Source: Paraphysomonas bandaiensis (Eukaryota > Protista > Chrysophyceae). Taken from it: a DNA stretch of 64,000 nucleotides. Below the pieces are notes generated by a model. The model was not told the origin of the DNA and did no database searches. It saw only the letters and a list, made by a program, of their open reading frames with translations. Where the stretch lies: contig CBFFRP010000358.1 in NCBI GenBank assembly GCA_965644295.1, positions 1-64,000 of the forward strand, read 5' to 3'. Both the position numbers and the translations under genes were made by a program. This document shows, piece by piece, positions 1-64,000 of the stretch. Positions within the stretch are counted from its first letter, which is position 1. Each line of letters opens with the position of its first letter.

Positions 1-1046
1 CGTTATTTCTCTGAAATATATTCGTCAAAAAACAGCATGCATCAAAAAAAAACCTGATTTTTTTTGCTGGATCGACATATTCTGCTGGATCTTATATTCC
101 CACACACAAAAATTGTTGCCTTATTGGAATTCCAAGACATCATTCAAGTGCGTGGTATTCTCGCTACTTCAAAATTGGTTGCGGTTTCTGCAGCACGACA
201 TCATACTTTAGCTGGATGATGGTATCTTTGTTCCCTCAAACCATCCCTATCTGCTTCTTGAGTTCCAAAACGCTGTTCACATACCAGTGCCTGCCCATAC
301 TTCAATGTTCTGTTCGACGTCACACTTTAGTCAGCCGCATTTGCGATTACTAAGCCAACCCACAACTTCACTGCAATCGTCAGAGTTATCATCACGACTA
401 AGATTCGTGTCCTCACAGTGAGTGTTGCCTGGAGGACACTTTTATTGGCATGCTCCATTTCTGATTGGCTTCTGCGGTATATTTTTTTGGACAAGACGAT
501 GAAAAACGACGCTTTTGTTCTCGTTAGCGCGAAGGGCATCCCAGTAGAGTCTATAGAACTCCCATCCATACACTCGTATCCAGAATATACTAGAGCGCAA
601 GTAAAACTCCCTTGCCTGACAATCCTGGAGTTTTACTTGCGCTCTGGAGCTTGAGGAAGATTTTACCTTGCCCGACGATCCTGCAGAGTGTTCGATCATG
701 GAAGACCGCAGTCCTGATCCCTTCTATCAGACATTGCATGCTCTTTACTTGTCCAGATACACTGGATGAAATGATTCGTTACTAATATTCGCCGTAAGGG
801 AATGGATACTTTAACGAGCAGCAGCATGTGGCAGCTCGAACAGCCGAACTTGGAGACATCACGGTATCATGACCAGCTCATCGAAACCAATTCATTTCCG
901 TCGGCTTACTTAACACTGCTTCCTGCATCGTTTGTTTCTACTTATTTAGTAATATTTTTTGCTATCTGTTCCTTAGTCTTAGTTTGTTTCATTTTTACCA
1001 TTAACTAACATTCGATACAACGTAACTTTTACTTACATAACCTTTT

Positions 1047-1220
1047 CGACACTTAGTAACACTTACTTATCTACACTTAGTAACAACTTAGTAACACTTA
1101 CTTAGTAACACTTACTTCTATTCACACTTAGTAACTAAGCAAAAATGAGAACTTAAATCTTTCATTTAAGCAAAATGCGAACTCAAATCTTTCATTTTAT
1201 TAAGCAAAATGAGAACTCAT
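1047..1220. repeat. Short tandem repeats at the left edge of the viral block
   Basis: CACTTAGTAACACTTA-like units at 1047-1135, then three imperfect copies of TAAGCAAAATGaGAACTcA (1136, 1167, 1201), i.e. reiteration of the 3' end of ORF 1200-1583. Confidence 0.75.
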
Positions 1221-1583
1221 ATCCGAATCTTGGTGTTCTTCCTGCTTTTTACGAAAATTAATTTTCTCTAGATCGTGGTGAACTTTACGTGCTTTCTGAT
1301 TAAGTCGAGCAGCTTTATCCACCGTTTTTCGAGCTTTATGAAGACCTTTTTCTGCTGCGCTGGAAAGGGCTCCACCTATCGGGATATTTTTTAACCCTGC
1401 GTCATTCAATATGCGTAAACCATCATCTGCCGCATCAATGACTTTATGAGCTTTTACTACTTTTCGATCCACCTGTTTTAATCCTGAGTTAATTTTTCGT
1501 CCGATTTGTTTGCTATCCTTTTTCACCTTTTGACCGAGTCTTTTTGCTTGCTTGTTTATTTTTTTAATACCAACTCTTTTCAT
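1200..1583 (-). CDS. Small Lys/Arg-rich viral protein (possible core/DNA-condensing protein)
   Basis: 127 aa, highly basic, intronless, directly downstream of the minor capsid gene. Function inferred. Confidence 0.65.
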   Translation of the reverse strand: MKRVGIKKINKQAKRLGQKVKKDSKQIGRKINSGLKQVDRKVVKAHKVIDAADDGLRILNDAGLKNIPIGGALSSAAEKGLHKARKTVDKAARLNQKARKVHHDLEKINFRKKQEEHQDSDMSSHFA

Positions 1584-1606
1584 ATGTTTTTAATAATGTA
1601 AAGATT

Positions 1607-2326
1607 TTATTTATATCGAATCACTAATGTACAGGACCAGTGTTGACCATTTAAATCCACAATTCTACCTCTTTGATCAAGCAATCGTAAGTGTGTATTG
1701 ACTAAATTCTCAATTGAGTTAACCTGTGACATTAAATCTCCTTGATAGTAAATGACGCTATTTGGAGGAACCGAGTTTTGAATGCTGCAAAGGTAACATG
1801 CGTTCCGGGTATCGTTGCTTGATAAATTTTTTGTAATAAAATTGCTTGAGGTGATATGTAATGTGCGAATTGGGAATAGATTAATATTAGTATTGCTGGC
1901 AATAGTTTGATTAGTTGAGGTATAAGATTGTCCTTCGCTAAGCCCAAGCAGTTCAAAGCATGTAGATGTTGTGTATAATGTAAATTCATAATTTGCATGG
2001 GTGATGGTGTATGTATTTGTTGTGGATTGATAAGTAAAGATTAACCCTGTATTGTTTTGGAGAACTGTTTTTAAAGTGCTCACATTATAATTTCCTTGAG
2101 GAATGGTGAATTGTTGAATTCCACCACTGTTAATCTCATATACTAACAGCTGATTAATATTATCTACATTATAGAAACTTGTAGGTATTTCCGCGGATTT
2201 TACCCCTACTGTTAATTCAGTAATTTGCTTAGGTAGGTCTATCCTTGGTAGGTGAAAGATTACATCGCTCGTGTTTTGATTGATTTGTAAACTGGCATCT
2301 CGGGAGTTTAAAAATACTTGAATCAT
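1607..2326 (-). CDS. Putative minor capsid protein (penton, single jelly-roll)
   Basis: 239 aa, beta-strand-rich; N-terminal VFLNSRD, IPxSFYNV, IPQGNY and C-terminal LRLLDQRGRIVDLNGQHWS motifs typical of PLV/Polinton/NCLDV minor capsids; adjacent to the packaging ATPase. Confidence 0.7.
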   Translation of the reverse strand: MIQVFLNSRDASLQINQNTSDVIFHLPRIDLPKQITELTVGVKSAEIPTSFYNVDNINQLLVYEINSGGIQQFTIPQGNYNVSTLKTVLQNNTGLIFTYQSTTNTYTITHANYEFTLYTTSTCFELLGLSEGQSYTSTNQTIASNTNINLFPIRTLHITSSNFITKNLSSNDTRNACYLCSIQNSVPPNSVIYYQGDLMSQVNSIENLVNTHLRLLDQRGRIVDLNGQHWSCTLVIRYK

Positions 2327-2456
2327 TGCTTATTACTCTTGATAAAATGTTTTCGAGGATCATTTCGAATCCGGGGATATGGTCATATTCACACCCTCCG
2401 AGTCTTTTATTTATTTCATTTATATCGATAAGTAGATGGTAATCATAATGTTCCAT
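2229..2456 (-). CDS. Small hypothetical viral ORF
   Basis: ATG in AT-rich context fills the ATPase-penton gap, but the 3' part overlaps the penton ORF. Confidence 0.3.
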   Translation of the reverse strand: MEHYDYHLLIDINEINKRLGGCEYDHIPGFEMILENILSRVISNDSSIFKLPRCQFTNQSKHERCNLSPTKDRPT

Positions 2457-2469
2457 TTATAATATGGAA

Positions 2470-3195
2470 TTATTTTATTTGAAGCTGGTTAAAGTTTTTA
2501 TAAAATATGTTAGATACAATATCGATATCTAGATGATTATATGCTCGATCAAATACGTAATTATATAACTCAATTGCGTGATCTTTTTTCATACGGAGTA
2601 ACTCTTCGGATACCAGCTCAACTTCCTTGCGGTTTCTAAACTGGAATATTGTGACATTAGTTAACATTTTACGTAGTGTTAATTCAAATAGGTTGTAAGA
2701 CTGAAGAGTAAATATAGTTGATAAACCAATGTGTCTTGATTTTACGATGATTTTCTTTAATAGTGTAACTATTTGTTTATCTTTCAAATCATTAGCAAAG
2801 TCATCTATGATTAATAGAGAATTCTCAACAGGTAATTTATTTTCAATGCTATGTTTTTTAAATAAAGCAACTTCATCATATATATCTATTAATACCCCAT
2901 CTGTAAGCTCATGGTATTTTTTATCGTGGTTTTCAAAGGGGTGGTCCTTCACAGATAAATAACTTGATTCTGGGGAAATAAAGTAAATGTTGTCAAATTT
3001 TCCTCTGTAGTACTTGCTTGATCTAAATAATGAGAGTAGGAGGGAAGATTTACCTGAACCGGGTGCACCGATTAAAGCATATACAAACCCATTGCGGTTT
3101 GGAAGGTTAGGGTGGATATTTGGGATAAATATAGACATTGCTTCTTTCACAGGTTGGATATTAGGTAAATTACTTGGTTGCTCTGTTATGTGCAT
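2470..3195 (-). CDS. A32-like (FtsK-HerA) DNA packaging ATPase
   Basis: Walker A GAPGSGKS, Walker B LLIIDD, A32-specific SRH..STIFTLQ motif, C-terminal YNHLDID; 241 aa. Confidence 0.9.
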   Translation of the reverse strand: MHITEQPSNLPNIQPVKEAMSIFIPNIHPNLPNRNGFVYALIGAPGSGKSSLLLSLFRSSKYYRGKFDNIYFISPESSYLSVKDHPFENHDKKYHELTDGVLIDIYDEVALFKKHSIENKLPVENSLLIIDDFANDLKDKQIVTLLKKIIVKSRHIGLSTIFTLQSYNLFELTLRKMLTNVTIFQFRNRKEVELVSEELLRMKKDHAIELYNYVFDRAYNHLDIDIVSNIFYKNFNQLQIK

Positions 3196-3226
3196 TTTAT
3201 CTTACTTATCCTAATTATTTTTATTT

Positions 3227-4306
3227 TTAGGATTTATTTTTAGGAGGTCTACCTCTTCCTCTTTTTGGTGGTGGTGGTGGAGGTGGTGGTAAAAGTGGAG
3301 TTTTCGGGGATTTTGATTTTTCACTCTGTGGAGATTGTGTAATGTTTGAATCATCAAATTCCTCTATTGCTTTATGACTTTTTGGTTCTCTTTTTGTTTC
3401 TGTATTTTCTACCACTTTCTTTTTTGATTTAAATGCTGGTAATTCTTGATATTCCTCCTCGGTTATTGGAGCAGTACGCCTTGTTCGTTGTACCTTTGGT
3501 ACTGTTCTTAATCCCTTCGGTGCTTGATAATCTTCATCAGGTAATGATTCACTGCTATCTGTTGATAATGTATCAATCAACTCGCTGTGGCTATATTCTT
3601 TGCTTTGAGGAGTTTGTGGAGCTGCCGCTGTTAACGTAGAGTGTACATTTGATTGTTCTTCATTCATCTGCATGAACCGCTCACTTTCAGGTGTAAATGG
3701 TAATTCTCCTCCACCCATCTGCATAAAACGTTCGCGTTCTGGTGTGTATGGTGTTTTTAGACCTTCTTCTTGTGGTTTAATTGGTGATGGCTCTGTGAAC
3801 GTAACATGTGGTTCAGAGATATCAAATGCTTTTCGTCGTTTTGGTTTTGGTTTTGTTTCAGTCTGAACTAAACCTGTTACTAGATTTCCAGCTGTACTCA
3901 TTCGTGATTTCACTTTATTTTGATCAATCGCATTTGCAACGTGATAAGCAATAGCTTCGTTTCTCTCGTTCCAATCTCTTTTTGTTGGATTTGGTGTTTC
4001 CGATTGTGTGGAAGGCTTTGAGTTTTGTAAAAGTTCTAACTTTGCTTGAAGTAGTCCATCGTTCAACTTTTGTGTTTCTGCTTTGTTTCCTAATCCAAAC
4101 AATGGGTTTGTTGAAACATTACCCTGAAGTGGTTTGTTTGATTTCTCTTGAGGGATAAATAATCCTCTATCATCCTTTTTCTTTCTCCTGGCAGCTTTCT
4201 TTTTCCGACGTGCTCGTAGTTTATTTTGTATACGCTTTTTATCAATTCCGTATAATTTCACCAAATCATCGAGATCTAAATATATTTTATTTTTTGTTTT
4301 TCCCAT
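3227..4306 (-). CDS. Disordered basic viral protein with C-terminal AT-hook
   Basis: 359 aa; basic tract RARRKKKAARRKKK, duplicated TPExERFMQM motif, poly-Pro followed by PKRGRGRPPK. Confidence 0.75.
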   Translation of the reverse strand: MGKTKNKIYLDLDDLVKLYGIDKKRIQNKLRARRKKKAARRKKKDDRGLFIPQEKSNKPLQGNVSTNPLFGLGNKAETQKLNDGLLQAKLELLQNSKPSTQSETPNPTKRDWNERNEAIAYHVANAIDQNKVKSRMSTAGNLVTGLVQTETKPKPKRRKAFDISEPHVTFTEPSPIKPQEEGLKTPYTPERERFMQMGGGELPFTPESERFMQMNEEQSNVHSTLTAAAPQTPQSKEYSHSELIDTLSTDSSESLPDEDYQAPKGLRTVPKVQRTRRTAPITEEEYQELPAFKSKKKVVENTETKREPKSHKAIEEFDDSNITQSPQSEKSKSPKTPLLPPPPPPPPKRGRGRPPKNKS

Positions 4307-4317
4307 TCTTTATTTTA

Positions 4318-4836
4318 CTAACGAAAGAAATTATCGTATGTTTGAAATCGCTCTTTTCGAACTCTTGCTCTGTTATTCGATTGTCGCTTTGGTCCTCGTT
4401 TATAGTGTTGGTATTCTTCGTCATCGTAGTCATCTGCGTTATCCGATTCCTCATCAGTTTCACTGGATTCACTTTCCGATTCTTCCACAACAATCCGTGC
4501 TTTTGGTCTTTGTTTCTTTTTCCTGACAACTATATATTGTTCATCGGGGGTTTCTTCCTCGTCCGATGGAATTAACTTTGTAGTCACCATAGGTGTTTTA
4601 ACCTTTTTCTTTTTTAGTTGTTGATTTTCTTGTTGAATCAAGAGTTTTGAAGCCTCTATCATCTTTTCTTTTTTCTTTGCCTCAATAGATGCTATTCTCT
4701 TCTCACGAACTTTTTGAAATGCTTTCATCTGTGCTTCACTTCGGGGTTTTTTAGGTTTAGTGAGAGGAGTTTGAATTTCCGGGGTATTTTCTTCGATGGG
4801 AGCTTCGATTTGTTCGTTATCGTAAGTATCGGACAT
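4318..4836 (-). CDS. Charged hypothetical viral protein
   Basis: First ATG at 4836; KPKKPRSEAQMKAFQKVREKR basic helix, then acidic tracts. Confidence 0.7.
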   Translation of the reverse strand: MSDTYDNEQIEAPIEENTPEIQTPLTKPKKPRSEAQMKAFQKVREKRIASIEAKKKEKMIEASKLLIQQENQQLKKKKVKTPMVTTKLIPSDEEETPDEQYIVVRKKKQRPKARIVVEESESESSETDEESDNADDYDDEEYQHYKRGPKRQSNNRARVRKERFQTYDNFFR

Positions 4837-4912
4837 GTCTTTTAATAATACCAAGAAAATAATTTGGTTGGAAATTTAATAATCTAAAATTTTTATGTTG
4901 ATTATAATAAAC

Positions 4913-5446
4913 ATGCATCGTCAACCACCCGCACCACCAAAAGAATCAAAACCTGAAGTATACAATGAAATGAAAACACCGAGTATTATTTCAACCAGCG
5001 AAAACCCTTTTAAGTATCAACCTGTACCTGAAGTGAGTCTTTACGGTGCTAAACTTAAAGCTGATCATTTGTCCAAGAAAAACATACTGTTTACTAATGA
5101 AGCTAACCAATTTGTAAATGCTGTTCAGGATGCCCTTTCCAAATTTGATAAAAACTCGAATAGGTATAGCGAGGATATTTTGCTCTTTTGTATGTCTGCA
5201 TGTGAAAATGCAATCCTCGGTAAAAAACAGGGTGAATTAAAATTACAAATGGTAAAAGCTTGTGTGAAACCATTTTTCAATAATGATGAATTACTAATTG
5301 AGAAATGGGTCTCGCTTCTTATGCCTAAAATTCTTAATTATAAATTCTGGAATCGTAACTTACGTAAGATCGCTAGATTTTTTTTAAACTGTGTTTCGAT
5401 GAAGCAACAAGCACCATCACCCGACACGCAATCAAAGTTTCTGTAA
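4913..5446 (+). CDS. Hypothetical viral protein, divergent orientation
   Basis: Intronless ORF in the same AT-rich block; ATG at 4913 (alternative 4895). Confidence 0.65.
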   Translation: MHRQPPAPPKESKPEVYNEMKTPSIISTSENPFKYQPVPEVSLYGAKLKADHLSKKNILFTNEANQFVNAVQDALSKFDKNSNRYSEDILLFCMSACENAILGKKQGELKLQMVKACVKPFFNNDELLIEKWVSLLMPKILNYKFWNRNLRKIARFFLNCVSMKQQAPSPDTQSKFL

Positions 5447-5733
5447 AATATCTTCTCCCACTTTTAATAGCAATTGTTTAGCATGGGATTCTGTGTCACC
5501 CACACAAATTATGGTAGGGGATTCTGTGACACTCGTACGTCACGCGGATTCACACCCACGGATTATTCAATGTCGGTTAATTTCACAAGTGAGGGACCTT
5601 AGAAATCGACTTCGAAAAACGCTTTGCAGTTGTTGACACTTGCCAAAACCTTTGACTGAACCACCCTTCTTTCGGTATGTGCTCCCACCAATTTTCAGTA
5701 AGTGCTATCGCCTATAAATTGATGGAAGGGGTC

Positions 5734-5795
5734 TATATTGATATACGGGGAACTATGTGACACTAAAGTGTCACAGAGTCCCCGTATATCAATAT
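5734..5795. repeat. Near-perfect ~30-bp-arm palindrome/hairpin
   Basis: TATATTGATATACGGGGAACTATGTGACACT-AA-AGTGTCACAGAGTCCCCGTATATCAATATA; related GGGGATTCTGTGACACT at ~5517. Confidence 0.9.
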
Positions 5796-5899
5796 ATATC
5801 AAACGATGAGGAGTCCGTCGTACAGTGGAGCCCTTTAATCTCTCTACCACGGGATGGATAACTGGCAGTCTCCCTCAATAGTCTCTTGATGCTCCCATT

Positions 5900-6938
5900 A
5901 CGACCTGTACACTACAGTGGTTATGACCTGTACATGATTGTGACCTGTACACTACAGTGATTGTGGCCTCTATATTCTGCAAGGGTTATGACCTCTACAC
6001 TACAGTGGTTGTGACCTGGACACTACAGTGGTTGTGGCCTCTACACTGTAGTGGTTGTAACTATATTATCACTATTATAGCCTTATCTAAAAATTGACCG
6101 GGAAGAGGCCAATTGACCGTCTATGTATTGGGTTCACTTTTCTCTAAAACATAAGATTCTTTAAAATTTATGTTTTCTAATCTAACTTTTTTCATATCTA
6201 CAGTGTTCTTTTTCATAATTGAGAATCATTCAAATGTCATAATTAAAGCGCTTTTAGGATTGTATTACTTTTTATAAAATATACCATCTTTCAACAATGT
6301 ATCACAACTTTTTTTGATCCTTCATAACCGTCAAACAATTCAAAGTAAGATAGAGTGGAAAGGAAGAGTAATTACGATAGGAGGGCCCTTCTGGCCCAGG
6401 AAGAATGCCTGAGCGGCTCAGAGCGGCCCCCTGCCCTCCTGCTTTCTGTACACTGTAGTGGTTGTGGCCTCTACACTACAGTGGTTATGATATGTACACT
6501 ACAGTGGTTGTGGCCTCTACACTACAGTAGTTGTGGCCTCTACACTGCAGTCGTTATGATATGTACACTACAGTGGTTGTAGCCTTTACACTACAGTCGT
6601 TATGATATACACTACAGTGGTTGTGGCCTCTACACTACAGTGGTTATGATCTCTACACTACAGTGGTTGTAGCCTTTACACTGCAGTCGTTATGATATGT
6701 ACACTACAGTGATTGTGATATGTACACTACAGTGGTTATGATATGTACACTACAGTGGTTGTGGCCTCTACTCTGTAGTGGTTATGACCTCTACACTACA
6801 GTGGTTGTAGCCTTTACACTACAGTGGTTATGATATGTAGTGTTGTGGACTCTACACTGTAGTGACTGTGGCCTCTACACTGCAGTGGTTATGATATGTA
6901 CACTACAGTGGTTGTGGCCTCTACACTGCAGTGGTTGT
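5900..6938. repeat. ~23-bp minisatellite (TACACTACAGTGGTTGTGGCCTC) in two blocks
   Basis: Blocks at ~5900-6062 and ~6447-6938, separated by ~380 bp of unrelated sequence; variant units end in ATGATATG. Confidence 0.9.
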
Positions 6939-7219
6939 GAGTTTTGGAGTGCTAATCATAGTGTTATAGGTACCTCAGTACTACAACTGTCCTCGATTGT
7001 GGAGCAATACCCCCTACTATATTCTTTCTCTGTGACAACTGCGTTTCACTATAGCGCGAGAATAGGTTTCGATGGCAGCAGCATCGGTTCTCTGATGCCC
7101 CTGATGAGATATTTGTCCATCCTAAGATACGATGCTGAAATACATGATGCACATTGAATATTGCATGCATTCAATATTTGCTAGAGTATGCTCCCACGTT
7201 TGACTACGTGAATACTCAA

Positions 7220-7335
7220 TTCCACCTAGTCAACCTAGTCATTGTAAACTTCAAAATGTAATTATTTAATGACTAGGTTTTTACACCAATTTTGGTGTGA
7301 GTAGGAAATTCCACCAAATTGACTAGGTCGAAAAA
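7220..7335 (+). repeat. Dispersed GACTAGG-motif repeat, partial copy
   Basis: TAGGTTTTTACACCAATTTTGG..TAGGAAA.TCCACCAAATTGACTAGGT shared with 30760-30820. Confidence 0.7.
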
Positions 7336-9575
7336 TAAATCCAGCCAATATATAAAACGGCTGCGGAACAACTCATTCGATTAGGATTAGGGTTAAGCCT
7401 CTAATAATCTTTGGGGTGCCATTGATATATCTCCTACTACATTTGGTATAGTGTAAGCCAATCTTAAACTTAAACTTACCAGAACACTTAAACTAGCCGA
7501 CGAGGCTTTTGACAGATCTTTAAGTTACTTTAAGACTTTTAAAGTTGTCAAACATAAGTGTCCTCTTTTATATAGTCGCTGAGGATTTGTGTATGGCAAA
7601 AACAATAAAAAGTGCAGAACAACCCTCTCAACAAACCCCCAACGACCATAGAGAAGAGGATACTTATGTTTGACAGACTGCTTGTTAAAAAGGAACATTT
7701 TGTAGAAAATGCCTCTCCAGAAGCAAGGCATTGACTTATGCTAGTCGAAACGCTAATAAACTCGGCTAGACAGCTGGTGAATGGGGTATGGGAGCAATTG
7801 AGAAGATGTATCGTAGGCTACTTCTGCTCTGCCGTTTAATCAAAATTGATGCTACACAATATAACTACCGTGTGAAAACTTGTAGTATAACTCAGAGTAG
7901 GCAACTATTTTTTGTGCAATCATAATAATAATAATCATAATTCTAAGTTGCCATAACTTTAAGAATTAGGTGTTACTATGAATTGATTATTTGTTACCAT
8001 CCGGCACAAAGTTACTCAGTGCCAACATCAACATCATGTTTGTGACGTTGTTCCTCACGCTCCTCTCTTTAAATGCGGAATTCGGCTTCTTGTGGACTCC
8101 ATGTCCTGTGAAATTGGGAGTTTGCAATTGTACTCCAACGTCTGGTCCTCCCATCCGTCCAAAGTATAATTAATCACGTAATGTATGTTATTGCACATAC
8201 CCATGCCTAGAGGCAGCCTAGTCTCTCTTCTACAAGAGACAGCAGACTGATTCTGCGCCTACAAATTCCAGAGGCGACGTTTCATGCACTCAACATTTTC
8301 AGTTGCGGCACGCAAGTACTTCATGCGGCGGTAAAGTCTTGCTCGCTTCCGCTGCCTGCTACTATCTATTTATTATAATTAAGGTTACTCCGTCCGCGTT
8401 TACGACTAAATTATTAAAAGCAGCGTTATGGTTGAGGGCGTGAATGGAACTGATAACTGTTACTATATCTTCGCATCTGCTATTGAACAGCGGTAAGGAA
8501 TTCTTCCAGTATATATGCGTTTATATACAACACGATTAAGTTGCGTGTTTATGCCGTATCACACACTCCTGTCTTCGGCATAATATGTCTCCTGTAATAT
8601 GCGCTAGACTCTTCAATGTGGTGTTCACAGCAGCTGGTAGTCTGGATTGGAGTATAGAGTAGTAGCTCTGTAGCTGTATTGTTGGTAACCTCAAGGAGAA
8701 GACCGAAGGTGCATATGGCTCGGCAGGAGACGAGGGAGAAGCGGGATCAAAGAAGGGGAATAGGAAGTGTTCTATCCGGAAGATGCCATAGTAAGAGTGT
8801 CATCTGAGAGTGGTATCAGCTCTGTAGCATTCGGATGTATGTGTATGTTCGTGTGTTGTGATTCACACAACAATGATCACCTCATCCGATAAACCATACC
8901 TCTTGAGCACTCCTCGCTGTCATTAACAATGTCTTACTTAACATTGTATCTGTGGCGTGAAATGGTTCTGTGATGATTATATGTTGCTGCAATGTGTGTT
9001 ATCTCGTTGAGCGGTGTGAATACATTATAGATATTATTTTTATACTACAATGTGTGTCAAACGATAAGCTGAGTGAATACTCAGTATGCTCATGTTGCAC
9101 CGCTGATATACCTGACTTCTACTGACATTCTTGAGTTCTTAATGTGAACATACCGAATTTTTAACTCGAATGCAATACTCCGGTTGCTCTTTTGGTGCGC
9201 CGTGTCCCGGATGACCACCCAAGCATGAAAAATGTGTATCCAATATTGATAGTTTATAACTGCATTAGAACAGACAGAACGTACACTCAATAATAGATTG
9301 TGATAACTATATTGTCATTTTCACGAAATTTATTCTCTCAACTTCCCAATCAATTTCATACGATTGTAGTTAGTAGCGATCTTACAGACTCAGAAACTTA
9401 CCAGCTCACATCTATCCTGTAAAGATAGGTGGCCGTTCTTTTTTGCTGTTCACGCTGCAAACACTGTATTGGGATTGCAAAAACTGAAGTGCAAAAAACA
9501 TCAGCGCCCCTTCGTTGAAAAAGTCTGTAATAGATTTCTGTGGAATGCAAGTACGATTGAAGATGCTATACGTGC

Positions 9576-11932
9576 CAGGCTTGCGTAACAATTAATTCGT
9601 TTTCAATTTAAATTAATTGGTTTTAAAAGTGATAACTTCACTTAATTATTATTATTGGTAAATGTTGCCAATTAATTGGCTGGATAAATTACATATATAG
9701 AATCTTACGATTTATATCTACTAAACTTAGGTACAAACCCACTATATATATGTTAGCATATAGTAGTTTGGATGTATGTGCACAGTCACGTTAGCATTTA
9801 TTAATCGTAGTAAGAGTTTGTATACACTTTAACCTCAGCACGCAAAAGTAATAATATATATATATATCATGTCAAAGATCGTTGGCAAAAAACAAACTGA
9901 GCACCTCCATATAACGATCATCTAGATACATATAGCATAATATAGTGTGATAGAATATTCAACTGCTTTGAAATATTCAAGTGTAGTAGTGTAAATGACG
10001 TTATAAGTGTATCCGTTAGGTAACAGTATCAGAGGAAGAGAAGTATGTGTGTGTGACAGAATACCTTGTTATAATACAGAGGATCCGTGGTGCGTATGTA
10101 CAACAGTAACGGACTAGAATGATTGAATAGCCATACTTATCATTCTTATTTATTCATCAGGATGGCATCGAATGAACAAATTTGATGATTAAATTTGTCA
10201 GTACCCTGGGATGAACTTTTATCTGGGTGCAGACTCGGAAATTGTTCAAAATGCAGATTCGAGAGAGTATTAGTCAAATTTCAGCGCGGTAGGGAATAAT
10301 AACTGATAAATGATGTACCTGAACGAAGGTGAACTTGATGAAGAGAAATATAAGGAGGAGGAAGACGAAGGAGCCATTCGTTTACTTAAATACAACCGAA
10401 AGCGCCAAAAGGCACGCATCAAACCCCCAACACGATATCGTTGCATGAAGTATTTGTATTGTATATTGAAGAAGTGGTTGCACCTTGGTGCTTGCGCCGA
10501 CGCACAAGCAGCTTCTGTAGCGCTAAATAGTAGGATAATAGAATTTGTGCTGATTAGTTATGGGTAGAGGTCTAACTAGTAGATCTAGCATTCAACTAGC
10601 CACTGTATCGAAATCATACGCGATGGGCAGAAACAGGGCCAAGGGCAAACATGGAGACGAACTTACAACAGCAGCCAAATGCGCAGACTGTGACCACAAC
10701 CTGGACAACATGGCGCATATGCTCCTCCACTGTACCCTGAGATCGCCCAACTACGTGAACAAGCCTTCCACACTCAGCAAACCCAGCTCACAAAACTCCA
10801 TGAGCAACGACAACCCATCCCCTGGCTACACACCGCTCTACAAAGACTGGCGAGGGCTGCATGGGATCCCACCACACCCCAGGTTGAGAGATACTGGACC
10901 GGACAACTAACAGCCTCGCAACTGGCAAATGCTTTCGGACACAACATCTCCACCACGTTACATGACCACCAGTTCCATAAACTCGAGAAATCCGTCACCA
11001 AAGTCCAGCTCCCCCTCTACAATGGAGGAATAAACATGCTCAAAAACAGAGGATGTCGATTTCACAGTAACGATGCGACAACAATGACATCAACCTCGAC
11101 TCATGCCAGCTCACAACCACATCACACATACCCTACCACCAACCCGACGATCCTCCAGCTACTTAAAGCAACATCCACCCCCAGAGCCGTGCCCCACACG
11201 AGACCCCGCCCTCAACGCAGGCCTGCCAACCCGATCCGGAGGCAGACAACACTCATTTCCGACAGAACTGTAACTACAACTAGAACTCCCAAAACCCCCG
11301 CTGCCACACATCCACAGCATGGCGCATCACCCCCCACACCTCGACTCGCATGCGGAAATGGACCACCAGACACACTACCCAAAGGACGACCACCAGACTA
11401 AACTTAAAACAAGGGATGGTTGCACCAAGGTGCTTGCAGCAATGCACAAGCAGTCCCGAGATAACTGAGCATTACATATTCTGTGTCACAATTAGTCTAA
11501 GAAATAGATAGATAAATGCAACAAGTTTTCTCATGTAATAATCAGATCTAATTATAGCCACTGTATCGGAATGAGTTTCTAACGCCTATTGCTAAATAAA
11601 AAGACTTTCAATATTTGTATAGCACTACCAATGTTTGTGAGAGGTTGAGCAGAGCTAAGACTGTTACAACTACATTTTTGCAAGCGAATGACACCTAGAC
11701 ACTTGAAATGTTAATGTTTCTGCGTGAAAATGTGGATGTTTCTTTGGGATGAGATTATAGTTCATAAAGTTAATCTAAAATCTATCAATAGAATTAAAGG
11801 CAATTAATTGGCAATTATTGCCAATTAATTGCTTGCCAATAATTGGAGGCTAGATTAATAATTGCAATTATTATTGTTGGACACCTGTCACCAATTAATT
11901 GCCAATTAATTAATTATTTTTACGCAAGCCTG
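9576..11932 (+). mobile_element. Defective hAT DNA transposon
   Basis: TIRs CAGGCTTGCGTAA/TTACGCAAGCCTG; 8-bp TSD ATACGTGC/ACACGTGC (1 mismatch); AATTG-rich subterminal repeats; transposase C-terminal remnant ..KYLY|STTNVCERL..LEMLMFLREN. Confidence 0.85.
10460..11611 (+). mobile_element. 5'-truncated non-LTR/Penelope-like retroelement nested in the hAT transposase
   Basis: TATTTGTAT duplicated at 10451 and 11612, and removing the insert restores the hAT frame. Cx2Cx8Hx4C knuckle (CADC..HMLLHC); 3' end AATAAAAAGACTTTCA; copy of the 3' UTR repeat at 10471-10615. Confidence 0.75.
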
Positions 11933-12482
11933 ACACGTGCTTGTAATGAGTAACTAAGTTAATTAGACAATAATTGGCGCAATTAAATTGCAATTATTGC
12001 AATTATAATAATAATTATAATAATTATTGCGCGAGCTATAACTAATACTTGGAGTTTAATTGCAATTACTTGTTACGCAGCCCTGATAATCAGTCATTCA
12101 GTACTAGTACTGGATGAAATTCAAACAACTTAGAAATACAGGTTTAATTGCTCACAAACAGCAAAACTCAACAAATTCTTATTGACGCCATGGTTCCTGA
12201 GTTATAATACATCATAAAATCACATACAATACTGCGATAAATCAATAATAGACCTTATTGTTTATTCTTGAATATCACAATTACACGATAAATCACTAAA
12301 CCAGATACACAACGCACATATTCAACTATTGAGGCGGCTCACACATCGTTAAATACGGATACTAGAAATATGTGTAAATGTGACTCATAATTGAACCGAT
12401 TCTAACATTGTTACGTCTACGTCATCACAGAGAGCACAAAATAGCGGACGCCTAGGGTGGTAGCATATCACACTGCCGCTAT

Positions 12483-13737
12483 TCAATGAGTCGGTTGACG
12501 GGCGGACGATGTGCTCGGATGTAGTCCAGTGGGTGTACCACGAGTGGCCATCGGAGAGCTCAGACTAGTAGGCGCATTGGAGGTAGGATTGTCAATGCTA
12601 ACTGGCTTGCTCACTGCATGGGCATCAGGACCATATCCACCCCCAACCCCGTAGAGGAATTTCGTAGGCGTGCGCCCTCCACTCACATCACTGTTTCTAC
12701 GGGTCATAGAGAGCACAGGGGTCATAATACTGCTATTTGTTTTTGTTGGAGAGTTATGAAAAGAGGTCCGGCTACGCCGGGGCGACCCCACTGGAGTGCG
12801 AGATCGCGGTGTGCTTCCCTTCGATGGTGATAACTGCGGTGATCCAGGTGGACCGTACACTTTATACTCCTTGGCGGTGTGGGCACCCTTGGTGTTTCCT
12901 GAGGAAGCTCGAGCATTATAAGATTTACGCAGTAGAGTTGTAGATGGAGAGCTTGGATTTTCGGAATGGAAGTATGAGCCCGGCCCTCTGTTGGAGGCAT
13001 TGTCATCTCGAGATCCTATATCCGTAGTCAGTTACAGCATCTATAACAGACAAGGATTACTACCCGTAAATACCACATCGCCTCGCAGCACTGTAGAAGA
13101 TGGTGCCATTCGAGGCGAAGATCCCATAGTGGGGCGGCCAGCACTGGCGGGACGATTCAGCGATGGGCTGCTGTATGACTTGTTTAGAGTTGTAGTAAGG
13201 CGAGAGGAGTAGTCTTGGGACTCAGACGGGTAGTACTGCCCTGCAATTGAGTTATGCTAATATGAAAATACAGCATGGATGTAAACATGCCATATTACTA
13301 AACTTACCAGGCGGTGGGTAGAGTGCCTTGTCTCTCGAACTCGGAACCGCAAAACCACTGGGTGTTAGCTGCAAGAAAATTCAAATAATAGACATAGGTA
13401 TATGAACATTACGTGTCCACTAATGTAGTAGTCGCTTCTTTCTTTTTCAGACTTCCCTTTTGTCATTGGCTCTCTCTTGACAGGAGTCTTTGGAGTCCAG
13501 CCGTTTCTATATGGGCTAAACATGAGAGCAAATTTGATAGAGTCATAAATATGCACCTCTTCTCATCTAGTTCACGGATAAAGTGAGACCCTGGACCAAT
13601 GTGCTCCGAAGTAGATATCTGTGCGGCTTTCAGGGACCCCGACAGAGTACATAAGGACTTACCTTACTGATGTGCGGCTTATTCTTATGTGACCGCAGGT
13701 CAGGATAGAAGCGCGGTTCGTCTCCGAATATAGACAT
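12483..13737 (-). CDS. Spliced S/P/T-rich hypothetical protein (weak resemblance to STPG/SHIPPO repeats)
   Basis: ATG 13737 (MSIFGDEPRF), GTAAGT donors, HIGPGSH motif, disordered C-terminus ending at TGA 12483. Confidence 0.5.
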
Positions 13738-14248
13738 AGGGAGGTCTACTGAGCTGAAGAATGCAAGATGCAAGATTAGCAGCAGCTAATCAGAACAACA
13801 CCAAGCAAGAGCAGCGCTGATATCGCAGGCAGCGATAGAATGATGATGCCATACGCTCACATGCCGAGAAACAACCGCCCGCAGTCGTATGATATACTGC
13901 TCTGTATACTGCTCTGTATACTGCTGTGCATATCTTAAATACTGTAACATAAAGTGTATAAATATCGCGTTTTTGCAGGTCAGAAAATTACTTTTTTCAA
14001 ATAATGCGGAAATCCTCCATGAAAAGGGCTGCATGGACAGTCGTACGTCGTAGTACAGTTGCAGGAGCGATAAGAATAACTGGCAACACTCAACACTGCT
14101 GCATATCCATGTCGCATATAGCTACCGGCCGTTAGATTCTACTTTTCTTGTATGCACTTGGAATAGCAATACCGAGTTGGTTCTATTTATAGCCGCTGAT
14201 TGAGTGAAGTGTAGAATAGCAATTCACGTCACCGGAAATTCCTCCGCC

Positions 14249-16361
14249 ATGATTCATTCTAGTGACCAGAGCTTTGCCCCTATAGTGCCTGGTCATGTCT
14301 CCTGCTCCTCCTGCCATACCAGTGCCACGCAGCTGAAGATCAATAGAGAGCTGAAGCGGTGTGCTGTGTTAATATCACGACGTGAAAAAGAACTAGAAGA
14401 CAATAAAACACGACGTCGCAAAGAAGCCAAGTGCTGCACAGCGAGACCAGCCATGACGGCATCTGAGAGGTTCGTTCGTGTGTTGTAGGTAAAAATGATG
14501 TAATACTGTCCCCAAAGAAACATCGATGATAAGATCTTGAACCCCCTTCGCCAAGATAAACTTAAGCTGCGTAGCTTTCTGTCAAAAGTACGACGTATAA
14601 AACAGACACGAAAAATAGGAGATGATAGCTATAAAGTAAGATACGCGTACATAGTACGTATGTGACAGATAATGCCATATACTCTTAACAGAAACTTTTT
14701 GTGGAAAATATATTACCCCAAAAGAATAGGAGAGATAGCTTTCTCAAGCTCGAATCTGAGAAACAAGTAATTGTCAGTAATAGGCGTGCAACAATATTGG
14801 AAATGACCCATCATCTCGAGCTAACTTCCTCAGATAATGAGGTGAGTGGAACAGATTGTGCTAGGTGCTTGGTCAACGTTCTTTTTATACGTAGGAAGAA
14901 AATGTGCTAGAAACTACAGCGCATTTCTCTATTGGATTTCGGTGGCAGTTCATTGTGCTGGCTTGCTCACGAAGTAATGTTTTATACAATACACTACGCA
15001 TATTTCGAGGTCAAATGTTGCAACATGAATTACAGTGAGTTAGCTACTACATTGAAAATTAACACTAATTCTATATTCAGGTTTCGAAGTGCAGCTTTAA
15101 TTCAACGGTCGTGGAGACGCTCACATTATGTCCTGTGTGTGTCAGCGGTTGCAAAAAACTTCGTGCGGTCACCTCTGCGCTCTAATTCGTATAAGCTATT
15201 TCACGCGCGTTGCAAAGCGGCAGATATATTGCTACACTTTCTTGCTAGCGTAACCTCTAATTTGTACTCTAAATTGCGATCTTCTATAAGGTGAGTTCGC
15301 ACACTGGTAGAATTATGCACATATTTCTTGTGTGTATGATACTGCAAAAGTCGTTCCAGCCAATGTATTTTGTGAGTGTACGCTTTATACTGCATTGCGT
15401 GAGAAGGTTGTATGGTGATATATTGGTATTGGTTTTACCTCATATGTGTTTGATTTCGTACACCTCTGACCTTCCGATTTTGTATGTATTCCACAGACGC
15501 TTCCGATTTCTCCAGCGCATGACGCGGAGCTACTTGCAGATGCTCAACTACCGCACGCTCTTCCTCAGACTAGTATTTGATAGAGCTGTTCAAGTGCTTG
15601 ACCAGTTTGTTACGTATTTTCACAATAAGACTCGGATAACCTCGGCGATGCTCTCACAGATGAGCCGTCGAAATGACCCTTCTGTGATCCGAAGCATGCT
15701 TACATTGGAGTATTTTGAATATTTTTCGTCGGTATTTCATAGTAGAAGTAGTTGTGAACAAGCAGGCATAACGAAACTGGCAAATCTTCTTTCTTCCGGG
15801 TTACGCGATCACATTTCCATATTTCTGTTCAATGAGCTTAAGTCTTTGCTGATAAGGCTGAGACGAAGTCATAGATGCAAAGATTATACTGTTGAGCCAG
15901 AATTATCAATCTCCGACGCAAAAGCGTATATTGTTGAAGGCAACGATCCTATACGTAAGCGTGTGACGATAATTGAGTCCACATGGAACTGCATAGGTGG
16001 TGTACGCAATAAGCAATGTAAAAAAACTCCGCATCAACCAATTTTGTTACTTCGAATGCTCACGACAGAGGACATTACAAACAGCTTTCTGAATTTAGCA
16101 GTCGTTTGGACTCGAAATACGAGTTTCATTGCAAACACAACCGAGCTCAGAAGGGCGACGATTATGGGGGAAGCTGTGGTGGCTGTGCGATACGAAAAGG
16201 TCCCAACTCCACCGAGAGCGTTTCGGCGGTCGAGTTCTGTATTTCGAAGCACCGACGTGGGTACTGAGTCTAACAATCGGCAAAGACGCCTTGTCAGCCG
16301 GACAACAACTATGCCATGGGACATAGGCCGTAATTTTCCTCCCAATACAGATGTCACCTAA
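14249..16361 (+). CDS. Multi-exon hypothetical protein with an IQ-like motif
   Basis: ATG 14249, GT-AG introns, AALIQRSWRR motif, long terminal exon to 16361. Confidence 0.55.
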
Positions 16362-17492
16362 CTACAGTTCTGTTAACTATGATAGAGACGAACCGACAGT
16401 AACTCCGCAATTTTTCGAAAATACTAATTCGGCTATAGATTGTATATTATTATTTGATATGATCCAAGCATTGTTTATATTTACATTTATACGACAAAAC
16501 GCATCCTGAGACTTGACTGATAAATGCGTCCACAACACATGTCACAAGTTGTGTAGTTTATCAATATTGTCAATATATATCCTACAGGTATTGATATTAT
16601 TAGCGATGCTATTGCATATATTGAATTTGAGTAACAGTTGTACGAATACAAGTAACCTTCAAAGTTTTTAGTTTTTGTGTAATACAGCATATATATATGA
16701 TACGCGATGGAGCATATTCTCTTGCTAGAGCTTATTTTGTGATACTTGCTATATATTATCGATATAATATATGTTACCTGTTACCCAACGAAACGTTAAT
16801 TGTATATTATGGATCAGCTTAATATAGAAGTATCTGTAGTTACAATGCAATGCAATATATCATAAACTGAATTAGAGAGAGTATCTGTTAAAGATACATG
16901 ATCGTCATCATTATGATCGTCATTATATCAGTTGTTATACTTCTAACTATTCCGTTGTGCATGAATATTATGTTTTATATTGTTACTCATATTTATCACT
17001 TTACTATGTTTATCACTTACATTCTAATAATCACAAACTTTGTTTTACTATATATATATATTATTACTAAGACCAATTCTTTATTCAATGTGGTCGTGTT
17101 ATGTTCATGCTCATAATAATACCACGCATCTCTCCACCTACAGACATAATATTATTCTGCATGTCAAGAGAATTGATCTATTATTACTGAGATCAATTCT
17201 TTATTTATATATTTGTTTTAAGATAATCTATCAATGTATGTGAAACTTATTTTATTGCCAGTGGATAGCGTTCTTTCAACTTATATACAGAGCCTGTCGA
17301 GACAGGGTTGAGACTACTTCTCGTCACTACTTCACCGTTTTCGCAGAGACAGTAAATATGCTAAACTGTACTGAGAAAAGAGTAAAGAGGGATTTTGATC
17401 TATATACTTTTTGCTTCTGAGTTCACTTTTTATCAGTGGCCTGTTGTACGATTAACTTAGGTTAATCCAAGAGAGTTCTACTTTTTAGAATT

Positions 17493-17966
17493 GCCCTCAA
17501 TAAAGTGGATTTGTCGTTAGAATAGAGTCGGTGTTCTTGGGGATAAGTACCGGAGAGATCTTTCTCCGGGAAACGAACGTGAGCCGCATATATAGTCAGT
17601 ATAATATAACGGTCTGCCCACTCATAGCCAAATAAATGCTTGTGTGGTACAAGGGACACTGCTTACTAATTAGTATAACTTGTGTAGACGTGTAAACGTC
17701 TTTGGACCTTGATGAATAAACAGGCATCGGGAATGGTCCCACCTCAAGTGCATCCGGGGTATTGGGCTGCCTGCTGCTGAAATCAAGCATCCGGACAGTT
17801 CGCCTTCTTAAGGACAGAGAGCAAAAGTAGTTGTATTTTGGTGGTTGCGGTGACGCACAAGCAGCTTTCGTAGAGCTAAATAGTAGGATATCATCAAAGT
17901 TAAGCATTAGTTAGTTAGTTAGTCAAATTGTCTGGCTATATTAGTTTTGACTCTGAAACGCCTATT
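17493..17966 (+). mobile_element. Copy of the ~490-bp non-autonomous (SINE-like) retroelement
   Basis: Colinear with the reverse complement of 37048-37538. Confidence 0.8.
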
Positions 17967-19998
17967 CGTATGGATTGAGCATTACATATACACTATGGAT
18001 CGAGCTGAGCTCAAAATCAAGAGAAAAGACACATACAATATCGCAATATCGACCGTTCAAAGAAACAGTACCTTTTTACCTTTCTTAATGTAAAGAAAAC
18101 GTTATAATGAGAGGCCAACCTTCCCACCATTGTAATAGCCATTATAATAGCCATTAAGGGCAATAAATGGCCTTCGTCCTTAATGTTTTCCAACTTCTAA
18201 TTCAAATATTATGTGCTTATACTATATAGTTGATAATTGCCAATTAATTGGAATTTAATTGCAATTCAATTAATTGTTACGCAGCCCTGGTGTCATCGCA
18301 AGCACTAAGGTGCACCATTTGTGTTCTATTACTCCAAGAAAACGCAGTGATCAAGCACGTAAACTTTGAACTAGATCCGTTGCACACAAAGAATTAAAAT
18401 TACTGATCTCAACACTTTCCATTTGGTGATCATCCGTTCTCATTAACCCCTGTTTATCACATACATGTTCACCAGTCACTTCTATGCCTTATATAGACAT
18501 ACAGAACGGAAATTGCTTTCCTTGTAACTGCATTCACCTGTTACAACTAGGAGTTGGTTTTATCTTTTCCACACTATTAACTCACTTCAATTGCACAATA
18601 TATTATTATCGCATCATGCAAAATAACTCGACGTGCTAACGTAACGGAAGATTATTCTGGGAAAAAACTGTGATAGTTATTCGAAGTTGCTAATTAAAGC
18701 CATCCACAAAATGCATATCAAAAGGTTGAGCAAAATAGAAAACAAAACACGGAAGCATATAAACAAAAATATATATATACTTACTTAATATTCAATACTT
18801 ACTTTGTCCTGCCTGCGCTGCGGGAGCGGTGGCGACGATGAGAGGAGGGCCTGTAATGTGTTCTGCTATGAGACCTGTCGCGCCAACTACTCGAAGTGGT
18901 CTGGTATCGCGGCTACCAGAGAGATATGAAGTGGTAATGGTAGGAGAAGATCAAACATTACGACAACCAGAAGCTCTTTGACGATAATGCTCTCGACCTT
19001 GAGTTCTACGTTCTCGACTATATCATCGATCCTTACGCCCCTGTGAAGTCGAATAAGAAGAACTATACTGAGGCATCAGATAGTTTGTGGGGAAACAACT
19101 AGGCTGCGTATTGGGGAGGGGATATGTTTCAGGGTATGTCGTTATAGGGGAACTGGATGAACTTGTTCGACTTGAGATAGATGATACTACAACTTTGAGA
19201 ATATTCGCTTTGAGAATCCCCTTCCTTCTCTCTGTCGTCACCTTGTTTCATAGTAAAGAAACGTAAAGAGCACGCCAAAAACCTTCAGGTTTCTCAAGAA
19301 CCCAAAGTTCTGCCTCCAAATATAATTCGAACGGGTTCCTTTACGTTATATTCTAGGTGCTTTTCTTGAAGAGAAATCTAATATGAAACAAGGGGAGGCA
19401 TCAAGAATATATCTGCTACTTCAATTTCATCTCCTCCCCCTTCGAACCCACTTAGCTTTTGGAATATCAGAGGGATGAAATCCACTGTACGGTGTTAGTG
19501 TTGAACAATTTGACAACATAACAGATGTGTACATATACAGGAACAGTACATACTTGATGTCAACAAAAGACCAGACTATCAATGTCACTTTAACATGTGG
19601 AGAAGATGTTTTCTTGCTGTAGTCGCTTATTCCTCATATATTGACTTGAATTCAAGACCATATCTTCGTTGCAATAACGTCTGCAACACTTTCTTCGCCA
19701 GATTCAGAAAGAGACAGACGGTAGCTCATAATATCCTCTGTTTGTAGTGTGATATGGTTACATGGTTGTGTTAAACCTTGCAGCTCATGACTATGATCCA
19801 CATACACTGTTATACTGCTGTATACATATACCGTACATCATCTGCAGGATCTCCATATATATACACTGCTGTATCCCAGCCAGATCTGTACAATACGGCA
19901 CGTATTTCCATGGTATTGTGGAATACTATCATGATACGAGAGAGCACACTGCGCTGTGCACATCATGACAGGATCGATACTGCCCAATTCTAGAGCTA

Positions 19999-21411
19999 AT
20001 GCAGAAGCTAATGCTGAGTTTGTGCCATTTACTTCTGTGTTGTCTCACTGCAGCTATCGCCAATGAGATGCCTCCGGTCCCTGGCTGCATGCGTTCAGCA
20101 TTCACTCAGAGGGGTTTGTTACAGGGGGCTCTGGAGAGGCGACCGGGGAATGATGGTAAATTGACTTTTCCCAGTAACGCTGCAGTGGAAATGGTCTCTG
20201 TATATCTGCGGGTTCATCCACGCAGGTTGTGTTCTATTGCTGACCTTTATTCGCTTGTGTTAACAATTGACTTAATAGAGTGCCACATTCCGATCCATTT
20301 GATGTGCCGTCAGCATCAACATTATCGTTCGCTTACACTCTGGATAATCTCTCGGATGAACAGCGTACTCGTACAGTTGTAAATTTATTTGTAAACTCTC
20401 AGGATCCAGCTGAATTCATGGCTATTCATGATTGGGTAACGTACCTGTTTTCCAACAGAACTGGCAGTATGATGGTACGTGATATTAACGATGCCACTTG
20501 TCCATGTCTGGCATATACAAATTTTATAAATTTGCTGTTAGTCTATTTTTTTAATTACACGCCTGAAATGCAGATTTTCAAATGTCCCCCTGGGAATATG
20601 CCGTCCTACATGTGTATGAGGAGAAGACTCATTTCCCAAGCTGAGGACCCCACCAATCCGTTAAATAATAAAACTATTGTGTATTTTCTTGAGGTACTAT
20701 TTAATATATGACATGCACTCTCTTGGTACCAGAAATGCTGCTCTATGTTTTATTTATGCTATAGCGAAAATTCCACCTATATGTGGTTATCTAAATTCTG
20801 CTGTTGGGATATACATATAGGATGATTACTTGCACCATAGAACTGCGACAGAAGAGCTAATAGGTGTGTTTCGGTCGCACAACCCCTGCTTCGCTGTGCC
20901 CTATGACTACCCTGATAGGTATGTATTGGGTGCACCCTACTGTCATGAATTATCTGCTCCTGCTAGATACCTAATGCCTGACCACAACGATGACGATGGG
21001 CATGTAACTATTGTTGCCGGTCAACATAGGCATTGGCGTACTGTTACGAGTACTACTGTAACTTTTGCAGGTCGTTTAGAAACAGTGCTCTATATGATAG
21101 CTCTGGATATACTTCCACATCCCTTGAACGACTATGACAACTCAGTTCATATCGCTTCCCTTGGTGCATCCATTCTCTCTCCTATTCCTGGCTTAGCATC
21201 ACATATTGAATCTTATAGAGAGTTTACCACAGTGTATACGCGCCCTGTTTACGAGGATTCGTCGGAGTATGTGTCACTATATCACAATTGGTTCGAAGAA
21301 GGGCGAAACTTGGCTAATTTCGCCAAATATAGCATAGAAAAGAATATATGGAATCTAGTTAGAATGTATAACGAGAGAAAATTGGATAACAGTTTGAGTA
21401 CTGAACTGTAG
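19999..21411 (+). CDS. Putative secreted protein, 3 exons
   Basis: Signal-peptide-like MLSLCHLLLCCLTAAIA; exons ~19999-20154, 20281-20693 and 20821-21411 join in frame; no family recognised. Confidence 0.55.
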
Positions 21412-23210
21412 ATAGCTCTTTATAAAAATCGCTTGTTGATGTAATTGTCGTATAATATAGCATAACATAACATCATGTCAGATTGCATTACTGTTAATTT
21501 CAGATCCGTGAATTTCTGTTGTAAAATATTGTTCTTATTGGCATGATATAGTAGTTTGAAGAACATAGATTAGCTTTCCCTTGAGGTGGGTCCACTCCCG
21601 GATGCTAATTTTTAGAAAAGAGCATAGTATCTTAATAATTTTCTTGTTACGTTGTGCTATATGATGCAGTACTTATTATGTAATTGAAGTTAGTTATAGT
21701 GTGCAATGTGCAATAGGTGAATAAACATAGTCACAAAGGAAATTAATTCAGATACTGATGTTTGACTATATAAGATATAGGAGTGACTAGTGAGCATATG
21801 GTAGAACGAGCGATATGTCTGAGAACATAATGTATGTATGTAGCAAACTGCTGAGATTAATTATTATAATTCTTTCTTTCTTGAAAGTACACTGTGTGCA
21901 AAAAGGCAAGGTTAAGGCTTACGTGTAGACCAAAATTTGCTGCAGTGTAATTGTCAAAAATCTAAAATATTAATATTGTGGGTGTAAAGAATACATGTTA
22001 TAATTACACTTAATAAATTTTATATTAGTTGTAACGTGAAAATGTAACGGTTACATTTTATACATACATTGTATATATATAATATTTTGTAATATTCATA
22101 TATATATAGTATGCAGAATTAACTGCAGCTGACACAGTGTCTACCCATTCCTTTTAGTAGGTTACTTATATAGCTTGACCTCGGAATACTGTCTCTTTTA
22201 CTGGAGGGGATATGAGGCTTATCCCGGTGGGCTACATTCAATTTTAGGGGCATGATGCAAACAAGCACAAAAATATATATATTATAATATACCAGATACA
22301 AGCGAGAAGTACTTCGGGTGCACTGACTTATCCTCTTTTGTGGCACCGCCTCTTCTCTTCTTGCTTTCGTATAATATAAACTGATAGCTACCACCAGCAT
22401 TGACAGCATGGACAGTATCACGCATCCTAGTGACAGTAACGAGAATACATGATATAGGGGTTTTTAACTTTATATATATATATCAGACAATAATGACTCC
22501 ATCTCTCTTGTTCTGATTTTTGTACAGTAATAAACAAGGCAGCACAACACACATAACAGATTGCTTTCTATCGTCACTAAAAGTCATTGATAATTATAGT
22601 ACCGTAATAGCACCAGGCATAAAGCCTTGCCTCTTTTTGAACGCGCTGCCGTAGTTTCAACATTTGTCGTCTTTCTTGCTGCACGCTGCTCCTCTCTCTG
22701 CCGGTGTATACATTGGGCAGCAGGAGTCCCACCATATCGGTGACTGTAGAACCGTCACAGTTCCGAACGACAATTTGTGGACTCCGCGTGTATTATTTGT
22801 TTATCCATGTTGTCCTGATGACAATGGCGATGACAAATTGCAGCTGATAATGAGTTGTTGGCTACAGGTGGAGAAATTAAATAGGTCAGCCCAACATAAC
22901 ACAAAAATAAGAAATAAATTAAAAAAGTCCTGCAATCTGTCGTTCTAATACACTTGAACGGATGTTTAGCGATATCTCAATGCTGTGCAAATCAATGATG
23001 GCTCTCAACAAAGTCGGACTATCAGAGTCAGCTGATAGTGTTCTGCCCACTTAGAGCCAAATAAATGCTTGTGGGCTCAAAAATCCTGATGTCATCGATG
23101 TCAGGTAGATAATCATTCTGCTTGCTCACTGCGGTTGTTTTGATAGAGCAAAAGTTGTTGCACAGCATAAAAGTCTACAATTTGCTAATAACTGTGGACT
23201 CCATGTAGAC

Positions 23211-23332
23211 CAGGTATGCGTAATGCGTTAGAATTAATTGTCAATGATTTGATGCAGGTTTCACTCCATTGTTGAATTTAATATTTGCTGTCCCAATTAC
23301 AATAGTTTACAATTAATTGATACGCAGCCGTG
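23211..23332. mobile_element. hAT-family MITE, degenerate
   Basis: CAGGTATGCGTAA...TACGCAGCCGTG ends like the 9576 element; lone right ends also at ~12070-12086 and ~18275-18289. Confidence 0.6.
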
Positions 23333-23862
23333 GTATACCTCGATTAGTAGATCTACGTATTGCACATTGTGGCTAAAAATTTAACCTGGTGGCAGAACAG
23401 TTGTATACTAAACTGTATAGTGCAGCCACGCTGCTAAGGTGACATATAAAACGAGTAACTATAACAAAAAAAAATATCGCGAAATAATTGGTGAGACTAA
23501 TTTAATCATACTATAATATTCTTATTAGACGCCTACGCATCGTAAATAGACAGAAGATTATTCAGTCCACTACATTTAATTTTATGCTCTATTTTCACGC
23601 ACTTATATAGTAGTATTCATTCCTCCTCTTATGTTAGTGTACCGGATGCGAACAATTCAAATGCCAGAGCGCATACGGAAAAAACATTTCTTGACTGAAT
23701 AATACAGAATTCCTCGTTCAATGTAGTATGAGCATTACGCGTATCTATAAGCTAGGGCGTTCGTTGAGGTTCAGTGAAGAAACGATACGGCACATATACC
23801 TACACATCCCACATATTAGCACACATATGGTTTCTTGATAATAACATGAACATAAATATCGC

Positions 23863-24492
23863 TTGTATGCTCACAAGTTCAAAGATACTTATAAAAAATA
23901 TCTTCGCGTAGAGTGTGCACTTAGGTTAATATTGGCCAAGAACTGATAGTACTAGCAGATATCACAAGAATCACTTCGCAGTGACACAAATGTCGACTAG
24001 TGCTCGTCCAAATATCTGGCCGTGTACTCAGAAGGAAAGTATAGCATAACATTCACGTACGTGTAATGATAACGAACATCCTAAGCATTGTGAATATATT
24101 GTGGGCTTAAGTAGCACTTCGTACCATTCAGAAAATCACAATCCGCCAAAGATAACCAAGTTCGCTCGATATCAGCCTAGCAGTATAATTCCAGCTGGCG
24201 AAGAACGCAACGAACAGCTTCAGGTCGATCAGTCTATCACAGCAACTAATAAAACAAACTCGATTAGAAGTAATTCGTCTATGTATCACAATATATAAAC
24301 ACTGTGTTGTATGCTCACAAGTTCAAAGATACTTATAAAAAATATCTTCGCGTAGAGTGTGCACTTAGGTTAATATTGGCCAAGAACTGATAGCACTAGC
24401 AGATATCACAAGAATCACTTCGCAGTGACACAAGTGTCGACTAGTGCTCGTCCAAATATCTGGCCGTGTACTCAGAAGGAAAGTACAGCACA
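23863..24492 (+). repeat. ~185-bp direct repeat pair (23863-24048 and 24307-24492)
   Basis: Near-identical TTGTATGCTCACAAGTTC...CAGAAGGAAAGTA, offset by 444 bp. Confidence 0.9.
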
Positions 24493-24540
24493 ACAAAGAA
24501 TACATACACGATTGGTGCACAAAACATATTTCGGATAAAA

Positions 24541-37538: not shown

Positions 37539-38602
37539 GTATACTGTATATATATCATACATATCATATATATAGGACTTGCAACCAGTTGAGTGTACTT
37601 AATTGTACGAATTTATCATCATTTGAAATAATATCTGGGTTGTGAAGTAACCTAAAGCAGCTCAACTTGAACTCACTCAGAACTTATTAGTGCCCTCTCC
37701 CCTTGTACCACACAAACATTATTTGGCTATTATGAGTGGGCAGAAAATTAGCTACTAACTATATATTATATATTATACCAGGTACCAGCGGGGTAGAAAT
37801 ATATTGCAATAAGGATATAAGATATAAGGGGTATACTTACGTATTATATCACAACATACATGACAATATTGAATATTGTATATTGTATATTATTACGATA
37901 TATAATACATGTTTGAGTTTTCGTCGCGACATGATTTTCTATATCTGTAACAGCAAAAACGTAAATTACTAATCTTTACTATTGTAACAAGCATCCCTAA
38001 TGTATTTTTGTAGTCATTCAGTCAATGAGCGAGGTATAATGATGATGTTGAGATCTGAAGATCCTACATACTTGCAATTGAGTGCAGTATTATGTGAGAT
38101 GCAAGGATCGAAAGATATATATGTAATTAGTACATTATATTGTGTAGTATGAAACTGAAGTAGAAGTGGGTGACTATACAGGATACGATCACTGAGTGTG
38201 TGGTTTGATTTGTCCCCCTGCTCAAACAAACTGCACAAAACTAAAGCAACGGGGCAGGAAATCCAACCAGAGGCTAAGTAACAGCAGAATAACTGGTATA
38301 ATCTTTTTATTTAGTGTAGAAGAGAGAACATGTTATAATCTCATCGAACGGTAGACATCCGTAGCAACACCAATGACCACAGTAGACTTATAGCATGCAC
38401 TTCAAATATAATCTATCGATAGCGTCTCACAGGAGACATCCTCATAACTTGTGACCCATTTCTCCGCGCATTGACAACCCTGACCATTCAGAGCATAACA
38501 ACTACTTTAGACTAAACCAACTTCGACTTTTCCTCTCACTATAAAGAAATAAATCCTACATTACAATGATCTTGCTTGGAAGTGAATTCATGAGCCCGAA
38601 CA

Positions 38603-41088
38603 TTACTTGGACGACGAATCCGACATAGGATTGACAAGATTCTTCTTGAGGGGTAGGTCTCTCTGAATATATCCCAAGATGGCCTCATAATCAGTCTTCA
38701 AGTACCGATCATCATCCATGCGTGGTGACATGCTCGCACAGTCAACAAACATTCTGCTCAGCTCCTTGGGAATCATAAAGTTCGGTTTGTTGCTGAACCG
38801 AGTGTGGAGGGCATGTGTAGTCATCAGCAACTCAATGGCTAACATTTTCTGTACATTTTCCACAACCTACCACGTAGTTTACGTTATAAACAGTTTCGTC
38901 GAAAGAGTAGAAATATATGGGAATTACAAATTTTATATATCGGCCATATACTCTACAATGAATATTGCTACAAACCTGAACAGCCTTTCTCGCCGAAAAG
39001 CCCCCCATACTGACATGATCCTCCTTCCCAGCTCCTGTGAGGATAAATACAAATATCAACCAAGCAAATGATTAGAAAAAGTGGTACGTAGGAGAAGCAG
39101 GAGCTAAAACTAAAAAAGCAGATGCCGACTCACGTCATACAAACAGCACCAATAAACATAACCGCTATGCTACCAACACAGCTATATACAGTTACTATAT
39201 ATTACCAGAATAAAGTAACATTCACTAATACATACCTGTATTGGCCGTCTCGGCGGAAGCTGGCATAGAGAGAGTCCTGTTCTCAGCATCCAATGCCGCC
39301 TGTGCAGAGTGCAATGTTGAGAGGCTTTGTGCAAGCGTATATAGTACACAATGTACAGGAAGTATCTATCCACACATGTCAGGTGCGCGCTACTTACAGC
39401 TGTCAGTTCCCAGCACATAAACCCCGAGTTGACCCCTGGATTGTTGACTACAAAGGCTGGTAGACCTATAAGTGCATACTAAGGATTGTTAGGTCATCTT
39501 TTAAAACAACGATACCTCTATTTCTATTGGGATCAATCATTAACATACTTCTTGCAACACTAGCTCGGCCCAGTTCTCCGACATACAGAGCCAAGGTATC
39601 CAGAGCCTTCGCTGGGTACTCTCCGTGGAAGTTGCCAGCTGATATGATGCAAGGTAGCTCCGTGTTAGTAATTGGGCACAGGGCAGGGTCAAATATAAGT
39701 GGGTTATCAGTACTGGAGTTCATTTCCGTTTCCAAAGTGTGACGAATAGAAACCAGAGACTCTAGGACTGTTCCATGGATTTGAGGAACACATCTTAACA
39801 TATGATTATCAGCAAAGCGTAACCTGAGAGTGCAAGACACTACCTCAGCGAATAGAAGTCTTGTACATCCTTATCGGTTGTCGTGTGAGAGTTGGGGGGT
39901 ACGAGGCCCCTCACAATTCTCGCCACAGTGGCGGATCCAACATGTGGGCGACATTCGTGGACTCTCGCATCAAAAGCATTCATGTGGCCATTCAGGGCCA
40001 CCAAAGTCAAGGCAGCGATTGGTTGGGCAACCTATACATTCAACACGGCAGTTCCACAGAGGAATAATACATTGAGATAGTTAGATAAACAAATATGAAA
40101 TGACAGTTATAGTACCTGCGCACATATGATTCCTGCCTCCAATGCTTGAGAGCCGACACCTGTGATGAATTGGGTGCCATTTACCAAAGAAAGTCCATCC
40201 TTGGCAACAAATTTGGCGGGTTCGAGGTTGTACTCTCGTAAAACGGAGGGTGCCGGCTCAAATGCATTAGTACGAGGATTATGAATTAGTCCCTCGCCAC
40301 TCAATCCAAGGGCGATGTGAGCAAGGGGAGCCAAATCACCTACATATAATGCTGTCACGACATACAGAACTAAGGATTTCCAACATTTACGTCTGGATGA
40401 CATATTACTACCAATATCTATATTCCTTTTTTACTTCATTATGCAGACATCATTCCAATACGTTCACAAATATACTACACCAATCACATCGCTCATTTAT
40501 ACCTGACGCCCCAACTGTGCCTTGACTCGGGACTTCAGGCGTGCATCCTGTGTTAAACAAATCCACGAGTTTTTTAAATGTATCCAAGCTTACGCCACTC
40601 TTTCCTCTAGCTAGAGTATTTATACGCAAAGCCATTATTCTGCGGACAACAGATGGATGCAAAGGCTCCCCAACCCCTGATGCATGGGAACGAATTAAGT
40701 TGTGCTGTAAATCGCACAACTGAGAGTAGGAAACATTGGTGTGTGACATCAGTCCAAACCCTGTATTGATACCATATGTCGGAACCTTTGATTCAACAAT
40801 TCGGTCTACTATATCTCTTGACTGCTGAAGTCTCTGAATGGTTTCAGGAGATATGGAGAGCGGAGTACCATCTCCTAACGCAATGAGTTTCTCTATAGTC
40901 ATGGAGTTCCCGTCTACATCAATAGAGGACGAAGATTTCATTTCGTTGGGAAAAAAATTCAAAACATTTGACTGAATCATGCTCGAAATCATATCAGAAT
41001 AAGAAGACTGAGTGGCTTTAGAGACACAAAAGCTGCGCCAGGCCTTTCCCATTACTCCCCCCACCCTCTTGCTGCATCGAAACGACAT
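38603..41088 (-). CDS. HAL: Histidine ammonia-lyase, 8 exons, N-terminal mitochondrial-presequence-like extension
   Basis: YGINTGFG; His-specific LQHNLIRSH; MIO triad GTVGASG|DLAPL; NGTQ; QDFYSLRCVPQ; TDNP; GNFHG; EDHVSMG. Exons 41088-40503, 40339-40116, 40031-39844, 39793-39516, 39465-39398, 39299-39236, 39034-38976, 38866-38603. Confidence 0.95.
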
Positions 41089-41713
41089 GCTATCAAAAAT
41101 CCTCAAAAGTGTATCAAAAGTGTATCAAAATTATTTAGACGCAAAAACGACAGCTAGGAATTCTTACAAAGCTTCCTGAATAGCAGTGTAACAGTAATGA
41201 TTAATCGGTGTAGGAATAGTGACTTCAGGTGGCTGATTTTGTTGGATGTGGACACTTTAACACCTAAAAGATCCCAACAAATATCAGCCTCATATGTAAA
41301 ATACAGTGTGATACGAACTTGGAATACACAGTATGCACCATAAATCTAGAATAAATATGTTCCCACTCCTTGTCTTTGTCTATGCAGCTATGCAGGGTTA
41401 AATACATGACGTATACCACACCTTATACAGTGTAGTTGGATAGATACACACATCTCAGCTACCATATACACATATACACGTATACATGACTGAAGGAGAA
41501 CGTCATATCCAGACCAAGAATATACAGCACAGTACTGTACAGTATACTGCTCACATCTTCTACGATCGGAGTGGGTGTTCACTTTAATCTGCTCTCCAGA
41601 ATTAAGTTCCAAATCGTGATTAGCATAATTACCACACGGGATAACTGCTCTCTCCTACCCACCCTAAGAACTCTGTTTAGTGGCCACCCATTCAATTATT
41701 CATAGGTTGCAAC
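41089..41713. promoter_or_regulatory. Putative bidirectional promoter shared by HAL and HutI-HutU
   Basis: 625 bp between divergent ATGs of consecutive pathway genes; contains tandem CAAAAGTGTAT near HAL. Confidence 0.55.
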
Positions 41714-44700
41714 ATGCTGCGAAATATTCGTGTGAGCTCTGTGAAAAAGCTGCGCTGCATGCCCCTCTCCTCTATGAGGGTCGTTAATATAGGGGCTGGT
41801 GGGTACTCTTCACCTCATATTACCTCGCATCTTGTTGTTAATTTATGTAACAGTGGTAACGCCCTCAAGAGATGGCTCTACTATTGAAACTCATAAAAAC
41901 AAGGATCTTCTTATCGTTGACGGTAAGATGGCCGGCATCACTCCCTCACAGTCTACTTATTCGGAGCCTGTCTTCGACGCCAGTGGATGTCTTGCAACAC
42001 CTGGCTTTGTAGACGCCCATACTCATTTGTTTCCACCGAACGACAGAGCAGAAGAATTTGTCATTAGGTATTCCGATTACATTACACTTGTGTTGACATC
42101 ATGTGCATTGTTTTGCACGTAACATTGTGTTAAATAAATGCATCAGCATAATATTTCTTTTATTGTGAAATATAGGTCCGTGAAGTCTTATTTAGAGATA
42201 GCCAAAGAGGGTGGTGGCATTCTGTCTACTGTGAGAAGCTTCAGAAACGCGACTGTTGAACAAATTGTTGAAGCCAACAGACCCTTGATGGAACAGTTTT
42301 TTGCCCAAGGTACGCCACGCGTATGTTCACAAATTAGTTATAATAGAGGAACATGATAGTTATATCGTTAGTGTTATTGTGTAACTTACAACATCCCTGC
42401 TCAGTTGTTGTATATAAATTAATATCATGCAGTGAGTAGTAATAGTCAGAATAATATGATATCTCATTGTAAATATGGCATATATGTTCTTAAGCTAACC
42501 ATGACTGTTTATGTAGGGACAACAACAGTTGAGGTTAAGTCTGGGTATGGTCTTACCACAGCTGATGAGGTGAAGTCTCTTAAAGCTATTCAAATCCTTC
42601 AGAAAGAGTTTTCTGATAAACTCACAATAGTTCCAACCTTTATGGGTGCTCATGCTGTGCCGCCTGAATACAAGGGGAGAACAGACGAATACGTTGATTT
42701 AGTATGCAATGAAATGATTCCCGAAGTGGCGAAATTAAAACTCGCAACCTATTGTGATGTATTCTGCGAAGAAGGATATTTCAATGCCACACAAACCACC
42801 AAAGTAATATATCCTCGCTGTGTACGCTGTTGGGGTGTTTCGTCTGCATTGTGTGGAAATTTTAGCATGAATATGATTCTGCGTCATGTGGTATTCAAGA
42901 TTGCCGCAAAGAATATGCAGCATTCGTCGTTTCTTTCTCTAAATGAATTATATAACAGATTCTGGAAGCAGCTAAGGCTCATGGGATGTTGACCAGACTG
43001 CACGCTGATGAGTTCAAAGACAGTAAAGGAGCTGCTACGGCTGCGCGCATGGGATCTCACTCCGCTGATCATCTAATGGCAGTAACGGATGAAGGTACCT
43101 TATTGTGCAGTGGTTTATGTTCTCATGCAGGGCATTGGGTATGTGTGTGCTCGAGTATAGTGTACTTTGAGAAGTGATGTTGACACAAATAACAAGTTAT
43201 GTGTTGTAGGCATCGCTGCAATGAGAGATGCTGGAGTGATTCCAATCGTCTTACCTGGTGCAACTGTTTTCTTGGGAAAGGTGTTCTCCTTATTCGCTAG
43301 TTTATGGTGCTGATATTGCTTGCCATTCCTGCAGGGACATGGGTATGCTCCTATGCGGCGTATACTGGATGCTGGTGGAAGGCTAGCTATGGCTACTGAC
43401 CATAACCCTGGTTCTTCCGTACATCAGAGTATGGCGCAAATGATGCAGCTGTGTATTGCAAACGGTGGTATAACACTCTCTGAGGTATATATGTAGATAT
43501 ATATATCCTGATGTAGCTATTGGGTTGACGTCGAGCGATGTGTCTTGATAGGCTTTGATGGGAGCTACATACAATCCAGCCCTATCCCTAAACCTTAAAG
43601 ACAAAGTTGGAAGCCTGCAGGTAACTAAACATACGGTTTTAGTTGACTTTCAGTGTGTGCATGGCCTGTACAAAATGATTGTGACATTGGAGTCCTCATT
43701 GGTGATGTTGTTCACATTACGCAGGAGGGCGCGCAGGCTGACATCATTCTCTGGAACTTTGAAAGCGCATCTCAGATTCCGTATTATGGCGGCGAGAGCA
43801 GACACCGAATAGATACCGTATTTAAACATGGAAAAGCTTTCCGCAACCCTCTTCAGAACCTTTCTTGTTTACATTCGACCTCGTTTCACTCATTAAAGCC
43901 GTTACGCTCTAATGCGAGACAGTATTCTACCACCGCCAGTCGCAACCAAGAAATAGTTCTAGGAACTGTGCGAGATGTTGTATCGACAATGACTCACGAT
44001 GTCAAACTGAATGCGTCCGGGCAAATCACGGAGTGTCCGACTGAGCCAGTGAAGCTCGATCCTAGCGTTCCTCACGCACCGAAGCGATTGACACGATTAA
44101 ATGCAGAGGAGAGAGAGCTGGCCATTACGAATGCATTAAAATATTTTTCTAAGGACCTTCACTCTAAAGTGAAGCCTATATGTGAATATGAGTTGGACAC
44201 TTATGGCCATGTATATTTCTATAACCTACTGCCCTCCAAACATATATGGGCGATTCCTTTTGAAGACATTCCAGCCCAGTCACTAGAGGCCAAAGCCATG
44301 ATACATATGATTCTGAATAATTTGAACCCTGATGTCGCCCAATTTCCTCAGGTTTGCCCTGTATGCTGTATTTCCCATGATATTCTATGCTTTATTGTGT
44401 ATGACGGAATAGCGGAGCTATTGTCGTCGATATATTTTCTGCATTGTGTGATAAAGTTTGTAAACAGAGTAGATGGTCATATGTATTGCTTATTATACTT
44501 TTATCCATTTTGAGTGTTATTGCATATGTACTGAATTTTGTATTTCAGGAGCTTATTACATACGGTGGTAATGGCGCGGTTTTTTCGAACTGGGCCCAAT
44601 TTCATATCACCATACGCATGCTGAGCAAAATGAAGGCCACCCAGACCCTTTGTATGAATAGTGGCCATCCTGCAGGCCTCTTTCCTAAGTTCCCAGAAGA

Positions 44701-46860
44701 CCAAACTCCTTGGGCTGTGATCAGCAACGGCAACATGATTCCCCATTACTCCACTCCAGAGCAACTAGATAGACTGTATGCACTGGGTAAGTCGTGGGTA
44801 CTTTCAGCGTCTGATTCTCTAAGATGCGGTATCTATCTGTGACACGTATTGAAAACAGTATGTGCACATATTATTCAGTGTCAAACTTATTTTGGAACGT
44901 ATATTTATATAAGCTTTGTGTTGTCGTTTCTTTGAGTAACAGTAATATTTTTTTACTAGGGGTATCGATGTATGGACAGATGACAGCAGGTAATCGATAC
45001 TTCTCTATGATGTTCATGTTACCTGTATAGTGTGGTACCTTTATTATGTACATTTGGACGATGTTGTATTGTACTTATTCAAAGATAATCTCATTGCTGC
45101 GCTATTGTTTCAGGGTCATGGATGTATATTGGACCCCAAGGGATCGTTCATGGCACCACTCTCACTGTTGCTCAAGCTGTGGCAATGCAATCGAAGTCAA
45201 AGTCTGGGGGATGCAAAGGAAAAGTTTTCGTTACTTCTGGATTGGGGGGCATGTCAGGTGATGGCGCACTATATTCGGACCGTTATTTTAGTATCGTGAT
45301 ATCTATATACGTCCTGCATATGTTATATTCTAGAATATACAGAACAATGCTTAGATCGACTTTGTCACCGATGTATATTAGGGGCTCAGCCGAAAGCCGC
45401 CACTATAAACGGTGCTGTTTGTCTGATAGCTGAAGTCGATGAGTCCGCTTTGCGTAAGCGCCACGAGCAAGGGTGGCTGAACGAGTACTACACAGACCTT
45501 AATGATGTCCTTTCACGTGCCAAGGAGGCCCAGAATAATGGCGAATCTGTCAGTATTGGTTACCTAGGCAATGTCGTTGAGTTGTGGGAAAAGCTGGCGG
45601 AGATACCTAAACAAGATCGCTGTGAAGTGGCTATCGGGAGTGATCAGACGAGTCTTCACAACCCATATAATGGTGGATACTATCCAGTGGGACTCAGCTT
45701 CGAACAAAGTAACGAGATGATGACCTCAAAACCCGAGGAGTTCAAAAAGGCTGTTCAAGCTAGTCTGCACCGCCATTTGGCTGCTATCAACAAGCTCAGA
45801 CAGAGTGATGATTTGCTCTTTTTTGACTATGGTAATGCGTTTTTACTCGAGTGTCACAGAGCTGGCTGCCAAGTAGATCCGGAAATTCCTTCTTATGTTG
45901 AATGTATTATGGGTCCTGAGTTCTTTGATTACGGTTTTGGGCCGTATAGATGGGTATGCACTAGCGGGGATATGGATGATTTGAAAGCAACTGATGCGAT
46001 TGCGGCGAATGTGTTACAATCTCAGCTAGATGATCCCATTAATAGCAAAGTCCAACCACAGCTGAAGGCAAATTTAGATTGGATTCAGGCAGCAATGCAG
46101 AACAAACTAGTAGTTGGCAGCAAGGCGCGTATTTTATACTCCGATCTGGAAGGGAGAATTGAGTGCGCGGTGAGGATGAATGACGCTGTCGGAAAGGGCG
46201 TTCTAAAGGCTCCAGTTGTTATTGGAAGGTATTTCGCTGCAGCCCGTGATGCTTATCCAACGTTGGCAGTTTTTCAGTAGCATTGTAGAACAATTGTTGT
46301 TGTTTTCGCGCATTTTGTGTGATGCAGTTATGTATTTCTAAATTGTATATGTATAGCGTATCGTATCTGAGCCTCATATTGATTTAGGGATCATCATGAT
46401 GTCAGCGGTACCGATAGCCCTTGGCGGGAAACTGCCAATATTAAAGATGGAAGTAATCTTACTGCAGACATGTCTATCCAAAACGTTATTGGAGACGCGA
46501 TGAGGTAACTGAAATTTATAGTTTTATACGTATGCAATACGTATATCGAAGCTGTTGTGTAACTATGATATGCCGCTGCCTTGCTTACAATTGCGCTGAT
46601 GTCGATCTTGTAGAGGTGCCACATGGGTGTCTCTTCACAATGGCGGGGGTACAGGATGGGGTGTTGCGTCTAATGGAGGTTTCGGACTTGTGCTAGATGG
46701 ATCTGCTCGCGCTGAGCGCAACTGCAGGAATATGATATTCTTCGATGTGGCCAATGGGCTTACTCGGCGGGCTCGTGCTGGTAACCCTAATGCGCTACAC
46801 ACTATCAAGAAGCTTGCTGACAAGTACCCTGACTTTGAGCCATTTGTTCCTGTGATTTAG
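41714..46860 (+). CDS. Imidazolonepropionase-urocanate hydratase fusion (HutI/AMDHD1 + HutU/UROC1)
   Basis: HutI motifs: PGFVDAHTH, GGGILSTV, EVKSGYGL, DVFCEEGYF, HADE, SADHL, TDHNPGSS. Exon 43725-44351 runs without a stop from ADIILW..VFKHGK into urocanase DPSVPHAPKR. Later exons carry ELITYGG, YGQMTAGSWMYIGPQG, GLGGMSGAQP, DQTSLHN, FDYGN, GRDHHDVSG and HNGGG. All introns are GT-AG and phase-compatible. Confidence 0.92.
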
Positions 46861-48080
46861 TGGGATGCGCGTGTATGATGCATGAAGTGTCATCGCGTGT
46901 AGCATTCGCTCTGGGTAATGACCGGTAGTGTGGTAGTTTGGTGAGCAAAACACTGGTTGCCTGAATGAATTGAAATTTTAAATAATATCTTTTCTGCTAT
47001 TCCCATTAATTTTCTATTCATATAGTTTTTTTGCATTGTGGTGGATATGGAAATAAAGCCATGTAGTAGAGCCACTTTGAAGAAGACAGAATCTTAACCT
47101 AACCAACTCTCCCAAAGCAAATACATGTGTATTTTAAAACCTACTAATAGAGACATGATATATGTCCATCTTTTATACATGTTTAGCTATTTTATAATAC
47201 ACACACGAGAGGCCGACGAAGGAATAAGAACATTAAATTTTCATTTTTTCTTCTTCCGTTGTGCCCTCTATAAACAGGGATTAAATCAACTATATACTAA
47301 ATAATTATGAAAATTGAATTTTCTTTTCTTCTTCTTTTTGCTATCACCGTGGGATCGTGTGTATGTAATAAAGTACTTAAAGTGAATTCGCTTTAATTTA
47401 GTGAATTAAGATAGAAGGGCCCATAATTCCTTTGAGTACGACAACAAAATCTCTTTGAATGTGAAACCCACTCACACATTGACAGTCATGTCAGTATACA
47501 CACTGAGTTCAAGGGCTACGCGTAACGTATCGGTTTGTGTATACTTTAATCAGAAATGGTTGAGTTCACATGGACTGGGAGTATCATGAGGATGAGTGCT
47601 GTGTGTATCAATCAACAGCATTAAATTACCATCACTAGATGGAGATGCTGCAACAGTGACATCCAGAGCATTGCTGCTGTGATTGCAGTTGTGTGTTAAG
47701 GATGGGGAGTCCACCTCAGGTCCACCTTATATGCATCTATAGATAGATACAGCACCCATGTGCCTGTATTCGATGTATATCTGTTGCTACATACTACTGC
47801 AGCAGTATATGAAGAATACACCCCCATATACACGTGAAGGTTGTGGTGCTGATGCTATAACTTATACGTGGTATACAGCAGTAGCACAGTATTATGGGTG
47901 TCCGTACACGGTATACGTAATTATATGCCCTACACACTCACTATACACTATACACTGCTGTACACTGTACAGTACGGCGGTGCAGGGCTGCAGTGTTGGT
48001 ACGTGCAAGTGAAGTTGTTACTGCTACATGTCACACACCATAATAACAATACACTAAGAGCTGTACAGTAAATATCTGCC

Positions 48081-48395
48081 ATGAGAATCACCGTTATGAA
48101 GAATTTGTTCTCCGCCTCTACTCGCCGCTGGTGCAGCACGGGCGTGTCGTCTCTCCCTCGCGCTGAGGTGGAGGGTCGTGTAGCTAATGTGGTCCGCAAC
48201 CTCATCGCCGTACAGGATGTGTCTCCTGATGCCCCTTTTGTGGCTGGTATGGGTTTGGATAGAGTTCAGGTGAAGGGGCTCATTCAACAGCTCGCCGCTG
48301 AGTTCTGTGTGGATGTGCCTCACACTGAGGCCAACAGAATGATTAATGTCTCTGCTGCAACGGATTTCTTTGCCAACCACCCTAAAGCACGATAA
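48081..48395 (+). CDS. Mitochondrial acyl-carrier-protein-like protein lacking the Ppant serine
   Basis: Presequence-like N-terminus (RRWCST); ACP-fold features (EFCVDVP..EA..HPKAR); GLDRVQ in place of GLDSLD. Confidence 0.75.
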   Translation: MRITVMKNLFSASTRRWCSTGVSSLPRAEVEGRVANVVRNLIAVQDVSPDAPFVAGMGLDRVQVKGLIQQLAAEFCVDVPHTEANRMINVSAATDFFANHPKAR

Positions 48396-49107
48396 TTTAT
48401 GCTGCCATTGTTGTGTATGATAGATATGGTGCTGGCATCGTTATTTACATGTAGTTCGTAGTAGATAAGGCGATATGCCAGCGCGAATAATTAAAACAGT
48501 ATGCATTACTATTTCTTTTTATAAACCTTGCAATTTAGATTTGGAGTCTTACAGAAGCATATTATATTCTACTTTCCCTTATATCATTCTCTATTGTACT
48601 GTTAACGTTTTCTTTTTCCTTTGGGCGATCTCGTTCTTTTAAGAAGGGTAATCTGAAGTGCACTAAAAACTTACGAAATGGCCATATATGTATTAGGAGT
48701 GGTGCTGTATGTCGACATGACTGAATTACCTAGTCACACTTATATTGGAGTAAAAATCTAGTTAAAGTAACACATGATTCAACCTAGCTAATTATAGTTA
48801 TAAATCTAGACATAGAATTTAGTCGCATATAGCTACGCATTTCAGTACAAAAGGTAAAGTAAGTAGAATGCAGCATAGATCAGGTAAAAAACGTTAAAAA
48901 GCAGAAAATGCGACAGATATAGCAATATTAGCGGTACTCCACTGCACAAGTGGACATGTGAACATGTGGACATGTGGACCCGTTGTTGCTCTTTGTCAGT
49001 CCTTAGTCTCCCTCTAAAAGCATCATGAAATTGCTGTCTGGGAGGTTACCAGACTTTACAAAATAAAGTCCGTGGTTATGAACATTACAAATATAAACGT
49101 CTTCTGA

Positions 49108-49248
49108 CGACCAAAGCATATTCAGATAAAGTATCACTGGGTATGTGAGCATGTGAACGGAAAGTTTCCAACAGCAAAGCAGATAGGTATATCAACAAAA
49201 GACATGATGGTTGCTGATATATTTACGAAGCGCTATTTTCTAAGTTGA
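49108..49248 (+). pseudogene. Ty1/copia RNase H C-terminal remnant
   Basis: RPKHIQIKYHWVCEHV...STKDMMVADIFTK. Confidence 0.75.
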
Positions 49249-50413
49249 AGAGAATAGGTATATTGTGTTTTCCGTACACAGTATCTTTGTGAAGTTATGA
49301 CTAGATGTAGAAGAAAAGTAGTACTGATGTATTTCTGCATTGATTGGGAGTATTTAAATAAATATGCTTCTCTAACATAAAACTCTATTATTTGTTAAAT
49401 ACAATGGGTAATTAGACATAACTAAATAATATCTATAAAACTGAAGTATCATGTTGATTCCATTTTGGTCTATTAGTAGGCTAAAATTCTGCTGGAGATG
49501 TACTTTATGCAAAAACACAAAATCTACAATTAACACTAATCTATCTAGTCTACAGACTTATCATTGGAATACAACTATGAAATGTTTTATATTGATGTAT
49601 ACAATATGTCTGCACTCTTTACAGCATATGGTGGGTAGAGTATGTTGTCAGTAGAGAATGTCGTGAATGTCTTGTTAGTAGCAATAGAGGCGTTTAAGAG
49701 TCAGTGTTTAACTCCGGTATTTATTTGGCTATGAGTGGGCAGATCAATATCTGCTGACTATGTATGTGGCTCACGTTAGTCTCCAGGAGAAATATCTCCG
49801 GTACTTATTCCCCAGAACACTACGAAGAGATAGAGTCCAGCTTTGTTGAGTTTAATGTTGCCATGTTTAAGTGAGGATTTTTTATTTTTGACTTGAGGTA
49901 AATACCATTAAACATAGCCAGCTTAGTAATTGTTAAACTCAAAAAACGTAAGTATCTAATGACTTGGGTTATCATCCACTTGACCAGCCGTTTTAAACCT
50001 ATTTTGGTGATTCAAATGGTCCGCAATATAGCTCCCAATGCCATAAAGCTTAAAATACATTTATTGTACTATATCTACGCGCAGTCTATAAGTACAAAAT
50101 ATACCAGAGCAAACTTTTCTAGTGCTAACCTTAAAATAATATGTACACTTTTGCGTAAAATGTAACACAGTTTATTCCGTTACAAATAAAATTAACGACG
50201 ACTATATAGAATATAAACAATAACTCAGAGAAATGATAATGAGTCAGATTGACTTTCCTGAATATTCCATCCGATTAACATAGACTGACATCACAACTAT
50301 ATCGTTCACCATATCTGACTCAGCTTTAAGCTAAGCATTTTTAAATCTCTCGAAACATACTCCATACGCTACACTATGTACATAAAAGCTATGCCCACTT
50401 AAAGTCACGATCA

Positions 50414-53134
50414 TTAGCAGTCTACTTTAATGTTTCCTATATCAATCTGCTGTTTTAATCCGCTGGATTTACTGCTTCGACTGGTTGTACTATTTGTTGC
50501 AGGAGAATTGCGACATATTCGAGATCTCATCTTATGATCTCCTGTTTCCACCTTAACACTATCAGTATCACCATCACTATAATCGTCACCAGTACTACTA
50601 TCAGATTCCGATCCACTTATTGTAAAATCGCATTCATCTGATTCCAGTTCTGTATCGCAATAGGAGTCATGATGCGAATTCTCTGTCGACCGTACTACGG
50701 GTAATTGAGAAGGAATCCGGCCTCTTAATTGCCAATCTCTATTCATACTAGAAGAACGTCCATGAGAATAAAAATTTCCGTTGGAATATTCTTCACTCAA
50801 GGGATTTTCTAACTGTTCCTCACCAACACGTTCCCTCCTCGAAAAAATGACCTCATCATTGAAGGAATTGTTTCGGAATGAACCCTGTCGAGAATTTTCC
50901 CATTGCGTATCTTCTCTGGAAGTACAATCACGCTCTCTGGATGATAAATCTCTCGCAGAACTCTCTGGATAAGTGGGCGATGTTCCAGGAGGTTGCCTGA
51001 CCGTTCCATTTGATCCGACCACTTTTCCCATGGACAAATTCGGCGAGCCCTCATATGCCCCCGTACTATGTCTACGATCTTCAACACCATTCCCAACCCT
51101 CGAGCCTACAATAACAGAGACGCACATTAAAATATTTCTACTAGAAGGTTATCTAGACACGATACCGGGATGCAGACTTACCCGCACGTTTCCACTGCCC
51201 TTTATACCCTCCACCTCCGTGCATCTGCTCCTTCACAGTTTGTTCCTTGCTATTGCCAGAAGCGTCAAGAGCACATAATTCATCTCTACCACTATCACTA
51301 TGCTGGAACCTTTTGGCGTTATTAGGGTATGCCGGCAATACTCGAGCTGGTGCCACTGCACTCGGGTGATGCCGACTTCGCCATTTGCTACCTGATCATG
51401 GCATCAACAACAGCAGCATTAGTATATACCGTAGCATGGCAGTCATGTATATCATATATCAACACCGCGAGTCAAAAATATAAAAATCGCTTGCACTTTT
51501 CTTACCAGCTATTGCCCATCCCTCGTCATCGGAACTGTTTCGCTTGATTGTAAACTTCTTACGGTGAGACTTAGAGCTTCGTTCAGAGCTATTCCATGAA
51601 CTTGGTATATGTCCCTGTCGAATTATTTTTGGTTGAGTAAACTTCGTGTCACTCAAACTTCGTGTGAATAATTGCTTTATTTTAGATCCCTACAAGAAAG
51701 TAAGACGACTCAAAGACTATAACACTAAACAACGGTGTACAAAGAGCAGGTAAATAAGCCAACCTCACATACCTTCCGGGAGCCTTCACCTCTGTTTATG
51801 GAAGATTTTTGAGAAGGCTGTTCAGAGTGCTCAAGGTAGGATTGCTTCGTTTCATTAAATTGTCCCAAATATTCTTCTGACGAGTGTATGAATCTACTCA
51901 AATGGGGGCGTTGAGGAGGTTTGTTCTTCTGTTTTACGATATCATCATTCTATAGGCAAATATATGAGCACGAGTCACAGTTTGCAATGCACACTACATG
52001 AGGTAATATATATGGGTATATAGTGTAATCGTAGGCAGATGATATCCTAAATTACCTGTTCTGTCACAGCAGCCTGCCAAAGCGACGACGCATACGGATG
52101 GTGGGGATGATACGGGTGAGTTATATCACTGCCTCTATCGTGTTCAACATCAGCATTCCCATCACAGTTTGCCGCTATCAACTGATCACTTGATGTAGAC
52201 GAAATGATTCCATACGTGTGCTCCCATTCAGCTCTAGTATAGCTGCTGTGTCTACGAGGCTTATGAGGAGTGCACTTGGATGTATCTTGAGAAAGATTAG
52301 GTCTCGAAAGATTCTTATAAGATGAATTCGAGTGTTGTACTATGTGTGGACTGTCAGGAGATGACGTAGACGATTGTATCGAAGTGATTTCTGAACGCAA
52401 ATATGAATTCTCTTCCTCCAACGTCCTGTTTTCTTGTTTAATGCTATCCAACTGCTTTTCTAATGATTGAATCTGTTCTTGAGAAGAATTTAGTTCATCT
52501 TCAACGCGGCGGTATTTGTCCCGAAAAAGTTGTAGTTCGCATTGCAAGTCATTCATAGACTTTTCAAGGTCGTTCACCTCGTGCGTATCCGCTCTTGGGG
52601 TAAGGGTCATAGTATGAGCCTTTAATCGGTCAATGTACTCCTCCTTGAGTTGCAGCTGTTCTTCCAGGGTTGAGTTTTGCTGCTTCAGATCATCGTTTTC
52701 ATCAGACTTGGTCATTAATTTTTTACGACACAGCGAAAGTTCTCTATCAAGGTGAAGAATTGTTTCCTCTAAATCCTAAAAGAAGAGATTATCACGTGAG
52801 AGTTGCACTTATTACCCATGGACAGCGATATAACAAGCAGCATTGGTGACCAGATTCCCCATATCATATACATAGTAATATCACTGAAGAGTTGAACAGA
52901 TCCTGGTACATTTAAAGAGGTACACACCTGTGTATTAATCATAACCTTTCCTGGAGACTGTCTTTCGAAGTGTTCATTAAGTCCTTCCAACTCCACAACG
53001 CGGTCACTTAGCCGGCGTACTTCCTCTTCAGCACCCTCCAGTGACTCTTTATACTCTTCTACCAACTGGCACAGGCTGAGAAGGTCTTCGTCTGACATAT
53101 TTTCAACCGTATTCTGGGCAGCATCACTATTCAT
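50414..53134 (-). CDS. Coiled-coil + disordered hypothetical protein, multi-exon
   Basis: Heptad-rich exons 53134-~52945 and 52047-52715, followed by S/R-rich exons; ends approximate. Confidence 0.6.
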
Positions 53135-56028
53135 GCTATAACTCTTATGAGTCACTCAACGACACATAAAATCACATCAACAAGTCACGAATAACATTGC
53201 TCTCTACAATTGACGATACAGCGTGAGTGTCACGACGTATACTGCTGCCGATTAGAGTGCTTATGGCCCTGGAAATATCAGCATTCCCATTTCGAAATAG
53301 TGGGTTAAAAAAATCGTATGTTACATACTGCTGTACGTGTACATGCACTACACTGTACAATAGAATACTCATGTCAATAGACTGACTATATATACTGCAG
53401 GCATATACGGCAGAGTACATGTAGACATACAGTACCAGGAATTCCTACACCTATATACACAGTATTCAGTATAATGGTATTGGAATTCCTACTGCTGGTA
53501 AGTTCAAGGTACAGTGCTGTATACCGGTACAGTATACCGGTATACCGCATTGTAAAAGTGTATTCAAAACCGTAGTCAGAGGACCTCACTGCGTACTATC
53601 CTCCTCGTACTTCTAGAGTTATCTAGATCTCCATTTCCGAACACAGCAGTACCAGGAGTATGTATATTGCATGATGCCAATTCCGGGCATCATAATCGTA
53701 TGTCATGCTTCATGATATTCTATTTATTGTTATGGGTCAATAATGCGGCGTGATTTCATTCGTTGGGCTGCATGAAGTAACCGCATTGGGACGAGACGCA
53801 TTGACAGTCCGCAACATGAAAACTCCCTGGAATCAGGGAGGAAATGGTGGGTGCATATATACGTCATGTTGATGTGTATTTCGTTTGCAAGATACGTTGT
53901 CACGCTATAGAGTTGTGTGGCTGCCACATGCAAACGTATATTGACATGTTAAATTGGTATGGTAATGTAGCGTATTGTGCATATACCATATGCGACTAAC
54001 ACACACTGCATATTATACTATTGTTACGTTTTATATTTTGTTGCCATGTATTCATTTGTTTATTGTGTAGAAAATATGGATGGTCCCCGGTCGCGTCAGT
54101 TGTGCCTAGATAGCTTATGAATTTCGTTTTATGTCAAGATATATTTTCTATGTCGCACTTCTCTAACTTTGCTATACTTTGAGGAGTAGTGGTGGGATAG
54201 TTAATGCTCGTGTGTTCTTCGTTGATATGTAATCATGATGATCACCTGCTCTGGCATTTGTTGTAATCTTTAGTAGAATAATAATGTGTGTACATAGTTC
54301 TATAGTGAGAATACCATTAGTACGATTTACTATTGGGAATCAAGACAACTACAATCTATGGGATTGGCGCATATTATAAATAGTAAATTGTTAAAACGAG
54401 TAGATTTTTCGTTAACAAACACAAAACAACATACTATTATTCGATTGGGCTACCAAATGATTTGTTTTGCCACCAACGCGCATCTTAATAGGGTCCCTAA
54501 TGTCGATCTGGTTCTTTTAACATCCACAGTATGAAGGAGGCTGTAAAATTTCACGGAATTGGACACGAGGAACTGCACAGTTCTCATATGGTAGCTACAC
54601 TCAAGTGCAATGTACTGCATTTTTCGGTTATACTTTGTCTGCTACAACTAATTGATGGGTAGTGCTTTATATTCTATTTGACGAGGTGAACACAAAAAGA
54701 TATAGTCGAACACATATTCGCAATTAGTTTATGATGAAGTTTTTAATCTACTTGACTTAAATTAACAAAATCAAAAATGTGTTTCTAAATAAATTAACAT
54801 AGCTATTTGAATTAGTTGAAAATTCTTTAATAAATTAACATAGCTATTTTTTGATTGCTTGTATTTTTTAACAAACTGACATAAAAGTGCTGTTTCATTA
54901 AGCCGCGTTACAGTGGCAAGTAATGTACCTCACATGATCATTAGTTTTCACACACAACGACGACTTCATCGGAAATTGGAAAAAAAAATTCGTCATCATC
55001 GTTGTGTGTGTTTTGTAGAGTAAAATTTCTCCATAAAATATTCAACAGATCATGCATGCTATAAACCAAGGCTATGGAACAATAGCGATATATGGATCTG
55101 TGGACCGGTTAAATATATCATCAATATTGTTACTGTAAGCTATCTCACAAATTATTGCATTATATTGCAATCAATACACTATAGTATGTTGAAACTACTA
55201 CACATCAAAAGCTTCTTAATAAACATATATATTGATTACAGAGATCAGATATATCATGACATTGATAAGCATGCCAGTACATCTAGTATAATAGTAATTG
55301 ACAATTTGCTATAGAACAGCCTGACTGCTAGATATACTACGCGAAATGACAGTGCACCCATCTCTCGCACTCTGAAGTACATGTTTCATATGGATCCATC
55401 TGCAGCACATAACCATACCAAAGTATACTCTGGGGACACTGATCCTATGTTCAATAATATGAATTCAACCATTAACTACAATGAGCTAAGGTTGTTCAGT
55501 GACAAGTATAAGTCATGTAGTATGGACTTCCAATACATATGCACGCCTGGTTGTCAGCGCAGGTATATCTGTGCTGTGCAGAAGCACGCACCCTTCTACA
55601 CTTAGCACGGTGTTTCTGAAAGCTCATCGACCGTTAGGGCCGGATGAACGCATGTTTTGATTAATTTTGAATGAATGAGGCGATGATGACGTCACCAATG
55701 ATAGCTCCGAGTGTAAGTATGAGGAAAATTGCGATTAGCTAAGCAGTTCGTTGTCTTCGCTTGCTAGCGTTGTAGGTTTAGTTACGATCATGTGACATCA
55801 CAGTGCGCAATGATCCAGGCACAAGGTGTGTGAATCCACAAAACCCTGATTTTTAATTGATGTGCAACAAAAATACTGTGTGTCGATCAGGCTAAAATCC
55901 ATTTTTTTGTTTTACACTGATTTTGCATGATCGTTGATGGGTGCATGGATTGGTCTGTACGAATATCGTGGTGCTGCAACTATGCATCTCTCTACTACAC
56001 GCTTGTTGGCAGCCAGTATTAGTAAGCT

Positions 56029-57632
56029 ATGGGGGAAATATCTTGGCTCTCAACTCTTACTTTTGTACTTTTGGGAATCGTGCTGCACTTGTTTGCGTCG
56101 CCTTACATTACTTCCTATCTACGATACAATCATAGCGAAAGGGGAATATGGGTACGGCGTTGGGCAGCTGATTACTTAAGTGGGAACACTTGGAAAGGAG
56201 AACATGCATGGATCAAACGCTGGAATGCAAGCGGAGTGTTGGATGCCTATCGACTTTACCTATCAGACAGAACTACCATCCGTGAATCTCAGGTACTTCA
56301 TTCATTGTGGAGTGAGGCTAAAGACTACAGCAGTGTAGAATTAAGCAAGCACAGACAAGTAGTACTGCTGCGTGCTTTTCTTTCTCTTAATATATGCCCG
56401 ATTTTGGATTCATTGTTGTGTGACAAGAGGGCATTGTCAGCACAGCTTCATAATGTTACATCCGAAAGTCGATTGATTCACCCACGATCCTATATGAAAT
56501 ATGCTCCCCCGTTTGTAGGGAAACAAGTGAGACGTGAACTGTCTACACTACCTGACTTTCCTGTGAACAATACGTACTTTTTAAAGGATCCTACGATGAA
56601 CGAAGGGAAAGGAATCATTGCCTTGCCTCCTGGGACGACGCACCGCGATATAGAGCAGTTGTTTGATAAAGGTCAGTAGTCAGATATTTTTGCTATGTAT
56701 GAATATCGCATCTGTAGTATATACGTAGTTTTATATGCAAGCTTCCGATATATGCGATTTGACTACGTCTGTGGTCTGTATACCAGGTCATATTTTACAA
56801 GAAGGTATATCTAACCCATTACTCCTTCCTGGTGGTTACAAGTTTACTTTTGAGCTATTTCTGTTTGTGACACGTCTTTCAACTCATTCTGCGACAGCAT
56901 ATCTCTCTGTCGACGGTACTGTAGACGTCTCTCATACACCGTACACAACACATATATCAGAGAATGCGAAGCTGGACACAACACGAGCTGCCCATGTGAC
57001 CAATATACACGCACAGATAGGTGGTGCTGAAATGAATGAAAATGGGTGCCCTGAACACCCGACCCTGAATGATGCCATGAGATCGTGGCAAGTGGTGTTG
57101 CAACATTTAAGTGATATGGGTTATAACACCGTGGTCCTGCGGAATAAAATTAAGAGGTAGCATGCATTATAAGAAGTGTAAACGTTGGTAGATAGTAGTT
57201 TGTGTTTCATTTCTTCCAGATATGACATGATACGTGTACTCTATACTTACCCATCATATATTCATCTCACGGAATCTCTTTCTCAGTGTCGTCGAAGCTG
57301 CGGTAGAATCTACATTCGATGTCTTTGACTTTTCTGATATCTCCCTAAAGGACACTGTTTGGGGAGCGAAAGATATTAGCTTGAGAGATATATGCCAAAC
57401 CATGTATGGCATCGATTTTATCTTATCGTTGCCAGAAGCGGAGAGTCAGAGTATTGATGTACAAATTCTAGAAATACAAATGAACCCCAATATTCCAGTA
57501 CACTGCCCCGCTGAGTTAGAAATATATTCGCGTATTGCTAGCAGCGTTTGGGATATAATAGCACATGTTGAAGATAGTGATAAGCACATTTTGGATGGAA
57601 GTACATTTGAAAAACTTGACTTTGTTTACTAA
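56029..57632 (+). CDS. Tubulin-tyrosine-ligase-like ATP-grasp protein with N-terminal signal/anchor, 3 exons
   Basis: YFLKDP..NEGKGI, LQEGISNPLLL.GYKF, HVTN, YGIDFIL, ILEIQMNP. Confidence 0.75.
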
Positions 57633-57890
57633 TATATGGAACGTGTTCCATATACTATGCGACAAGTATAACGCTATATAGATATCTATACATCTATACT
57701 AACATATAAGAATACTACATACTACACGTCTACCTTACTCTGCAACTGTTTGAATTTGTGGCACAATAAAGTTTAAAATGGACATATACAAATGAAGTAA
57801 TTATATAATCTAGGTCCACAAAGTTGAATTTGTGATAAATTTATAAGTTACTATATATAAACCACAGGTATATACCTTTACTTATAGTTT

Positions 57891-59576
57891 TTATTGGAAA
57901 ACAGAGTCACATACTGCATCACTTAGCCCTATTGTATTTAAAATCTTTGATGCTTCTCTCACTCCAGAAATATACGCACCATGAGCTGTACCCATATGAT
58001 CCAAATGGCAAGCCTCACCAGCGAAATAGAGGCCTCTCACCCCGCTCTCCGTGCTCCAGTCTTTAGTAAATATAGATGAGCTGTTAGCCGGCGGTGCACA
58101 GGAATAAGACCCTTGTGAAAATTTGTCTGACTTCCACGAAGAGTGCATACAACCGATTGCATCGGGAACAGTTACAAACACTCGTCTTAACGACTGTACA
58201 ACTTTTTCTGAAATTTCTGTGTTAGACATTTTCTCTATCGATATAGCAAACTCATCAAATATCTGGCACATTAATATTGCTTGCGAATTTCCGTACTGGT
58301 CCTTCATGGGTGGTACAAGAAATGTTGAAAACTCAGTAGGAGAGTGATCATATCTTGATAGCCCAAAGAAGTTATACCCTGATGGCCAGAATTGATAGGG
58401 AAACCAAATCCACACAAGGTTCATGACACCAAATTGAAGCTGGCATAAACGGTCTAATTGGGGAGGTCGTGGAGAAAATTCAACAGCGTTGCTCTGGAGC
58501 ACACCGATCGGAATTGTGGATATTACGTGCTCAGCTTCAAAAATAGCACCGTTGGTACATTTCACAGAAAATATATTGTGGGAGGTTTTTAATACACTTG
58601 TGACGGTATGACCCAATCGTACATCTAATGCGTACTCAGTGGCCAAATGTGATATGATTTGGTGGAATCCACCTTCCACGAGAGCTTCACCATAGTCCCC
58701 ATCACTTGGTGTACTTCCATAGTATCGCATACTAATCTTCTCGATTGATATACCAGAGTCAATTGATATGCGGTCGTAACACCAATTTAAACAACGCCGC
58801 TCCCGTTCGGTACAAGGACCAAAAGGTAGAGTGATATCTTCTGATGCGATAGTTGCTAAGCGAAATGCTTCAGACAATGGAATATCCACTTCATCCGGAA
58901 GATCCATATCAATATGCTCCGTAACCCATTTATATCGTCGAAGCATTGATTTGTAGTCATCTACCGTTATTTCCGCATATGATACACTATCCGTGCTATC
59001 GAACAAGCATACATCGCTACCTGGAAATTCGTCAGGTGAAGTGGGATGGAGATCTAACTTAAGCTCTTTGGCTACTGAATAGAGAGGGTTGACAGTACTG
59101 TCCAATCCGTGGACCCAATTTGCTCCTAACTGAATGACAACTTCTGATGGTGCTTGTGAGTACTCGTCGTCTGAGTAGACTGAAATCTCATCATCTGACG
59201 AGCTAATCAGGTTCTGAGTAAGTACTTGCTTACACACACGGCCGCCTACACGCTCTCGCCCTTCAAGAATCACAGGTGTAATGCCTGCCTTGATAAGCGT
59301 CCTGGCTGCTGCGATACCGGCAGGACCGGCGCCTATGATAACCACACATTTCGATGGTGTGGATATGTTTATGGGGCAGACAGATAGAGTTGTCGTGGTA
59401 ACACTTAACACAAAAATAATCCTCCGGTTACGCTCGTATTCTTGCTGAGCAACTATGAGAAATGAGAGTCCTACGAGCTGAGTCTGTAACAGATGTCCAC
59501 TGTGGCCACATATGGTTTCTACGCATGTACCACTCATATACGGCACTGCTGTACATATGATATACACTCTGCCCAT
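57891..59576 (-). CDS. Flavin-containing amine oxidase (polyamine oxidase/LSD1-like)
   Basis: IIGAGPAGIAAA..ILEGRERVGGRV, LGANWVHG, W..DKFSQGSYS, LYFAGEA..GTAHGAYISGVREA; true start uncertain. Confidence 0.9.
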   Translation of the reverse strand: MGRVYIICTAVPYMSGTCVETICGHSGHLLQTQLVGLSFLIVAQQEYERNRRIIFVLSVTTTTLSVCPINISTPSKCVVIIGAGPAGIAAARTLIKAGITPVILEGRERVGGRVCKQVLTQNLISSSDDEISVYSDDEYSQAPSEVVIQLGANWVHGLDSTVNPLYSVAKELKLDLHPTSPDEFPGSDVCLFDSTDSVSYAEITVDDYKSMLRRYKWVTEHIDMDLPDEVDIPLSEAFRLATIASEDITLPFGPCTERERRCLNWCYDRISIDSGISIEKISMRYYGSTPSDGDYGEALVEGGFHQIISHLATEYALDVRLGHTVTSVLKTSHNIFSVKCTNGAIFEAEHVISTIPIGVLQSNAVEFSPRPPQLDRLCQLQFGVMNLVWIWFPYQFWPSGYNFFGLSRYDHSPTEFSTFLVPPMKDQYGNSQAILMCQIFDEFAISIEKMSNTEISEKVVQSLRRVFVTVPDAIGCMHSSWKSDKFSQGSYSCAPPANSSSIFTKDWSTESGVRGLYFAGEACHLDHMGTAHGAYISGVREASKILNTIGLSDAVCDSVFQ

Positions 59577-59641
59577 CGTACCATATACTGTCTGTGATCG
59601 TACGCATACAATCTACTCACGATATCAGAGAGTGGGAAAAA

Positions 59642-59809
59642 GTCGACCAGGCAAAAAATCCCAAGTTTTGGGCTGCACACACTGTTTTTTGATGATTAAT
59701 TTGTTCGTCATTTACTGTATTTCATTGAAAAAAAGTGACTTTTTAATGAAAAAACGATGAACAAATTGATGAAAACAACGAAAAAAGGTGATTTTTTTGC
59801 CTGGTTGAC
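59642..59809. mobile_element. MITE in the divergent oxidase/MYB intergenic region
   Basis: GTCGACCAGGCAAAAAATC...GATTTTTTTGCCTGGTTGAC; related ends at ~55-76 and ~55882. Confidence 0.7.
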
Positions 59810-60152
59810 ATATTCCTACCCACGAATAAAAATATGATTCCAGACATGACTAAGGATTAGTGTAGAATAATCTACGAAGATATCCTGCTGCTCGTGATGT
59901 AACCAACGGCTAAATCCATTTTTTGGGTTGTAGATTTTTTTCCTATTCTTGAAGACCATCATCTCCCTATGCTGATGTACGTAGGATACCACAGCGAACG
60001 TGCGCACACCTCCTGTGTGCCTGTATCCATGCATTCAAGAATCACTTGCAATACTACATACCTTCCCACTCAACATAATTGCCAGTGCTTGCAGGGTAGA
60101 CAGTCCCTCCGCCTTCGCAACACCGTGACTTATCGGAAGTGATACTCGTGCA

Positions 60153-61206
60153 ATGGAGAGGTAGTTATACACACTGCGCTCTGTGCTGTCATAAACGAAT
60201 ATACACAGACCGAATAAGAGAAAGTGGACGCCTGAAGAGGTGCGTGTGCAGATATATCTCTTCATGTACCTCATGGCAATCAGGACAAAGTATTAATGGA
60301 TGCAGCAGAGAAATATAAGTATAAGCGATGGAAAGTTGTTGCCGAGCAGGTGAACCTTGTAGCGAAATCACCCAAACAGAAATCACAATGCTCCCGTCGT
60401 TGGAAAAGAGTGTTGGATCCATCCGTAAGAAAGGGGTATTGGAAACCAGAGGTATTATATTCTATTCAGTATTGTGCACAATCTGAATTAATACCAGGAA
60501 AACGAAAACCTGAGAGATATTGTATCTCGTCAATTGAGTGAAGGTGTTTCCTCAATTAATTGGTCTGTGGCTAGTGCCTTTGTAGGCAGCAGAAATCCAA
60601 AGCAGTGCCGAGAACGATGGGTGAACCACCTTGACCCCAGTATCAAAATTGAAGAGTTTACTATTGAAGAAGATCGCACGTTGCTTGAGGTGACTTGTTC
60701 TTTGCAATGAACTAATATATGCATATCGTGTATTTTATTATTTTGTAGATGCACGTACGTATTGGAAATAAGTGGGCAAAGATTTCGAAAGCTCTTCCTG
60801 GAAGATCGGATAATAAAATTAAAAACCGCTGGAATCAAACTCTTTCACGTCATGTAAAAGAGTTAAACAATGATCTAGAATATGGTAACATTTCTTCTGG
60901 ATGCAAATAGATTTCATTCTAATACTTTGTCATTTCTATGGGGTACATTGGTTCGCAGATATCTGGGATATTCCAGTGATTTTGGATTCTGTTCATGGAG
61001 TAAATACTAATCGCGATCAAGCATTCTCTCCTATTCATTCTGTCCGAAGTAATTCTACAAGAGATGAGTATATAGGTTCTGGCGCAACCGATGGGGAGAG
61101 TTTATGTTATTCCCCTCGAACTTTCCATGATGATGATGATGATGATACGACTATGTACTTGTCGTTTTCAGATGACGAAAGTATTACATGCGATACATCA
61201 ATCTGA
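60153..61206 (+). CDS. Three-repeat (R1R2R3) MYB transcription factor, multi-exon
   Basis: KWTPEE..RW..QCSRRW..LDP; [22 protein letters not shown]; [29 protein letters not shown]. Confidence 0.9.
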
Positions 61207-61838
61207 ATGCATCGTATCGATTCAGCGACCCTTGCATGATGAAGAAAGGGTTGATTATACCATGATGGAGATGATTTTTTCAATGGTATTAATTTGCGTG
61301 GGTGAGTTAAAACCTGTTGAATAGAGTGGTGGGGTAATTGTTTGCCACACTTATGCTATAATTCATCTCCTTTTATGCAGTTGACTTATTGGTTTTATAC
61401 TATTCAGCGTATTTAGTTAATTCGTCAACACTAAGCAGTCAATATTGAGCTATATATATCTCATGCAGTCAAATATCTTATCACAACGAATACGCTTCTG
61501 TATATAGATTTACAGTTTAAGTTGTGGGACACTGAAATATAGTAAATCATGTGAGCTGAATATTGTATAGATGATAAACAGGTGTGAATAAGTAAACTCA
61601 GTTACTAACATACACGAATACCAACTAAGAATCAGTAATTATATACGTACATTTTAGTGCTACTTTTGTTAACATACCGTTTGTAGTTTGTAGTACTTCA
61701 ACGGTCATATTATATGTGATGCTTTTTCCTCCTTCAAAAAATTATTATTGCAGACTGTTATCTGCAATACATAATAAAACTTAATAAGAAGTTTATGTGT
61801 TTATATAATATATAAATGATATATGTGATATGTGGGTG

Positions 61839-62671
61839 TGAAAGTCTTATTATTAGCAGTAGGCGTCAAGAATCGACACCAGATAAGTAGCTAGATGTAA
61901 AGACTAGTCAAGCTAGATCAACCTCTACCAGTAACTCACTAGTATTAGTTCTCATATCCTACTACTTAATGTCATAATATCCTATTATTTAACGCTACAG
62001 AAGCTGCTTGTGTGTCGCCGCAAGCACCAAGGTACAACCACTTCCGTTCTGTGTGTGAGGGAGAAGCTCTTTGCGGACGCCAGTCCTTGGTACAGAAGGT
62101 TTAGTCAGGAGGACCCCTTAGGATAGGGCTCCTCGGGACTCTGTGGAGGAGGATTCTGTATCAGTGAGAGTCAAGTGTCCTTGAACTGAGATACATAGAC
62201 GAGGGGGTATGTTGGGACTCCTGCATGTCTTGGAATGGTTTAGCTGCGAGTTGGGCCTTGAACAGAGGAGTAGAGTTGGCATCTCTGCTGAGGTGGGGGC
62301 GGCGGAAAAGGAAGGCGGGACCGCGTTAGGTCTCCGCTGCATGTGTAAATCAGTGTTGCTCAATTTAAATCGTGTATTACTGCAGTTTGAGCGCAAGCTG
62401 GGGGGCCTTCGTGTGTGCCCACGTCGCTGCCGCAGTCTAGGGGGGAGTCTTTGTGGCCCCCTCCGGTTGGCAGCAGCATAACGCCCACTACGATCTCGGA
62501 GCATTTGTTTGGCTGCAGTATAGAGCGGTTGAAGGAGGGTAACAACTGCTGTTTCAATATGGTACGTAGTCCACGCGCATTGAGGGAGCAATGATACGGT
62601 GTTCCGAAAACGCTTTCCAGGTTGCACTTTGGTGCTTGAGAAGCTTTGGTAGAGTTAAATAGTAGGATATC
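61839..62671 (-). mobile_element. 5'-truncated retroelement with an inverted copy of its terminal repeat at the 5' junction
   Basis: Same 3' UTR as the family; peptide IETAVVTLLQPLYTAAKQMLRDRSGR is homologous to LEKSVTKVQLPLYNGGINMLKNRGCR (~10980-11060); inverted GTTGCACTTTGGTGCTTG..TAAATAGTAGGATA at 62621-62671. Confidence 0.7.
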
Positions 62672-63247
62672 AGTTATATGTTATATCGCAATTCTATAAA
62701 CGCCGTTATTTGACAACTTACGAGTAAACGTAACTCAAAGCTGAGAATTATAAAATATAATCAGTATCTTTTATCATTCACCAATTTCATGTTATCTCTA
62801 ATCTCTACTACCAACTACTACCACTCATTTCTCGTACGATCTGACGTCGGTTCTAACATGGTCACTATGTTCTATATTCAGTTTCACTGCCATATACTTA
62901 TCGTCATGATATTAATTCTCATAATACAGTTAACCATAACTGTATAATTATCGTAACGGCTGTAATTTGTAATTTAAATACCTTATAACTACAGCTTTCA
63001 ATTGCTCTCAAATAGCAAAACTCAACATTTACTGCTAATAAGACATTCACTACTATATGCTCTACAAGTACAATACGTGTCATACAAGAAAAAATATCAC
63101 TTATGCATTATTACATTTTGAAACAGCGGCTCCTCTATTAATACTTCCTCGTTGTACTATCACGTACTTTGATCACATGACAGCAGCGAGGACACTACAT
63201 TGGTCACGTCACCAGCATATCTCATCTATGTAGAGACGAGATTCCGG

Positions 63248-64000
63248 CTACCGCTTTTTCTTATCACCAGCAACTGGCTTATTGTAGTTACTGGGATTAG
63301 GCGCGTCTTCATTTTCTCGTACGTCTTCCAACTCACCAAGAACTGTCTTACGATATGCAACCCTCATAATGGCATGAAACCAGTAGATATGCAGCACTTG
63401 GAGAACGAAGAGAGCAACAATAAAAGGACGGCAGTAAGGAATATCCATTAACATATAATGTTCGAAAATGGCAGATCGAATAACTTTAAAGGGAAAATAG
63501 TACAGGCGAGAGATAATCCATGATAGGATCAGGCCGATAAAAGCGATAGTAGACAATATCTCTTGGCCCATGTAATTCAGGATTTTCCCAGCTTCAAGAA
63601 AAATATCAGCAATATCGTGTAGTGCCAGTACAATGAGCCCTATTCGTTCGTAGTGCATGACAAAGCTGAAAAATATTAATCCGATCGTAACCACATGATG
63701 CACAGCCATCTCAACAAAATCGTTGCGGCGTGTTTCCAGAGTAAAATGACAAAATAACCCGGAGATATAGAATGCTAGCTCCCATAGATAGTAACCATTA
63801 ATGCTATACGATCGAGGGTACGGATAGTGCTGAATGCAGTCTATCGTAGAGTCCCATATACCGAGCGACCGAATGATCTCCACTGACCACAACCAGCTGA
63901 ATGTGTAGTAGATGAGTTTAAACAGACTCTCACTGGCCTTATGAGCAGTCGCCATGCGCTCTTGCTCGGTCTTATAAGGCACGATATAGTAGAATGCTCT
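63248..64000 (-). CDS. Ceramide synthase (LAG1/LAC1, TLC domain), 5' end outside the window
   Basis: RRNDFVEMAVHHVVT..HDIADIFLE Lag1 motif; multiple TM helices; C-terminal KKKR. Confidence 0.9.
   Translation of the reverse strand, partial: RAFYYIVPYKTEQERMATAHKASESLFKLIYYTFSWLWSVEIIRSLGIWDSTIDCIQHYPYPRSYSINGYYLWELAFYISGLFCHFTLETRRNDFVEMAVHHVVTIGLIFFSFVMHYERIGLIVLALHDIADIFLEAGKILNYMGQEILSTIAFIGLILSWIISRLYYFPFKVIRSAIFEHYMLMDIPYCRPFIVALFVLQVLHIYWFHAIMRVAYRKTVLGELEDVRENEDAPNPSNYNKPVAGDKKKR

Follow-up and report, generated by a model that had tools for sequence, protein, structure and literature searches.

Divergent histidine-degradation genes in Paraphysomonas bandaiensis: a HutI-HutU fusion with features of a mitochondrial polyprotein

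Adjoining, divergent genes of Paraphysomonas bandaiensis, a marine flagellate that feeds on bacteria, encode the enzymes for steps one to three of histidine breakdown (positions 38603-46860 of the window, the 64,000-nt stretch of contig CBFFRP010000358.1 that we analysed). One gene encodes histidine ammonia-lyase (HAL); in the other, one ORF and one mRNA encode both imidazolonepropionase (HutI) and urocanate hydratase (HutU). The fusion carries presequence-like segments at its N-terminus and between its enzymes. On balance, we think it is probably a polyprotein of the Arg5,6 type known from yeast, imported into the matrix and there split into its two enzymes.

Two divergent intron-containing genes had been proposed here in an earlier note on this DNA, and our gene models, MMETSP proteins and the fusion RNA contigs bear this out. 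The start ATGs of HAL (41088, minus strand) and of the fusion (41714, plus strand) are separated by 625 bp, and each is the first ATG within an RNA-covered 5' stretch. The HAL frame runs to a stop ending at 38603 with no internal stop; 575 of its 576 residues are identical to protein P0485 (Paraphysomonas MMETSP1103), against which its introns were checked. In the fusion, whose stop ends at 46860, all 14 introns are GT-AG and all are spliced in one 3587-nt RNA contig (run X1). The 14 exon joints are also present in run X2, and 1130/1131 residues match P0347 from the same MMETSP set. The end of HutI, the linker and the start of HutU share one exon (43725-44351), which speaks against a gene-model artefact as the source of the fusion. 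RNA contigs from four studies and the MMETSP proteins rule out artefacts of assembly or gene model. A polycistronic operon is likewise ruled out, by opposite strands and separate RNA contigs. These contigs stop at 41250 on the HAL side and 41596 on the fusion side, which leaves ~345 bp uncovered in a spacer where no telling repeat was found; their depth cannot rank the expression of the genes. HutG or FTCD was not found in the window by tblastn, the sole matches being cross-hits to HutI.

Table 1. Features of the histidine-degradation locus, in window positions (aa, residues of the encoded protein)
Feature	Position	Strand	Remarks
HAL/HutH gene, histidine ammonia-lyase	38603..41088	-	8 exons, 576 aa
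HAL exons 1-4	41088-40503, 40339-40116, 40031-39844, 39793-39516	-	
HAL exons 5-8	39465-39398, 39299-39236, 39034-38976, 38866-38603	-	
HAL N-terminal extension	40996..41088	-	aa 1-31, presequence-like
Divergent intergenic region	41089..41713	.	625 bp; candidate shared promoter
HutI-HutU fusion gene	41714..46860	+	15 exons, 14 RNA-confirmed introns, 1131 aa
Fusion N-terminal extension	41714..41773	+	aa 1-20, presequence-like
Imidazolonepropionase (HutI) domain	41774..43841	+	aa ~21-421; amidohydrolase family
Inter-domain linker	43842..43949	+	aa 422-457, internal presequence-like
RQYST motif	43917..43931	+	aa 447-451; published MPP/Icp55 motif match
Urocanate hydratase (HutU) domain	43950..46857	+	aa ~458-1131; long eukaryote/Bacteroidota type

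Family scores and motifs confirm that the genes encode the first three steps of histidine catabolism, as first read. The best NCBIfam family of HAL is hutH (504 bits, slightly below the 539 cut-off). The MIO-forming triad ASG (aa 194-196), the inner-loop Tyr, the SH specificity pair and the YSLRC and EDHVSMG motifs identify it as HutH, and it groups with annotated ciliate HALs in the tree. P0347 passes both hutI (TIGR01224, 369 vs a cut-off of 298) and hutU (TIGR01228, 427 vs 375). Its HutI half has the metal-site motifs of that enzyme: HxH (84/86), HADE (255-258), SADH and D331. The HutU half yields the N, Rossmann and C domains expected of HutU by Pfam, exon by exon. The best solved relatives are 6V6H and 6UEK from Trypanosoma cruzi, the latter matching HutU with 725 bits.

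Both N-termini do lack acidic residues for about 30 aa, as had been noticed. HAL is acid-free over aa 1-31, with 6 R/K and an R-x-F site at aa 18-20, and the fusion over aa 1-34, with 7 R/K. The fold model of the fusion (pLDDT 87.6) drops below 50 only at aa 1-15, at aa 429-456 and in four short loops, and its folded domain begins at ~aa 20. Composition and conservation of the fusion N-terminus fit a predicted matrix presequence; neither N-terminus in the window matches the full MPP/Icp55 motif. Basic, acid-poor HAL extensions are present in chrysophyte-like and ciliate members of the HAL clade and absent from animal-core, fungal, amoebozoan and trypanosome HALs. Among loci bearing the linker motif, a basic fusion extension occurs in 5/5 with a visible 5' end (the window, L001, L002, L007, L170) and a basic HAL extension in 4/4 with a linked HAL. 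One clade (P0124, P0271, P0272, P0350) has neither N-terminal extension nor linker motif; this joint loss in one sub-lineage is a single event, not a statistical correlation. In L171, an in-frame stop lies directly upstream of the ATG.

The linker region is acid-free over aa 413-457, and its single-sequence fold, at a pLDDT of 37, gives no usable structure. It contains RQYST, the sole match in the 1131-aa fusion to the published MPP/Icp55 motif, RX(F/Y/I/L)(S/A)(S/T) (PMC8847149). MPP is predicted to cut at Q448|Y449, with Icp55 then trimming to S450. The motif is kept in six of seven related linkers; in the alignment it occupies the same place in L001, L002, P0123, P0250 and P0273. The seventh is off at one position, P0122 reading R-x-Y-H-S there. 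Otherwise the seven linkers, which share descent, are on average ~18% identical, and by shuffling the motif would arise by chance at 0.01-0.07 per linker. Homologues thus conserve, at the junction of the two enzymes, a presequence-like linker that carries an R-2 aromatic motif, although some relatives have lost the motif. The close relatives L003 and P0121 keep F-S and miss the Arg, which suggests that cleavage is dispensable in some species. In ciliate-like and bacterial fusions, linkers are short, acidic and without a site, so the fusion works uncut there.

We propose that steps 1-3 (His to urocanate to imidazolonepropionate to formiminoglutamate) are relocated to the mitochondrial matrix. 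HAL would be imported through its own presequence, and HutI-HutU as a single ~124 kDa precursor on one N-terminal presequence. MPP would remove that presequence and cut the internal R447-x|Y449 site, Icp55 would then trim Tyr449, and the products would be a ~47 kDa HutI and a ~75 kDa HutU. Formiminoglutamate would be taken on by later steps to glutamate, hence a TCA-cycle substrate. While import, cleavage and metabolic role are what we infer, comparison lends good support to a mitochondrial location, since clade-specific basic, acid-poor extensions and the internal MPP-type site point to it. These data strengthen the relocation that the earlier note had proposed and leave it conditional. Its two-enzyme fusion is confirmed, but it missed the probable cleaved polyprotein.

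Could the fusion enter mitochondria and stay whole? It would then be a bifunctional enzyme channelling unstable imidazolonepropionate, and its linker would be no more than an internal, targeting-like aid to import, or else a relic. Uncut-type fusions, which exist in bacteria, in the ciliate-like group and in one sub-clade of chrysophytes, fit this idea, as do the loss of the site in L003/P0121 and the finding that internal MTS-like sequences can help import without cleavage (PMC5881500). However, the exact R-2/aromatic/S/S-T motif is kept in otherwise unalignable linkers, and an import-assisting sequence presumably need not retain a cleavage motif. Thus we consider an uncut fusion unlikely.

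Less likely still, the enzymes could be cytosolic or dual-localised, with incidental basic N-termini: downstream ATGs (HAL Met13, fusion Met16/Met21) could give cytosolic forms, which counts against a polyprotein. Met21 falls just where the folded domain begins, animal enzymes are cytosolic, HAL of T. cruzi is found in the cytoplasm and in acidocalcisomes (PMC12203737), and one related sub-clade has no extensions. Yet no ATG precedes the upstream ones in the RNA-covered leaders. Relatives repeatedly have extensions with R-x-[FL]-[SA] sites but do not conserve the internal Met (Met21 is L, V and L there), and a conserved MPP motif would be useless to a cytosolic protein. We give very little credence to the idea that an internal transcript yields a separate HutU with the linker as its presequence, the long mRNA being read-through, or that the destination of the proteins is the genome-less plastid. 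In runs X5 and X9, contig depth climbs toward the 3' end, and Paraphysomonas retains a cryptic plastid (10.64898/2026.03.27.714854). But the X5 step at 44173 falls within the HutU fold and agrees with a 3' bias from poly(A), and runs X1 and X2 each give one even-depth contig. We reject the separate transcript because no Met of the fusion falls between aa 362 and aa 469, which leaves the linker without a start codon ahead of it. We also reject plastid targeting, because neither N-terminus has the hydrophobic signal peptide of stramenopile plastid import.

Bacterial hut operons contain hutH, hutU, hutI and hutG/hutF. The Paraphysomonas cluster is like them in its reactions and physical clustering, but consists of two spliced monocistronic genes, with HutI fused to HutU, a eukaryote-type HAL and a HutU of the long type. 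Animal HAL/UROC1/AMDHD1 and T. cruzi HAL/UH/IP/FG belong to the same enzyme families, but are separate, cytosolic proteins without presequence-like extensions (TcHAL is also acidocalcisomal). Closer parallels are the MPP-cleaved mitochondrial polyproteins: yeast Arg5,6, Atp25, S. pombe Rsm22-Cox11 and a rice RPS14 fusion (PMC8734313). In Arg5,6, MPP cuts an internal R-2 site, RSY (PMC8734313). As in Arg5,6, one precursor holds two consecutive enzymes of one amino-acid pathway, with an N-terminal presequence, here a predicted one, and a presequence-like linker whose R-2/aromatic site is followed by Ser. Unlike Arg5,6, the enzymes are catabolic, their order is reversed relative to the pathway, the host is a stramenopile rather than a fungus or plant, and cleavage is predicted. 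In the stramenopile mitochondrial TPI-GAPDH fusion, as would be the case here, a normally cytosolic pathway segment is retargeted to mitochondria as a two-enzyme fusion; the pathway differs, and the accessible text mentions neither an internal cleavage site nor a gene cluster (PMC6198282).

The earlier note called for synteny and phylogeny across protists. Searches with single exons, proteins P0124, P0347 and P0380 or one L006 gene revealed the divergent layout again in further chrysophyte-like protists, in a ciliate-like lineage and on two contigs of marine bacteria. HAL and fusion stand head-to-head in the window, L002, L007, L170, L006, L008 and L169, are tail-to-tail in L171, and are no longer linked in L001. 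That genes of one pathway, though non-homologous, stay linked in this way marks a eukaryotic metabolic gene cluster. The operon-like module of that note is borne out in its clustering and recurrent linkage, but the two separate transcripts, the lost linkage in L001 and the tail-to-tail L171 speak against it, and the co-regulation that the note proposed stays conjectural; a local invention it is not. The ciliate-like lineage and the two bacterial contigs have HAL-HutG plus HutI-HutU, all four steps, with a divergent HutG-like domain, and the HAL, HutU and HutI trees each group the cassette copies together, which suggests an old, probably laterally moved cassette. The divergent layout would be inherited from it, HAL-HutG facing away from HutI-HutU, and the presequence-like linker may be a chrysophyte-lineage addition. 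In the HutI half, the neighbouring branch is Marinimicrobia HutI. As to the direction of transfer, HutU gives a polytomy, and a HAL tree in which the eukaryotic members of the clade all stay together is not rejected (AU test, p=0.055). GTDB and metagenome scans gave no fused HutI-HutU copy among the matches listed and so pointed to no named bacterial donor. More tentatively, and with the odds somewhat against it, the cassette could have arisen from eukaryote-type HAL and HutU plus bacterial HutI. It would have travelled as one block between phagotrophic protists and marine bacteria, and a whole pathway would thereby have passed from a eukaryote to a bacterium. Chrysophytes would then hold the first Hut pathway of mitochondria and, among stramenopiles, the first MPP-cut polyprotein that we could find, with living lineages in mitochondrial-cut, site-lost and extension-less states.

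In the literature searched, which left subscription papers mostly outside, we found no description of a HutI-HutU fusion or of matrix histidine catabolism, nor of the combined arrangement of divergent Hut genes, probable mitochondrial import and a cut site in the fusion. The Paramecium spatial-proteome, Andalucia and diplonemid papers contain nothing on Hut enzymes. If our reading is true, internal MPP processing of two-enzyme precursors extends from fungi and plants to stramenopiles, and histidine catabolism is placed in mitochondria, for which we found no report. The cluster is, moreover, a documented case of a pathway cassette with a gene layout common to different domains of life. Friedl et al. 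ask why tandem precursors persist (PMC8734313). We envision the fusion family as a natural series for testing this, from uncut bacterial and ciliate-like fusions, through chrysophyte fusions with extension and site, to sisters without the site or without both signals.

HAL (histidine ammonia-lyase) and the HutI-HutU fusion (imidazolonepropionase joined to urocanate hydratase) lie 625 bp apart, ATG to ATG. The earlier note's two divergent, spliced genes hold, as do their identities: gene models, RNA contigs and the transcript-derived counterparts agree. All 14 fusion introns are seen in RNA-derived contigs of run X1 (one 3587-nt contig) and of run X2, and the majority are also spliced in RNA contigs from two other studies; one exon (43725-44351) holds the end of HutI, the linker and the start of HutU. 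The counterparts, P0347 (fusion) and P0485 (HAL), each differ from the models by one residue, and their clusters include MMETSP1103 entries (taxid 36769, Paraphysomonas, a chrysophyte). In run X5, contig depth rises from 8 to 57 at 44173, inside the HutU coding region, which is probably poly(A) 3' bias. The fusion scores above the curated cut-offs for hutI and hutU, hutH is the top-scoring family for HAL, and catalytic motifs are complete in both; as enzymes, all three are unremarkable representatives of families already known. Joined spliced models were analysed by local scripts only, and databases were searched via single exons or stored identifiers. No HutG was found within the window. The ~345-bp gap between their RNA contigs is a candidate regulatory region from which the pair could plausibly be co-regulated.

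Genes and other features of the window
Feature	Position	Strand	Details
HAL	ATG 41088 to 38603	minus	8 exons, 576 aa
HutI-HutU fusion	ATG 41714 to 46860	plus	15 exons, 1131 aa
Intron-less ORF block	1607-5446		2470-3195 encodes an A32-type packaging ATPase (Pfam E 4e-11); the block resembles an endogenous virus-like element
Fic-like ORF adjoining UBA-RING ORF, same strand	32155-33728	minus	
104-aa ORF	48081-48395	plus	presequence-like start; acyl carrier protein-like by eye; no Pfam match at E 0.01
Flavin amine oxidase gene	57891-59576	minus	ordinary
TLC-domain (ceramide synthase-like) gene	63248-63982	minus	ordinary

Synteny and phylogeny uphold the clustering and show that it is not specific to the window, since the divergent layout recurs at six related loci (L002, L007, L170, L006, L008, L169). 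In eukaryotic L002, L007 and L170, HAL faces away from the fusion, with a HutG-like gene directly beyond the fusion in L170; the pair is tail-to-tail in L171, and in L001 HAL is not next to the fusion. L006, an AT-rich, intron-less eukaryotic contig, carries a HAL-HutG fusion 76 bp from a HutI-HutU fusion, and its HAL groups with spirotrich ciliates (moderate support, 89/91). L008 and L169 carry both of these fusions, arranged likewise, among bacterial-looking genes that have Shine-Dalgarno-like sites. Both of their cassette genes (L008:2188-8930, L169:2-6475) bear N-extensions of ~60-80 aa, odd for bacterial Hut enzymes and possibly relics of eukaryotic origin. The HutG-like domain, joined to HAL in L006, L008 and L169 and stand-alone in L170, is very divergent (L006:497-3325; L170:13076-13861; scoring 47 bits where the TIGR01227 cut-off is 229). 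In L007 a tandem array of ~31-nt units (7480-7800) fills the HAL-fusion spacer.

Cassette copies form one clade in the HutU tree (100/100), the HutI tree (SH-aLRT 99, sister to Marinimicrobia HutI) and the HAL tree (100/100, Amoebophrya and ciliates included). In one of the HAL trees this clade is nested among eukaryote-type HALs; bacterial HALs are sister to chrysophyte-like HALs (93/94), and an AU test did not reject eukaryote HAL monophyly (p-AU 0.055). Its patchy distribution, with the layout conserved, suggests that the cassette moved laterally, in whichever direction and number of events; the cluster itself is, as its copies indicate, old and shared across lineages. P0325 and P0328 (1774 and 1788 aa), P0327 and P0156 comprise HAL-HutI-HutU triple fusions together with another lineage of HutI-HutU fusion; HutU and HAL of this set branch outside the window clade, and Hut enzymes have therefore fused independently at least twice. 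A bacterial-looking HutI-HutU fusion beside CoA-ligase genes (L005:457-3273) has its HutU in the window clade and a divergent HutI half elsewhere on a long branch.

The acid-free N-termini of ~30 aa were confirmed by residue count: fusion aa 1-34 contain seven R/K and no acidic residue, HAL aa 1-31 six and none. No ATG precedes the model ATG in the RNA-covered leader of either gene. Basic, hydroxylated N-extensions recur on the fusions of L001, L002, L007 and L170 and on the HALs of L002, L007, L170, P0378 and P0379, and R-x-[FLY]-[SA] closes several of them. Basic HAL extensions also occur in Stylonychia, Halteria and the L006 group; HALs of fungal, amoebozoan, trypanosome and mite origin begin at the core. 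Basic extensions on the two window proteins and in relatives support the mitochondrial location proposed in the earlier note, as a prediction from sequence.

In the fold model of the fusion (mean pLDDT 87.6), aa 1-15 are low-confidence, the domain begins near aa 20, and aa 429-456 are the sole long low-confidence stretch inside. Residues 413-457 are acid-free. The consensus for cleavage by MPP and then Icp55, RX(F/Y/I/L)(S/A)(S/T) (PMC8847149), matches the protein once (RQYST, 447-451). At the aligned position stand RAYSS (L001), RAYST (L002), RSFSS (P0123), RQFST (P0250), RAFST (P0273) and REYHS (P0122); outside the motif, these linkers and the window's average 18% identity. With each linker shuffled separately, the consensus arises in 1-7% of shuffles, figures not to be multiplied across linkers because these share descent.

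The motif Arg is lost in L003 and P0121. Both the N-terminal extension and the motif are missing from a clade of P0124, P0271, P0272 and P0350, and the HAL linked to a fusion of this clade (L171) has a short extension and no motif. In the HutU tree both features are found in both chrysophyte-like sub-clades, and therefore a single loss of the two together seems to explain their absence. Since linkers of the bacterial and ciliate-like fusions are short and acidic, the presequence-like insert is a feature of the chrysophyte lineage. P0125, a 142-aa fragment from the N-terminus of a urocanase of the window HutU family, has its own presequence-like start (KRYFTS), which suggests an unfused mitochondrial HutU in some protist.

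We consider it fairly probable that the matrix takes up both HAL and the HutI-HutU precursor and that the linker is then cut to give two enzymes. MPP would strip both presequences and cut the linker after Q448, Icp55 would trim Y449, and enzymes of ~47 and ~75 kDa would be freed. Yeast Arg5,6 has a presequence-like linker in which MPP cuts at an internal RSY (PMC8734313); the window fusion likewise has an R-x-Y-S motif in such a linker, its cut here being predicted. MPP-cut polyproteins are an already known kind, as is stramenopile mitochondrial retargeting, described for TPI-GAPDH (PMC6198282). No report of a HutI-HutU fusion, matrix histidine catabolism or this Hut cassette was found in the literature searched, outside which most subscription papers lay.

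That the fusion is imported and stays uncut seems to us unlikely, and that HAL and the fusion are cytosolic or dual-located somewhat less likely again. We give very little weight to a separate transcript or to a plastid location; no hydrophobic signal peptide is visible at the N-terminus of HAL or of the fusion, which counts against targeting to the cryptic plastid. Histidine is known to fuel respiration in T. cruzi (PMC12203737). With matrix import and linker cleavage as we propose, histidine from digested bacteria would pass through formiminoglutamate to glutamate and may so enter the TCA cycle.

Follow-up and report, generated by a model that had tools for sequence, protein, structure and literature searches.

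A HutI-urocanase fusion protein of the chrysophyte Paraphysomonas carries a candidate internal mitochondrial processing site

In Paraphysomonas, a marine flagellate and colourless chrysophyte, imidazolonepropionase (HutI) and urocanase (HutU) are joined in one long protein. Judged from its sequence and that of its relatives, the HutI-HutU fusion is a candidate for the known class of MPP-processed composite precursors. The gene lies in a 64,000-nucleotide stretch of Paraphysomonas bandaiensis DNA (contig CBFFRP010000358.1), which is called the window below. Features of the gene and its neighbour are listed in Table 1.

In the mechanism that we propose, the 1131-residue precursor would enter mitochondria via a short, basic N-terminal extension, which matrix MPP would then remove. 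MPP would also cut the linker between the two enzymes, after R-Q of an R-Q-Y-S-T sequence. The predicted cut falls between positions 43922 and 43923. Icp55 would subsequently trim the tyrosine, so that urocanase starts at the serine encoded from position 43926. The products would be HutI, of ~430 residues, and a urocanase of ~680 residues that starts S-T-T and keeps its conserved N-terminal extension. We infer import, and both cleavages; the proposed site is of the MPP/Icp55 type, as in Arg5,6. Taken in full, this mechanism is, on balance, just probable.

Exon joints were set from the transcript contigs of four studies, aligned to positions 41400-47300. With cut-adjusted boundaries and the inferred phase, none of the 15 exons is interrupted by a stop codon. 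The coding region starts at the transcript contig's first ATG, which has an in-frame stop upstream. Single spliced contigs, of 3587 and 3302 nt, cover positions 41596-46933. The end of HutI, the linker and the first part of urocanase are encoded without interruption by exon 9, hereafter the junction exon. Note that the contigs show a single exon here, which led us to reject an intron within the linker and also two separate transcripts. Since transcript contigs cross the junction, we conclude that the HutI-HutU fusion is genuine and expressed.

Table 1. Positions in the window of the fusion gene, its parts and the neighbouring gene
Feature	Position	Strand	Details
HutI-HutU fusion coding region	41714..46860	+	15 exons, 14 GT..AG introns, 3396 coding nt, 1131 codons
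N-terminal 20-residue extension, predicted mitochondrial presequence	41714..41773	+	Before first HutI strand; 0 D/E, 5 K/R
Junction exon (exon 9)	43725..44351	+	627 nt, 209 codons; HutI C-terminus, linker and urocanase N-terminal part, uninterrupted
38-residue acid-free S/R/L-rich stretch	43836..43949	+	Presequence-like first half of interdomain linker
T>A strain difference	43866..43866	+	Linker residue 11 Cys to Ser; in 3 of 4 runs; Ser also in P0200
R-Q-Y-S-T, MPP R-2 / Icp55 (R-3) type site	43917..43931	+	Linker residues 28-32
Urocanase conserved N-terminal extension, up to VPHAP	43950..44069	+	Second half of interdomain stretch; conserved in fusions, ciliate stand-alone urocanases and bacterial fusions
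Histidine ammonia-lyase (HAL) first exon	40450..41088	-	Divergent from fusion gene; Pfam Lyase_aromatic

Pfam searches with the exons of the window matched the urocanase Rossmann-like (4.8e-45) and C-terminal (1.8e-29) domains. A further match, to Urocanase_N on the short end of the junction exon (6.7e-4), scored 19.9 bits and so fell below the 23.2-bit cut-off. On the HutI side, Amidohydro_3 was matched weakly on exon 2. The database protein P0200, which comes from MMETSP1103 and carries the label Paraphysomonas, shares this junction except that linker residue 11 is serine rather than cysteine. It comes without its first 53 residues and was our stand-in for full-length work. All three urocanase domains are on record for P0200, as are Amidohydro_1 and Amidohydro_3; the latter pair was also scored for P0197, a second chrysophyte fusion. 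By domain content, we class the fusion both as a urocanase and as a HutI-type amidohydrolase. A search of the 62.6 Mb genome for a second urocanase found none, and the idea of a stand-alone urocanase elsewhere in the genome was rejected for this reason.

An initial annotation of this DNA had described a 38-residue linker rich in serine, arginine and leucine, lacking aspartate, glutamate and methionine, and containing R-Q-Y-S-T. Our translation of positions 43836-43949 is identical to the residues that it quoted, with 0 D, 0 E, 0 M, 7 S, 5 L, 4 R and 1 K. Note that the full interdomain stretch, from the end of HutI to the VPHAP sequence, is ~78 residues and thus longer than the 38 first described. 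The second half of the stretch contains acidic residues (D/E) and is both conserved and ordered.

How unusual is the first half? Two acid-free runs, of 48 and 47 residues in the folded urocanase part, exceed the one around the linker, which ranks third in the protein with 45. Similarly, when 20-residue windows were required to have four or more K/R and to lack D/E, the linker was picked out together with three others, inside folded domains. The hydrophobic moment of the linker (0.60) lies between the 90th (0.49) and 99th (0.66) percentiles for the protein. We conclude that the composition of the linker, by itself, is within chance expectation. Acid-free composition was rejected as evidence in its own right, because longer acid-free runs are found in folded parts. 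Hence, with a composition that is only partly special, the evidence must come from comparison.

Relatives were collected by word searches, starting from the junction exon and continuing with its alignment. The sequences found, both fragments and whole proteins, comprise the HutI end, linker and urocanase start, are 44-60% identical, and cover 96-100% of the junction exon. Full-length fusions of 1026-1178 residues, one of them from the EukProt 'Chrysophyte H1' set, were added by a representative search and by a region search that started from a chrysophyte protein. The order HutI then HutU is also found in genomic contigs (L001, L004/L005 and L006). In two of these, L001 and L006, HAL is divergent upstream, as in the window. 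One sequence, P0203, had been considered as a stand-alone stramenopile urocanase. This was rejected, since its contig is in frame from the HutI C-terminus; it is a fusion, and is counted as such below.

The motif R-x-[Y/F]-[S/H]-[S/T] is present in 15 of 22 fusion linkers, P0203 included, and lies 28-42 residues after the HutI end in the junction alignment. Shuffling the residues of the Paraphysomonas linker generates the motif in 0.8% of trials, and the figure is no higher than 2.3% for any linker. The motif nevertheless recurs in the same place in these related fusions and so is beyond chance. In 12 of the 15 linkers with the motif, the 20 residues before the arginine have 0-1 D/E and 1-4 K/R, and most are S/T-rich. 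The arginine column is kept in 16 of 20 sequences, which places it among the four best-kept columns of the linker; most others are kept in 4-9 of the 20, with insertions and deletions. In two fusions, P0006 and P0008, the arginine of the motif has been lost. The initial annotation had counted conservation of R-x-Y/S among orthologues as one test of its reading, and such conservation is what we find. By sequence, the junction also agrees with the MPP consensus, having R at -2, an aromatic residue at +1 and a small hydroxyl residue next. The comparison therewith supports the presence, in the linker, of a conserved MPP/Icp55-type R-x-aromatic-S/T site that follows an acid-poor basic stretch.

Ciliates provide a second line of comparison, since they encode the two enzymes separately. 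Four short 'proteins', each starting with Met, led us to the contigs concerned, which were read as ciliate because TAA/TAG stand for glutamine. In L009/L010, L011 and L012, HutI and HutU occupy separate, co-oriented frames with spacers of 37, 292 and 40 nt respectively. In L009, which also has HAL divergent upstream, an intron-free HutI ends with TGA. An intron-free urocanase of ~680 residues follows 37 nt on, in another frame that is closed upstream by TGA. We considered whether a frameshift or tiny intron might join the two ciliate genes. This is unlikely, since TGA closes both frames between the genes, and both are intron-free in L009. The only frame-fitting GT..AG pair between them, which would define an intron of 64-67 nt, would delete the start codon.

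The urocanases of these loci, and of L013, have short, basic starts of the form M-L..., with R-x-F-[ST] 6-24 residues from the start. In all four cases the R-x-F-[ST] aligns with the motif of the fusion linker, and the same conserved extension comes next. On this alignment, the linker motif is positionally homologous to the presequence-like N-terminus of a urocanase that, within the same gene neighbourhood, is encoded separately. In summary, ciliate HutI and HutU share with the fusion their gene order, their orientation, and a urocanase N-terminus homologous to the motif and downstream extension. They differ in being two frames, 37-292 nt apart and separated by a TGA stop, so that the presequence-like part is truly N-terminal. 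A literature search for these enzymes in a mitochondrial proteome of ciliates returned nothing relevant.

That ciliate urocanase is a separate frame, starting at the homologous place, raises the question of whether two products could arise without proteolysis. Specifically, an internal start, of either transcription or translation, might yield urocanase on its own, with the linker serving as the presequence at its N-terminus. We regard this as highly improbable in the fusion. The 38 residues contain no Met, and the first Met downstream is not conserved in relatives. Moreover, all transcript contigs that cover the junction run on into HutI exons, although contigs cannot show RNA starts.

Processing in the matrix would require that the precursor is imported, and we turn now to the N-terminus. 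The extension of the fusion in the window is short (20 residues) and its own cleavage motif is non-canonical. Acid-free basic extensions, of 17-20 residues, are also present in L001, L004 and L006, and two of them have R-S-L-[AS]. The partial protein P0199 has an N-terminal end of the same kind. HAL has a basic, acid-free N-terminus in both the window and L006; in the window, the first ~30 residues from the ATG at position 41088 have this character and contain R-S-F. The fusions that have no internal motif look different at this end. In those of the H-type chrysophytes (P0197, P0198 and P0038), the first strand is preceded by 3-8 residues; for P0197 there is an in-frame stop four codons upstream of the ATG. 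P0204, a motif-less fusion with a bacterial gene context, has an acidic N-terminus. A triple fusion that lacks the motif, P0206 (HAL-HutI-HutU, 1774 residues), likewise has an acidic start.

In yeast Arg5,6, internal processing requires the N-terminal presequence. Logically, an internal MPP site therefore predicts that extension and motif occur together. Across the few lineages available, the N-terminal extension does co-occur with the internal motif in fusions of known start, and three motif-less lineages, one of them bacterial, are without an extension. This pattern supports the reading of the linker motif as a putative MPP site.

Consider instead a cytosolic protein. In animals the histidine pathway is cytosolic, and in Paraphysomonas the stretch could serve as a flexible linker, with its motif kept by shared descent or for an unrelated role. 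For example, R-x-x-S is a basophilic kinase consensus as well, and the motif could be a phosphorylation site. An N-terminal extension of just 20 residues would be compatible with this, as would an acid-free composition that is not unique within the protein. However, in several relatives both the fusion and HAL have N-terminal extensions that are basic and lack acidic residues. Furthermore, the motif stays while adjacent linker columns vary, with insertions and deletions. In ciliate urocanases, its aligned counterpart lies at the extreme N-terminus, and there neither a kinase site nor a linker would be easy to explain. A cytosolic location is thus distinctly unlikely.

To view the site in three dimensions, we used an AlphaFold model of P0200, made with a 30-row alignment (mean pLDDT 78.9). 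In the model, a weak helix spans the first part of the linker and is followed by a disordered segment. The R-Q-Y-S-T segment falls in the least confident block, with a mean pLDDT of 31. In the conserved urocanase extension, the first helix (model residues 411-419) has a pLDDT of about 91, with lower confidence over residues 441-450. The model predicts that the motif site is exposed and that its aromatic residue is not a packing anchor. We also considered whether basic-x-aromatic might be an ancient structural anchor, present in bacteria too. This idea is weak, because the bacterial fusions P0204 and L017 have K-P-F and S-P-F, respectively, in an acidic context, and the motif is disordered in the model.

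An exposed site could be left uncut. Fusions of HutI and HutU work as single proteins in bacteria (P0204/L017), in the presequence-less H-type chrysophytes, and in the arginine-less P0006/P0008. Hence, separation is not needed for catalysis. The Paraphysomonas fusion might accordingly be imported but remain whole, with the linker a relic, or an internal presequence-like element that keeps the long precursor import-competent. Internal presequence-like stretches of Arg5,6 can indeed target without cleavage, depending on context, and ~78 residues of linker are long enough for two dimeric enzymes to fold while tethered. What fits less well is that conservation extends beyond basic composition to the cleavage-type motif itself (R, aromatic, S/T), and that this motif decays where the N-terminal extension is missing. 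We consider import without cleavage possible but doubtful, and continue to prefer import followed by both cleavages.

We also examined where the fusion may have come from. A Gammaproteobacteria MAG (L017) contains a copy of the bacterial fusion P0204, with 78% identity; there, too, the HAL gene is divergent upstream, and it is fused to an arginase-family domain. The P0204/L017 fusion resembles that of the window in its domain order, its conserved urocanase N-terminal extension and its head-to-head HAL. It differs in having an acidic linker, without arginine-aromatic-S/T, in having no basic N-terminal extension, and in the fusion of HAL to the arginase-family domain. In a quick maximum-likelihood tree of the urocanase part, all chrysophyte-type fusions form one clade (support 99), to which the ciliate sequence is sister (91). 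Outside these, in loose branching order, lie P0204 and another fusion, P0043, within one well-supported clade (99). The triple fusion P0206 is placed elsewhere in the tree. Hence, these genes have fused more than once.

The initial annotation had taken the linker to be the relic presequence of a formerly separate urocanase. Part of this claim has gained ground, since the motif aligns with the starts of separate ciliate urocanases. The other part, that urocanase was once separate, is one of two readings, as the nearest outgroups in the urocanase tree are themselves HutI-HutU fusions. Two histories fit the sequences about equally well. In the first, which corresponds to the relic reading, neighbouring genes, each with a presequence, would have fused in chrysophytes. 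In the second, an inherited fusion would have gained an internal presequence and later been split in ciliates. Either history would imply a presequence-type processing signal; neither proves that the signal is used at present. A more specific form of the second history is that a bacterial-type fusion, acquired with its head-to-head HAL, gained an MPP-cleaved internal presequence in the chrysophyte/ciliate ancestor, with ciliates then splitting the gene at the linker. Such a split would be possible because the downstream half already had its own import signal. We think this scenario unlikely. If it were true, polyprotein processing would have been a stepping stone to gene fission.

The closest parallel is with yeast Arg5,6 and Neurospora arg-6 (acetylglutamate kinase / acetylglutamyl-phosphate reductase). 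The internal MPP cut of yeast Arg5,6 falls at an R-S-Y in a stretch that resembles a presequence, and Icp55 is predicted to trim one residue. The signal at the junction is shared by homologues of the fusion. In both systems, consecutive enzymes of one amino-acid pathway are made as one precursor, with an N-terminal presequence (predicted in the case of HutI-HutU) and an internal presequence-like stretch that ends in R-x-aromatic, with predicted Icp55-type trimming. In both, the gene pair is adjacent in bacteria. There are also differences. HutI-HutU belongs to histidine catabolism, is found in a chrysophyte stramenopile, and places step 3 of its pathway before step 2. A related bacterial gene is already fused. 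Finally, cleavage has been demonstrated for Arg5,6 and is predicted for HutI-HutU.

Presequence-like junctions with MPP motifs also occur in Atp25, in Etp1 and Rsm22-Cox11 of S. pombe, and in the rice RPS14 fusion. Unlike HutI and HutU, the partners in most of these proteins do not catalyse successive steps of one pathway, and Hut enzymes are not among them. Animal UROC1 and AMDHD1 belong to the same enzyme families as the two halves of the fusion, and UROC1 has the eukaryote-type urocanase start at VPHAP. In contrast to the fusion, they are separate genes, are regarded as cytosolic, and have no presequence-like segment. Similarly, in stand-alone urocanases P0207-P0214, the last of which is a Tara sequence, VPHAP is preceded by only 8-35 residues. 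We searched the literature for this HutI-HutU fusion and found no paper.

Only a few mitochondrial polyproteins, from fungi and plants, are known to be processed internally, and HutI-HutU would be the first stramenopile candidate. Together, the bacterial fusions, the unfused ciliate genes in the same order, the chrysophyte fusions with the motif, and the chrysophyte fusions without extension and motif make an unusually complete comparative series. The series amounts to a natural experiment on what happens to targeting signals when genes fuse or split. Should our reading hold, bacterivorous flagellates and ciliates would break down histidine in their mitochondria, a location that bears on the recycling of amino-acid nitrogen by these grazers.

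Lastly, we note that, as the mechanism would lead one to expect, genes for M16 peptidases and for aminopeptidase-P-type (AMP_N) enzymes are present in the genome. In the genome's own MPP subunits, the N-terminal exons are split off by introns.

In the Paraphysomonas fusion, the sequence joining imidazolonepropionase (HutI) to urocanase (HutU) has, right behind HutI, the short signature N-P-x3-L-x2-[LM]-H. Nearly all eukaryotic fusions retain this signature, including those lacking the arginine motif R-x-[Y/F]-[S/H]-[S/T], and it is missing from ciliate stand-alone HutI and from bacterial fusions. On the ciliate-code contigs L009, L012 and L011, the HutI stop codon lies only a short spacer upstream of a urocanase ATG. 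Coordinates are listed below.

Positions of linker, intergenic and fusion features
Feature	Location	Strand	Remarks
N-P-x3-L-x2-[LM]-H signature	about 43845-43877		Within linker region 43905-43836 of the window; immediately after HutI end
HutI TGA to urocanase ATG	L009:3097-3134		Ciliate-code contig; gap 37 nt
HutI TGA to urocanase ATG	L012:233-276		Ciliate-code contig; gap 40 nt
HutI TGA to urocanase ATG	L011:91-386		Ciliate-code contig; gap 292 nt
HAL	P0206, 43-513
HutI amidohydrolase domain	P0206, 683-1002
Urocanase domains	P0206, 1175-1744		Three domains, full set
HAL + arginase-family domain fusion	L017:1-2718	(-)	Gammaproteobacteria MAG

In the related fusions P0006 and P0008, the motif arginine is gone, acidic residues have been gained and the linker is shorter. 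Their close relative P0203 retains R-S-F-S-T and, judged from these sequences, loss of the arginine in P0006 and P0008 looks recent. The same R-S-F-S-T occurs in P0202, a partial NCBI record named Symbiodinium microadriaticum Uroc1. This protein begins with the C-terminus of HutI, followed by the motif-bearing linker and a urocanase part 78% identical to the Paraphysomonas counterpart. Hence, P0202 is a partial HutI-HutU fusion, and it may be chrysophyte sequence inside a dinoflagellate assembly.

Other fusions of histidine breakdown enzymes were also detected. P0206, a 1774-residue protein from a Logan contig outside the window, has an acidic N-terminus. It carries histidine ammonia-lyase (HAL), HutI and urocanase domains, and so places steps 1-3 of histidine breakdown in a single frame. 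Its urocanase forms a branch separate from the chrysophyte fusions. In L017, one gene combines HAL with an arginase-family domain that is probably formiminoglutamase. This gene is divergent from a bacterial HutI-HutU fusion and, hence, two head-to-head fusion genes encompass the entire pathway.

In Paraphysomonas, the whole genome gave zero matches to formiminotransferase (FTCD_N), and several arginase-family genes are on contigs other than the cluster's (C19, C362, C373, C69 and C120). We conclude that the final-step enzyme is absent from the HAL/HutI-HutU cluster. Two more aromatic-lyase loci are on contigs C257 and C426.

What the first reader, a model, noticed from the sequence alone, without database searches (positions are those of the whole stretch)
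43725..44351. In-frame imidazolonepropionase-urocanase fusion within a single exon
Seen: the HutI C-terminus (IDTVFKHGK) and the urocanase N-terminus (DPSVPHAPKR) lie in one uninterrupted exon, so the fusion does not depend on how exons were joined. Known: the intermediate 4-imidazolone-5-propionate is chemically unstable. Inference: fusion could allow channelling or fixed stoichiometry. Domain order is the reverse of pathway order.
Basis: partly seen in the sequence, partly recalled or inferred. Interest (0 to 1): 0.8.

Follow-up and report, generated by a model that had tools for sequence, protein, structure and literature searches.

The report
Real HutI-urocanase fusion gene in Paraphysomonas
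A marine chrysophyte flagellate makes two consecutive histidine-breakdown enzymes (imidazolonepropionase and urocanase) as one 1131-residue protein; the fusion is real and expressed, is already in public databases though I found no paper on it, and has arisen more than once in protists.

Summary
Window 43725-44351 is exon 9 of a 15-exon gene (CDS 41714-46860, + strand). It carries the HutI C-terminus, a 45-residue linker and the urocanase N-terminus in one open frame. Spliced RNA contigs from four studies cross the exon with no joint, indel or stop. Two of them (3.6 and 3.3 kb) run from the 5'UTR nearly or fully to the 3'UTR.

The 1131-aa product matches a 'complete' MMETSP Paraphysomonas transcript ORF (P0262) except for C430S. 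It passes the NCBIfam equivalog cut-offs for both hutI and hutU, keeps the catalytic residues, and is the only HutI/HutU locus in the 62.6-Mb genome. An AlphaFold2 model gives two well-folded enzymes joined by a disordered tether (residues 428-457).

The fusion is not unique. HutI-HutU occurs in other chrysophytes and in unnamed metagenomic lineages. The reverse order, HutU-HutI, occurs in Triparma (NCBI). HAL-HutI-HutU triple fusions also exist. Domain trees indicate two to three independent fusions. A histidine ammonia-lyase gene lies head-to-head with the fusion in five of the loci examined.

Best reading: a tethered bifunctional enzyme that fixes stoichiometry and proximity around the labile intermediate. 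A channel is not shown. A mitochondrial polyprotein cleaved in the basic linker remains a minority rival. Interest is moderate: a new member of a known kind.

The parts
41596..46961 (+). Transcribed span of the HutI-HutU gene: 15 exons and 14 GT..AG introns of 54-207 nt
   Evidence: Spliced contigs X5 (3587 nt, 41596-46933) and X6 (3302 nt) cover it. X1 and X9 contigs run from exon 7 to the 3' end (X1 reaches 46961). Intron ends were checked.
41714..46860 (+). Coding sequence of the 1131-aa fusion protein (ATG 41714, TAG 46858-46860)
   Evidence: Exons defined by the RNA joints give one 1131-codon ORF. It is identical to P0262 (MMETSP transcript ORF, 'type:complete') except C430S.
41714..43835 (+). 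Imidazolonepropionase (HutI) part, residues 1-419 (exons 1-8 and the start of exon 9). Residues 1-20 are a basic, acid-free N-terminal extension.
   Evidence: TIGR01224 hutI scores 369 bits against a cut-off of 298. Amidohydro_1 covers residues 76-419. Metal and catalytic residues align with 2BB0. Residues 1-17 have pLDDT below 50.
43725..44351 (+). Exon 9, the junction exon (residues 383-591): HutI C-terminus, linker and urocanase N-terminus
   Evidence: No joint or indel lies inside it in 4 runs.
43836..43970 (+). Linker, residues 420-464. The first part is conserved among chrysophyte homologues. The core (428-457, window 43860-43949) is disordered, basic, rich in Ser/Thr and acid-free, and holds an R-x-Y|S-T motif.
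   Evidence: pLDDT is below 50 for residues 428-457.
43971..46857 (+). Urocanate hydratase (HutU) part, residues 465-1131, including the native eukaryote-type N-terminal helix and the PHAPKR motif
   Evidence: TIGR01228 hutU scores 427 bits against a cut-off of 375. Urocanase_N, Rossmann and C domains lie at 558-1115. PDB 6UEK (T. cruzi) aligns to residues 486-1109 at E 1.6e-216. N-termini of unfused eukaryotic urocanases align to about 465-495.
38603..41088 (-). Histidine ammonia-lyase (HAL) gene, head-to-head with the fusion gene. Ends are approximate: the low end is taken from the scan's own note, and my matches reach 38666.
   Evidence: Lyase_aromatic hit at E 5.8e-47 on the first exon. 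Exon-wise tblastn matches run from 40953 down to 38666.
41089..41595 (.). About 0.5 kb between the HAL start and the fusion transcript's 5' end; a presumed bidirectional promoter region
   Evidence: Inferred from the positions of the two genes. The same divergent arrangement is seen in four other loci.

Best explanation
This is one nuclear gene of the chrysophyte Paraphysomonas. It is transcribed and spliced into one mRNA and encodes a bifunctional enzyme. The N-terminal part is imidazolonepropionase (HutI, step 3 of histidine catabolism). The C-terminal part is a complete eukaryote-type urocanate hydratase (HutU, step 2). A linker of about 45 residues joins them, and its central 30 or so residues are disordered. 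Urocanate made by the divergently transcribed HAL gene would be hydrated by the C-terminal domain to 4-imidazolone-5-propionate, which the tethered N-terminal domain would hydrolyse to N-formimino-glutamate. The fusion guarantees 1:1 synthesis, co-regulation and co-localisation of the enzyme that makes a chemically labile intermediate and the enzyme that consumes it. Shown here: the gene structure, the single ORF, the spliced RNA contigs, the intactness of both domains, single-copy status, and conservation with recurrence of the fusion. Inferred: the kinetic benefit (proximity or stoichiometry) and the absence of processing.
For: The open frame and exon limits are. Spliced contigs from 4 studies cross the junction, and two span 5'UTR to 3'UTR. 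P0262 is an independent 'complete' ORF. Both NCBIfam equivalog cut-offs are passed, while the thiourocanate hydratase cut-offs are not reached. The HutI ligands H84/H86 and the residues that align with H249, E252, H272 and D324 of 2BB0 are kept. The urocanase NAD motif GLGGMSGAQ and the conserved Cys in RWVCTSGD are kept. It is the only HutI/HutU locus in the 62.6-Mb assembly. The AF2 model has mean pLDDT 85.7, with only residues 1-17 and 428-457 disordered. More than 20 clusters of HutI+HutU fusions turned up elsewhere, many of them single uninterrupted ORFs on DNA or mRNA-sized contigs. Three fusion groups are separated by unfused or otherwise fused relatives in both the urocanase tree and the HutI tree, so selection has joined this pair repeatedly. 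The internal Met472 is not conserved in homologues, which argues against a conserved internal start.
Against: All RNA evidence consists of assembled contigs, which cannot prove a single molecule or exclude additional shorter transcripts. In two runs the 5' HutI contigs have much lower depth than the 3' contig, which breaks in exon 7. No protein-level evidence exists. pTM 0.61 gives no defined inter-domain geometry, so channelling is not demonstrated. The linker and the N-terminus look like mitochondrial presequences, which leaves post-import cleavage possible.
Confidence: 0.78

Rival explanations
1. Mitochondrial polyprotein. The fusion is imported through its basic N-terminal extension and then cut by the matrix processing peptidase in the presequence-like linker (around R-Q-Y|S-T, residues 449-453). 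This would release separate HutI and HutU, as in fungal Arg5,6. The fusion would then serve co-expression and co-import, not a tethered enzyme.
For: Residues 1-34 and 413-457 are among the longest acid-free stretches of the protein, and each holds 7 Lys/Arg. Both are predicted disordered. R-x-[FY]-S-[ST] recurs in the otherwise variable linkers of the chrysophyte-clade homologues P0157 and P0003, with a near-match in the P0002 fragment. HAL also has a basic N-terminal extension. The scan's note s1-455991 raised the same idea.
Against: No targeting predictor was available, so the evidence rests on composition and motif only. The close relatives P0004, P0155 and P0156 lack any N-terminal extension. 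Linkers of the AT-rich clade and of P0167 are short and acidic. The feature is therefore not general to the fusion family. By rough estimate, the motif would occur by chance in about 15% of linkers of this composition. Other acid-free stretches lie inside folded domains.
Confidence: 0.15
2. The two enzymes are made separately, from an internal promoter or internal initiation at Met472 or from transcripts ending in the linker. On this reading the continuous ORF is an assembly or annotation by-product of two adjacent in-frame genes.
For: Contigs cannot show transcript ends (tool caveat). Met472 lies 26 residues before the PHAPKR motif, which is similar to the N-terminal length of unfused urocanases. 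The 3' part has higher contig depth than the 5' part in X1 and X9.
Against: There is no stop codon for HutI anywhere in the linker, in the genome or in 4 RNA data sets. The high-depth contigs start inside HutI exon 7, not in the linker. Met472 is not conserved. The same fusion is an uninterrupted ORF in many distant organisms. No unfused copy exists in the genome.
Confidence: 0.04
3. The fusion is real but selectively near-neutral. It would be a by-product of a long-standing adjacent gene pair in a compact cluster that lost its intergenic region, with no kinetic benefit.
For: The Hut genes are clustered in these lineages, which makes read-through fusion mechanically easy. The tether is long and flexible with no predicted interface.
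Against: The same pair was fused at least twice, and probably three times, in both orders, and was further joined to HAL. In two lineages HAL is fused to a HutG-like arginase-fold domain. Repeated retention suggests an advantage.
Confidence: 0.2

Closest known systems
Stand-alone imidazolonepropionase HutI (e.g. Bacillus subtilis, PDB 2BB0; human AMDHD1)
   Same: It has the same amidohydrolase fold family. The TIGR01224 equivalog cut-off is passed. The H-x-H, His, Asp metal ligands and the Arg/Tyr/His/Glu active-site residues are conserved.
   Different: Here it is the N-terminal 419 residues of a 1131-residue protein. It has no stop codon of its own, and it carries a 20-residue basic N-terminal extension.
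Eukaryote-type urocanate hydratase (Trypanosoma cruzi, PDB 6UEK; vertebrate UROC1)
   Same: This is the best structural relative (E 1.6e-216 over residues 486-1109). It has the same three Pfam domains and the same N-terminal helix with the PHAPKR motif found in unfused eukaryotic urocanases.
   Different: In T. cruzi the four pathway enzymes are described as separate proteins (PMC12203737). Here urocanase has no start of its own and is preceded by HutI and a linker.
HutU-HutI fusion proteins of Triparma spp. (NCBI GMH92195.1, GMH86160.1, GMH74151.1, GMI09954.1; UniProt 'Probable imidazolonepropionase')
   Same: The same two enzymes are in one polypeptide of about 1090 residues in another ochrophyte. 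HAL lies head-to-head with it. The junction lies inside one open frame in genomic DNA.
   Different: The domain order is opposite (pathway order). Both domains fall in different clades from the window's, so this is an independent fusion. An FTCD gene sits in the same cluster.
Consecutive-enzyme fusion proteins in general (Rosetta-stone fusions), and MPP-cleaved polyproteins such as fungal Arg5,6
   Same: Two consecutive pathway steps are encoded as one ORF. The linker is flexible. In the chrysophyte clade the linker resembles a presequence.
   Different: I found no published description of this pair being fused. Cleavage is untested.

Membership tests
Imidazolonepropionase (HutI, EC 3.5.2.7, TIGR01224) | Scores above the curated equivalog cut-off over the full model | tested here: met
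   369.0 bits against a cut-off of 298.15; residues 43-419 match model positions 2-376 of 377
Imidazolonepropionase (HutI, EC 3.5.2.7, TIGR01224) | Metal ligands and catalytic residues of B. subtilis HutI (H80, H82, H249, D324; R89, Y102, Y152, H185, E252, H272). The residue list is from my own knowledge of the 2BB0 paper. | tested here: met
   All align to identical residues in the phmmer alignment to 2BB0
Imidazolonepropionase (HutI, EC 3.5.2.7, TIGR01224) | Hydrolysis of 4-imidazolone-5-propionate to N-formimino-L-glutamate | not testable with these tools
   An enzyme assay is needed
Urocanate hydratase (HutU, EC 4.2.1.49, TIGR01228) | Scores above the curated equivalog cut-off, and does not qualify as one of the related thiourocanate hydratases | tested here: met
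   427.1 bits against a cut-off of 375. The thiourocanate and S-methyl-thiourocanate hydratase models score 300 and 332 bits against cut-offs of 930 and 880
Urocanate hydratase (HutU, EC 4.2.1.49, TIGR01228) | Urocanase_N, Rossmann-like and C domains in order, with the glycine-rich NAD+ motif and the conserved Cys | tested here: met
   The domains lie at 558-684, 687-902 and 909-1115. GLGGMSGAQ and the Cys in RWVCTSGD fall on invariant or nearly invariant columns
Urocanate hydratase (HutU, EC 4.2.1.49, TIGR01228) | Hydration of urocanate with tightly bound NAD+ | not testable with these tools
   An enzyme assay is needed
Natural bifunctional fusion enzyme (single polypeptide) | One uninterrupted ORF on one mature mRNA | tested here: met
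   Spliced contigs of 3.6 and 3.3 kb span all exons, and the ORF is 1131 codons. Caveat: these are contigs, not single molecules
Natural bifunctional fusion enzyme (single polypeptide) | The full-length protein persists in the cell (is not processed) | not testable with these tools
   No proteomic data were accessible
MPP-processed mitochondrial polyprotein (Arg5,6 type) | An N-terminal presequence plus an internal presequence-like segment with an R-2/R-3 cleavage motif | tested here: inconclusive
   Basic acid-free segments at 1-34 and 413-457, and an RQY|ST motif. These are absent from several relatives, and no predictor was available
MPP-processed mitochondrial polyprotein (Arg5,6 type) | Demonstrated cleavage into two mature enzymes | not testable with these tools
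   Needs a western blot, proteomics or an in-vitro MPP assay

The most novel reading that the evidence does not exclude
In chrysophytes and other protists, histidine catabolism is encoded by a conserved divergent gene pair: HAL, in some lineages fused to a HutG-like domain, lies head-to-head with a HutI/HutU fusion. Its enzymes have been fused repeatedly and independently. In the chrysophyte clade the basic linker is a working internal mitochondrial presequence, so the pathway would be imported as a polyprotein and run in mitochondria. That would be a location and a processing mode not described for this pathway.
Probability: 0.15. Interest if true: 0.65.

Novelty: new member of a known kind. 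Interest (0 to 1): 0.42.

Why it matters
Recurrent, independent fusion of the same two consecutive enzymes, in both orders and sometimes with HAL added, is natural-experiment evidence that coupling urocanase to imidazolonepropionase is advantageous. The most plausible reason is that 4-imidazolone-5-propionate is labile (my own knowledge; no supporting paper was retrieved). This gives a directly testable system, fused versus split enzyme, for proximity effects on an unstable intermediate. It also documents a conserved metabolic gene cluster with a shared divergent promoter in protists. For annotation, these proteins are currently named after only one of their two activities ('urocanate hydratase' or 'probable imidazolonepropionase').

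Tried and rejected
1. Assembly or annotation artefact. Rejected: RNA contigs from four studies match the genome across the junction without indel or stop, and an independent MMETSP ORF is identical but for one polymorphism.

2. An unfused paralogue elsewhere in the genome. None was found with P0262 as query.

3. Bacterial origin or contamination of the fusion clade. One related fusion (78% identical to P0167) sits in a MAG labelled Gammaproteobacteria. However, 40 relatives of that MAG carry only ordinary unfused hutU and hutI at about 38% identity, and the contig's neighbours are immunoglobulin-domain proteins. I treat it as probably mis-binned. This stays unresolved, as does the source of L001 and L014.

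4. FTCD as the fourth step in this genome. No match was found. The strongest arginase-family loci are agmatinase-like. Weak HutG-like matches exist at two other loci.

5. Literature. Six searches and one supplement search found no description of the fusion. One search was too loose and gave nothing useful on the instability of the intermediate.

6. SNP-based selection test. With only 8 coding differences (4 synonymous, 4 not), it is uninformative.

I joined the exons only inside a script to check the reading frame and sent no joined model to any search tool. All full-length searches used the database protein P0262. Window-side comparisons were made exon by exon (tblastn of database proteins against the window).

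Full report
**Observation.** The window is eukaryotic DNA (about 40% GC) with short GT..AG introns. The frame through 43725-44351 is open. It reads the end of an imidazolonepropionase (..IDTVFKHGK), then a stretch with no family match, then the start of a urocanase (..DPSVPHAPKR..). Pfam finds urocanase N, Rossmann and C domains in the downstream open frames and amidohydrolase matches upstream. It also finds an aromatic amino-acid lyase (HAL) on the opposite strand just upstream.

**RNA evidence.** A k-mer search found the stretch in poly(A) marine metatranscriptomes and in runs of three coded organisms. I laid four runs from four studies on 41400-47100.
- The contigs show 14 joints, all GT..AG, so they are spliced RNA.
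- X5 (3587 nt) and X6 (3302 nt) run from 41596/41597 through the exons towards the 3' end; X5 reaches 46933 in the 3'UTR. X1 and X9 contigs run from exon 7 to the 3' end.
- No joint, insertion or deletion falls inside it. The only differences there are 43866 T>A (Cys430Ser, in the linker) and two synonymous changes.
- Limits: these are contigs, so they cannot show transcript ends or prove a single molecule. In X1 and X9 the 5' part is assembled separately at lower depth, with the break in exon 7, not in the linker.

**Gene model.** I joined the RNA-defined exons inside a script, only to test the frame. This gives a 3615-nt mRNA with one ORF of 1131 codons, from ATG 41714 to TAG 46858-46860. 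A cluster look-up returned P0262, a 1131-aa 'type:complete' ORF from an MMETSP transcript clustered with a Paraphysomonas protein. P0262 is identical to my model except Cys430Ser, which is the same polymorphism seen in the reads. All full-length analyses use P0262. The genome is therefore that of a Paraphysomonas (colourless chrysophyte, Stramenopiles). This fits the scan's note of mastigoneme genes nearby.

**Are both halves functional enzymes?**
- P0262 passes the NCBIfam equivalog cut-offs for hutU (427 against 375 bits) and hutI (369 against 298). It falls far below the cut-offs of the thiourocanate hydratases.
- Against B. subtilis HutI (2BB0), the H-x-H, His249 and Asp324 metal ligands and Arg89, Tyr102, Tyr152, His185, Glu252 and His272 are all conserved. 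The residue roles are from my own knowledge.
- The urocanase part is most like the T. cruzi enzyme 6UEK (E 1.6e-216, residues 486-1109). It keeps the GLGGMSGAQ NAD motif and the conserved Cys.
- Unfused eukaryotic urocanases begin with a short helix and a PHAPKR-type motif that align to residues of about 465-500. The urocanase is therefore complete, and the true linker is residues 420-464.
- The genome holds no other HutI or HutU locus.

**Structure.** AlphaFold2 with a 33-row alignment gives mean pLDDT 85.7 and pTM 0.61. Both enzymes fold confidently. Only residues 1-17 and 428-457 fall below pLDDT 50. The model is two rigid bodies on a flexible tether of about 30 residues. It shows no defined interface, so it gives no support for a physical channel.

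**Distribution.**
- A profile-free search with exon 9 found fragments spanning the junction and two long fusion proteins, which Pfam confirmed.
- A word search with the Chrysophyte-H1 fusion P0004 accepts only candidates of 564 aa or more, so it excludes plain HutI. It returned about 20 clusters that carry both enzymes.
- Pfam shows three architectures:
  - HutI-HutU: Paraphysomonas, Chrysophyte H1, P0155-157, an AT-rich intronless clade P0159-166, P0167, P0170 and P0008.
  - HutU-HutI: four Triparma taxa in NCBI/UniProt, plus P0168 and P0173.
  - HAL-HutI-HutU of about 1780 aa: P0171 and P0172.
- Several of these are uninterrupted ORFs on genomic or mRNA-sized contigs. In Triparma the junction lies in one open frame.
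- A maximum-likelihood tree of the urocanase domain and a FastTree of the HutI domain both recover the same three fusion groups with full support.
- Both trees separate these groups by unfused or otherwise fused relatives. In the urocanase tree, the order-B and P0170/triple groups sit with animal-like unfused urocanases (98/94), apart from the main HutI-HutU clade (100/100).
- This indicates at least two, and probably three, independent fusions. Sampling is small and the trees are unrooted, so fission cannot be excluded formally.

**Gene neighbourhood.** HAL lies head-to-head with the fusion in five settings:
- the window;
- the chrysophyte-like contig of P0157;
- L002, where HAL is itself fused to an arginase-fold, HutG-like domain;
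- L014 and L016, which carry the same HAL-arginase fusion;
- Triparma verrucosa, where an FTCD gene is adjacent too.

This is a conserved eukaryotic Hut cluster with a shared divergent promoter region.

L016 is filed under a Gammaproteobacteria MAG. Forty relatives of that MAG have only ordinary unfused genes, and its neighbours are Ig-domain proteins. I regard it as probably mis-binned.

**Linker and targeting.** In the chrysophyte clade the linker is 31-69 residues long, basic, Ser/Thr-rich and poor in acidic residues.
- Paraphysomonas has R-Q-Y|S-T. P0157 and P0003 have R-x-F-S-[ST], and P0155 has R-A-L-A.
- The AT-rich clade and P0167 have short acidic linkers.
- In P0262, residues 1-34 and 413-457 are among the longest acid-free stretches of the protein, each with 7 Lys/Arg.
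- HAL also starts with a basic extension.

This fits the scan's idea of a mitochondrial polyprotein cut in the linker (s1-455991). However, P0004, P0155 and P0156 have no N-terminal extension, no predictor was available, and the motif is short. I give this rival 0.15.

**Mechanism.** The best-supported reading is a persistent bifunctional enzyme. The C-terminal urocanase makes 4-imidazolone-5-propionate, and the tethered N-terminal HutI hydrolyses it. The fusion fixes stoichiometry, co-expression and proximity. The lability of the intermediate is from my own knowledge; I retrieved no paper for it (one search failed). The repeated independent fusions are the main indirect argument for a selective benefit. 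A flexible tether argues for proximity or co-assembly rather than a tunnel. The domain order has no evident meaning, because both orders exist.

**Novelty.** The sequence object is not new. The same ORF is in MMETSP-derived sets, Triparma fusions are in NCBI/UniProt, and JGI calls many of them 'urocanate hydratase'. In the searchable library I found no paper that mentions the fusion, including a systematic survey of metabolic gene fusions and the Parmales genome paper. T. cruzi, the best-studied protist for this pathway, is described as having four separate enzymes (PMC12203737). I class it as a new (undescribed) member of a known kind, fusions of consecutive enzymes. Recurrence and clustering are the points of interest.

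Noticed in passing
window 38603-41088 (- strand): A histidine ammonia-lyase gene lies head-to-head with the fusion gene, about 0.5 kb apart. Its first exon encodes a basic, acid-free N-terminal extension of about 60 residues ahead of the lyase domain. In this genome HAL is not fused to an arginase-fold domain.
   Followed up: partly
L002:497-3325 (-), L014:2188-5079 (-), L016:2734-5700 (-): In three metagenomic or MAG loci, the HAL gene divergent from the HutI-HutU fusion is itself fused to a C-terminal arginase-fold domain whose best NCBIfam match is hutG formimidoylglutamase. Two divergent genes would then encode all four pathway steps.
   Followed up: partly
L003:405-5729 (P0171) and P0172: Triple fusion proteins HAL-HutI-HutU of 1774-1788 residues, on 60% GC contigs of unknown organism. 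P0171 is one uninterrupted ORF on an mRNA-sized contig.
   Followed up: partly
L015 (Triparma verrucosa BRXX01000125.1): 1576-9801: A complete Hut cluster in Triparma: FTCD (+), HAL (-) and HutU-HutI (+). The fusion is in the opposite domain order to the window's.
   Followed up: partly
L016 / G001:C85 (JAYPBG010000085.1): A contig carrying HAL-arginase and HutI-HutU fusions is binned in a Gammaproteobacteria MAG. Its neighbours are immunoglobulin I-set domain proteins, and 40 relatives of the MAG have only unfused hutU/hutI at about 38% identity. It is probably a mis-binned contig.
   Followed up: partly
G000:C69:166384-166734 (-) and G000:C120:21607-21957 (-) (L022, L023): Two loci have open frames of about 440 aa. 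Each combines a U2AF-like RRM match with a weak match to the first half of hutG formimidoylglutamase (36-40 bits). They are possible candidates for the fourth pathway step, or merged neighbouring genes. No FTCD was found in the genome.
   Followed up: partly
window 41886-43484 versus 43335-46961: In the poly(A) metatranscriptome X1 and in X9, the 5' (HutI) part is assembled as separate low-depth contigs (2.5-6). The 3' contig, which starts inside exon 7, has depth 22-44. This could be 3' bias or an additional shorter transcript. It cannot be resolved from contigs.
   Followed up: no
window 42853-42988: One X9 contig covers part of intron 4 with two differences from the window, so it is unspliced RNA or DNA carry-over in that run.
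   Followed up: no
L004/L005:8001-11153 (P0173): A HutU-HutI fusion sits as a single ORF in a 27% GC genome seen on at least 24 contigs in many samples. The neighbours are mostly short unannotated ORFs plus a TnpB/Cas12f-like fragment. The organism is unknown.
   Followed up: no
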